Shown here: positions 1 to 64,000 of the stretch, piece after piece
Layout of the letters: each line of letters opens with the position of its first letter
How positions within the stretch are numbered: position 1 is the stretch's first letter
DNA from: Phoronis australis
Lineage: Eukaryota > Animalia > Phoronida
Length of the DNA stretch: 64,000 bases
NCBI GenBank assembly: GCA_002633005.1
Contig: NMRA01000015.1
Location: 1,236,218-1,300,217 of the forward strand
Reading direction: 5' to 3'
The notes under the pieces: model-generated
The model's input: only the letters and a program-made list of their open reading frames with translations
What the model was told of the DNA's origin: nothing
Database searches by the model: none
Translations under genes and position numbers: made by a program

Positions 1-17
1 AGACAGACAGTAGTCAC

Positions 18-112
18 CTGTATGAATCGCTTGATGTGAAGTGTCAACACAGCAGGTGGGCTATAAATCATCATCTGCTTACTGGCATTGGTGAGAACCA
101 TCTCTGCATCTT
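18..112 (-). CDS. USP16/USP45: USP16/45 exon (TNASKQMMIYSPPAVLTLHIKRFIQ)
   Basis: Conserved PPxLxLHLKRF box; ttgcag acceptor, gtgact donor. Confidence 0.92.
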
Positions 113-3100
113 CTGCAAAGTGTGTGTAAGAAAAAAATGCAAATGAACAGGTCTAATCACATACAACTGACCGCACCAAATGGTCCAGAGAACATGGGGG
201 AGCACTTTTGTCATAGCGAAATGTATCACATAAATAATCCAGGTAAAGCACTTAAATTTAAAATCAACATTTTGTTATTATTCTTCAACAAAATGGCCAG
301 ATACATGAATTATCTTTAACATGCGAGACCAAGAAGAGATGCTCATCTCATCAAGGTGGGAAATAACCCAACAAACTCATAATGACAAAGTTAATTGTGT
401 CTCGCGCTCTACCTACCAACACCAGGCTTCATCCTCTCTGTGCAAACATCACAACCAAATTTGTTGGCATCCCTTAACACTTCCTTTCCTGTGAACTGTC
501 TCAGGCTGGCAATCACCGACGATCCAGACACGTTTTCCTGAGCTTCCGTTGCCAGAGGCTTCATGGCCTCCAATCTGGGATCACATTCAACGTCCACCCC
601 ATCTCCATCCCTAGCAGGTCTGCTGTAGTCACTGCCGTTGCTGTTTTGTCTGCTGACAGAACGCTGGTTTCTCATTTTGTTATCGTTGCTATTTGCAGAA
701 TTATTTCTTTTCAAAGAAGACTTGTTCCCATCAAATTTGGCCTCTTTTGATACTGATGTTTGACTCATGCTCTCTGAACTACTAGTAACAGAGTTATTAG
801 GGCAGTGATTAGAACCGTTGACAGTTAGCACTGTGCTGGCCTCCAAGCCTACAGACTGTTCTAGTTTCTGCTCTGAGTCTATACTCTCATCCGAACAACT
901 ACGTTTTGTACCTAAGGAGCTTTCAAGATCTCCGTTCTCCTGAGAAGCTGTTTGGGTTTCATCACCTGAGCTGGGCTGCATTGTACTTGGTATGTCCTCC
1001 TTAGCATTGCCACTTGACAAACATTTAACACCATTCTCGTTTTCACTCATCGTAGTTGGCGATAACTTGTCGCTGGTCTCAACCCCATCCCCGTCAGGAG
1101 CTGACAGTGTATCTGTATCAATATGAAGTTCATTCATCTTTTTCGCTAGATCAGACACCTCCTTATCTCCCTCATTGCCATTTGACAAACATTTAACACC
1201 ATTCTCGTTTTCACTCATCGTAGTTGGCGATAACTTGTTGCTGGTCTCAACCCCATCCCCATCAGGAGCTGGCGGGGTATTTGTATCAGTATGAAGTTCA
1301 TTCACTTCTTTAGCTAGATTAGACACTTCCTTATCTTCCTCATCAACTTGAGTTTTATTTGGCATGGGCTCATCATTGTCTTCACCTGGAAAATATATCA
1401 CACATTTCCTAAACATTGCATTCAATGATAAACTTGGTTCTTGTTATCATTATATAAATATGAAGTGATAAAATTGTTTTCACTGGTGTTGAACTCATTT
1501 CTTTGTGACATTACACACAATGAGTATATCTGAGATATTGCCAGCATCATTCTGAGTTTTAAGGTTGGATTTCAGATTTGTGTGTCCAAATTTACCTTCC
1601 TGAGAGAAATCCTCTTGTGTGGCTGCACCTGTCGACTGTGCTCGGTTCTTCCTCCTGTTTTGCTTGTTTTGTTGTTTCTGCAACAACAAAACCAATAGAA
1701 AACAACAACAACTACTACTACTATTAGCTTAGCCACGTAAATATTATTAATCAATGTCACCTGAAAAATTACAAAGTTTCATACAATCTGGACCATTTTT
1801 AAAAAAGTTACAACAAAAACAAATTGAAGTCACCACCAGGGGGCATAGCAGTAGTCAGAACAGTCCAAAGATTGGTGGTACTAATCTCTTCTGGACAGAC
1901 AAATGTCTATCAAATCACCACCAGGGGGCACAGCAGTAGTCTGAACAGTCCAAAGATTGGTGGTACTAATCTCTCCTGGACAGACAAAAATGTCTATCAA
2001 ATCACCACCAGGGGGCACAGCAGTAGTCAGAACAGTCCAAAGATTGATGGTGCCAATCTCATATGGCCAGACAAATGTCCATCAAATTTAATGAAGATCC
2101 TTAACATGCTTTGGACATGACACTGTGATTAGAATAAGCCAAAACACCGACACAGACTAGGCAGCAATATGCATCCACATAATTATCTACAGTCACAGTC
2201 CTTATCTTTATCACATTTCTCTAGACATCTTTGCATAATGCTGGTCACAAACCAACCTTTTCCTTTTTGGTCTTTTCTTTCTGTTTCTTTAACTGATTCT
2301 TAGATGCTCTATCATCACTGTCACGGGCCATACTGTCCAAGTTAAGCCCATACTCCTTGCCACCTCCAGCCTTGTGTTTCACAACCTGAAGACCGTCAAA
2401 ACACAGTTAAACATAGTAGAAACAAATCCATTTTGCATTATCACCACGTTGAAGGATTTCCAGTAGCAAGTTATACCACTATACAGAAAACATTAAATAT
2501 TTTTGAAACAATTGAAATCATCTCGACCACTGTTACATGTACACAAGTTAGAGTGGTCGTTGTTGATGCGCTTCTGGAGGCAAGTAAAATTTTTGTCAGG
2601 CTAAAATTTCACATGGAACAATGCAACAATGTATTTAAAAGATGGCCTGAAGTCAAATGTCAAACCTGTCCGTTGCAATGAAAGCTATAAAGCATTGTGT
2701 GACATATTAGCAGTATTGTAAAAAGCCCTTAACACTTGTAGAACTTTCATACCAGGGTTTGCCTTCATTATTTTGTAATTCAAATAGTGCTTAACGACAT
2801 ACACTCAATACAAAAGGTAAAAAATGAACGCGTAAAACGCCGTACTCCTGGATAACACTGCCGTTAAAACAACCATCAATCAAGTTTTTAAAACACATTT
2901 CTACTTACTTGTTCCTCAACAATTGGTAGAGAGAGGTCGAGAAATGGCTCAAATATCTGTGAAGGCTGAAATGAACAAACAATGTTAATTATCCACTGTA
3001 ATTCTAGGAGCATAGTGTAACAGTAGTGTCCATATTCGGTCGTACTTTTACACCAAACAACACGTAGGTGCTGCTACCAATGGAAAACTAATATCTATAT

Positions 3101-6100
3101 TGACACATGCGCTTATACAAGTTTGTCAGTGATATTAATTAGATAAATACAGAGTGTCCTCAACTAGATCAACAAGCATCCAATTAACATCATATCCAAA
3201 CCATATTAGTAGCACAGTCCACAACAATGTACAGTGCCCTTTTATGAACTAGGAGAACAATTTACCGTATTAATATGCAATTGGACTTGTCATCAACAAA
3301 TAAACCAACTCACTGTTTGGCACTCGTCACACAGAACTGTACTGATGAGATATCCACCAAAGATACTGTCCACAAATGTGTGCTTGGCCTGACGTCCATA
3401 CTCTGCAGAAAGAATAAATGTGTTATTAGGCCAGAAAAAGTATATCAACATTGCTTAAAAACAAAAAGAAAAACTCATGTTTAACTCAGGCATTCTTTTT
3501 CATCAAAAAAAAATATTTTTAAAGCCTTAAATTAAAATGCATTCTAGTTCAATTTTATTGAAGCCTGTCAACTCAGCTACGATCACTGCCAATGAATATT
3601 CATGAAATTTGAAAAACAAATCGCAACTCATCTAACACGTGTCCTAATCACCATGAATTCAAGCAATAAAAAACTGTTGGTTCTGCCAAACCTAGAAATC
3701 ACTCAAAATCCTGCACCATGTTTAAAACAGTTAAAAAAGTTGCAAAGTTCACAGTGCCCTCGCGTGCCTCAGTTGCAAAGTTCACAGTGGAAAGCTCAAG
3801 TGTCTCATGTGCAAACAGTTGTCGATGCTCTTTCTCGTGTCCACCACTAACCAGAAAATCTTGAAAGAACTTAATGTGCAAAATTTCTGTACCTGCCTTT
3901 AGATAGATAAATTATGCTTAAATGCATTTTCTACTGATGCCAGTCAGTCATTTCATGTCAAGGTCGTTCATCTTATGTCAAGGTCGTTCATTCTATGACA
4001 AGGTCACTCATTTTATTTGAAGGTCGTTATTTTATGCAAAGATCGTTCTTTTCTCAAGTCCTGTGGAAACCTTGGGTACACAATTTTGTCTGTCAAATAT
4101 GAACTCCGAGTCCAATTTACCGACAGCCCCTGGACCCTGCAATTTCCACAATATGTCCTTGAAAAAATTACATCACATATGTACCCCTGATCTTTAGCTT
4201 CTAATTACATCACATACGTACCCCTGATCTTTAGCTTCTTATCTTCATCTAGGTTACGAACAGAGTCTCCATCTTTCACCTCAAAATGTGTCATGATAGC
4301 ATCCTTGACACGCTACAAGAGCACAATTGGAAAACAAGCTGTATAAAAATTGCTAATAAAAATGTATTCAATACGTTAACATGGAATGGATTCATATTTA
4401 ATGGCAAGACACAATTTGACACAAAGATCAACAAGAGCAACGCAGGGCGTTGAAATGCGCCCACGAATGCATCGTAAATGGTGTGCTTCCAGGGTTATTT
4501 ATTTGTATCATAAAAATGGCCACTAGATGGCGCAAAAACGTACAATCCATCAAAAAACTGGAACAAGCCATATTTCATAAAAATGAAACTTCAGAAAAAC
4601 AAAGGAAAACAGAATAAAATGAAATTGCCACTTAAGTGGGGCACAGTGTCCGTTGGATCCGTCTGAATGTCGTTGAAATCTGTTGTTATCTTCATTACAA
4701 ATACACTCACTAAATTTAATAAAGATCCTGCAGTGGGTTTAGGACATATAGCTATGGGCACAAAACAAAACAAAACTACCACTAGGAGGAGCAACAGTAG
4801 TCAATCACCATCATCAAACGTCGTCCCCTTTACACTGAGAACATATATGCCATTTTTTAAAATCATCCCTAGAATGATTTGGTTGATGAAGGGTGGACGC
4901 CAAAAACAAGATTCGAAAACAGCAAAAATGGCCACCAGGTGGCGGAAAATACCTTGATTCCATCCAAAAACAGGAGTATAGCGTCACCTCACCAATAGAT
5001 GCCTATATTCAAAATTTTATGAAAATCTGTTGAGGACCTTTGAACATATAGAGTTAAACGTAAAAAACTGAAATTGCCATTAGGGGGCAAACCAGCAGTC
5101 AGATCCGTCCGAAACTTGTCGTCGTTCATTGCCTACACCATATGAATATGCTTTCTAAATTTAGTGAAGAACCTGCGAACAGTTTAGGAGATATAAGCAT
5201 AGGCGCAAAAAAAACTGCGACTAAGAGGCGCCACAGTAGTTGAATTCGTTGGAAAATCATCATCAGCAGTCCACTTCACAGTATGAATGTACATGCCAAT
5301 TTTCATAACCATTCTTCGAGTGGTTTGGTTGATAGAGGTGGACGCAAAAAAACAGACTCGAAAACAGTAAACATGGCCACTAGGTGGCGCAAACTACATC
5401 GCATCCATCGGAAAACAGGAGAACAACGTCATCTCACTAATACGTGCCTACATATCGAATTTTATGAAAATCCGTTAAAGACTTTTGAAGATACAAAGAT
5501 AAACGTAAAATACTAAAATTGCCACTAGGGGGCACACCAGTAGTCGGATCCGTCCGAAAGTCGTCGTCACCTGTTGTCAACATCATATAAATACACTTCC
5601 TAAATTTACTAATGATCGCTCAAACGGTTTAGGAGATACAGGCATAAGTGCAAAAAAACAAAACTGCCACTAGGAGGCACCACAGAAGTGCGAATCGTCG
5701 GAAAATCCCCGTCAACCGTCCACTTCATAGTAAGAACATACATGCCAATTTTCACAATCATCCTTTAAGTGGTTTGGTTGATAGAGGGGTGGACGCAAAA
5801 AACAGACTCTAAAACACTAAAAATGGCCACTAGGTGGCGCAAACTACGTTGAACTCAACCGAAAACAGCAGGAAGGAACACATGTGCAAAATTTCATGAA
5901 CATACGTCAAGGCATTTTGGAGATAGAGCAGCGGACGCCCGACGGACGGAGATGACGGCATAATGCGTCCACATATAAATATGTGGGCACATAAAAATGT
6001 CACAGGGAAATCTCAGTTGATACAGCTTTTTAGTGATTTTTTGCAAGTTTGTAAGTCATGTCAACTTTGCTTTTGTCACATGTGCGAGAGACAAAATATT

Positions 6101-9100
6101 TGTCAATGGTTACAATGAATTTCATAATTTCACAACTTGTGAAGAAAGAACCACCACTTGATGCAGCATATCATAACAAACACAAACACTACTTGGCTCA
6201 CATTTAGCCACAGAATTTTCAAAATCACACAGAATATCTCAGAATTTCAGGCACGCAAGTTTTGTTACAGAATGTCATTATTCTGTGCATTAAGTGACCT
6301 GTACAACATCCCTGCCCTAGACACACAGCTCAGAATAACACTTGTGAACACTATTCACCCAAGAAAATTCAACAGTTTCAAAAAAAATCCAGCTTTAAAC
6401 TTAGATGTTTGACAGAAGAAAAGTCATGAACCACTATTTCAATACAATGCAGTCAGTACCTTAACCTCTTCCATTTTTATCCCGTCCATTAGTTGACGCA
6501 GTAACTCGTGACTGTCCTGTTGTTGGAAACCTTTAAACCGAGGAGCCCTGAAATTATACCAAAATCTTCCACATGTATCAGAGTAAGCGTGTGTCATCCT
6601 ACGGCTAATAGACATTTGGAACATGCGACACATGCAATACAAATACAACTAGGAAGCCACACCCTTATAATGTTGATGTGCAATGTGGCACAAGCAAGCC
6701 CTGCCCACAAAATAGAGATTGACAAGGTTGACAATTACTTATAATTAGGACAATGTTAACTGCTAGGTATCCTGGGCACAGAATAAAAGTTGACAGTACC
6801 AACCATGTTCAAGTAATGGGATTTAAAGTCGCCCTCCTAACACTCGGCATGACTATGAAAAAGGTTAGAAGTAGTGATTATTGGCAACATCAGAAGATTA
6901 AAGCGTTAAATGACATCAACATCTGTGACAATGTTCACTCTGACTCAAGGTATTAATGTCAGACCCAGTTACAATACAAGATATAAGTAACCACACAAAA
7001 TACAGTGTCCCTGTCATGACTAGTTCTGTTAACAGCAAACGTGGCTAGTAATAGCTATTAGGGTGGCAAAATTCTATTACAGAATAGCTAAATTTACAGT
7101 TAATTTCCCTTCATTCTTTGTCATCAGGGGAGACTACTCTGAAAATGAATTCGACTTCTGCCCAGCTGTCACGACAGAAAATTCCAGGTCATTTGGCTGG
7201 TGCTATAGTCGAGTGAGCACATTTGGTGAAAAGCAACAAAATATGTGTCACTCCTTTGCAAACCCTTCAATTGTAGTGTTTGCACCACAAATATCTGTAT
7301 GAGTGGACACTGAATTCAACTGAGAACTCACTTTTTGCACACTTGGGCAAACAACTGGCTTGGGTTAATAATGCCAGTGGATGATGCCTTCATTGAGCGT
7401 AGGAAGAACATCAGTTGATGAGTCATCTGACCACCTGGGGCTAACGGAAGATCAATTAAGGGCAACTGGAATACAAAAAACTCAAATTAATGTATAAATC
7501 TACCCATAATGTCCAAATCACCACTGACAGTCTCTCAAACAGTTTTGGTGATTCCCTCGCAGTAACTAGTCTCTCTGTCATGGCTGATTTCACCCAATTC
7601 TTTTGAAACATATTGCATTTGTACTTAAACATCACTAATTACCAACCCAGCAGACCCAGGACTTCAATAGGAGATTGCACATAACTTACTACTTGGCTAA
7701 GAGACTTTCACTGAGAAAAAAGCTGAAGCGCTCAAGCACTCGCTAGATTTTGTTACCAGCAAAATGAGTCATCATTACTAGCATTAGCCCTTTTGCAGCT
7801 GTCACTACGTATAATTCCAATAATCAGTTCATGCTCCGTCTACACCCATACTATTACTGCAACAAAACATTCTGAAAATATGTCACAGAGTGTGGTGCAC
7901 TGTTTACACAACAACACTATGCAAACTCTAAACAACAGATAAACAGTCTCAACAACACTACATACCTCAACTCGGCCATTCTGTTGATGTCCCTCTGCAT
8001 GCCTCAAAACTCGGCCCAGGATTTCAGAACGTCCTTCTTTACAGTAGTTAGCCAATAACTTCTCAAGGCCACTAGTGTGACTCAGCACCTGTAATGGTCA
8101 CGTTAACAAGTCATAAAGATCTGTGAGGTACACCATCATTTGAATTCATATTAGGGTGATGATAACTGATCATCATTCATAGACTCTTGTGATCATTTGT
8201 CACTGCTCAGTGATGAGAAATCAACAGAAATTATCACAATTGATGATAAACCTTANCAGTGTACTGAACACAACCTCAAAATGGCATAACGGGGGGCAGT
8301 GTAGTAAAACTACTAAATGAGGGTGGTAAATCGGAATCGTGTTTCAAGACATCTGTGTAACAATCTACAGGCACCACTAAACAATGCCAAGTGAATAATA
8401 AATCAATAGCTTTCATTCAAGAAAAAATATGAACAGTTAAAACTGGACAGTTTTTATACCGTGAAAACATGGCTGCGAAGCCGTAAAATGTGTTTGAGCC
8501 TATAACTTTAGAAAAACGCAATATTTTGAGGAAATATTTTACAGCTGTTTATAGATCTCATAGGACTACCTATGTGCCAAATTTGGTGAAAATCGGCTGA
8601 CCCCCACCTTGCCGCTCATGGCTGGTGCTCTCGTGGACTAGTACTTAATATGAATCCCCAATAACTATTATTATAAATAATAACATGTCCTCCAGACGCC
8701 ACCCTCTTCAGTCCTGCAATTACTGATGACGGTATTGACATTTGTTCCGTAGCCACGGCTAATAAGCCACCAGGTAATGTCTATTAGGGCAAGTCATTTA
8801 CAGGGGCCACGGACTTTGAGAACCAGTTTGATGTCTGTTATTCAGTATATAAAACTGGTTCTCAAAAAATGCGGGACCCCTGAAAGTGACATTACAATCC
8901 ATTGGGTAGTTATTCAACTGCCTGGTAACCAACTCAACTGCTATCTAAAATTTTTTTTTTGTTTTTTGCTGGTTTAACAACCACTGAGCCCAATCTACAT
9001 TAAACAAGATACCACTGCCCCTCAAGTCAACAGTTTATTAATATTTCAGGAATAGTCACTTACAGGGGGTCCTGGATTTTGAGAACCAGTTTGATACCCG

Positions 9101-12100
9101 TAACTAAGTGGAGAAAACTGGTTCTTAAAACCCTTAACCCCTTGTAAGTGACTGTTACTGAAATTTCTACAAACAATGACAAAGAACCTGGGGTCACTTA
9201 CTTGCATGACTGCGTTGAAAAAGCATGTGTTGCCTAAGTTGCGCAGACCTTTCACCTTGGGGGTGTGATTTAATTGAGCTTGCGAGGTGGAATGATTCTT
9301 TGCTTGTTTCAAGTTGGTTTCCATTGAACACTGGTCTGTAAAGCCACTTGCAGTGGATGAGTTGTCCGAGACTGACACACCTAAAATGAAGGCTTCCTTA
9401 ACAGACACACTTTCACAAGCTCAAAAAATTAGATGAAAAAACAGTGACAACACCGACAATGAATACTTTACATCTGCTATGCACCAGTTTTCAGTGAAAA
9501 TACAAATAATTAGATTTAGTCCCCTTTCCATAAGTTGACCCAGTCTCTGCTTGATAGTGGTTTCTAGGCTTAGGGACAATGGAAAATCAGGTATTGCTAG
9601 AGATGGGGGTCAATAAGTTGGCTTACCATTCTATGAATGGAAAACAACATGGCTGAAAGTCGAGTGGTTCCCTGCCCTATTGCTAAACGGAATTACATTA
9701 ACATACCATATCATGTTATGTGACACCAACTGGGAACTCACCCTTCACAGCATCATCACTCTTCTCAGCCTTCACCTGTCCACTTCTACCTGTTAACTCG
9801 GCACGAGCATCACCCCGCCCACTACGCGAAGTCACAAACTTCAGAGCACTCTCCACACACTGGGCGAGTGCCTTGTCACAACTGACGTTCACTTCATCGT
9901 CACACTCATAACACCATACCCTCCTGGTGGCCAGGCAAAGAGCAAGAGCATGTGAATCAGAGTGATTAGTCTTGTAGTGCGCCAACGCGTGCTGGTGTTT
10001 TGTCTGTCGTCCACAGCCCTGAAATTGCATGATTCCCATACTTAGAGTGGATATGAACCCATGTTCTGTTCAGGAAGTGAAATAAATTCTATACATTTAT
10101 AGATATTTGGCTAAATGTACGGAATTGCCACTCAACACACGTGGGTCTAGTGAACCTGGCGTGCGTTCAGTAAACGCTAGGACCTAGCTAAAATCTAGTC
10201 AGTCACGTGTTCTTATTTAAAATACACGGCAATGTCTCACGTAATCTCGCGAAGTCTTGCTTTTTAGCGAGGTCCTAGCGTTACTGAACAAGAAGCTGGT
10301 CTTAACATTGGTAGGACCCTAGAAAAATGTTCAAGATTTGGCTCAACTCGGAACATCGTATCTTAGAAATGGCTGGTTGGATTCATCGGAATTATTACGC
10401 TTTATGCACTGTTCGCATCAAATATGCAGTTAGGAATTGTTTTTACAGAGCTCCGCTTTTGTATGAGGACTTTTTAAATTATGATTTTCAAGCAAAAATG
10501 AAAAGAAGTGATAACTTAGAAAACAGTAATAGCATTTTTGAGATGTCATTTTGAACGTTTATAATAAACTGCTGTTTTGTTATCAAAGTACTTTTCTTTT
10601 TTGCTAAATTTTAACAAGAAGATACGGTCATGTGACCCAATTAAAAAGTAAAAAATCTCTATTTTTAGAAAACACCTAGTACTTTTAATGAGATGAAATC
10701 TATAGTTTTGTAGATGCTTAGCAGGGCTCGACACTATGAAAATCGCCAGGTCGCATTTTCAAAATTCAGCTTGCATTAATAAATGCCAGGTTGCAAATTT
10801 TCCCACCATTTTTACACGCCAAAATAGCTTTTTTAGATTATCGTTCATATTATGGTCTTATCTGCGGTGTTAATACTCACAAATTTCAGGTAGCAAAATT
10901 GAGTTCTTACATGCAGATACGGCATTACTGCTCTTCACAACTGTCATTCAAAGGTTGTTGCCGACGTGAAAGTTGAATCAGTGCTCTCTAACCAACACGT
11001 GTATTCAAGTAGCTAAATTTGCAATGTGAAAAGAGAAAAAATATCTGTTGAAAAAGCATCCGCGATTTTGCTAGGTCTGACTTGCTATATGTGTGTCATC
11101 AATGTCATTAAACAGCCAAACTAACTTTGAGAGCAAATTCCCTCCATTTTTATTCGCAGCAACCCAACTTGATGTTTTTCAAACATCCTGTCGAAAAAAA
11201 TCTGTGAAACGTTACCCTAGCCAAATGACATATGCGGATGCGAGGGTACGGATCAACGCAAATTTCACAACAAAAATGCTGGATTTAAGCTGTTTAAGTA
11301 CTCAACAATTAGTTTTCCATGAAATGAAAAGCCTCGAAATCAATCCTGAATCTGTGCAGTTTCCATCGAGTAACTCAAGTTTGCTCCTCAATTCCCTCCA
11401 TGTACGGGAAAAATAAGTCAGTCACAAAACAACACACGTCACTAGTCTTACTTTCTTTCGGAGGTAAAACAAAGCCGAGGTTGGTTCTTACATATTGAGA
11501 AGATGTTTTCTTTGAAAACTGAATTTGTTGTATAAAATGAAAGTGACTCACTACATATAGGTTGTGTGTCAATTTCAAAACACGTGCGCTTGTTTGTAGT
11601 GCGCTATGATGGGCGCGAGCCTGAACTTAACGCTTAATTGGAAATTCTCAAAAGTTGAGGTTGGACGCTTAGTAAAGCAGTGAGTGCTTACTGCGAAACA
11701 CTTCAAACGTAGGGAGTAGGCGCATAATTTCGCATCTACCGGTTTAGTTGCAGTAGCTGGCTACAGGCATAGATCATCGACCCAGGGAACATCGGAACAG
11801 GAAAATATGAGTTGTGGACTACATCGCATCTTTCTTAACCACCGGAAATCTATTAAATTCATAGTCAAATAAACCATTGGCACCCAAGTGCTTAACAGAG
11901 CCAAGCCGGTATACTCTTTCATTTAGGACTGTCGCTGTTCTCTTTTGATGTGCAGCTTTGGAGTGGTGCGCCAGAGTGAGATCAGGCACTTGAATCGCTG
12001 GAGTAGGCCTACACTTTACGTTGGCAACAACATGTGACAGACGACTTGTATCTCACGCACGCAGCCCCAGAAACAAGCAAAGGGTTTTAAAATTTCTTGG

Positions 12101-15100
12101 AGACTCAAAAACTACTTTGCTGAAAGTAAAGACGTGATCGTCATTTAGCGATTAGTAGAAGGGGTGATCCAGGATTTCTAGTTAGGGGGGGCCAGGGCAG
12201 AGTATTAGCCAGGATTATGCTCATCAGACATTCGCAGCCCCAAACTGCCCAATGGAATCTGGGAGTTTTAGGGGGGCCATGCCCCCCCTCTAAATTCGAC
12301 ACTGAATAAGATTGTCATTTTCATGTTTGCTGTCTTTGGTGATAAAAAACGAGACGCACATTTCCAAGTCATGGTCGTCTGCCGAGACTGCTTGCGTACT
12401 AACAACGAGACCGACCAGTGCTGCAGTGTGTTACCAGGGATTTTGTCATGGATATTTGATAATAAGGACATCTTACATAAAAATGTTTTTCCACCACAAA
12501 GTTTGGCAAGTTAATCGTCTAAGAATTAGTAGAAACACCGATGTTTTGTGACGTTTTATGACGCGTTATGCCGTGGTCTGAAACTTTCATCGGTATATCA
12601 GGAAATTTGCCAAATTAGCCGAAAATGTTAGCCAATGAAACACGTCAAAGATTGATTCCGCATTGTCCCATGTTCACGCAACATGCTTACAAGTCATCGG
12701 GAGGGCTGTTCTTGGTTTGTGTTCTTTTGAACTTCATTTGGCCACAACCAAATGACGGTCGGATTCACACGAGTTGCTTTATATCTGTCTGGCATCTGAA
12801 GAGAAGTGTAAAAACTCAGCTCGCATATGTTGGAAATCCTAGGTCGCATTTTGCGACTTGATACGAGCTGGCAAAAATCTCAGCCCAACATTTCCAAATT
12901 TCAGGTCGCAAATGTGACTTGCAGCTCGTTATGTCGAGCCCTGCTTAGTTAAATATGCAGATTTGTCACTAAGGTCCAGCATAGCCTTAACGGTGAACCC
13001 AAGCCTAAACAATGAAGTGAAATTTAGCAATGTGAATAAGTCACCAATGTCCATTTGATAACAGAAGCCACCAGCTCTCACGGCAATGAAAAGTTTGAGA
13101 CAGGTGTAATCACATTCCTTCCTCTAAATAAAGTTGATTTCTGGGCTAAAGGGGAGCTGACAGTTGGATATTGCTCAAAACCAGGCTCAATAATATGGCA
13201 TGTCACCGTGTGTCACTTTATGCACCAAGGAACATCTCAAGCAATGAAGCACTGCCATTTTTTACCAAGCCAGGAATCATTTCTCATCCACACGATGAGC
13301 AAATTGAACCAAGTTTTACAACATTAAGTGGAGGCCAAATCAAAAGTTTAGCTTTTTGTAACAGCAACTTTAAGTGATATTGGTCCACAACTTGGCCAAC
13401 GACCAGTCAACATACCATGTGACCACATTGAAGGCACAACCACAGAGACAACTCCTCTTCACCATCACCTGAGTATTCATCATCCTGAGGGTCACAGCCA
13501 TTGGAAGGCCCTGAGCATTTCTGCAATTCAAGTCACTAAAGGTTTGCGATTGTTCATACTTTGATCTGCACATTGTGTCTCTTACAGAACACGAGTTCTA
13601 TCCGTTTTTTGTTTTCCAGGATATAGATTTCCATAACACTCAAACTGGTAAATAGATTCACAAAATAAAAACTTTACATTAATAAAACTTGCAAAATGAG
13701 AATGTTTTGTAGTCGAGAAGACTTGCAAAATAAAAACTTTTTATTCAATTTTTTAAATTTTCCATGGGTGTTACACAAGATGTACTCCTTAATCATTTTC
13801 CATGAATTTTCCATGCATGAAAATGTACTATTCATATCCAGGCCATCTAGATTTGTCATGGCGAGAGTGTTTATCTCTGGCTAACTAATAGCCTTGCACT
13901 GATATAAGATTTATTCCTATATTACTTTCTATAGTTACACCAGATGTCCCTAAGGTTTGCTTGTTGCTTCTTGTTCATGTGAGTTCCTACATGATAAACT
14001 AATTGTTATCATTTAGTAAACAATTTGTGAACGTATACGTCAGGCCTAAACACTAGAATACCAAAATGTGTTGTATTTTTTCTTGTTAGTTTCACTTTCA
14101 TTTTTGTCTGAAAATGACACAATTCAGTCACACAAAATGACACATGGGCTGCATTTCATAATAGCAAGACACTCTCACCAAGCTTTGCAGGATCTTGTTT
14201 TTTTTTTGAAAGAAACTCGCTCTACAGAATACAACCCTGGTAAACAGTCTCCCCCCTATAAGTACATTGGTACCACTCCAGCTAATTGCTGATGCCATGA
14301 GACATGGCTGTGCTAATATTTTGATGTTCTCACTGAGTTTCACAATAGTACATGAACCGCCAACTCTGCATGTTCTCAATGCACAAATCTGTGATTGAGT
14401 GCAAAAGCAGCGATCAACACTATTGACAACCAAGAGAGTGGCGCCTCCTCAGGGAATTACATAAGAAAACATTAGAGTGTCAATCTGTTGTCTATGATCT
14501 TTGATTCCACTGAGAAAGTCATTCATGACAAAAGAGTATCATGTTGCTAAATATTTCAAATGCCATTCATCTCCCGTATTGTAAATAATATCTATTTTTG
14601 TGATTTTAAATTGTTCTTTACAGAGTAATGCTTGAAAAAAGTGAAAAAACGTTAGTCTACACAGTTCAAATTTAATGCTTCCACAGATTCACTGTCATTT
14701 TTATACCTCACTTACCTCACATTTTGCTGCAACTGGTCCACGGTACCGTTTCTTTATAGAAGAGTAGTTAGTAGACTTTTGAATATGGCTGCAAGTTTCT
14801 AAGAAAAAAACACGCAGCCATTAATCCTGCTTTTCAAATGTCCTTATTATGTCAAGTACATTGTGAAGCATTTGAATGCTTCACCATTTTCAAAGTTGAA
14901 TGGCTACGATTATAATCTATTCTATGATAGAAATCAAATGAATTGAATTATGTATAAGACAAACAAAATGGTTCAGTGCCACCAGAAAAATGAGACCAAA
15001 CAATGGCACCTCAATAGAAACCTATTAGCACATCAAGATAATTCTAGAAAAAAAACAGGCATGAACAGACAAAACTTGAACATCTGAAATTAAAGAGACC

Positions 15101-15178
15101 ACTTTACATACTGGCTTCCTCTTTATCTACATCTTCAACGGTAACTTTCTTCTTCTGTTTCCCTTTCTTTTTCACCAT
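18..15178 (-). CDS. USP16/USP45: Ubiquitin carboxyl-terminal hydrolase 16/45-like (zf-UBP + USP domain); 15 coding exons in window, 3' part outside window
   Basis: Exons with GT-AG boundaries and matching phases: 15178-15112, 14798-14716, 13520-13416, 10018-9742, 9380-9202, 8088-7966, 7465-7332, 6547-6460, 4312-4222, 3402-3314, 2965-2909, 2385-2257, 1677-1596, 1385-417, 112-18 (sum 2568 nt = 856 codons). Motifs: zf-UBP (TCSH..CE/KC..LWLCLQCGHM/GCGR..HALAHY..VWCYECD), Cys box GLRNLGNTCFFNAVMQ, QQQDSHELLR, IFGG..CDEC, FLDLSLP, FGCDVC, PPAVLTLHIKRF. The His box is not in the window. Confidence 0.93.
417..1385 (-). CDS. USP16/USP45: USP16/45 large exon (acidic/Ser-rich insertion ending SLRQFT..EVL..NKFGCDVC)
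   Basis: Lies within ORF 409-1425; ttccag acceptor, gtaggt donor; ends in the conserved CxxC of the USP fingers. Confidence 0.9.
1006..1335 (-). repeat. In-frame 168-bp (56-aa) tandem duplication inside the USP16/45 exon
   Basis: DKEVS.LAK..NELH.DT....APDGDGVETS.KLSPTTMSENENGVKCLS.GN occurs twice; identical DNA blocks at 1021 and 1189. Confidence 0.95.
1596..1677 (-). CDS. USP16/USP45: USP16/45 exon (KQQNKQNRRK...)
   Basis: ttgcag acceptor, gtaaat donor, phase 0/1 fits the flanking exons. Confidence 0.78.
1830..2085 (+). repeat. Intronic minisatellite, ~85-bp unit x3, each with CCACCAGGGGGCA
   Basis: Units start at about 1830, 1915 and 2002; unit resembles the monomer of the 4430-5997 element. 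Confidence 0.9.
2257..2385 (-). CDS. USP16/USP45: USP16/45 exon, Lys-rich insertion
   Basis: 43 open codons, ttcag acceptor, gttggt donor, phase 0/0. Confidence 0.78.
2909..2965 (-). CDS. USP16/USP45: USP16/45 exon (PSQIFEPFLDLSLPIVEEQ)
   Basis: Conserved FLDLSLP; ttcag acceptor, gtaagt donor. Confidence 0.92.
3314..3402 (-). CDS. USP16/USP45: USP16/45 exon (FVDSIFGG...CDECQT)
   Basis: Conserved IFGG and CxxC; ctgcag acceptor, gtgagt donor. Confidence 0.92.
3955..4048 (+). repeat. Degenerate 20-bp tandem repeat (ATGTCAAGGTCGTTCATYTT) x~5
   Basis: Direct inspection. Confidence 0.75.
4222..4312 (-). CDS. USP16/USP45: USP16/45 exon (RVKDAIMTHF...KLKIR)
   Basis: tcttgtag acceptor, gtacgt donor, phases fit. 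Confidence 0.85.
4430..5997 (-). mobile_element. Non-autonomous Helentron/DINE-1-like element with internal ~150-bp tandem monomers
   Basis: Terminal hairpin ATGCGTCCACATATAAATATGTGGGCACAT next to an A-run; (GACG)n microsatellite; subterminal inverted ATGCGCCCAC at 4455; other end AACAAGAGC; homologous copies at 46047-47681 and 49906-50235. Confidence 0.75.
6460..6547 (-). CDS. USP16/USP45: USP16/45 exon (APRFKGFQQQDSHELLR)
   Basis: Conserved QQD box; tttcag acceptor, gtactg donor. Confidence 0.93.
7332..7465 (-). CDS. USP16/USP45: USP16/45 exon (LPLID...INPSQLFAQVCK)
   Basis: USP box 2 entry motif; tccag acceptor, gtgagt donor. Confidence 0.88.
7966..8088 (-). CDS. USP16/USP45: USP16/45 exon (VLSHTSGL...GRVE)
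   Basis: tacag acceptor, gtatgt donor, phase 0/0. Confidence 0.85.
8793..8890. mobile_element. ~97-bp palindromic MITE (further copies at 9055-9151 and ~45933-46030)
   Basis: gtca.ttacagggg...tttgagaaccagttt...aaactggttctcaaa...cccct...agtgac; three diverged copies in the window. Confidence 0.7.
9202..9380 (-). CDS. USP16/USP45: USP16/45 exon with catalytic Cys box
   Basis: GLRNLGNTCFFNAVMQ; ttttag acceptor, gtaagt donor. Confidence 0.95.
9742..10018 (-). CDS. USP16/USP45: USP16/45 exon (GCGR...HALAHY...WCYECD)
   Basis: Second half of zf-UBP; tttcag acceptor, gtgagt donor. Confidence 0.92.
10165..10289. mobile_element. Small MITE with ~28-bp TIRs
   Basis: gttcagtaaacgctaggacctagctaaaa ... 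ttttagcgaggtcctagcgttactgaac. Confidence 0.7.
10722..12943. mobile_element. Non-autonomous DNA transposon (CAGGG termini, 5-bp TSD; hAT-like) in a USP intron, with a nested MITE at ~12160-12304
   Basis: TIR CAGGGCTCGACA...TGTCGAGCCCTG flanked by CTTAG on both sides; repeated AGGTCGCA subterminal motifs. Confidence 0.8.
13416..13520 (-). CDS. USP16/USP45: USP16/45 exon (KC...LWLCLQCGHM)
   Basis: ttgcag acceptor, gtatgt donor, zf-UBP motif. Confidence 0.9.
14716..14798 (-). CDS. USP16/USP45: USP16/45 exon, start of zf-UBP (TCSHIQKS...AKCE)
   Basis: Acceptor tttttttcttag, donor gtaagt, phases fit. Confidence 0.88.
15112..15178 (-). CDS. USP16/USP45: USP16/45 first coding exon (MVKKKGKQKKK...)
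   Basis: Lys-rich N-terminus as in USP16; donor gtatgt; phase 1 matches the next exon; in-frame upstream ATG at 15214. Confidence 0.8.
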
Positions 15179-16399
15179 ACTCGAATCCAACGGCACTGTT
15201 TCAAGTACTCTCATTTATCTGTTTCTGAAGGACAAATTACAAAAGACTGAAACAAAGATTATTCTGAACCTATCTGAGTTTTCTTTAAACAAGGCCAGAC
15301 AAATAAACCGACAATGGAAATATACATATAGAAAACATTTCCGGAATTATAGAACAGGTGTATGTTTGGGGAAAACATGAATGGTTGGACCTTCAGCTTC
15401 CTTAAGTTTGATCATCAAAACTTTCCATTTCAAATTCCCCTAACAATATTTTACTAAATGATACATGTTTTGTTCATGAATGTAAATTACTGTAGCAGAT
15501 CACATGGCCAAAATAAGTCAAACTCATTGTATCCAACGTTCTTCACCTATACACGGATAGCCAATCTGACCACTATGGAATGAATCTTCATATTTAAAGT
15601 GATCCCGGACCTTTTCTAGCATTGAGACTCAGAGAAATCATGCAAGACCATTACTGGCTCCCTTCACTGATGAATTCATGGGATCACAGGTATGAAAGGT
15701 GCGACCCTAGTGGGTAGGTTTCAAGAATTATGAACCTGTGGATGATCACCAGTGTAGTGAGTTCATGGAGATTATCCTCAATGTGATTAAAAAATTACAA
15801 ACATGCTATAGACATGCGCAGTGAGGCAATCAAAAGCAGAAATGATTTCAGTTCACGATTTTGTTGACGATACGAAGGACTATTCAGAACAAACATTGAT
15901 TGGGAGTATTTGTTCGAGTTGGAAGTATTCAAAAACCCCAACTACCTCCAAAGGTGTCCACCTTCGCTCGAAAGGTACACAGTAATGTGACTTTGAACTG
16001 ATACTTAAGCCAGAATTTAAGTGTAATTTACAATAAAATCTACGGGGTACAGGTTGAATTGCAATGTTCAGTCGGCTATACTTTTATGTAACTTTCAGTG
16101 CAAGAGAACAAAGAATCATAGTGGACAGAATGAGTTAAGCTAGAATTCCACAACAATTTTTACCCACAACAATTCCTAGCTGTATTTTGAAGCTCAACCA
16201 TATTGGCAGGCTGGCTAAGACTGAACGGAGACGGTAAGTGAATAGGTGAGTGCTCAGCGAGAGTGCGTCACGGGTTTTCACCAAGCACCTTTTTTTCTTC
16301 TTCTTCTTCTTCTGAATACTGAATACAAGAGGTAAAATTCATCCTAAGTTACTATAACTTCAATTCAAAACCTTCAGTATCGTAATAATATTGAAAATA

Positions 16400-16580
16400 A
16401 TTAATAAAACGTACCTTTCGATGAAATTTTAAGGGTAAAATTCCAGGAAAATTCCCACACACGGAAGTGGCAAGCTGGCGTGTATCTATGAGAAATTGCG
16501 AGATGTAATCTTCAGCTGTATTCTGGTACCCGCGGTAGATAAACAATCATCGCCCCTACTTCTACCGCGGGTACCAGTGA
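16400..16580 (-). promoter_or_regulatory. Candidate promoter and first non-coding exon of USP16/45
   Basis: Minus-strand donor AAG|gtacgt near 16413, ETS-type CGGAAGTG at ~16462, local CpG enrichment; no transcript data. Confidence 0.35.
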
Positions 16581-19430
16581 ACGCTTACGTGTTAAGTCCA
16601 TGGTTGAGTCAGTCAAAAAGCATTGAATTTAAACTAAAATCATTTACAAAATATTATTTGATTGCTTATGAATGTTGATACGTCCCTGACGTCACATATT
16701 TTTTATTGCATTTGTCGATTTAAATAAAGGAAAATTCCGTCAGTACATCCACAAATTAAGTTTAGTGGAAATATTCAGATCCCGACTTGTAGACTTTTCT
16801 CAGTTAGAATTCTTCTCTCGTGCACCATATTCCCTTCTCACGGACACAGTCCATATTGGGCCCGGGACTTTCCAGTCTCAAGGACATATTTCTGCCTGTG
16901 CTTGCGTATGGACCAACCCCGCCGCCCCTGCCGCGCGATGCCAGGCCCCTCTCATAAGGCACGGCGGAAAGTCGTTCATCTCTTGGAGTATTTTCGTTAT
17001 CGTTTCATTTTTTTAATTCTTTGAATATCGTAAAACTCAATAAAATAACCTTTCCCTCGTTATTTAGTTACTAGGCATGATGTCTGGTTTTTCAAATATC
17101 ATCGCTGATTCATGAATTTATTGTTTACGAGATCACGTCACTGAGATAAGAGGACAACCGCAACGTTTTTGAGTGCAAAAGTGAGTTTCAATATTTAAAC
17201 ATGTGATTTGTCATTGTTTCCATTTTTATAGTTTAAAAGTATTATTTGTCAGTGAAATGACTACGTTTTCCATGGAAAAATGACAGGAATGTGTATCGTG
17301 ACAAGTATAGAGATTTTTCACAGTTAATTCGTACGTACAGATTTTATGTCAAGTCAAGCGAATTGGCCCAACAGAACTGAAGGGATGGCGGGCGAATGAA
17401 TTAGTAGTTATTGTGCGCGGAAGCAGCGTTGGTCCGTCCCCAGCTGAAGAAATCGGAGGTCCGCGAAGCGCGATCAAGGAGAGGAATAGACTGTGTGAGA
17501 GATCTATTTTGTGCGTGGGCAGACCCGAGCAGCGCGCGGGCAGGGATAAGGCGGGTTCCACTTTTCAATGTTTGACCACCGATATTACGTTTGGTCTCGA
17601 CCAAGCGCCAGGACAGCTAGAACGTTTACACACTCAAACATTAGACATCCCAACATACTTTCTCTAACTGACCAGCGCTGGGTGTTCCTAAACATTTTCT
17701 TCAGCACTATATTACAAGAGAATACACGAAACAGAAAAATAGTAGGCCCCACCAGTGCTGGTGCACAACTCTGCATAGTTGGTCGATGGTTAGGTTAACT
17801 GAAATGTCGCTCAAATTGTTTCAAGATCATGATTAATGGCGGTTGTTAAGCAAAAGTTACTTCAGATTTGATTTGGGGGAACAAAGCACTACGTGATACC
17901 TACCTATTTACATAGTGAAGTCGAAAAAAAGAACTCGTTTGCAGGGAACGTCCATGAAAAGTTACCATTTCGTCGGTTTTTATTTTTTTTGTTTCATGCA
18001 CTCCGGCATTCTTTTGTGGGCAGGGGGATAATTCCAAACACTTAGCCATTTTTTGAGGGATTCTTATATAGCTGGATTTTTAACTCATTAAATCTGTGTC
18101 TGTGAAAAAGGTATGCATAATTAAGAACATCTTTTGCGAGGAAGTTTTATGAATCTAATCTTTTATGTAGTAAAAGTTGTATAGACTCGAACTTTCCGGA
18201 AAATGAACCTTTTCGTTAGGAAAAACAGGAAAAGGCCCCATTTCGTGAGTAATTTTATCAGTAAAGGCACCCTTTAGTATGGAAACTGGGCGTGAAAAGT
18301 CACCCTGGCTAATTCTGAGCGACACGTCCTATATACCTCCTCTATGAGATAACCTCCGGGATTGGTTAGGATGTGCTAAAAACTCGGGTGGATATTTTGT
18401 CCCCTTGGGTATTTTTCGGGTCGGTATTTTGGCATGTGTCCAATGGGGTTTATAACTGTCCATGAAACTAGGACTATTCCCATGTTGTTGAAAAAGGTAA
18501 TTCTTCACAAGCCATCGTCAGGTTTCTTAGGTCGGCTGCTCGCTCCAGTTTTGTACCATGAGCAGATAAGTCGTTTGATTTCCACTGGTTAAGATGGAAC
18601 CTTAGTCCGATGGTTGATATGGTAATGAATTTAGAAATGCTGAAAACACGTTTATCTGATGCTGCTTATACTTAAACAAAAATACAGGAATGAAAAATAA
18701 AATTTCCCTTGTAGGCTATATGCTCTGAAGAGATTTTACCGTATTTTCATTAATATCCATGTGTGCAGTCTTGATCTCAGTTTTTAAACACCTGTTCCAA
18801 TACTAACAAAATAACAATTAGAATCATAAATTTCAATAGGCAATACTGCCAACACTACAGAGCTCAATACAAACTGAATTACAGAGCACTTGTCCTATAC
18901 ACGAGATAAGCGTACACAGGTGATGACTAAATCATCTCTTGAAATTCAATGACAACAAAAAGTATAAGGTGTCATGTACATTAACGTCACCAAAAAAGAA
19001 ATACACCATCGTAAGTGTCAGGTAAGAAATCCAAAGTGTGCTATGCAAAAACCTCATGGTACGCTCAAGTATTGTTAAAAGCTTTTGTTGAAGAGTGTTT
19101 GAAATTTTAGAACACCAAATAAGTTAAGTAGACTGGTAAAGCACACATAAGGCAGAGCAGACTACACTAAGGCTTATAATAGATCACTTTTGCGTTGGCA
19201 GCACTTAACCTAGATTCGCCAGCCAATCAGGGGACTGCCTTTACAAGTTACACTCAAACAAGGTCAGAAGTTCATAGTAAAGTGCACAAGTGTAACAGCG
19301 ATATCCGAAGCAGAGACAAGTGAAGGCATACGCTTAGAACTGAAGCAAAAAGCAAACTGTGTTCTTGCGTGAGGTATTTTGGTCAAGAATTTTCAGTGAC
19401 GAGCTATCGGGTGCAAAAACAGAATACAAA

Positions 19431-19722
19431 ATGTGGGGAAGTGGCAGGGCTCGGACTTCCAATTGGTCAGACAATGAAGTGAATGCATTAGTGGACACTT
19501 ATTACGAACTTCGAGACGTGATGCGAAGTGTGAAACATGGTGGTGATCCTACAGTGTCCCTTCAAAAGAAAGAGGCTGCGTGGCAACAGATTTGTTCAGC
19601 CGTGTACGAGAGTGGCGATGGACATGTGGTGAGAAACACTCACCAAGTGAAGAAGAAATGGGAAAACATTGTGTTTAGACACAAAACTATAATCATCAAT
19701 TACAAGAGAAAATTTAAAAACG
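19431..19722 (+). CDS. Myb/SANT-like DNA-binding domain protein (MSANTD/NAIF1-like), first coding exon
   Basis: RTSNWSDNEVNALVD...KKEAAWQQICSAV...RNTHQVKKKWENI is the Myb_DNA-bind_5-type three-Trp pattern; AAAATG start; strong donor G|gtaagt (phase 1). Confidence 0.85.
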
Positions 19723-20580
19723 GTAAGTAGGGTTATCGGACCTTATAGTATAACATTTCAACACTAGAGGGTTCTAGTGTAGTGTTGCTGTTGTAGGGAT
19801 TACCAACTGAACTCGATCGGAAGCGTACAAAGTAATTTTTCATGCAGTCAATTTGCACAAGGTAATTCATTACCTAGCTGTGTGCGCGGGTAACGGTTAC
19901 TATGACTGATGTGATCTAACGTGCTCGTAACTCAGTACAGCACGTACACTTCGTCTACCTTGAGCAGAAATTGGAAGAAGTGCTGCATAGCTCAGTGGGT
20001 CCATGGTATGTAGCCTACGCTGATACTTTTGTCTGCCATCTGTTGTAACCACCCTGTTACCTGACCCTGATCTAAAACGATGACGTAGTAACAGTTCTTA
20101 GCAAGCCGAGAAATCACTTTTAATTGAACAACAATTGAAGAATAAGTTGCGACCAATTTTGTCAAGGTAAATGTAGGCCTAAGTGGTCTGGATCATTTTT
20201 TACGGAAGGTGGCGTTATAGCAGCATTCTTCGTAAGTTTAGTTAAAATCGGAGATCGTAGTAACGTCTTTGTTAAAATTATGCTTGTCCAACACACTTAA
20301 CTGTTTTCCATAGGCATAGTCACAGTGCCACACAGAACCTATCGTCGGCACCGATCGAAATCTATGTTACACAATGACTTTTTGCTAAAACAGCTTTGAA
20401 TCTGCACAATTAGGCCTATCTGTTCATGATTTCCATCACTAATAGTCTTATCAGTTAGGTACCCCTTAGTGAGAACGTACCGGAGAGTTCAGACCTGGGG
20501 GAAATGCATAGAAAAATGTTATTCGGGGTGTACTCGACTATTTTTGTCAAGGGTTGCAGGTCGGAAATTAGGACACCCAA

Positions 20581-20809
20581 CATGCGCGCACCCAGCCTTT
20601 AATATGGGGGGCTCGAATCTCTGACAAAGTGGACATTTGCTAACAAAAAAGCAGGAGGACTAAAAAAAACCCGGCACCACCTTCAGGTCTGTGAACTGTG
20701 CGCCTACGCCTCCTTTTAATTTTGTCTCGTTTTCTCGGACTTTTTGTTTCTCTGAGGCGGACCTTTTTACCCATTTCGTAAAATGCCCCCCCCCTTGGGT
20801 GCGCGCATG
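20581..20809. mobile_element. MITE with CATGCGCGCACCCA TIRs
   Basis: TIRs at both ends; flanks CCCAA/CCTAA (near-identical 5-bp TSD). Confidence 0.75.
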
Positions 20810-21257
20810 CCTAACCCACTCATTTAGAAGGCAATGGACTCGAAAAGGGTACCCCTTTGTCGGGGTCTTCCATGAAAATGTCATAGTTTTGATTACGAAG
20901 CACCAGAAACATGTCCTTTTTAGGAATTCTCGGACTGTTGTTTTTTTTAAACAGATGTCATGTTGTCATAAATGGCGGGAATGTCTTTTGCAACCAAAGT
21001 TTTGAAAGTGTAGACAACATGAAACATGCAAACACTTACGCATCAAAACGTGAAATCAAAACAGAATGGGATGTCCCATATAGAAAACCTCAAAGAGAAT
21101 TCATTTGAGACAATTAAATCGGAGAGGCACTCTTTTGTAGAGAAACTGGTCATGGAAAGTCAATCTGAGCTGCACGTCCCTTAGTAAGTTCTATGGGAGT
21201 GCCTCTTAAAATATAGTACAACAGGGACCGCAACTACTAACATCAATAATAAATATA

Positions 21258-21532
21258 CATGGGTGCACCCAGGGGGGGCTCGGGGGACTCGAACGAACCC
21301 CCTAATTTGGCGAATTGGGCAAAAAGGTCCGCTTCAGTGAAACAAAAAGTCCGAGTAAAAGAGACAAAAGCTCACAAAACCCACGGGGAGTCGGCGCAGA
21401 TGCACGGTTAGTGGGCCTAACCATAGTGGTCCCGTATTTTTTATATTTTAGTCCTCGTTGATTTCTTTCAGTAAAAGGTCTGCATGTCGAAAAATTCGAG
21501 CCACCCTATATTTTAGGCTGGGTGCGCGCATG
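21258..21532. mobile_element. MITE, same family as 20581-20809, opposite orientation
   Basis: CATGGGTGCACCCAG...CTGGGTGCGCGCATG; 5-bp TSD ATATA. Confidence 0.75.
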
Positions 21533-22119
21533 ATATATATTTGTACATGGCGAAGTCCCTATCTCACGTAATCTTGAGCCTGAGTGGATTTTGGATAATT
21601 CTCCAAAATCCACGAGGGTCGTGAACGATATACATTGCAATGAATCGTCTTCCTATCTTGACTTGCCTCGGCTTTGTAACTTCTTTCTACGGCACAGCAC
21701 CGGGGTCGGAGGTCGTGACCTTTTAAGAAACGCCCAGTCATTCTTGTTAAACAATGTTTTTTACTCAAAACCAATCGAAAATTTAAACAAAATAGAAATA
21801 AAGTGAATCTATTCAATAAGTGTTAAGCAAATAGGCTAGGTTGCTACACATCTTATCATGGCAAGCTTCCACCTTGAAAATATCTGCTAAAGTAAGTTTT
21901 TTTACCACTGGTTACTGATTATAATGTTCAAGTAGAAGATTCCCGACGTCAGTGTTACTCACACTTAAACTGGAGATCGCTGATTTAGAAGTGAGGGAAA
22001 ATGACAGATAAATTTTATTGAATTAAAGATGTCGTTTTTTATTGAAATTGTACTCTTATTTTTCACAGCGTATAAATGCCGTTATATTTCAGTTTGTTGC
22101 GCGTTCTCACAGTTTGCAA

Positions 22120-22358
22120 TTTACCCGTAAGTGTGCTACAGTTTGATACCATTTGGAAGGAAGTTGTGACAGTTTGAGCACCTAACACGTACGCTATCGC
22201 TCGCCGGAAGATTGCTAACCTCGAAGTTGTTCCGCTTCGACATATGTAATAGCGCAGAATCACAATCTGTTTTCGTGCTGCAGTTTCTTTGAGGTTTTGA
22301 AAAGGTTGTCAATGATGCTATTGGGGCGGAAATCGTTAAAGCCTCTTTTTGCGCTTAA
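22120..22358. repeat. Interspersed repeat, second copy at ~53030-53264; origin unclear
   Basis: Colinear similarity, e.g. ctacagtttgatacc...gaagttgttccgctt...taatagcgcagaatc.caatctgttttcgt.ctgcagttt. Confidence 0.75.
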
Positions 22359-23119
22359 TTTTATACAATTATCAACTTAGGACAATATGTTGTTTTTTGG
22401 GGCCAGAAATTGGGAAAATGACGGGAATATGAAAAACGGCAGAACGTGAACCTACCCCAGTCTATCAATAACTTTTTGCCTCCGCAAGTCTGGTGGGCTG
22501 TCGAGGTATGGTTCTTGAAGTATTTAATTTAAAAATAAACCATAAGCTTGTCCTCCCGTCTTCCGCTTTGAACTGTCAACTTAGTATGAAAACTAGGCTA
22601 ATCCGCCGTGTTCCGGGGATAGGTTAATTCGTGGACTCTTCGGATGATGATCGAAAGGCCAACACATGAAGGGGTGTTGTAGCGGGATTAAAACGATATT
22701 CATTTCTGTTCTGAATGTCCTGATTAGTGATCAGTCACGTATACTGAATCATTTGGCATCACTTTTCTTGTGGTAGTCCACCTCGAATGTTTAAGCTAAT
22801 TCAAAGTCGGGAAGACCATTTTTGAGTTTCTTTCTAGCCTTTTTATGTCATTTTAAATCAATTTTGACCGGTACCTCGAATGTCTAATGTAATTTTCAAC
22901 AGCATTCCGTGGTGGCATTTTGGAAATTTCTGCCGGGCCCAACCCAGAGTGTATTCTGTCTGTCATGAGCAATTTCGTGATTAGTGGGATGTAGTAAATC
23001 AAATGAAATTGTTCTTGTGGTACCTCGAATGTTCGGTCGGGCTCAGTTCAGGGTTTCTTGTGAGTGCTTACCATAGTGTGAGTTTTCTTTCTGGATATGT
23101 AGACTCGTATCAAAGCAAT

Positions 23120-23740
23120 TTCTTCACGCTTGTAATTTCTACAAATCTATTCTAGTAAAGATGATGAATCCCACAATATTAACCAGAGTAGGGTTGTCAA
23201 TGACAGTGATATTGTAAAATTAGAGGAAACAGAAATGTCTTGAGAGTCTGCTCATGGATGCTGAAGCTGTATTTGTAGTCAAAACGATCACAACTGGTTG
23301 ATCGTCTGGCTAGGTTGGACCTTAGCACTATTTATAACTTCTCTTGAAAAGATCTTTCAGCATTTTTGTCCGGTGTTTTAATTTTAGATTCTCTGTAAGC
23401 GACATGTCTAAAAGGAAAATCAGAACCTGGGAATATTTTCCCTTGTGTCCAAGGGCAATAAGCCTAGAAAACATCTTACCAACTGGCGTCCCAGTTCACT
23501 TTTAAGTGCACGTGACAATTTTTCTGGTTATTTGCACCGGCGGTTGTTGAATCGTCAATCCTTTTAATTAATTAAAATTATCAAAAAGTACATTGAAGGT
23601 ACTAATAGTGAGTACAGTACCATCAATATCTATGATTTTATGCAGACTGCCGAAGAACTTAATATCTCGTGTTCTAGTAGACTTTGAAAAAGCATTCGAC
23701 CCTGATCTCTTGGGAGTTTGTGCATGCAGTTTTTAACATT
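23120..23740 (+). pseudogene. Degenerate L1/Tx1-clade LINE reverse-transcriptase fragment
   Basis: Frameshifted peptides GIFSLVSKGNKPRKHLTNWRPSSLL and LVDFEKAFD..SWEFVHAVF. Confidence 0.8.
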
Positions 23741-24455
23741 GTTGTGGAGAGCAGTTATAATAATTAGAATCATTCTTATCATATGATGAGTGGTGGTAAG
23801 TTACCTGTTCAGAGTCTGGTGACCCTTTGGATCGCATAGCTTTCGGGTCCTACCCGACCCTTCTTCGATCAGTACTGACTGATGTAGGTCTAAAAAGTTT
23901 CCCGCCCTTCCCCGTCTGGTAGCCAGATGAGAACCTAGTGGCCGTCACGTGAAGCTAAGAAGTTGTAGATGACAGGCTGGTCATAACCCCAATCTCTGTT
24001 AAGAGAGTGCTTCCCCCACGGCGATAGGGGTTGTTGCCGAATCTTAAAGTCTATCTTCAACGGTAACACCTGAAAATTTGGTTTCTACAGTATGCTAAGA
24101 GCATCCCTCTGAGCCCACTAGTGCTATAAATTGTCAAATGTAACGAACTGTTAGACGCATTGGCTTGCTTTTGTCTACATCACCACGAGAATCACATTTT
24201 AATTCAAACAGCTGCGAATAACACCCGCACGCAATGGTGTTCTATTCAGAGCCCTATTCAATACAACCTTTTGTTGTTTGTGCTGAGATCTCGCGGTGAC
24301 GCATCATGGCGCGAAAAGGCAGCTTTACTCATAATTTGACGTGCTTACATTTGCGTGATTGAACTCGCGTTTTCTTATTTTACTAAGGCTTTGCTAGGAC
24401 TATCTGGTTAGCCCAATAGATCTAAAGTAACAAAATTCCGTTGAAGTTAGTCTTT

Positions 24456-25690
24456 AAGATTCATAAGGTAAATACACCATTCAGACATATTGTTTCAAAC
24501 ATCGCCGTAGTGTTAATTATAAAGCAGCGAAGTGCTTGGCCAGTATATTAGGACCCACTGGTCGGCAATAAACACCCTACCGTATTAAGAACAGTTCTGA
24601 CTTTGTATCTAAAGATTTAGAGGTACCTCCAGGAGAAATCTTCATTTCTTTTGGTGTTACCGCGCTTTTCACTCGCATCCCGGTGGACGATGCTATCATT
24701 GCCATTAATGAGAATAACTAGATCGTGACCAATCATGGGCTTCCTACTACCACCATGGACAAGGAACTAGTCTTGGACCTACTCAGCCGCTCATACTTTG
24801 TGTACTAATAAAAGTTTTGCCGACAACAATATGGTGCTTACCTATCAATCCCATGGTAGCCAAAGTGCATGAAAACGTCACGGTTCGAGTGCAAGGTCAT
24901 TGAAGAGGCCCTCACCTACCTCTTCTTTTGTACCGGTGCGTGGATGACACATTTGTACATATGAAGGAATGTCTTGTTGAATTCTAAGCTGACATTGACA
25001 ACATTGATCAGAACATCAAGGTTACCATTGAGCACCCTAATGATGGTCACCTACCTTTCTTGTACACTTGTATCAACATTAAGGATGATCGTAGCATCAA
25101 GATCACTATCTACAGAAACCTACATATACTGATCAATATTTGAATTTCGATTTAAATCATCATCTACAGCCCAAACGACCTTTTGTTAGAACAGTGTTGC
25201 AGAGAGTTGAGGACGTAGTCACGGAAGCAGAACTTGAGACAAACACCAACAGCGAGCACACATCAAAGGAGTTCTTATAGGGACAATAAATACAAGGATT
25301 AGCGTTTCAAATCAGGTGATCACCCTAGGAATGGTGTTGAGAAGGATAAAGTTTGTGTACCCCGGCTCCCATACGTGAGAGGACTCTCCACCAAGATATT
25401 CATGAGTCACATGGGGGGACCTACCGTAAACTGATTAATACCACCAGGAGCCTACTTATCCACCCTAAGGAATCTTATTTCAAAACTGTGGTGTTTTCTA
25501 TAAATTCAACTGGCCGGAATGCCCGGCCTCGTATATTGAGGAGATTTCACGTAATTTAGGCACCAGAGTGATGGAAATAGAGCGTAAAAATCTTGGTACT
25601 TTCAGAGTAGTGGGAGACCACTGCGTGTCAAGTCTTGACCTTATTACCCCTGGTAATGTGACTATCCTGCCAAGGAGCACAAATTCTGGA
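24456..25690 (+). pseudogene. Degenerate Penelope-like retroelement (RT + GIY-YIG endonuclease)
   Basis: Broken-frame peptides KIHKVNTPFRHIVS, IKNSSDF..ISFGVTALFTRIPVDDAI, RCVDDTF, IKVTIE..GHLPFL, YR.PTYTDQYLNF, GVFYKFNWPECPASYIEEISRNLGTR. Confidence 0.85.
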
Positions 25691-26049
25691 GCGGACATGA
25701 ACTTGCTGAATTACCGAAATCTTGTGTTTCTGATGTAAGACCTTCGTTTTGCGGCCATTAGCCTTGTCTTTAACACACAAATGACTTTTTTATTATGATA
25801 TCGGAGGAGTACATATTCAATTGCGGAGAGCAGGTCAAAGGTCGACAGTAGACGACAGCTCAAAAAATCGCCCTGTACATCGGATTTAATTACCCGCCTA
25901 TGCAACTACCTGGAAGCTTGAGTTCTGCACCTATTCAGCGCCAAAAGATGGCAAAAATAAACCTAAATGTGGTGGAGAAAACCCCGGGTGTAATTATGCA
26001 CGTATAACACGTAGCACGTACTCAAAAAAACAATAGGCCTAATTAGAGA

Positions 26050-26620
26050 CTCTCTGGTTCCCTGCGGTGTGTCCGAACACGCAGGTATCATTCCATAGCA
26101 TGCGTTTCATCACTGGTTGATGTAAACTCGGCAGTCATTGGTTAGATGAAAGAAAATGGCGGACTATGAACGGTTCAGTTTTAGCCTTGTCAGTGGCGTG
26201 ACACTGAGCAAATATTTCATTTCTGTAGTAGGCCTAATACGGTTTAATAGCCGCGTGCTTGAAGCACATACTCACTGTGCATATACAACTGCGCACACAT
26301 CTAGTCGATTTAACCGAAGTGTTATTCACACTGTATGAATACAGGAAAGCAACGTAAACAAAAGTCAGCGACAGTAGAAAAATGCACTCCGAAAAGGCAC
26401 AACCACAATTTTCTGATTTAAATTTCTTGAACGATGAATTAAGCACCGATTTGTCTGTATAACGGACCACAAACTATATCCACATTTACACTTCCTTCAT
26501 CAGTCATGCCAATTTGTTTAAAGCGTTACCAATCAGAAACACCGGTGTAAAAAAATCCCGAGGAAAATTAAATGATACCTGCGTGTTCACTACCACCTAC
26601 ACGCGAGGAACCAGCGAGTA
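26050..26620. mobile_element. MITE with imperfect TIRs
   Basis: ctctggttcc...gaacacgcaggtatcatt versus aatgatacctgcgtgttc...ggaaccagcgag. Confidence 0.6.
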
Positions 26621-29600
26621 ATCAGAGAAAGGGAGACAAGTCTCCTAGCGAAATCCCATTGGACGGCCACTGGCGGACATTGTTGTTTCATGTACCGTAG
26701 AAACGTCTAGCTGGCGTATGTGCAATAAACAAGTATGGCAAGATATGACAGCTCCGATCGGTAAAAAAGCAACTATATATGCTTTTTGCCCACGGGTGCA
26801 GTTAATTGAAAATTCGTGACTTACACTTTTTTCGCTTCCTCACCGATTAAGATAGGTGATGTTCACGATTGAAACAAAGGATGTTTTTTCGTGAAACCGT
26901 TGCCAGTCAACCAGTACTGGGTGATTTGAACTTAATGTCTTTACTGTTCCCTGCATTTGATCCCTTATATAGAAAATTATCGTAAATGGTTTGCATGATT
27001 TTGGGAACTACTGATTAGTTTATTCTATGCCCATTGATGCTTCTTTCTTTCGGTTTTTCTAGTCTTAATACATTCAAATCTAAAAGATAATTATATTTAC
27101 TATTACTGTTTATTTACCAATTTTAATATTATTTTATCATCTATTTGTTTTATTTATACTTTATTACTTATTTATTATTATTTATTTATTTTTTATTTAT
27201 TCGGTATTACTTATATAAATTATTTCTTGTGATCCCATACAGTCAACATCCTGGCTGTCGTTCGTCAATAATCTATATTACATGGTAGTAATGAACACCC
27301 CTAAAACATATTTTTAAGGTGCAGTAGTGGGTGCATTGTGTAACTCCTGTTTACAAATCATTGACAAGCACTGGTTGTTTTGTATACGCAGTTTAAGCTC
27401 ACTAAATTGATTAAAATTTGGACATAACTGCAGCATTTTTCTGAATCCGCAATATTTTCCTTGTCTGTCAATTATTTTCAAAGCGATTTTACAGATTCTG
27501 GTGAAACTTCACAGTAGGGCTGGGATTCGCCAGCACCACTTCATTTTTGGACGAATTTAAGTGCTGTCCTATCTCGTTTTCAACAAAATAGTGTCTGTCC
27601 ATAATTATTGTCAAAATGGCTTAACAGTATTTAACGATACATGACACAGAGACATATATCGGAGATGCTTCGCTTTTTGTGCAGTTTGCCATAAGGAGTG
27701 TTGAAGGAATTGTTCTTTTAAAGGAATCAAATAGATGTTGCAATGCTGTGCAGTTACCGTCGAATAAAAGTATAAAATAGTAAAACTAGTAAAACTAAAA
27801 TGACGAGCGTCGGTACTAAAATATATTAAAATATCCCCACGTATCGAGCGATGCGCTCTTTGTCAACGGTGTGCTACAGTCTGCAGCACACCCTGAGTTT
27901 TACTAGTTTTACTATTTTATATTCTTTTAAAGGCATATAGAGCCCTACATCAGTGGGTACTTTGATAGTTTGCGTATTACCTTGGAAACTTTGTTACGTT
28001 CAGTAACGATTCCGTTTGTTTAAATTTTGTTTTGACACTGGTCTTAAAACATCAGGACAGGAAATAAGGCGTTCTTATGTTATTTATTTTAAAGTTGGCC
28101 ATTTTTACCTGTCGATGTAAGCTTAATAATTATGCCTTTAACTAGCTGCTGATAGTTGATTTAATAAAATGTGAATGGTTTAAGAGAGCTGGAAAGCATA
28201 GTAATTCAGCTACTGAAATGTACTATTCAATAGGCATCTTGGCAGTTTTATGGCGACATGCAAGGCAGGTTTACTGGACTGCAAGCAAGAATTCCACCTC
28301 TTGCTGATTTTCAACCCCCTACCCCTGTTGCCCCCAGTTTCATTCACCACATCCCACCCTAATTGGCTTCCCATTTCAGATCCTATCAGTCACGGATGCC
28401 GGGGGTCCAGTGCCCGGTTGCATGCAACAGTCCCAAATAACGACTCCACTGTGTTCCCAAATTCTACTGCGTATATTTTGTGAGTTTTCTACCTTGAATT
28501 CTCAATACTATTGAAGATAAATGGGGATCTTTTCATGCAGCACCCCTAATTTAAGGACTAAGTCCCTAATTTAAATATTTTGACTAAATTAAGGGCTCCG
28601 TTTTTAGTTATATTATTAGAACACGTTATAAGTCTAAATAGGAGCTCGTAGTAGAGTTAAAATGATAAATATAACAACTATTAATAAAGAACGAAACAAA
28701 TACGCAAAGGACTTAAGCAACTCAGTTGAGCACAGGCAGATCCAGGGAATCAAAGGGGTCAGGACTCTCCATTTTCCCTTGCTTTTAGTGATATCAAATC
28801 TAGAATTTTCAAATTGTTGACTTGGAACTTTTAAAAAAATCATGGATCTGCCCCTGTTGAGTCACTCATTGGGACTGTTTCATTTAACTGGGTACAGACT
28901 CCGCTGATTGAATGTAGAATGTCGTAAGGTGTGAGTTTTTGAAACAAAGATCTGGACCCGTGCTTTGGATGGCGTAAGACGGCAGTTTTTGAACTTTGGC
29001 TAAGGAAACATTTGATGGTTGGGGGGAGGAGAGTCTGTTAATTTTTCAATTTTATTTTAAAACAAAGTTTGAGAGTTGAAAGTTTTGGTTGAAGGGCGCC
29101 CCCCCCCTCCGTTTTTGCTCCTACCTCTTCTTCAGCAGACTTGTCTTATGTTTATTACTTGGCTGACCCCCCTGGACAAAATCCTACAGGTTCTGTACAT
29201 GCCCACCCTCCAATNTTTTGTAGTAGGCCTAATACGGTTTAATAGCCGCGTGCTTGAAGCACATACTCACTGTACATGTACAACTGCGCACACATCTGGT
29301 CGATTTAACCGAAGTGTTATTCACACTGTATGAATACAGGAAAGCAACGTAAACAAAAGTCAGCGACAGTAGAAAAATGCACTCCGAAAAGGCACAACCG
29401 CAATTTTCTGATTTAAAGTTCTTGAGCGATAAATTAAGCACCGATTTGTCTGTATAACAGACCACAAACTATATCCACATGTACACTTCCTCCATCAGTT
29501 ATGCCAATTTGTTTATGTAAAGCGTTACCTGTTGAGAATTTGACCAGCCAATCAGAAACACCGGTGTAAAAAAATCCCGAGGAAATTTAAATGATACCTG

Positions 29601-31966
29601 CGTGTTTACTACCACACCTCCACGCGAGGAACCAGGGAGTAATCAGAGAAAGGGAGACAAGTGCAATAAACAAGTATGGCAAGATATGACAGCTCCGATC
29701 GGTAAAAAAGCATGCTTTTTGCCCACGGATGCAGTTAATTGAAAATTCGTGACTTACGCTTTTTTCGCTTCCTCACCGATTAAGATAGGTGATGTTCACG
29801 ATTGAAACAAAGGATTTCTTTTCGTGAAACCGTTGCCAGTCAACCAACTGGGTGATTTGAACTTAATGTCTTTACTGTTCCCTGCATTTGATCCTTTATA
29901 TAGAAAATTAACGTAAATGGTTTGCATGATTTTGGGAACTACTGATTAGTTTATGCTATGCCCATTGATGCTTCTAACTACTTTCTTTAGTTTTTTCTAG
30001 TCTTAATACATTCAAATCTAAAAGATAATTATATTTACTATTACTGTTTATTTACCAATTTTAATATTATTTTATTATCTATTTGTTTTATCTATACTTT
30101 ATTACTTATTCATTATTATTTTTATTTTTTATTCATTCGCTATTACGTATATAAATTATTTCTTGTGATCCCATACAGTCAACATCCTGGCTGTCGTTCG
30201 TCAATAATCTATATTACATGATAGTAATGAACACCCCTAAAACATATTGTTTAAGGTGCAGTAGTGGGTGCAGTAGTGGGTGCATTGTGTTGCTCCTGTT
30301 TACAAATCATTGACAAGCACTGGGATTCGCCAGCACCACTTCATTTTTTGGACGAATTTAGTGCTGTCCTATCTCGTTTTCAACAAAATAGTGCTTGTCC
30401 ATAATTATTGTCAAAATGGCTTAACAGTATTTAACGAAACATGACACAGAGACATATATCGGAGATGCTTCGCTTTTTGTGCAGTTTGCCATAGGGAGTG
30501 TTGAAGGAATTGTTCTTTTAAAGGAATCAAATAGATGTTGCAACGCTGTGCAGTTACCGTCGAATAAAAATATAAAATAGTAAAACTAGTAAAACTAAAA
30601 TGACGAGCGTCGGTACTAAAATATATTAAAATATCCCCACGTATCCAGCGATGCGCTCTTTGTTTTACTAGTTTTAATAGTTTATATTCTTTTAAAGGCA
30701 TATATAGCCCTACATCAGTGGGTACTTTGATAGCTTGCGTATTACCTTGGAAACTCTGTTACGTTCAGTAACGATTTCGTTTGTTTAAATTTTGTTTTGA
30801 CACTGGTCTTAAAACTTCAGGAGAGGAAATAAGGCGTTCTTATGTTATTTACTTTAAAGTTGGCCATTTTTACCTGTCGATGTAAGCTTAATAATTATGC
30901 CTTTAACTAGCTGCTGATAGTCGATTTAATAAAATGTGAATGGAAAGCATCGTAATTCAGTTACTGAAATGTACTATTCGATAGGCATCTTGGCAGTTTT
31001 ATGGCGGCATGCAAGGCAAGTTGACTGGACTGCAAGCAAGAATTCCACCTCTTGCTGGTTTTCAACCCCTTACCCCTGTTGCTCCCAGTTTCATTCACCA
31101 CATCCCACCCTAATTGGCTTTCCATTTCAGATCCTATCAGTCACGGATGCCGGGGGTCCAGTGCCCGGTTGCATGCAACAGTCCCAAATAACGACTCCAC
31201 TATGTTCCCAAATTCTACTGCGTATATTTTGTGAGTTTTCTACCTTGAATTCTCAATACTATGGAAGATAAATGGGGGATCTTTTCATGCAGCGCCCCTA
31301 ATTTAAGGACTAAGTCCCTAATTTAAATATTTTGACTAAATTAAAGGCTTCGTTTTTAGTTATATTATTAGAACACGTTATAAGTCTAAATAGGAGCTCG
31401 TAGTAGAGATAAAATGATAAATATAACAACTGTTAATAACGAAGGAAACAAATACGCAAAGGACTTAAGCAACTCAGTTGAGCACAGGCAGATCCAGGGA
31501 ATCAAAGGGGCCAGGACCCTCCATTTTCCCTTGCTTTTAGTGATATCAAATCTAGAATTTTCAAATTGTTGACTTGGAACTTTTAAAAAAATCATGGATC
31601 TGCCCCTGTTGAGTCACTCATTGGGACTGTTTCATTTAACTGGGTACAGACTCCGCTGATTGAATGTAGAATGTCGTAAGGTGTGAGTTTTTGAAACAAA
31701 GATCTGGACCCGTGCTTTGGATGGCGTAAGACGGCAGTTTTTGAACTTAGGCTAAGGAAACATTTGATGGTTGGGGGGAGGAGAGTCTGTTAATTTTTCA
31801 ATTTTATTTTAAAACAAAGTTTGAGAGTTGAAAGTTTTGGTTGAAGGGCGCCCCCCCCCTCCGTTTTTGCTCCTACCTCTTCTTCAGCAGACTTGTCTTA
31901 TGTTTATTACTTGGCTGACCCCCCTGGACAAAATCCTACAGGTTCTGTACATGCCCACCCTCCAAT
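26224..31966 (+). repeat. Near-identical tandem duplication (26224-29214 vs 29219-31966) across a single N; probably two alleles
   Basis: Colinear copies differing by SNPs and indels; the junction is exactly the N at 29215. Confidence 0.9.
28731..28856. mobile_element. Small MITE (CA.GGCAGATCC TIR), duplicated at ~31483-31608
   Basis: cacaggcagatcc...ggatctgcccctg with 5-bp TSD TTGAG. Confidence 0.65.
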
Positions 31967-32475
31967 CAGCTACTTTCACCTGCTCACCTCTGATTACTGA
32001 GTCACCCTCTTACTTATGATGTATTTCTCGTAATATTTATTACCTTTGCTGCCCAATTTTTTAGATTTACTCTACATTTTTCCTATGTGTATTTTTTCAT
32101 TACACTGTTCATACTTTTGTTGTCAATATTTCAAACAAAGACATTTCACAATTTTGAATTTGACAAACTAAAATCGGCCATGGTAGTCGACGCCTCGCTT
32201 AATTCGTCGGCGCACACACCCGCTAGGTGTCCCCACGGTCCATGACACAATAGTGGCAATGGCCACTGAGATTAGTCTTTGGCCTAATGATCGCTGTTAG
32301 CCCAGTACATGTAGACAAAATGTCTGAAGTCGTCCTATGTGTTTAATATGACACCACACTGGCGTCATCCGTTCACGCTTGCGCCTATATGTCTGCGTTT
32401 CATTGGCTTGACAGCAGATCACTGAAAATCATTTTCTAGTGCAATGAGAGAGAGCCAGTGCGCCAGATATCCTAA

Positions 32476-33921
32476 AGGAGAAAGCGACCTTTTCCATGTC
32501 AATTTTAGTAAAGATACGGTTTGTTGATTATCCCAGACATATTTTTCAGTTAATAACATGATAACGGCTTCCCGTAATGTTATTAATTAGTCGTGCCTTA
32601 CTCCATAAGTGACGGTTACGGGTTTTTAAAAAAAATTTCCCACCCTTTCGTTTTCAGGTCAGACTGTGATCTGTCGAGTCAGTCGTTGTTTTACCTCGGT
32701 CGTGATAGGTTCGGTTGTCGTTTGCGTTTGTTTACGAGTCACTCAACACGTTGCACGGTTGCTGCGTACCGGGGTGTACTCGTTATCGTCTCACGCGCAC
32801 TTTCGGTATGCTAGTACACCGCTCTCTGTAAGATGGCACACTCTGCGGTACTTGGCTCGTTCGTGTGCATAACGCAGCATTACCGTCCACGCAACGTGCA
32901 AAGCAGTGGAGAATTACCGATCAGAGTGAGTGGTAAGCATTTTCTGCCGTTGGATTACGAGATATGTACGCGGAATCTGTGAAGGTTCATGCAAAACAAC
33001 CCCTGAAGAAGGGTGCAATTCTGTCGCTGTTGATTCCCGGCAGTGCCCCGTCGCCACCCCCGAGAAAGGCATTTTTGAAGCGAGTGGCTTCGCGAGCTGT
33101 GGCCTCTATGTAGAGTGACTGGAGGCGCTCCATCTGCTGTCACCAGTGCCTCCGAACGTACGCCAGAAAGTGCAATTCCGGGAACTAGAAGTGCCTTGCC
33201 CTGTGCTGGTGTTGTCTCCAGTCCAGAGCCTCTAGGCAGCCCTGCAGGGATGTTGAGTAGTGGGAGTGAATACAAGCCCAGTTCGACACCCAATGGGGAG
33301 GGCAGTTCGTCGTCCAGTGGTGAGGCCGGTGACTCAAACTTTGATAAGTTTATTGTGGACTTGATTAAAGTATTGGAGCTATTTTGGGTGCCATGTGTGT
33401 GGCGAGGGAGTCACACAGCTGGATGTAGGCGGTTTGGGTGCTTGCATGGGTCATCATCCTGAGTAGCAACAGCACATGCATTCTATTGAGGTCGGCATAA
33501 CAGCGCCGGCACAACTTGCATTCGCACCAAGACGTCCTACCACATCTGTCCTCAGTCTCTGCCTCATGCCTCTCAACAGCTGTCTGTATTCCGCTGCCTC
33601 ACTATACTCGGGCTCAAACGTATATTCACCCACTGCTACAACACACCAAAAGATTCCTAAATCCAACGTAATTGAGTTCTCTAACAACCCAACTTGTAGA
33701 ATACTCGTCGATGGGAAGTGGAGACCTGCACAAAAACTACAGTAGAACAGATCCTCACAGTAACTCGAACGCACTAAAAACGAAACATGGCGGGAAATTC
33801 TTAACCCCTAAACGTCACTTCCGGAGTAGTGCACAACAACGTAATTATCTGAAGCATATGTCTGGGATAATCAACTACCGTATTTTTCTAAAAATGACAC
33901 GAAAACAGGTTGCCTTCCTCT
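32476..33921. mobile_element. Internally deleted Kolobok DNA transposon
   Basis: ~85-bp imperfect TIRs (aggagaaagcgacct...gttgattatcccagacatat / atatgtctgggataatcaac...aggttgccttcctct); flanks CTAA/TTAA; AG...CT termini; minus-strand KolX/P2X7-like remnant and weak plus-strand transposase C-terminus. Confidence 0.75.
33410..33630 (-). pseudogene. KolX / P2X7 cytoplasmic-ballast-like remnant
   Basis: YTFEPEYSE...GRLGANASC...MPTSIECMCC followed by out-of-frame PC.HP and QTAYIQL. Confidence 0.65.
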
Positions 33922-36739
33922 TTAAAGGCCTCGAAATTTCAGTCGACAATTCCAATAGAGCTTTAGACATAAATTCTGTACTGTATTAAAGTCTTTCTCT
34001 CACGCGTTGTTAACCCTTATTATATGGTTAGAGGACGTTATAAGGATCCAAGAAGTACCTACCAAATAACTAATACACGATCCGTACTCGAAAAAAGTTT
34101 AAATGAACGCGCCACTCACGATTCGCGCCCGAAGAACCACCGCCATTTTGAACTTGCCGCGAACCCGGAAGTACAATTCATTCAGGAACCCAGGCCGATA
34201 AAACACCGTCAGTGCGACAGGAGCAGTGCCTGTACTGTTACCAGCCAGCAAACGGGGATAAAGTAATCGACAGCGCGCCTTAATTTTAATAAAATCAAAA
34301 TACGGACAATTTTATCGAATTTGCTGAAGAAATGTGGCGAATAAATTTTGACAGAAATTAGTTTGCCAGACTCGGGACCGCAGCCTATCGGACCCGGTGC
34401 GGATCGAGACCAGACACTGGCGAACGGTAAATGCATGCGGTTGCAAGCTGTTTTGTCGAAGTAAAATGGTCAAATCATAAATGCTGCATACGTGTATATT
34501 CAAGGGTAGTTTCAGACACTTGCATGAAATTACGGGCTGGTTAGTCCTGTGTCACACTCCCGCGGCAGACCTTAGTTAGCCTCAGTCACCAGCTACCAGT
34601 GAAGACTATCGTCAGCTTGTTAGTAGGCCTATACAGCTTTGCGCCAAGGCCTAACTGGTCGCTGGCCACAGCGCTCGCTCAAACGAGGTTTTTTTAGAAC
34701 TTGGGTACTTCTGGCGAACTGTGCAAAGTTGTTGGCTTTCAATAGAGATTTTCCCAGACTTTGTATGAGCGCACCAAGCCTAAAAGAATGGGGGGCTGGA
34801 ATTTTTGGGAATGTCTATCTTTTACTATAAGATACAGTGGGTATGTTCAGTGCTATGAACTGCAGACTCTAAATTTTGGTACTTCCTGTCTTCTAGTGGA
34901 ATATTGTCTCATTTTCTACTTTTTTCGGAATTCGTGCTTCTGTGACTGAGGCAGACCTTTTTCCAGTTCTCCAAAAAGGGGGCTCGTTCGAGCACATAAG
35001 TATGACAAGTCCAATACAACATGTTATCATTTTTATTCATTAACCCAAAATGATTCAAACTTTTAACATAATAAGTAACTTAAAATGCAAAATACTTTAC
35101 AACATTTAGCATTACAAACACTATTCAACAGCAACAGTTTCCATGATATGAAAGTGGACATACATGTAACTATTACCATGGTGACGGAATTGTGTTTCCT
35201 TACACCAGAAAATATGAAGTTGCAAGGAACAAGAATTAGATTTTTGAAGCTTCACAATCCAACATACAGACTGTAGCTTATTTCTCAAATTCAGATTATT
35301 CATATTGTTGACTTGATAACCTGAATTAAGAAGCAATAAGTTACAAAACATGACTTGAAAGCAATTGAAACTTAAAATTTAGAAAAATATGAATCATTTT
35401 GTGACACCGAATCAAGTCTTGAACAGCAGTTGACAGTCAAACAAAAAACCATTTCAAAATTATTTCAACTATTTTTAGCTTAGTGTAAGATCACCTGAAT
35501 GGGAAATTTACAGTAAACTATATATTTTTGCCCAAAAACACGAAAATTGAACAAAGTTTCTTTTTTGTAGCAACGTTTGTCAAAATGTATCAACGTTAAA
35601 TCTTCACAAATTACAAAGTAGCCGATTGAACATGCCTTTCAGTTCAGCAAAAGTCGCCATGTTGTCGGTGCCGCCAGAAAAGAGACGAAGTCCAACGGGA
35701 ATTGTGAGCACATTTATCATTTAATGAGTAACAACTGCGTGGCTGAAATTTGGTTAACACTGTTAAATCGTGCAGAATAGTAAGTAAATATATGTCTAAC
35801 TAAATTTCACCGTAATTTGTTGGCGAAAACAATTTACACAGTTTTAAACTCGTAACTTATCCCGCTGTCCTCCAATATGGCCGACGCGATCCAAACAAAG
35901 TGACCCAAATTTCGCCACAAAACTTGCAATAACTTTACACTTCTTGCCCCGATTTTGATACTTTTTCGATTTTTACTTAGTATAATGCACTACCTTTCCG
36001 ATGATAGCAAAGTACTTTTTCAAAACGAGAAAAAATAAAACCGAAAAAAATAGGTTCGACCCATATTGGTTCCTAGGTTCGACCGGCCTACGTAAGGAAC
36101 TAAACACCAATGCTATTTTAACATACTAAGTACGCGTAACATTCCAAAAAACATCAACGACCACTAACTACAAACTATAAATACACTACATATGCAAACG
36201 AATCACGAGTTGTTACTAACAAAACAAAACAATGAAGACTTTTCGAGCAAGCGATAGCATATTCAGTTACAAGGAAAAAATGCGGCTTTCAGGACAAGTT
36301 CCTGAACTGATGAGCCGGAAATGTGGGTACGAAAATAACCGATGACAACCGGTAATCATACGCTCAGAGAGAAGGGTCAAATACTGTTCAAAAATCGCTT
36401 TTGGCAAGAAAGGCGAAAAGAATATAAAGAAAGGGTGTCGAAAATAAGATTTTATGTAGTAAGTATTTTCGGATACTGGAACCACTTTGGCACTTTGAGA
36501 GAAGGACTTTAAACGAAAATATATCACGAAGGCACACTTATTGCCAACACAGTACACTAAGTTTTGAAGACAAAGTTGGTTTTATCTTCAGTTTCAAATC
36601 ATGCACCTATGTCATGTTTTCAGGTATATTCGAATTGATTAAACAGTTTTGGAAAAGAACTTAAACTTTGTCAACACAACTCTGACACATACAATAGCAG
36701 TAGTAACAATGCAATTATTACAAGTAACAGTGATGTTGA

Positions 36740-37125
36740 AAATGGTGCTGGAGCTGGTGCTGTTGGAACTGTGACGTTGATGTTACTGGCTATGATGGTG
36801 GTGGTGTTATATGGCTGTTGTGGTGGTGTGGTGTGGTGTAGTGGGGTTAGACGTTGTTGTTGGTGTTGGTGTGGTGGTGTGGGATGTTATTGTCATGTGA
36901 TGCTGGTAGTGCTACATGGCTGTGGTGGTGGTATGACTGGCTAGGGCGGTGGTGGTGTTATAGGCTGTTGTTGGTGGTATTTAGGCGGTGGTCTGGGATG
37001 TTAGTGTCATGCGACGGTGATGGTGTGGTGGTAGTGTTTGGGATGTAAGTGTCTGTGATGGTTGTGGTGTTACTGCCTGTGGTGCGGGTGAAGTGGTGTT
37101 CGTAGCGAGGCGGTGGTGGTGTAGG
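36740..37125. repeat. Low-complexity GGT/GTG-rich degenerate repeat
   Basis: Repeated (tg)gtggtggt, gggatgtta and atggctgt blocks. Confidence 0.8.
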
Positions 37126-37867
37126 ATGTAGCATAGGCTTACTAATTAGTACTCTTTAGTGTGTTGGGTACCAAAATGAAACAAAAGTCTCCTTTTGATA
37201 AAACTCGCTCACAGGGGTGGTGTTCAATGCCATGGTTTTGTCCATACAATGCTGAACATCATAAAGGATGACCTCTCTCTGGTGGGAAGGTTTAGTTTTT
37301 ATCGAGAATTCTGTCTGTTTAACTCTGGTCATTCAATCTGCAAACTTCAAAATTGATCCCGAGTATGACCTATTCACATGACGAGCAAGCTAAATAATGC
37401 TCATACGATTGATTCCTTACAGTGCTGGGTCCTCAGCGGTTTACGTATGCAGTCTCACCAGAACTTGCGTGCGTACGCATCTGACGTCAACACCACAATA
37501 AAATTTGAATTAATGACCAAAAATATGATCATGTGCTTATCTAAAATTGTTGAAAGTATTAAGCATTCTGTTGCTTGGGCTCATAATGCGCATTATTGTC
37601 TGAATGCTTACAACTGAAGGGTCTGAAGCAAAATGGTCGACGGCAATCAATGCAAATAACCTTATGTTTGGAGGGCGTGTTTAGCGTCCAGCATTGCAAA
37701 CAGTTCACAACTCCAATTCAAAGGGCTTACTTTCTCATTTTGGATGAGTTAACTATAAACACTTTAGTGTTATCAGTTATATTTTGAGTGAAATTTGTAC
37801 GTCGGTCTTAGAACTGACTGAGAAGTGACGTGTCATATCCGTAGTTCTATCTATCTCGTTTTCGTCA

Positions 37868-40663
37868 TTATGTAGAACTCTCTTCCAACTCTTGCCTCGT
37901 TATCAACCGCATGTAACCAAGAGCCAGAACAAGCCCAATGGAGGAAACTGCAAAACCAGTTGCGCAGACGATGAGCGCAATTTCAACTCCTTCGTTAATG
38001 TTTCGTACGCCATCTGCATTCTTGTGAATTGATTGAGACTTTCCCAATTTGAAAACGGCATGACCCATCATGTTTTCTGCCTCACACAAATACTCGTTAA
38101 CGCGAGGCAGCTGCATATTACGTGCGCTGACAGCGACTTTTCTTGAACTGTATGGATAGGAGGAATGACCGGAAACATTTAAGATTGATTTGGGCAAGTT
38201 TCGAATCTGAACTTTGGGCGCTGGGTCTCCGGAAAACACACACTCGACAGTAGCAACCTCGGCCTCCGTCATTATTGCTAATCTGGTAAAAACTGGTTTC
38301 TGGCAGGTTAGATTGAAAGAAGTGAAAGTCCGCATAGTTACAGTTGCAGGTGTGGAACAAACTCGATTGCTGTTTGGTAAAAACATCAGAGATCCGTTCC
38401 TTAGACATTCCTGAAGAGGCTGCAGAAAGCAGTTACAGTGGAGAGGGTTTCCCTGAAAGAAAAGTCTCATCGGTTGCGTTGACTTCGCGACGGCCATTTT
38501 CCGGAAACTATACATCGAAATCGATCGCAGTTTGTTGTATGATATATCAACTTGAGTAGCTTGCGGTAACGCGTTTTCGGCTATAGATTCGATTTGGTTA
38601 TGGGCGAGTTGAAGTGACCTAAGTTTCTTCATGTTGCCGAACAACTTGGCTTGAATGGTCATCAACCGGTTGTTTGTCAGTGACAAGTGCTTCAGATTCG
38701 GGAGGTTGTTGAAGGAATCGGGTTCTATTTGTTGAATCATATTGTGCCTCAGGTCGAGATAAAGAAGTGAACGCGAGGCGTTCTTGAACATTGCTAAATC
38801 AACGTAGTGCAATCGATTGCCGTACAAATTTAACACCTCCAAGTTAGGCAGCTTTTGAAAAGCAGCCTCTCCCACGTGTTCGATCAAGTTGGATGAAAAG
38901 AAGGCCAATTTAAGAGAATTAGACGTCAGCATATGTTGATCAAGAATTTTCAGTTTATTATCGGTTAAAGCCAATGACGTAAGGTTAGGTAGAGCTTTCA
39001 GAGTACCAGGCTCTATCAGGTGTATGCTGTTTTTGGATAGATCAATACTTTTGAGGTTTCCAAGTCCAAAAAACGTCGGTGCAGAAATGGTCGTTAGCAT
39101 ATTTGAGTCCAGGCAGAGAGCATGCGTCGTAGTTTGATGAGAAAACGCATGACTTTCTATCCGTCCAATTTTCATCCAGCTCAGGTTTATATCCAGACCT
39201 TGAATGTTTTCTAAAAATGTTCGACCAATAGTTACGCCTCTTCTTCCAAGGTAGTGGATATGAATCATCGGAGCGGAAATTGACTTTTGAAAGGTACTAT
39301 TGTCGTTTATTGTGTGTAGAAAGATCCTCAGAGTTGAGCTGACAAATATGGAGGGGAAGTCCTCTGGCATTCTCGCCTCAATACTTAAAACCTCTAAAGT
39401 TCGATTGAAAAATGGGTATCGTGGGACAAAAGACAAGATGTTGCCGCGAATTTCCAACACTTTTAAACTTTCTGGAAAATGAAACGTTTTTGTTAAATTG
39501 TTGTCAGAAATATCCAGCACTTCGAGATTCTTTATTTGTTGAAATGTATTGAAGTCCACGTATGATAAACCGTTATTGCTGACGATTAATTCTGTTAAAC
39601 TCGATAGTCCATTTAACATGCCTCTAGTCAAGTTGGTCATCTTATTTCCACTGAGATAAAGATGGTACAGAGATGAAAGGTTTTCGAAAATCCCTTCCGG
39701 TAACTCATAGATGTTGCTCGAGTATAAGGACAGTTTTTCAAGGTGAAGGACAGCCGCGAATGTTGATTCGGACAAAGAATTCAAAAAATTATTACGTTGC
39801 AGATGTAAAACGTTCAACTTGGCTACTGAACTCAAGGCAGAGTCATGTATTTTCGTCATGCCATTTCCTGCAATACTAAGCCTTTCCAAGACGCCAAGAC
39901 CCGCCAAACTGTCTTGTTGTAATTCGTCTATTCGATTCTCATCCAGTGCCAGGCTGACTAAAGAGTTGCACTTCAGGAATGGCGACTTTTGAAGCGATCG
40001 TATTTGGTTATTACTCAGTCTTAGTGAACGCAGGTTCGGTATATCGTGGCAGAAATCAGGCTGAATAGAAAGTAAACCATTATGAGACAGATCCAGCTCA
40101 ACAAGCTCCCTCAAGTCTTCAAACGTGCCCTGTTCGATGTGAGACACGTTATTAAAAGCTAGCGACAACCTACGAAGCTCCCTTAACCCTTTGAACTGGG
40201 CATGACGTAGACTTGTTAACTTGTTTGCCTCAACGTCGAGGTACTTTAAAGACGGCAGTGGGGAAAAGACATCCTCCGGAATGTAACTTATTTCGTTGTC
40301 TCCGAGATCCAGACTGAGTAAAGAAGTAAGACCTTCAAACGATCTTTCCGAGAGGTGCATGATGGCGTTTCTCTCTAGACGAAAAAATTGTAGATTGGTT
40401 AACTGCTCGAAGGATCCATCATCGAGAGTGGTCAAGTTGTTCATTGAAATAGTTAGGCTTACCGTATAGTCTCGAACGGGTAAGAATGCCCCTGCTTGAA
40501 TTTTCTGAATTCTACAGTTGTGCAGAACGATGAATCTTCTACCCCAATACTTTTCCATAAACTTTTCGGTCAACACAGGAATAGGCTTCTTGCATTGTGA
40601 TGAGACAACGCTCATTATCACGGCCATGCAGTTTAGCATTATAAGCAAACTGTTGAAATACAT
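37868..40663 (-). CDS. Single-exon LRR- and Ig-domain type I membrane protein (LRRIG class, ~26 LRRs)
   Basis: 931-aa ORF: signal peptide; LxxLxLxxN repeats in two blocks; LRRCT NPLHCNC...C..P..C; Ig VECVFSGDPAP...YLCEAENMMG; TM IALIVCATGFAVSSIGLVLALGYM; 13-aa tail. Confidence 0.93.
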   Translation of the reverse strand: MYFNSLLIMLNCMAVIMSVVSSQCKKPIPVLTEKFMEKYWGRRFIVLHNCRIQKIQAGAFLPVRDYTVSLTISMNNLTTLDDGSFEQLTNLQFFRLERNAIMHLSERSFEGLTSLLSLDLGDNEISYIPEDVFSPLPSLKYLDVEANKLTSLRHAQFKGLRELRRLSLAFNNVSHIEQGTFEDLRELVELDLSHNGLLSIQPDFCHDIPNLRSLRLSNNQIRSLQKSPFLKCNSLVSLALDENRIDELQQDSLAGLGVLERLSIAGNGMTKIHDSALSSVAKLNVLHLQRNNFLNSLSESTFAAVLHLEKLSLYSSNIYELPEGIFENLSSLYHLYLSGNKMTNLTRGMLNGLSSLTELIVSNNGLSYVDFNTFQQIKNLEVLDISDNNLTKTFHFPESLKVLEIRGNILSFVPRYPFFNRTLEVLSIEARMPEDFPSIFVSSTLRIFLHTINDNSTFQKSISAPMIHIHYLGRRGVTIGRTFLENIQGLDINLSWMKIGRIESHAFSHQTTTHALCLDSNMLTTISAPTFFGLGNLKSIDLSKNSIHLIEPGTLKALPNLTSLALTDNKLKILDQHMLTSNSLKLAFFSSNLIEHVGEAAFQKLPNLEVLNLYGNRLHYVDLAMFKNASRSLLYLDLRHNMIQQIEPDSFNNLPNLKHLSLTNNRLMTIQAKLFGNMKKLRSLQLAHNQIESIAENALPQATQVDISYNKLRSISMYSFRKMAVAKSTQPMRLFFQGNPLHCNCFLQPLQECLRNGSLMFLPNSNRVCSTPATVTMRTFTSFNLTCQKPVFTRLAIMTEAEVATVECVFSGDPAPKVQIRNLPKSILNVSGHSSYPYSSRKVAVSARNMQLPRVNEYLCEAENMMGHAVFKLGKSQSIHKNADGVRNINEGVEIALIVCATGFAVSSIGLVLALGYMRLITRQELEESST

Positions 40664-41163
40664 CGTGAGATGTAATACAAAGTACGCATTCCACGCGATG
40701 CTACTGTGTGAGCGATTTCCTGTGGTTGGTAAGCGTTATATACCTTTAATTACATAGGGGAAGGAAACAACACAGTGACTCGTGAGCCGCTGTGATTAGA
40801 TTTCGACGTCAGCTGACACTCCAATTGGAAAAGCACTTTTTAGGCACACAATTACCCGATATTTACCGCGATAACGAAGAGTACATATGCATAAATACAC
40901 GAACACAAAATAATGTAGGCATTCAATCCTTGGTCTTCGCGGATCGGAACGTACCTTTGTCTACTCAGGGGAAAGAAACAATACAATGACTCGGTTCGTG
41001 AACACTCTGATTAGACCACGACATCTGGCAACAGCTGCATAAATGCGAAATCAATGAAAACTCGGTAAAGTTCCTAAGCCACCTTTGTCGATCAACAATG
41101 TAATCGTGCCGACAAGACGAGCGCCATACGAGAATTAATGATATCGATCGCTTGGTCCAATAT

Positions 41164-42562
41164 CACGGGTGAGAAACAACATGACCGCCGGTCCTCTAAA
41201 CAGGACCTCCGGGGATCAAATGGGACCGCCGCACCAGAAAATGGGACTGACGCACCCAAAAACATGACCGCCCCACCACAAAACAGGACCGCCGGGGACT
41301 GAGTAGTTAAGGCCTTTGTGTGATACTGCGGGTTATGACGTAACCGGTCAGATAGCTGTGTAAAGACTATCGCCAAAATAAAGCTTGACAGCCTTGCGTT
41401 ATTGAGCTCCGTTACATCCCCGACATTGCCCACAGCCCGGGTAGTTCTGCTCGTCACCTCGTCGTGGAACTTACATCAACATGTAGTAGAGCGCGCGACC
41501 GATGCAGGCGCATGCAAAATCTAGGCGTCAACCAACACTCACCTTGCAGTTTGCAACCGCTTGAGTGAAAAACAATCTAATGAACTGTTGTAATAATAAG
41601 TGACATGTGCACGCGCCATTTCCTCAGAAAAATTTTGAGACATCTTTCGAAAGATGATGACAACTTGGCGGCAACAAGGTTTGTTATGAAATTCGGTTTG
41701 CTGGTATTAAAGTACTGAAAACTTATAACGAAATGAAACCAGTTTCGATAATTTGTTGTGCCAGGTACGCAACCTTGTAGAAGGACAGTTGACTGAAGAA
41801 TCGGGGGAAAAGGAACCGGCCAATGTAAGCCGACTTAAGAGAACGCAGAATAACGACAGAACGACAATTTCTCTCGAGCGCCGATGAAATAATTTAGTTT
41901 ACTCAAGGAAGAGTGTCGTTAAAAAAAATTCGCCGGGTAAAGATTTTACATGTTCAGTTTTTTACCCACATCGGCGCAAAGCTGTACATTTAATGTACAG
42001 CTTTGCCGCACAAAGGCAGCTAGTATGATGATGCTTCACCCGAGAACCAGAACGTCCGTTTTTTTACTTGACTAACTTTAAACGTCAAATTGGAGAAAAT
42101 GATTTTCATTTTGTTCTAAAACTTATGCAGTGGATAAAATTATAATTATTTAGCTCAAAAGCGTACAACGAGGTTGTTTTGTGTTAGATTTATTAAATGT
42201 TGACCTTTCAACTGTTTATAAGTCACATACCGCAGCCGGGAGCCTGGTGATGAGTAAAACTCAAAAGCGCCGCGTATTACAAAGCGAAGTGTCCTTTGTT
42301 GCTCACAAAAGATTTCGGTGGATTAATCGGCACAAGACCTGCATATGCATACGTATATAGCCCCATTGTATGATCTGTGTAGGCCTAACGGTAATAAATC
42401 TTAGCCTGTTAGTTATTGCGGTTTTAGTCCCCGGCGGTCCTGTTTTGTGGTGGGGCGGTCATGTTTTTGGGTGCGTCAGTCCCATTTTCTGGTGCGGCGG
42501 TCCCATTTGATCCCCGGAGGTCCTGTTTAGAGGACCGGCGGTCATGTTGTTTCTCACCCGTG
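41164..42562. mobile_element. Young non-autonomous DNA transposon with CAC...GTG ends, ~135-bp apparently perfect TIRs and 5-bp TSD (Transib/CMC-like)
   Basis: CACGGGTGAGAAACAACATGACCGCC... inverted at both ends; AATAT on both flanks; TIR built of 20-22-bp subrepeats. Confidence 0.85.
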
Positions 42563-44036
42563 AATATGGGCCAGAAACTACTTCCTGTGTTAGAATGATG
42601 ACTTCATTACAATACAGGCCAGATTCCGATAAGGTCGGAGCAGCACATGGCGACAACTACCCTTTGGAAGTAGATGAACCAGCCCTAAACAATCAGACAG
42701 AACTTTGTATTGGACTATAAAGTAAAACATTGACCAAATGTTAAACACAAACTGTTCACAGGCACAAAATTTCAAGTGAGTTAAGATGCCTATTGGCGTC
42801 ACAGTTTCACTTACTGAAACAATGGACAATAGTCAGGTGGAAATCTCTTTGTTGTGGCTGTCTTATCAACAGCAGAGCAATTGTGGTAAATCTGTTGTTG
42901 ACCTGTACCTATAGTACTTTCCACACTCAAAAGTTTCTTAAACCACCGTGACAGAAATCTAAGTAAGGGGCAAATTGAGACCAGTTTTAAAATGTTGTAT
43001 TTTTCCATAAGGCAAGACAGCACTCGATTTGGCGACCAATGTGACCTCAGATTATGTTTGGAGACCTGAGAAACATCTCAAGTATTAATGTCAGACATTA
43101 ATTCCCCTAAATTTATTTCAAAGTTCGTGTTGACTTTCAAACTTTAAATTACTAACAGGTTTCCTAGATTTTCACAATTATTCCGTTTATTTTGTGAAAT
43201 CAGTGCATTTGCCACCACAGCAGTCAGCACATGACAAACGCGCTTAAATTGGCGAGCCCTAGTGGATTTTGAAGAATTAACCTTATCGTAAAAATTATAA
43301 AAACGTTTAGGTAAATACAACTATGATCAATAAATCTAAAACGATACCAACACCAGTGAGAAAATAAAATAAAAAGGACATCATTTTTGCACTGTAAACA
43401 AATTGCCCGTTCAGTGAATAATAAAACTTATAAAGACATTTTAAAAGTGAGCGAAAGACGCACTGAAATAAGAAGGGTTTCATCAAAACTTACGATGGTC
43501 CGAACTGGGTTATTGCTGATAAATTTCTTAAAGTTGTGTTAAGTTTGTTAGTCTTCCGACGTCCAGAATTTAGGGACAATTAGACACGAGTTGGCACTAT
43601 AAGTAAAATCTCGCCAATTTAGGACACTATACGGTGGAGAAGTGGTTTTTTTTTGGTTTTTATGAAAGAGAAACCGCACCAACTAAATATTTTAAGTTCT
43701 ATACGATAACCACCATCAGACAATGTTTTAGAATTTGTGGTCACTGACAACAATTTTAGAAATACTTTAATTTAAAAGAATCAATTTTGACAGTTATTTT
43801 TGTCCAAAGCTGGTGAGAATTCATCGTTTTTCTCGCTCGATATCTGTACGTTTACACATTTCTAAAATCATCAATGAAAATAAAATACCCTCTTCAGTTT
43901 TAGATAAGATAAATACCCACGCAGCTCCTGGCCTTCGAGGCATTACAAGAACAACAGTTTAGATACTTACCCTTTACCAATGATCTAGCTGCTTCTGCAT
44001 GTACCAATTTGTCCGACTAGACAAACACATTACATT

Positions 44037-44115
44037 TGTATGCACACATACATACACACACATGCACGCGCACCAACATACACGAGCACAGGCACACACG
44101 AACACACGTACAAAT
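44037..44115. repeat. Imperfect (CA)n microsatellite
   Basis: cacacatacatacacacacatgcacgcgcac... Confidence 0.8.
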
Positions 44116-45132
44116 GCACTTTTCACTTACACACTGACGATTTCTTCATCAGGTTGTATTCTTTACAGTGTTTATACATAGCATCACTTGATCTTTACTT
44201 AAGTGTCTGGAAATTACCGATGAGTTACGGATGGACGGCGTTATCTACATTGTGACTTTACGCGACAAACTGGCAATTTCCGTTCCGTCCTTGACCTCGA
44301 ACCGTCAAAGTGCGAGGTGTGTTTGGGCTTTTTGGGAACATTTTTCTACTTTGACTGCGAATTTCTTGCGCACTCGCTGGAGCAGGACACCGTGAATTGT
44401 ATTATAAGAAAGAACAATTGCTCATGGTTTGTTGAACCCGTTTTGTGTAAATTTATTGAATTATGTGTTTGATGTGAACGGCTGAATCGAAGCACCCGTG
44501 GAATTTCTAGTCCCGAGTGTCGTATTTTGTAGTATTATATGTAGTGTATTGGGGACGCGATCAGAAGCTGAGGACGCCTGTGTTACTAAGCCTGCCTGAA
44601 GGGTTGACAATTTTTTTTGTATTAATTTCAAGGGCATGGAGTCTTCTACTTGCCCTTGTTATTATTTTGTCCAGTTTTCTCGTGGGGGCAGCTTCGCTAT
44701 AAGGGTATAACTTACTGCTGGTTTTTAACAAGCATGAAAAGTACCTCCACGGAAACAGTTCCAGTGTTACCATGGTAATCGATGTTTTAGTGTTGATGCC
44801 GTTTTTGCTTACATTGGTCATGGACCTATCATGTGATATCAAAATTATTCAGAAAAGATTCTGTTTGAAGCAGAAACTGCAGTAGAAAATGTAGTCAAAA
44901 ATGACTCATTCCGCATCAAGAAATTGCCTCATTTTGCCCCCCAGAAGACTTTCCTAGTACCTCCTAAACCACCGAACTCTGAGATGTCATACTTCACCCC
45001 ACCCAATTTCTCTCATCCCTAATGTGATTTACTAGACTGAGCATGGTTCTGAATGGCTGAACCCCACCTTGCCGCTTGTTGGCTGTACTGTGGTCGGTGG
45101 ATCCGTGGACTGATACTTAATTAATGTATGCT

Positions 45133-45370
45133 NNNNNNNNNNNNNNNNNNNNNNNNNNNNNNNNNNNNNNNNNNNNNNNNNNNNNNNNNNNNNNNNNNNN
45201 NNNNNNNNNNNNNNNNNNNNNNNNNNNNNNNNNNNNNNNNNNNNNNNNNNNNNNNNNNNNCCCTCCCTCTCTCTGTTTCTCTCTCTCTCTCTGTCCCTCC
45301 TTCCGCCCCTCTTTCTCTCCCTCCCTACCGCTCTCCCCCTCCCTCTCTCCCTCCCCCTTTTCCTCTTTCT
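45133..45370. other. Assembly gap (N) followed by a CT-rich simple repeat
   Basis: 128 Ns then ccctccctctctct... Confidence 0.95.
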
Positions 45371-46046
45371 TTGTGTTGTGAAGTTAATTCCCATGTGTGT
45401 GGAGCCGCAGTAGAGTAACTTCACACGTAAATAGCGCAATCGGTGTGAAATGCTCTATGTTCATCGAGTGTTTTGACAACAAGATAAAATAATCTTTTGT
45501 TTTCTTTTGATATGCAAAGCTTAAAAACAAAATGAAAGAGATTTCTATGTTTTACAGGGAGTGACACGCCTCCACCGACGTTAGATCCGATATCTACCAA
45601 AATATGGGACATTTACGGAATGGACAATCCTATGTTCAAGGTTGACGAAACAAAGTTGGAAAAGTGAGTGAAAATATAGGATTTTAACAATTATCTAGTG
45701 CACGACATGTTATATTTATCGTTTTGTCAACTACTAACCAAGTGACCAATCAGAAGCAGTAAAAAAAAACGTTTCTCAAAATTTGCTTTACACTTACAGC
45801 CAAAAACCATAGTTGGTTCTGATCTATATCCCGACTCATTTTCAGACCTGTGATCACTGGCTAAAAAAATCTCCTTTCTGCATCACAAAGACATGCAAGC
45901 AACGACTGAAACGTTTTATAAGTGAAAGGTAATAGTCTCTTATAGGGGTCTCGCATTTTTGAGAACCAGTTTTCTCCAACTTAATAACAGACATCAAACT
46001 TGTTCTCAATGTCTGGGCCTCTCTGTGACTATTGCTCATTTAAAAA

Positions 46047-47681
46047 TTTTTATGCGCCAACATACCTATATGTGGGTGCATGTTGCCGTCCTATCTGTTT
46101 GGGCGTCCGCTGCAGTATCTCCTAAGCACCTTGTAGGATCTTATTGAAATTTGGCAGGTGTGTTCCTATGTGGCTGACGACAGATGACGAGTTTTGGACC
46201 GACCCGAATACTGCTGTGCACCCTAGTGGCAATTTTAGTCCTTTACGTTGTGCCACTGAATCTTCGAAGTTGCTTCACGCATTTCCATGATATTTGACAA
46301 ATAGGTTTTTAACATAAAGGCGACGATGCCATTTTATTTTCGGACGGATTCGACGAATTTTACGCCACCTTGTGGAGATTTTTGTTATGTTTGTATCCGT
46401 TTTCTAGCCTTCGCCTCTCTATCTGTCATTGATACCGCTCAAAGGATCATTATAAGAATTTTCAGATGTGTTGCTTAGGAGAAGGCGACGACTGAAGTTG
46501 ACTTTTGGACGCTTTTTGCGTATGCGACCGATTCTCCTTAACCCTTTGAAGGAGCTTTGTGAAATTTGAAAGATGCATTCCTGAAGAGCCGTCGAAAAAC
46601 GGTAGCGAGTGTGGAACTGATTAAGATACCACTGTGCTCCCTAGTGGCAAAATGTTTTTTTTACGTTTGCCTCTGTATCTTTTTTTAGAAATGTATTTTC
46701 ATGAAATTAAGCAAATATTAGGTTTCTATTAAGGAGACGACAATGCCTTCCCATTATCGGACAGATTTTGATATTTTCTGCGCCGCCTGGTGGTCATTGT
46801 TTTATGTCTGCGTCCGTTTTCTGGCGTCCGCTTCCCTATTGATGAGATAGATGATAAAGCAATGACTGAAGTTGACTACTGTGTCGTCCCCTATTGGAGA
46901 TTTTGTTTGTTGCGTCTGCAGCCGCCACTCCTTAACCATTTAAAGGAGCTTTGTGAGATTTGAAAGATGTGTTTCTATGGAGACGTCGACAAACAGTAAC
47001 GAGTGTCGAACTGATTCAAATACCACTGTGCCCCCTACCTCTAGCAGCAAAATGTTTTTACGTTTACCTCTATATCTCCGGAGTTCATGAATGTATTTTC
47101 ATGAAATTCGACAAAAAGGTTTGTATTAAGGAGACGACAACGCCTTCTCACTTTCAGATTTGATGTTTTCTGTGCTATTTGATGGCCTCTCTAGCTGCCA
47201 AACCGATCAACGGACGATTATAAAAATTAGCAGTTGTGTTCCTGATGCGAACACCATGTCTGATGTTTATTTTCAAATGTTTTTGACAATTCCGGGGCCT
47301 TTTAGGAGCAAATTTGCTTGTTTGCAGCTACGGCTGTATCTCCTTAACCCTTTGAATGATCCTTGCAAAATTTGGCTGGTGGGCTTGTATAGAGATGGCA
47401 ACTGATAACGATGAGTTTTAAAGCAATCGGACTATAGCTGTGGCCCCTAGTTTCAATTGCTTTTTACGTTCGCCTCTATATCTTAGGAGTTCCTTGGCTT
47501 ATTTTCATGAAATTTGGCAACTAGTTGTGTCTTCCAGAAGCAACACCATCTTCTCAAATCTGATGGGTTTGACGCATTCTGCGCCATCTATTGGCTATTG
47601 TTATGACACTAAAACACCCAGAGAAGCACACCGTTTGCGGTGCTATCATTGGCGCACTTCAACGCTCCGTGCTGCTCTTGT
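46047..47681 (+). mobile_element. Helentron/DINE-1-like element, diverged full-length copy of 4430-5997 in opposite orientation
   Basis: 5' tttttatgcgccaacatacctatatgtgggtgcat; 3' ggcgcacttcaacgctccgtgctgctcttgt matches the reverse complement of 4430-4462; internal monomers with ccctagtggca. Confidence 0.75.
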
Positions 47682-49174
47682 GCGTTATTTGGTCATGCGT
47701 CCTTAGTGAAAATTACTGAAGCGGAGAATACTTGGCAGAAGGACTGCGTGATTACGTCAATTAAAGGGACACATAGCATTTCATTTTACGGAAAATATCA
47801 GCTAAAACTAATTTGGATTTTTTAAAGTTTTCAGGTTGCGGAAAACTAGCTAGAGCTTCCATCTTATACATATTAATTTTGTTGATAAGTCAACGAAAAA
47901 GCACACTTATTTTGAGAGATAAAACTCATTATTTCCCATGTTTGTGCTTCCACATAATTGTTAGTTGTGGGCTCCTGAATATTTAGAGAGTACATTGTGA
48001 TAATCAAGTAAAATGATTAATTGAAGATGTGGGTTGTGTTTTCAACACAAATTTTTTATTGATAAAGCGATGAAGTTAATTAATCGCACGGGTAAAGATA
48101 GGGCTGGTGGAGCATCGGGACGTGCTAACATATACCACTGAGAGAACACCAGGTCGGGGCAACATAGGGCCGGGTGAACGTCTGGACGAGGGAACAGTGA
48201 TTCCGCGTGATATAGGCTCGGGAAACATTCGCTGGGATTAGCGGGGCGGAGGAATAGGACTATGATACAAGGGTCATGGAATAGGACTGTGATACAAGGG
48301 TCATGGAATACGGTTTCGCAACCACACTGGGTATCAGAAAAGATGACAATAAGACAGATACTGTGAAGAGTTGTGACAGTTTCTGGGTAATCTTAACTAA
48401 TTTTCGATGTACTTACAAAACCGTAATGACACTCACCAATTTCTGTTGAAATATACAATGACTGTCTGACATACTTATAAACCACAAGTCGTTGAGGAGG
48501 GTCAAGCTGAAGCACCGGCAGACCAAAGGGTTGAATATATTGAAGCAGGATTTGTTGTGCTAAACACAAGGATGTCTGTGGTCATAATCTAAAATCAAGA
48601 TTAATTTACAGCAAATAGGTTCTTGAACACAAAGAACAGCCCTTCGTGAAAAAGACTTAGTAAGGGGTTTTCGACCCTTTTTGGTGCTATGTCATTTCTG
48701 ATAAAAAAAATGTTAACACCGGCCAGGCGGCCTCCTCGTTAGTTAGGAGAAAAATTCACGTTGTTCAAATTTGTTGGCTGCGATGTCTGGAAACGTGAAA
48801 GTATTCACTCTTCAGCTGAAACTCTGCTCGCTGTCACAAAATATATTCGGTTGCTCGAGACGCGTTGCCTCTCCCCGCTGTCGTCCATAAACTCGTCCCA
48901 AGCTTGCCGATTTAGCAGATTTCGTAAGAAACTGTCGAACTTGAAACAAACTTTTCAGGATTGGCGAAGGTCTAGGTAGAATTGTTTTGTTTCAAACACT
49001 TGAGTGGGTGTTAGCTCAGCGTTCATTTAATATCCGTTAATAGTCGAATCCGGGTTTAGTACCTTTTATGGTATCAGCAAAATCTCCCACATGTATGATA
49101 TTGCTTTCAAAACATAGATTTTGAATCTTGTTATTTTGTGACTATCACGTATCTGCATCATATGTTTATTTTAG

Positions 49175-49577
49175 GTCACTGTCTCAACAGTCTCTAATCA
49201 TATGTGATACAGCTTCTCTCAGCACAAGTTATCAACACGAGGACAACAGTGTTAGTTCCTGTTCACCTCAACAGGTGTCAGCTCAACCCCTCTTCCCAAT
49301 CTATCCAACAGAGAGAACAAGATCTGCCATGGTAAATATTTTTGAACCACCCAAGAAACTTTCTCACAGAAAACCTACAGCCTTAATCAACGACAGACCA
49401 TCACAAGCAAAACAAGAAAAACGGACCAAAAAACTTGAGGTTGAAATACTGGAGCTCAAAAAAAGAAAACTCAGTTTAGAAGTGGACATACTGGAACTCC
49501 AAAAACAGAAAATGGAGCTTGATATAGACAGCATAAAGCAGACAAAGACTAACACAGTTGTCAATGGAAGCATTTGA
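49175..49577 (+). CDS. Probable terminal coding exon of the Myb/SANT-like gene (C-terminal coiled coil)
   Basis: tttattttag acceptor; heptads LEVEILELKKRKLSLEVDILELQKQKMELDI are typical of MSANTD C-termini; starts in phase 2, so an intermediate exon is required and was not found. Confidence 0.6.
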
Positions 49578-49905
49578 GGACGGTCTGCGATCATTTAAGA
49601 AAATTTGGTTACATGAAGCGTTACCATAGTGTTACATGATGACCTTTTAAAGATAAGTTGAAAATTACCTACATCGAGACCGAGAAAATCGGTCAGTGCA
49701 GAATCATTCAAAACACTTTAAAATCCGGTAAATATGTGTGTATGTATATATGTATGCATGTATGTATGTAATGTATATTATTAGAAAACACTAGCTTTCG
49801 AACCTTAATGGGCGTGGCTCTTTATCAGTGTGAAAAAAGTCTTTCGCGCCACTTGTTTTTACATCTCATGAAAAGCCACACCCATTCAGGTTCGAAAGCT
49901 AGCGC

Positions 49906-50235
49906 TTTTTATGCGCCCACATATTTATATGTGGACGCATTATGCCGTCATCTCTGTCCGTCCGTCCGTCCGTCCGTCCGTCCGGGCGGCGTCCGGCCGG
50001 CGTCTGGCGTCCGGCGTCGGCTGCTCTATCTCCAAAACCCTTTGACATACGTTCATGAAATTTGGCAGATATGTTTCATTCATGAATGGGACGGCATGTG
50101 CGAACTTTCGGACGGATCCGACAACCGGTGTGCCCCCTAGTGGCAATTTTAGTTTTTTACGCTTACCTTTGTATCTTCAAAAGTCCTGAACGGATTTTCA
50201 TGAAATTTGGTATGTAGGCACCTAGTAGTGAGATG
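49906..50235 (+). mobile_element. 5' part of a third copy of the Helentron/DINE-1-like element, truncated by the N join
   Basis: tttttatgcgcccacatatttatatgtggacgcat + (GTCC)n + gtgccccctagtggca; near-identical to the reverse complement of the 5997 end. Confidence 0.85.
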
Positions 50236-52726
50236 NATGTATGTATGTATATTATTAGAAAACACTAGCTTTCGAACCTTAATGGGCGTGGCTCTTTATC
50301 AGTGTGAAAAAAGTCTTTCGCGCCACTTGTTTTTACACCTCATGAAAAGCCGCACCCACTGCATCCAGGCTCGAAAGCTAGCGCTTTTTGATAATACATA
50401 TTTTAACCGGATTTTAGAGAGTTTTATCTGCTTTTACATTGTCTTTTAGAGATACACACTACTTTAATATTTTCATTTCAGCATAGACTTAAGTAACTCT
50501 CAGTAAAGATATGTTATGACGACGTACCCTATAACAGGTGTTCTCGTCGTTTTTTATTCACGTCTTTCTTAGACAAAAAGTCACGTGTCATTACTTCTAT
50601 CGCTGACAAACCATGTGTTTTAAACAAGAGTATGGGACTGTTTCGTAAAAAGTAACTTAATGATCAGAAATTTGGAGTTGTGTTTCCACTTTGTTATTTC
50701 TGAATAAAGTTTTTGCAATAACCGTTAGCACGTGACACTTAAGCAACTTATCTGATTAACTGGCAATGCTTGGTGTATCCTCCGACACTTAGTTTGTACT
50801 TTGTTGTATGGAACTTAGATAATTTTCCAAGTATGGTTATGTGAAGTGTCCTACGCCATTATGCAACAGAGGAGAAAATTTTCAACCAGGTGAAAAATTC
50901 AGTGTACCAATCTGTCACCTTTTGCTAATAAGTTGGAACGATAATTATCCCTTTGGCGATTGACACAATGAGTAGATTTGTTGCTTATTTTAACAATTAT
51001 CTCTCCCGGCCGGTCGTTTCAACACTCAGAGTTGTCATGATTAAGCCCTCAGTCCCAGTCAGAGACTCATAATTCTCTCTTTGTCAAGCATAAAAATTAA
51101 GACGGTATGCAAAGCAATCACGTGCTTAAAGCCAACACGAATAATGGATTTGGTTTTTTGGTCAACTTTAGACTGTTTTAAACACGAATCTTGCTACGAA
51201 CTGGTTGCACAAAATACACATTACTCAAAGAAGCAAGTTCGCGCGCGAACACTGACCAAAGAGTGTAGTACTACACTCCTTGCCCTGACCAATAGGCGAT
51301 TAGTTCGAGTCCTTGCAATTTTACGAATCTTCCATTTTACACATATTCTCAGTGTTTTTATTATACCTCAGAAATAAAGAAAGTGTTTGTTTTCAGATGC
51401 AAAAACAAAATTTTCCCCTGGGCTACCTTCCCCCCCCATTCGGTGCTACGCGCCTCTACGAGACAAATTGTTGCCCCCCCCCTATGATTATATCCTAGAT
51501 CCGCCACTGAAATAATAAGATATCAACAGCTTCATGACTATTCCCAAACAGCATAGTCTCAGCCTATGCAAATTTGTTGTTTGCAATCCTGAAGATCTAT
51601 TGGCTGCTCAGTTAAAATACAAACTAAATGATAAGATTTGTCACAATTCAATTTCGGACGGTTCAACTTGTTATTAACTGTTTTGGATTCCCTTTGAAGC
51701 CTGCATCGACAACACTAGGCACCACTACAAAATGAAAGAGACACCGTTCTGACACATACTGTGCACGAATGTCGCAGCGCGTCTTCGTTGTTTCCCGTTT
51801 GCTGTTAGGCGGGTTCCCTGTTCTCGGTTGCATGAAACAGTCCTGAATAGGCACTCAACGTACTTTGTTTAATCAACATTTTTTGTGTTTCTGCCATTCC
51901 TTACTCACAGATGTAATCTTTTTCACCCCTTTTATATTGACTGTGAGCTCCCTTTTGACATCTTCTAGTAATATAGCTACAAACTGAGTCATGTTGAGGC
52001 GTCTCATAACAACGATTACCATTTACAGGGTACTTATAATGTCTCAACTGAATCACAAGCATCAAACAGCTGCTTGCCTCAGTTTCAGTAGAACAAACCA
52101 ATCAGTCAGCTCAAGAGGTAGTTGAAACTACAGAGACAACCAAACGCATATTTTCTGATTTGGAATTCTACTGTTTTGAGCAAAGAAACTCGCCAGGTTT
52201 GACGCCGTGATGAGACTTCACATTAACAAACAACTATTATCAAACCCGGAAATTAAGCAGCTTAATTCTTGTTCTGTTTTTGGTTATATTTGTACTTTGT
52301 TTGGGCTGATCCGGTTGTTAAGTGTGTGGACAGAGTTCCAGTAAAGGAAGAAATATCGAACGCAATCATTTACTACGATAGTTCCTTTGGATTCGTCCAT
52401 GCCTTCAATGGTCTTGCCCTACACGCAGTATCGCGTACTAGTCCTCCGTGCATTCAAGTGCACAGTCATGCAACACAGCAAAAGCTAAATGATTTTAGAG
52501 CGACTGATGAATATGTGCACTCGCAATATGGCAGCACATATCGATAATAATGCCGGTTACGACAACACCCCACTCCAACGCCCCCCTCCCCTGCGTTAAT
52601 GAAACTGGTTTGTGATACGAAAAAAGAAATACATGAGTTTGATAGTGTCAACAAATAGCGAAACACCGTGACGGTTATCAAAAATTTCAAAAGAATGACA
52701 GATCAGAAACAACTATGTTGACTAAA

Positions 52727-52893
52727 CAGTGGCGGATTTAAGGGGCGGGGGTCAAGGGGGCCGTGCCCTCACCCTACACTTCTCCCAGATTCCATTTGGC
52801 AGCACGGGGGTGCGAATGTCTGAAGGGCAAAATCGTTGCTAATATTCTGCCATTCACCCCCCTCCCCAACTCAAAATCCTGGATTCGCCCCTG
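52727..52893. mobile_element. MITE (CAGTGGCGGAT...ATTCGCCCCTG), homologous to ~12160-12304
   Basis: Imperfect TIR; 5-bp TSD CTAAA; shared core ctcccagattccatt.ggcag...tgcgaatgtctga. Confidence 0.75.
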
Positions 52894-53264
52894 CTAAAGA
52901 GCATTAGCTGAAGCGGAAGGAGTATCGGAGTATCTTAGTAGTTTATGGCGGATATTTTATGTCGTGAAAACGTTGCACGAAATAGATTTGGGAGCTACAT
53001 TTCCTTCAATTACATGTCCGATAAGAACACGCGAGAAGTGCGCTACAGTTTGATACCTTTTGACAGGAAGTTGTGGCAGCTTGAGCACCTACCACTCACG
53101 CTATTGACCGTCACGACATTGCTAACTGTGAAGTTGTTCCGCTTTAGCATACGTAATAGCGCAGAATCTCAATCTGTTTTCGTACTGCAGTTTGTTTGAG
53201 GTTTCGAAAAGGTATTCAGTCATGCTATGGGGTCGGGAATCGTCAAATCTTCGTTTCGCGCTTA

Positions 53265-54545
53265 TAGTCTAGTCAAAAAATGGCCCTCCATGCACCCCCC
53301 GGACTCCAACTTCAAAGTTGCATTTTTATGAAGAAAATTAAGTGTGAAAACGGAAAATTATGTTAAAAAGTCAAAAAAATGTCCCACACGTGTTTTTATG
53401 CAAAGTATTGCCACCATTACCGATTTTGCTATATTTCGCAACATCTCGATTATTTCATATAATTGAAAGTGCTAAATGTCTGGGCTTATGTTTTGTGGGT
53501 CAAGCATTACATTAGAAATACAAGTATGTGATAAAAGTTATCTAATGCATTTCACCGGTACAAAACAAACAATATATGGAATTGTAATGCTGTGTGAGGC
53601 ATGAAAATTCGCTATTTTTATTCAAATTCAGAACTTTGATGTAGACGGCATGAATGAAAACAAACTGCGCCATTATTTTTAGGCTCCAGCCCAACCAAAA
53701 ATATATTTTAGGCTCACTAAATGAAACAAAAGTTCTCATCTTTTATGAAGAGGAACATTGTTTCCAAGACAGTCACGTGAAATTGGCCTGCATTCGAAAT
53801 TTAGGCAACTGTCTAGGCAGATGTAAAAATCATGCCTAAAAGAAAACGAGGTCGAAGCTTATCTACTGAAGCCAAAGATCAATCTCTACCCGTATGCATT
53901 CTTCGTTTATATTCTGTAAATGAACATGGCACTTATACAGCGTTACACAATGTGAGAGGAACAGGAATGCAAAAAATACAGCAGCTTAAAACACGCATCG
54001 TCCAACAAAATAGTATCAAGGTTTTACTTCGAGTATCTAAAACGGAACGGGTATGGGAATCTGAGGTACCGTTCTGAGAAACTGTTGAATTGTTTCAAAA
54101 CAGGTCCATTGCAAAACCAGGTTAACTTCACAAACATTGATAGAGGTGACACTATCTTTTTGCCTGTTTCATAGATGAAGTAGTAACCGTGACTTCTACT
54201 TTAGCGCAAGGATAAACTTACGAAAACTGCGCTCACTCTTCGAGGTGACATTTTGAAGGCATGCAAACCATTCAGCAGAACTACCGCGGCCATTAACGGC
54301 CGATTATATGGAACTTGTTACTGTAAAACTTTTGCCTCCAGAAATCATCCGATTTCTTAATTTGTTGATGACTATGGTTGAAGGTCTCAACAAAAGTGAA
54401 AATTTCAAGAGACTGATTTCCTCTAGTGGACAAGATGTATGTCATGCCGTCACAGACGGAAAAGGGAAGTTACCGTCAAAGCATGTACTTCTCTGTGGGA
54501 CCATCAGACAATCGTTTCGAAGCAAACAGCTTACTACTATGACTT
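53265..54545 (+). mobile_element. Academ-like DNA transposon fragment (5' end plus disrupted transposase)
   Basis: Starts TAGTC; peptides MPKRKRG..., YQGFT and LPPEIIRFL...RLISSSGQDVCHAVTDG..LP.KHVLL..TIR..FRSKQL resemble the Academ transposase SIxQD...PKH...SK block; multiple frameshifts. Confidence 0.65.
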
Positions 54546-54822
54546 TGTACCTTCAGTACGTCGTCTCACTTGGGTACAGAAACGCCGTCGTCAGAACCCC
54601 TCATGGGCGGCGCAGCACTGAAAAAAGTGGGGGCTAAAGCCCCACAGCCCGCTGTTGTGCACCGCTTAGTTATAGACCATGGACGGCAGGGTTTCCCCTG
54701 CGTGTAAATTTCTGGGCGGCCCGCCACGCTCCTTTTTGGCCCCACCACTCGTAAATCATACTCAAATTGACCGCCACACACCTAATCGTGATGGGGAAAC
54801 TTCACCGCCACGCAAAAATCGT

Positions 54823-54940
54823 TAGTAAAAATGATCGCTAGTAAAAATGATCGCCAGTAAAAATGATCGCCAGTAAAAATGATCGCTAGTAAAAATGATC
54901 GCTAGTAAAAATGATCGCTAGTAAAAATGATCGCTAGTAA
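54823..54940 (+). repeat. 16-bp tandem repeat (TAGTAAAAATGATCGC) x~7
   Basis: Direct inspection; no spacers between units. Confidence 0.95.
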
Positions 54941-55791
54941 TTATGAATAAGTAGAAGTCACACGGCACCTTTCGGGAAAAATAATAATTTTACAATGGCA
55001 GTGTTTCCCCTGGGTTTTGCAAGGAGCGTGGCAGTGGCCAAAACGGGGTGCAAAGCCCGTTGCCGTACGCGAATATGAAAAATGGCATCCCCCTAGTAGC
55101 TGGGTTTCGAAAGAAGCGTGGTGGTGAATGCTCGACGCGGATGCGGAACCCGGCACCACATGCGAGCATGGGATGAAGTGAGATCCTCCCATGAGGGGGT
55201 TGGGAGAGGACTTCCCCGCAGGCAAAATTTGAAAATTAGATGTAATTGGATGCAGTTTGCTCATCATAGACAAGACCTTAACCCGAGCATAATGTAGTGT
55301 CCGGCACAGTGTGATCTCTGTTGCACTTGAGTACAAAAACAGCGTTAAAATTCAGTTATCCACGAAGTGACAATCATAGAACAAAAAATTATTGAACTTT
55401 GTAGACGTTATAAACTAATTCGTGTAACGAAACCTACGTTGATACCGTCTTGCTAAACATAAATCAGTGATAGTGGATTGGCGTTGGCCGGTGTAGCAGA
55501 CGTTGTAATAATCCAGTCCAAGTAGACGAATCTGAGACTGGTTAACATTCAATATCGTCATTTTGGCGCAGGGCTGAGGTTGATTAAACAGTTGGATGTC
55601 ACGCCCTGCAGTATACTTCACAATGTCTTTTGTAAACTCGCACACGATAAAAATGAATGAAGCAGAAATCTTACTGTTTCTTACTTCATTAGCGAGCCCA
55701 GGCGCTTTCCCGTTTTAGAAAATTCGTATTGAAGTCGTTGCCAGGTCCCCGGCTGTATTAAGTACATATGCATTGTCGGATAACCAGGCAA

Positions 55792-55862
55792 AAACGAGGT
55801 ACAAAAGGAGATTGGGGATTGAATGAGTCATTCAATCCCCAATCTCCTTTCGTACATCGTTT
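55792..55862. repeat. Near-perfect palindrome (23-bp perfect arms, 1-nt centre)
   Basis: aaaggagattggggattgaatga-g-tcattcaatccccaatctccttt, extending with mismatches. Confidence 0.95.
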
Positions 55863-56870
55863 CTAACTTGACTCACGTCTGGGGTTTTCGTGGATGAATT
55901 CATGCAATTTATCGCACTGCAAAATGCATCCTTCCCCATTGTTTTGGCGCTTCTTGGTTGACAGTTGCTTAGTCACCACTTGGCGGCGCTAGTAGTAGCG
56001 GTAACAGCGAACTCACAAGTGAACTCTCCTTATTCTACTACACTCGTTGGTGTTAGCCAGATGGAACCCACCAGTGACAACAAATGTCTAGACTTGACCA
56101 GGCGAATACACGTGTTGTTGGTCCTTTTATATTAGGGAAAAATGGGAAACGAACAACAGGACAATGACATGGTCGAATAAAGTTGATGAATGTAACAACT
56201 GAATAACATGCCTATTATTCAGTGGATTAGACAGTGACCACCGTCTCCAGCTGCATGGCCCCAGTAGAGACAGTGAAGCTCTAGGAGTTACATACATTGA
56301 AAGATTTTTGGTGAATTATGCCTCACACTGATTGAAACATCAAAGTCGTGTTGTTATAAGTACATTTTGCGCATAGAGGGACACATTAGGTGCCCATTGA
56401 TCTCTTTAATTTCTTCCAACTCAAACAAATACTTCCGATCAGTCCTTCGTTCAGTTGCCCAAATCGCATGACCCTGAACAAGGCCATCTATGTACTATTA
56501 TAAAAATCAATTAAACTTTGGCTTTGTTTGAGGTGGTATTTTGTGATCTAAGGCATAACAGCAATCCTTGATTAATAATCATTTAATCCTCTCTTTTGCG
56601 AATACATGTCATCTTGCAGTGGGTATAGAGACTAACAGTCTCTATAGCCTGTTAGTGCTAGTCTTGCTACTCTAGCAGCCCTACACAACTACCTAGTCTT
56701 GCGGTTGTTTATGTTGACTGACAGTCTACGCATCTAACCTGTTAGTCCTACTTTTGATACTCTCTGCAAGGCTAACTGTGTAGTCTTGTGGTTGTATACA
56801 CTACATGCTGATAGTTAGTATACCTTGCTAGTGGTAGTCTGGATATTCCCAACTAGGTGGTTTGTATTAA

Positions 56871-57947
56871 TTTACCCTGCGCGTACAAGCGCAGAGTACT
56901 GTTGTTCCTGGGTTTTCTTCAATTTTATTCTTATTCTTATTACTCTGCGCGTGTAAGCGCAGAGCACTGTTGTTCCTGGATTTTCTTCAATTTTATTCTT
57001 ATTACTCTGCGCGTGTATGCGCAGAGTACTGTTGTTCCTGGGTTTTCTTCAATTTTATTCTAATTCTTATTCTTCTTCTTATTCTTCTTCCGACCAACTT
57101 TGAGGCTTAATAACTCCAAATTGGGTGCAGATATGTTCTTTAAATTCTGCATGTGATTTTTGGCAGTACATAAGTTTTGATTCGTTATATAATCATATTC
57201 CATATTGCACCGGAAGAGGTCATTTGGTGCAAAGGTCATGTAATTTTCAAAATGCTACTCCTTCTTTATTTCAAAAGCTATTCTTTTCAAATTCGGTACA
57301 CAGGTATAAGTCAAGAAGGCAATTTAAAAAATTACTTTTCTAAGTAATCGGGTCATCCAATCAGGTGAAATAGGTCAAAGGTCGTTAGGTACAAACTAAA
57401 TTTTTGATCTAGACACTTCAAATAAACAGGTCTGATTGGCACAGGAAATTCAATTCGGAATCCAAAGTTTCAGGTCATTTAGTGCAAACATGGGGTCATT
57501 AGGTGCATTTTTCTTCTGAAATCTGAGCTAGAGATTTCAAAATTACATATCCGTTTACTAAGTGCGATTGAGTTTGAATTCTAAATTTTCAGGTCATTTG
57601 GTGCACCCATGGGGTCATTAGGTGCAATTTTCTTCTGAAAGTTTGACCAATTCATTCATCTTGCATTCTGACGTGCTTAAAGTACATCTGTGATTTTTAG
57701 CATTAACCCCACTTTTAATCGAGTTAACAATTACTCCCTCATCGGGGCTCATAATTCACCGGAAGAGGTCAATTAGTGGAAAGGTCATCAAAATATTAAC
57801 ATGTTATTTTTCCTACAATTTTAAAGTCGGTTAGAATTCTTTTTCAAATTGGTTAACGGGTTGCTGTCTGTAACTTCCCATAACAATTCGTGTAATACAC
57901 ACGCGCAGAGTCTATTATTGTCACGCCGTGACAATGATCTTTCTAGT
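56871..57947 (+). mobile_element. Second Helentron-type non-autonomous element, with triplicated 5' end
   Basis: 5' hairpin tactctgcgcgtgtaagcgcagag x3; (TTC/TTATTC)n; internal aggtcatt repeats; 3' subTIR acacgcgcagagt; hairpin attgtcacg-c-cgtgacaat; terminal CTAGT. Confidence 0.75.
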
Positions 57948-58379
57948 GTTGCACCAGCTGTGACAGACAAGCATTTGTGGACTGCTCCACTGACAACTGC
58001 TAGCACTTTCTTGCATAGCAGCGAGTTACTAGAAGGTGCTGATTAAGACAAATGAATTGAGAAAGGGTCACTTGACCATGACGCATTCAAAACAACCCAA
58101 GATTGCTGAAAACGAAGAAGCCCTCGCCTTACATCAACAGCAGCTACCCATTCTAGCTTTGGATAATGGCATATTATAGCATTCAGTAATGTTAACAACA
58201 ACAGAAAGTGTATTGCTTTTTCCAAGATATCACTGAGCAGCCAAGTGCCAACTCACGTTAACATGGATTTGATGTTATGTTGTAGAACAAAAGATATGTG
58301 TTGGAAATTTTCAACTTGCTGATTCTTATGTATTCTGGCAAGCATTTTGCTACTCTCAAGGCCTTGTGTACCGACATAC

Positions 58380-58565
58380 CAGAATTGACCTATCGCAAGC
58401 TCCGCCCCCTTGCGTCAATGTTGACTAATAAACAATAAGTTTTATCCTGCAACGTGTTGTTTGTCAGGTATTATGGCAGCTTGGAAACGAATGTGTGTCA
58501 ATAATTATGAGTTCTAAATGGTCAGATAAACCGTCACTCAAAATCCTGGCGATAGGTCAATTCTG
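58380..58565. mobile_element. MITE with 17-bp TIR CAGAATTGACCTATCGC
   Basis: Perfect inverted termini. Confidence 0.75.
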
Positions 58566-60144
58566 CTAGCTGTCAATGATCACAGCAGGCCAGTCCTGTA
58601 AGATGAAGCTGGCAGTGCAAGGTTATTAATATAGCTGCGCCAAACATGCATTTTGGCTACTTGTGTGGCAACAACTCAGTATTCAACAGGAGTTTAACAC
58701 TAAATTGTAAGTGGCCATTTGCGGGGTAGTGCTAAAATGAGTGATACTTTATGACTCTGCTAGAAACAAAGGGGCAAACACAAAATTGAGATGAGAAGAC
58801 GTGGGAAGGCCTTTTCCGTCTGCAATGAAAAAGCCATGCCACGTCCTGTTATGTCCCCAAGGCTACATCAGTGCAGCTTATGGCAAAAAGACCACCTGCA
58901 ATGCTTCTAAGAAAGTTGAATTTGATTGTCCTTGTATGGGAGATGATTAAAATAACCAAAAACTAATGTGACATATGAATTAAAAATGTCCCAGTGTGCT
59001 CATGCCCTGTGTGGGTGTGCGTGTGTGTGTATTTTCATCCACGTAATGTTTCCTTCTCTTTATCAACAAGTGAAGTCTTTGTAACATAATTATGAACACT
59101 TACATGTTTTAAGTGTCCTCTACCTCACGTTAGCACAAAGCGTGGGACCTAGTATTCATGACCATCTGTCCATACCTATGTCGCATGATATCTCAAGAAA
59201 GAAGTTTTGTTTGTATTTTGTGCTGAAGTTTAGATGAGGCATCTCCAGCCAATTTTGACAGTCTTGACTTTGAATTCATGGTCACATTTAGAAAATCAAG
59301 ATTTTACTTGGAAAACGTTTGTGCATGCAAATTGTGTATTTGCACAAAGGTGTAGGTGGCCTATCTCCAGGTATTAGTCACATTTTGAAGGTCGCAACTG
59401 GTAATTGCATAGTACTGAATGCCGCATCTAACCGAGCAATCAACCGAGGGGTTACTTGTTGCCTAAGGTCACTGTAGCATTTTCATTTCATTGACCTAAT
59501 AGACATGAAAATACATCTGTTATTTTTGTGTTCACAAAGGTTGAGAGATACTTTCATTAAGATTGTTTTCAAAATCATTACTCTTTAAAATTACGAAAGC
59601 CTTGAAAATTATCATATCCTGATAGGCATAGCAGTGACACAGCTTTGAACATTGGGTGACCTATGAGTTCACAGTAACATTGCACACCATAATAGAAATT
59701 TGACTTGGTCTCATAGAACTAGTCAAGAGTCATTGGTCATTGATGCCCTCATTAATTGGAAAACTCATTTTGAACGCCCTATTCTATAAATCGTGTATGA
59801 ACCAACTGCTAAACGCTAATATGTGGTGGGGAACAATTCAGCCACCCTGTGACAAATGCTGTTAATATGTGTATTATTTTCTCTTCTTTAAATGTGTGAA
59901 ACTCTAATCACTTAATTAACCATATGTAGTATATTTTTACATTTTGAATAACAAAAACCATGTTATCCAGTGTTTAAAACCACTTCGAAAAAGTTTCTAA
60001 AACACCGAAAGAGGTGCATAATGTACTAATTGTTTTTAGAGTTTCATAAGTTTCACACTCTTCATGTTTCAGGGTAAATCAATGCTTCTGCATTCCTTTT
60101 TGTGTCTGGCAATAAAATTGAATCATTCGTTATTCTTTTTAAGG

Positions 60145-60370
60145 GAGCAACTTATCTTCAACAAGAAGAGCAGGAGATGGTTGTCCATTCCGGTGAAGGC
60201 TTGTAAGAGCTATGACTGTATCAACGAGCTGATTATTGTGAAAACCCGGTTACAAGACATGTCAGACATGCACTGCCTACATGAGCATAAAAGCAAAATG
60301 ACTCCCGCTTGTTGTCTGACAACATTGCCGTCTTCGAATGATTGCCATCAGTAGAAGTCAATGCATCAAA
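60145..60370 (+). pseudogene. Probable Kolobok transposase C-terminal remnant
   Basis: FNKKSRRWLSIPVKACKSYDCINELI resembles the Kolobok K..W...VK..K.Y.YI..L block; convergent with the KolX-like sequence at 62600-63489. Confidence 0.45.
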
Positions 60371-62599
60371 GAAGCTGCCTGACGGACGTTATTTAAGATG
60401 ACATGGCCACTGGGTGTAATTCAGTCATGTGCCCTAGTTTGTTGCAGAGGATCATCTGGTACTGCAGTTTGGCTTGTAGTCATGATATATCCAGTTATGC
60501 AGAAGTTATCATGTTCAGTCAGGCCGTTGATCTTCATACACAGCCATGGGTAGTTTATGTAGTGTCAATTTGGAAACCGTCAAGGCTTAAAATTTTCCTC
60601 TTTTAAGAGGATTTACTCTCTTTTGGTTTCGATTTCCTCTTATTACATTTCCAATTTTATCTTTATGTCTCTTTTTGATCATTATTTTGACTTTTATGAT
60701 ACCAACATTTTCTATCAAGCACCCTAGTATTAATTTGTGAAACGATGCATCACATGGAACATTTTCCTTTTTTGTCATTGGTCATTCCAAGCCCTGAATC
60801 TTAACTGTGTGCAAATAATTTCTTTATAAAGCATTTGGTTTACAAAGGCACTTTCTACATTGTGAGTAAGATACAACTGGTACTGGTGTTACCTGTTTTA
60901 ACTTGTATTACCATTGGATAGTTTTCTTGATTCTTAACTACTTTCTCTTCCAAATGTGTAGTCTGTGGTTTGTCTTCAGGTGGTTCATTGAGAGACAGTG
61001 TTTACATACTTTTGGCTGTCAAGGGTCACCAAAAAACTTGTGTTACGTAAAATTATGTATGCTTTTTCAGAGATGTTTTACTGCTTAAGCAATTCACATT
61101 TATTTTAAAAACCTGCATTTAGACATCTTGAATTTGAGAGTGATGGTGATGAACATTACTGTATTTGCAATGGCTGCACTGTTGGGTTAGAAGTTGTGTT
61201 TGTAAGTAAGGTGTGTTACATGAGTAGCCGATTACTCGCGATAAGTCATTGCAAAAACCATGGAGCTTTAAATCAGAAAATGTTGCAACTTTTGATTACG
61301 GGCCATGGCCAAACAACCAGGAAACCATGTGTGATAAAAGGACACACTGTTTTTGATAATTTTTCCAATCCTCATTCTGTCACCAGCTAATACATCATTG
61401 GCGTTAATCAGGAAAGACAAAAGCAGGAATCAACTAAAAACTCATACCCCTATCTCACAAATTAGACATTATGGTCCTTGGTCGGTGGTCTTTCCCACAG
61501 TTGCGTGTAATTCGCTAAAAGCGCAGGTGATACTTTTACTGTTTAGCAGACTTGAAATTTTCCTCCAGGTTTTGAGGGTTGTCGATAGTTACAAAGCATT
61601 AATCTGTTGCAGAGAACTGGGTGCTAATTTGCTTTTAGAATAATCAAATATGCAAAAACCGGGTTTGCTGTCCTTCTGAGTAAGGTTTATTTTTTGAAGT
61701 CTTTGTCCCTAGTCTAACTATGAAACATAATTTTTGAAAAGTTCAATCCATGACTAGTTTTTTGAAATTGGGGCCTGTTGGACTACATGACTGTAACTAA
61801 TTTAAGAATGATCTAGGTTCTTGTTGCAAATCAAAATCCAAATGGACTTTTCATATTATGCTAAAAAATAAAAGTTCACACTGACAGTTGTGATGTTTGT
61901 ACATTTGTTGCTTTAGTTTTCTTAGAAATTGCGTTTGTTGTCAACGCACATGCTTCTAAAGTTTTAGACATTACAATTCAACCTCAATTTAAGTCCTTTA
62001 TAAACGGTATTCCACTGTTAAAAACATGAAGTTTTTGGTAGCTGAATTTATTTCAGTATAACATAGATATTAGCCAACAAAGAACTATTTGAAATCATGT
62101 CTGGCTTTTATTTCGGATGGTCCATACCTCCGGTGTTAAAAGTAAAATAAAATTCTGAGACAATGTACTATTTTACCAATGAGGCATAAAATAAGAGCAA
62201 ATGTTCAGACTAATTGTCACACTCCTACTACTTATACTTCAAAATGGCTGATAAAGATTTCTCTTGTTCTTAAAATCCACTGAAGTATTCCCATGCAATT
62301 CACACATTTGATGCCTAAATAATGCATTTATGAAATGTTAATAATGAATATTTTTTGGGGAAAATATCAACAGTGGTTGACAGTTAACATTATAGCCTCT
62401 GGATCAATTCTGAAACGTTTGGAACAAGTTATCTGACACTCCTGTTTTTTGGTGGTCAACATAAAGTTGTGGCGAAGACCTCCCACTTTGAATCACAGAA
62501 TTACTCGGGTGACAACGCGATTTTAGCACTAAGAGTGAAACGCTTTCATCTCACAGACAAAGTAGCAATGTGCACAAGCAGGTTTCAATGCTCAGCTAC

Positions 62600-63489
62600 A
62601 ATTGTGTAGTATGTATGTACCAATGAGTCTGTGAATATTTTTGTCCAAATACAATTGGGCAACTCTGTCCACATGTCTCCCAAGATGTCCATGTTGCCCC
62701 AAGATAAAGTTTCTGTATGCCTGATGTCAGACACATTCTGATCAGTCCCTGGCTTCAGTGTCATCACATTTCGTTGCACTTTGTCAAAGGCAGGTACACC
62801 TTCTCCAGGTAAAACACTTGGGAATCCTGAAAGCGTTGGTAAAATATATTTTAATGCGATTTCGGCATTCCTGCAGATTTGATAAGGAACATTTGTCTCT
62901 TGCAAATGAATTATAAACAACTGGCTGATGGGGGTTGACATCCTATATTGGACAATCAAAACGTATAGAATTATTTTCATTATTGCTGACTGAACTCACC
63001 ATTACTTTTATAAATTGACATTTGGTTGGTTTTGGATGGGATTTCCTACAGAGATTTGATTTGAGTTCTTGGCCAAATATTTGTTTTTCTTCAAAGGTGA
63101 TTTGAATTGTATGTCTGTATATCTGTTTAAACCAATTGAAGACTCAAAACTAAAGTAGCTATAGGAGTCTGTAAGATGTTTCCCATTGATATATGTAGTC
63201 AGTACTAAAAACTTCGTAGTGATTAAATTTTTATACAACCGTTTGGCGAATACTTACTGGTAATAATGAAACACAGTTAGCAGCTTGCTGCCCACAGCAC
63301 AGTTTTATTTCCGGTTGGCATTTCTTGACACCTGTGACACGGGCACCATGATGGATCTTCTGATGGTGCTGGGTAATGATCCAATGAAGTGAGCTTTGGT
63401 AGCCTAAATTCTAAACTCGGGTTCTTGCTTGGCGACATCGAACAGTAGGTCTCTCAATTCCTTCTTTTATTCCTGCGACTGACTCGACC
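62600..63489 (-). pseudogene. Spliced KolX / P2X7-ballast-like pseudogene (exons ~63489-63258 and 62826-~62600)
   Basis: PSWCPCHRCQEMPT/(frameshift)KLCCGQQAANCVSLLP|gtaagt; tttcag|...HQAYRNFILGQHGHLG...LPNCIWTKIF; frameshifts in both exons. Confidence 0.75.
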
Positions 63490-64000
63490 CTAAAGTGAGA
63501 GTAATTCATTGACTACATTCACAGTATTGAGAACAATTTTTGTAAGTTTTATTTGTATTGTAGGATTTATTTGCCAACACGTACAAAGACAACCACTGTA
63601 TGACTATAAGATTTTTCATTGAAATCATCTACTGGTTTAGGATTGGGTTTTGAAGAAACTCATAGACGGATAGGGGGCGCCCAGGGGGCCTGCCCTGCCC
63701 CCCCCCCCCTTGGCTGAGGGGGGCTCAGATCCGATCACACGTGTCGCGGGACCTGTGCAAATGCCTTCTCGTTTTTTTGTCCACTGTTAGCTCTGTAGTA
63801 CGAGGACCAAAAATTCGAGCCCCCTTGATTTTTCAGGCTGGGTTCTTGCATTCAATCGTAAAGCACAATTGCCCAAGACAAAATGTTGGGGCCCCTTTTA
63901 TGGTATCCTAGATCCGCCTCTGTAATTTGGAGGTGCAGCCATGGAATCATTTCTATCCCATGTACTAGGTCCAGTGCTCTAGTATTGCAAACCCAGTCCC

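Follow-up and report, generated by a model that had tools for sequence, protein, structure and literature searches.

A HINE-type mobile element with co-oriented CTCF-type motifs in its central repeats

A HINE-type element within a USP16/45-like gene

In the 64-kb stretch of DNA analysed here (the window), a USP16/45-like gene carries a mobile element in one of its introns. The element, referred to as copy 1 (4430–5997, minus strand), accounts for 1568 of the 2147 bp of the intron (4313–6459) and runs in the same direction as the gene. Upstream of this intron lies the exon encoding the Gln-box region (6460–6547, minus strand), placed by its translation and AG/GT ends, and downstream of the element lies an exon at 4222–4312 (minus strand), placed by translation and RNA reads, whose acceptor is 117 bp from the 3′ end of the element. 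The zf-UBP exon of the gene has a Pfam match with an E value of 8e-11 and homologues named USP45; its protein matches are mostly to insect USP45, at 52–54% over half the query. The host gene is a spliced, animal-type USP16/45. Matches to an LRR protein reached only 23–36%, a search with a 45-aa exon gave no match and atlas matches stayed below 0.9, so that the lineage is not placed by these searches. Elsewhere in the window, all 110 of the 110 further ORFs from 10315 onward were without a Pfam match.

By convention the 5′ end of copy 1 is placed at 5997 and the 3′ end at 4430, as fixed by junctions and termini, and the terminal features all lie on the minus strand. The 5′ end consists of a terminal T run (5993–5997) and a 10-bp subTIR (5983–5992), which matches the 3′ subTIR at 9 of 10 positions (10 of 10 in copy 3, which starts at 49906) and is enclosed in an inverted-repeat hairpin (5963–5992; predicted −6.8 kcal/mol with DNA parameters). 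Next to it is a (CCGT)n microsatellite remnant (5942–5949) that has seven units in copy 3 and is longer in other family copies, with loose read ends at 5941. The 3′ subTIR (4455–4464) stops 25 bp short of the terminus and is followed by a palindrome (4438–4452) with a 6-bp stem, a 3-nt loop and a predicted energy of −5.6 kcal/mol, and then by an 8-nt tail with TT at its end. This palindrome is the sole match of a HINE 3′-end detector in the window. Both ends of copy 1 are T on the element strand, the host flanks of the copies differ and no target-site duplication is seen at the ends. There is no stop-free frame of 100 amino acids within 4430–5997 (the longest in the ORF list is 96), a coding function of the element was rejected, and no autonomous Rep-helicase-endonuclease partner was found among the window ORFs scanned.

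The subTIRs, the 5′ hairpin and microsatellite, the 3′ palindrome and the sharp ends fit the published DINE-1/HINE layout, and 4430–5997 accordingly bears the marks of a non-coding, non-autonomous Helentron (HINE). A first-pass annotation had called it a Helentron-like mobile element, and the HINE anatomy, the high copy number and the defined ends bear this out. A simple satellite or a MITE is ruled out by the asymmetric HINE ends and by the lack of a visible target-site duplication. With the DINE-1/HINE class as described in the available part of Thomas et al. 2014 (PMC4067079), the element shares subTIRs, a nested 5′ inverted repeat, a microsatellite, central repeats, a 3′ palindrome, T-flanked ends and the lack of coding capacity. 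With Cg_HINE of the Pacific oyster it shares, according to the portion of PMC7492417 available, a 5′ subTIR with an inverted repeat, a GTCY-type microsatellite, an array of 140–180 bp monomers, a 3′ subTIR with a palindrome and a copy number in the thousands. Its 10-bp subTIR is somewhat shorter than the 11–15 bp given in the accessible text of the HINE papers; in mite HINEs, as far as that text of PMC4067079 goes, the subTIR has 12–15 bp and lies 38–60 bp from the 3′ end, against 10 bp and 25 bp here.

The family is mobile and very abundant, as judged from its junctions, its depth ratios and two relatives of copy 1 within the window. Read ends pile up at 4430, where run X1 gave at least 320 distinct junction contigs with a flank agreement of 0.37, and at the other boundary, near 5994, the same run gave 52 junction contigs with unrelated flanks. 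Read depth falls about 10^4-fold beyond the element boundaries. Relative to the flank it reaches 9,600–14,700x in the bin at the 3′ end and 1,300–1,700x in the lowest internal bin, ratios that are a rough guide and no copy number and that derive from one sample (X1 and X2), which may be the one from which the window comes. Of the two relatives, copy 2 (46047–47682, plus strand) is a diverged but full-length element with the same termini and the same polarity, about 65–77% alike in local matches. Copy 3 (49906–50236, plus strand) is closer (82–92%), is truncated at its 3′ end and is nested between two copies of another repeat.

In three RNA runs, all from a single study, about 97% or more of the family reads belong to the strand of the element itself, with a ratio of 32:1 in run X6, and the direction of the RNA library is confirmed by host exon bins whose first mates lie on the plus strand only. 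The RNA looks like read-through of many copies, because its reads cross the 3′ boundary into varied flanks and neither start nor end sites pile up on the element in any of the three runs. Near 5600, about a quarter of the RNA reads in X8 come from one locus. The strand bias might stem from biased insertion or from a purging of copies that expose the A-rich strand. If the bias is real, the transcribed copies are co-oriented with transcription, and the motifs described below face the promoter.

Ten co-oriented CTCF-type motifs in copy 1

The core of copy 1 is a central higher-order repeat (4823–5868, no strand assigned) with a unit of about 445–450 bp that comprises three homologous monomers, A, B and C. 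TRF describes this region as a 445-bp unit present in 2.3 copies with 79% matches, and homology among the A, B and C monomers extends beyond the motif (z 5.1–8.4; the score was reached by 0 of 500 shuffles in each of three comparisons), in agreement with the three-monomer, ~450-bp higher-order repeat described in the first-pass annotation. The complete array of copy 1 consists of ten monomers of ~150 bp in A-B-C order.

The first-pass annotation had listed seven CTCF motifs in the element and had proposed a scan with a CTCF matrix. All seven are where it had placed them and all are on the plus strand, and three more monomers add those at 4625, 4776 and 5215. The scan was run with the JASPAR MA0139.1 matrix (maximum 29.5 bits), on a motif picked after being seen, and it returned eight sites of at least 14 bits. 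The A-type sites are A1 (4517–4535, 24.0 bits), A2 (4929–4947, 25.7 bits), A3 (5374–5392, 25.3 bits) and A4 (5824–5842, 25.3 bits); the other intact sites are C1 (4776–4794, 16.3 bits), which was absent from the earlier list, B2 (5074–5092, 14.0 bits), B3 (5519–5537, 23.2 bits) and C3 (5664–5682, 21.9 bits). Five of the ten co-oriented plus-strand sites thus exceed 23 bits, and two are decayed. B1 (4625–4645) is broken by a small insertion in copy 1, and many family reads lack one or two letters at 4633–4638. C2 (5215–5233) scores 5.0 bits in copy 1, the damage being due to private letters at 5219 and 5224, where 95–99% of family depth has the consensus letter. From the reads, both decayed sites look intact in the family.

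Chance matches were rejected as a source of the motifs: in 2000 dinucleotide shuffles the number of sites of at least 14 bits averaged 0.0145 and never exceeded 1, against the 8 observed. A 20-bit site occurs in one of 40,000 random 150-bp monomers. Column 17 of the motif is mostly C in the family; at A2, 98% of the X2 depth at 4945 has this letter. We take column 17 to be the 3′-terminal C that is described, in the part of preprint 10.64898/2026.10.19.759930 available, as characteristic of the sites that invertebrate CTCF orthologues bind. The place of the vertebrate CTCF upstream motif is occupied, by eye, by an A-tract.

Start-to-start distances between successive motifs are 108, 151, 153, 145, 141, 159, 145, 145 and 160 bp. 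Helical phasing of the sites was rejected, since they are 10.3–15.2 turns apart and the phase is not constant. The nucleosome core is 147 bp long. Free DNA between adjacent 19-bp sites measures 122–141 bp (89 bp for the first pair), and because this is below 147 bp no nucleosome fits between neighbours if both are bound. The earlier description of the array as nucleosome-spaced therefore finds no support, and monomers of 140–180 bp are usual in motif-free oyster HINEs.

Conservation of the motif among monomers and copies

When monomer classes and paralogues are compared, the motif proves better conserved than the rest of the monomer, as the first-pass annotation had suggested; the tests within the family are suggestive only (P 0.06–0.09). 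Monomers A3, B3 and C3 have 11 of 12 core letters in common and are 45–63% identical elsewhere, and the monomers of copy 2, in which six of ten located monomers score at least 13 bits, keep 9–11 of 12 core letters against 54–74% outside; copy 3 retains one motif, of 23.2 bits. A column test took in each of the 20 monomers located in copies 1 and 2, also those that are decayed but not one motif-less region of copy 2, and gave a mean modal frequency of 0.82 for core columns 4–15 against 0.65 for the 126 other columns (P 6e-4), a P value that is optimistic because the monomers are related and were cut at the motif. In the same 20 monomers, columns 4–15 are the best-conserved 12-column window, and column conservation tracks the information content of the motif (rho 0.61, P 0.005, likewise optimistic for related monomers). 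The poorly kept columns 2, 12, 16 and 19 are columns tolerated by CTCF. An earlier version of this test, on 17 sites picked by score, gave a rho of 0.77 and is circular; the 20-monomer test is relied on instead.

Of the 37 variable positions listed for family reads over 5502–5693, mapped at 80% likeness or more, none falls on one of the 24 core positions (P 0.004). The list covers 40 of 47 rows, and two of the other seven in a core would bring P to 0.05. The RNA variants at 5601, 5602, 5608 and 5622 look like those of one highly expressed locus, and the test was redone on DNA alone: none of the 24 core positions is among the 20 polymorphic positions of 192 (P 0.06). Non-CpG positions taken by themselves gave P 0.06, and a comparison of unit 2 with unit 3 gave P 0.09. 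The B and C cores contain no CpG, and CpG transitions account for many of the variants in the flanks. Within 5502–5693 the two longest invariant runs span both motifs together with the upstream A-tract; a third, of 19 bp (5623–5641), is without a motif. The A-tract thus lies within the conserved block, and CTCF does not account for it. Mapped depth is highest at the motifs, at 2.7 million against 28 thousand between them. As far as sequence comparison can tell, constraint on the motif in the family is likely but falls short of proof.

Copy 1 itself presents a different picture. Among the 21 best-supported near-fixed private differences of copy 1, 2 lie in cores where 1.6 are expected, and two of its ten sites are decayed, as are four of ten in copy 2. 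Private mutations hit the cores at about the neutral rate, nearly all of the family lacks the C2 lesions and many family reads lack the B1 insertion, a pattern that is consistent, on small numbers, with selection on the replicating lineage followed by neutral decay after insertion. Constraint would then likely act on the replicating family rather than on the copy 1 insertion.

Motif-bearing arrays elsewhere and known systems

Metagenome contigs were scanned for two motifs 137–167 bp apart, which returned at least 117 loci; the scan was run without a control pattern and speaks to the existence of such arrays, not to their enrichment. The best match of these loci to the element has an E value of 0.028. 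Among the loci listed, 44 have a GC content of 0.46 or less, and those of them with two or more sites form 29 sequence groups; the HINE-end detector was positive in 5 of the 117 listed. A scan of viral sequences gave four loci. One metagenome locus (L019) is a complete, unrelated HINE of 1218 bp. Its perfect 10-bp subTIR lies 25 bp from the terminus, and it has six sites of 23–28 bits in a row, with the polarity seen in copy 1. In L075, which has a HINE 5′ end by eye, two of five monomers carry the motif, in alternation with a YY1-like form of this palindromic box, and conservation is lower in the core than elsewhere. In two further loci (L008 and L041) a HINE 3′ end adjoins motif arrays of 163–173 bp with the opposite polarity, and we infer that these arrays belong to the adjoining HINE. 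Core mismatch is below that of the rest in 9 of 11 arrays, marginally so in L008 and not or marginally in L035, and above it in L075, figures that are biased in that they include monomers that matched the search pattern and, in L063, poorly segmented ones.

The CTCF-type motif is no general feature of HINEs, because oyster Cg_HINE arrays and L048, a HINE end with 169-bp monomers, are without it. For the Cg_HINE arrays, a search of 3.35 million characters with six 7-mers from the right half of the CTCF motif gave only 71 occurrences (PMC7492417 supplement); as far as the available text of that paper shows, copy 1 differs in having a three-monomer higher-order repeat and a motif in each monomer. 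The accessible part of the DINE-1/HINE account (PMC4067079) makes no mention of CTCF.

Mobile elements that spread CTCF motifs are known from vertebrates. Mammalian B2 SINEs (PMC7786948), lamprey hAT-Tip100 (PMC5504073) and zebrafish non-autonomous DNA transposons such as TDR13B (PMC7182764) have this in common with the HINE described here. These vertebrate cases are ChIP-proven and, in the portions of the reports available, are not described as rolling-circle tandem arrays, whereas the HINE has up to ten co-oriented predicted sites per copy and resides in an invertebrate-type genome. The gypsy insulator is likewise a transposon with tandem sites for a host architectural zinc-finger protein, but it belongs to a retrotransposon, has 12 Su(Hw) sites in a compact 350-bp array and is of proven function, according to the text of PMC7168160 available. 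Rolling-circle elements, partly via internal repeats, also spread regulatory DNA, as with the HSF-1 sites of C. elegans (PMC8896005); neither these nor the Helitron-borne MSL sites of D. miranda (PMC7168160) involve CTCF motifs in the parts of the two reports available. Helitron-derived PATC insulators of C. elegans are ascribed, in the accessible part of a preprint (bioRxiv 10.64898/2026.08.08.743475), to DNA mechanics in a species without CTCF. In titles and abstract openings, with subscription journals thinly covered, no description was found of CTCF arrays in Helentron or HINE repeats; each ingredient is known separately, and the combination of a CTCF array with HINE central repeats is apparently undescribed. 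Helitron-marked supersized loops in Xenopus tropicalis sperm are reportedly the subject, by its title, of a paper by Shi et al. (Cell Rep, 2023).

What may keep the motifs in the family

The reading to which we lean, at somewhat less than an even chance, is that the HINE family keeps its CTCF-type motifs because host CTCF, once bound, likely helps its source copies to remain active. An ancestral monomer with one site would have been amplified and have diverged into A, B and C. The Rep-helicase of an autonomous Helentron would then act in trans on the subTIRs and the 3′ hairpin, copying the whole array to new T-rich sites. By analogy with the Su(Hw) array of gypsy, bound CTCF might shield the element from methylation or heterochromatin, or might keep its ends accessible. 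Most copies would decay neutrally once inserted. As a side effect the host would gain ready-made CTCF clusters in very large numbers and might co-opt a few of them.

The motifs could instead be neutral passengers, one captured CTCF site having been multiplied by tandem duplication and rolling-circle copying, with a conservation that is apparent and reflects low mutability, homogenisation and the choice of motif. Repeats multiply any word, and HINEs capture varied central repeats, as the available parts of PMC4067079 and PMC7492417 describe; the within-family tests are borderline, and the CpG-free B and C cores among flanks rich in CpG transitions fit low mutability. We nonetheless consider this account unlikely: A, B and C have drifted apart outside the motif while keeping nearly the whole core, copy 2 repeats the same contrast, and homogenisation does not single out informative columns. 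A similarly small share of our belief goes to a box that is merely CTCF-like and is constrained by another factor or process, such as a zinc-finger protein other than CTCF, a YY1-type site, or signalling in replication or repeat turnover. This would suit the invariant blocks that reach into the upstream A-tract, the motif-free invariant run at 5623–5641 and the alternation with a YY1-like variant in L075; we also count in its favour that the A-type sites overlap what we take to be a YY1-like core. Against it, the CTCF columns are kept also in the B and C monomers, where the YY1-like core is absent, the variation matches the information profile of CTCF, and five sites exceed 23 of 29.5 bits.

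More improbable still, in our estimate, is that insertions are retained as phased insulator or boundary arrays for the benefit of the host. The clusters of strong, co-oriented sites would be suited to such a role, and in transcribed copies the ~97% one-strand RNA makes it likely that orientation is filtered, with motifs toward the promoter. Precedents are the transposon-spread CTCF binding of mammals, lamprey and zebrafish (PMC7786948, PMC5504073, PMC7182764) and the squid TADs with CTCF-like boundary motifs (PMC10658182), as given in the available portions of these sources; the last, a review, also records CTCF orthologues in molluscs. Nevertheless, the motifs of copy 1 decay about neutrally, and the free DNA between sites is below one nucleosome. 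Two 2026 preprints (10.64898/2026.10.19.760054 and 10.64898/2026.10.19.759930), in the parts available, also argue against such a role: they report that invertebrate CTCF binds while insulation and loops stay at baseline, that it does not stop loop extrusion and that it shows no autonomous nucleosome phasing. In view of these preprints and of the near-neutral decay in copy 1, the term insulator, which the first-pass annotation had used for the array, is doubtful, as is a vertebrate-style loop insulator in an invertebrate.

Returning to CTCF binding that serves the element, the family may be of use whether or not the motifs are bound. The role of CTCF outside vertebrates is open and spiralian 3D genomes are barely studied, according to the accessible text of the review (PMC10658182). 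A family with 10^4–10^5 near-consensus predicted motifs, and with insertion polymorphisms as likely natural controls, would make that role testable; for scale, 27,633 CTCF peaks are given for lamprey ChIP-seq in the available part of PMC5504073. If binding fails, the family would illustrate how, in genomes of this kind, a motif scan arrives at too many CTCF sites. From the array, a function can also be proposed for the central repeats of HINEs, commonly regarded as satellite-like cargo. A broader proposal, which we rate as rather unlikely, is that several independent invertebrate HINE families evolved central repeats in which every monomer recruits host CTCF, to the advantage of the family's own spread. 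A single family of ~10^4 copies, each with up to ten sites, would then provide this genome with tens of thousands of motifs, perhaps the greater part of its total, and where copies are transcribed nearly all of these would be aimed back at the promoter. If that were true, the CTCF landscape of invertebrates would be written mainly by rolling-circle parasites, which would also act as a sink in it.

Transcription and setting of the HINE family

In three RNA runs of one study (X6, X7 and X8), at least ~97% of the RNA of the HINE family, the non-autonomous Helentron-type elements to which copy 1 (4430-5997) belongs, is of a single strand, in the sense orientation of the element. This strand imbalance, found in one study, suggests that the transcribed HINE copies are strongly biased in orientation. 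Copy 3, a truncated close relative, is flanked on both sides, within 49758-50389, by a ~155-bp repeat of another kind (93% identity between the pair) that follows a (TATG)n tract. A single N is found at the junction in this interval, and an assembly join here is therefore possible. The stretch 56872-57090 resembles the end of a different HINE-type family in its 62-bp repeats and its (TTATTC)n tract.

Duplications and open frames in the window

In the USP16/45-like host gene of copy 1, a 37-bp tandem duplication (4166-4239) repeats the 3'-terminal part of exon 4222-4312 together with its splice donor, which gives rise to a second donor-like site. The long exon of USP16/45 has an open frame at 409-1443, within which a 168-bp stretch is tandemly duplicated in frame (1005-1343). 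Elsewhere, a ~3-kb segment is duplicated in tandem at 26221-31966 (91-95% identity), and an element at 41163-42563 has 138-bp terminal inverted repeats that match each other perfectly, with 21-bp subrepeats inside them. A Myb/SANT-like domain frame occupies 19344-19730 (+), and 37868-40735 (-) encodes, in one frame, a 955-residue LRR protein with a likely membrane anchor; no close relative of this protein was found, the best matches being 23-36%.

CTCF-type motifs in metagenome repeats

Across metagenome locus L063, a CTCF-type motif is preserved exactly in four units of a (TA)n-rich tandem repeat whose remaining sequence is degenerate. In the repeat families of L075 (334-1216), L005, L008, L033, L041, L057, L072, L077, L091 and L115, CTCF-type motifs lie at or adjoin YY1-like palindromic boxes. 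Their co-occurrence in these families hints that a box of one type may turn into the other by mutation.
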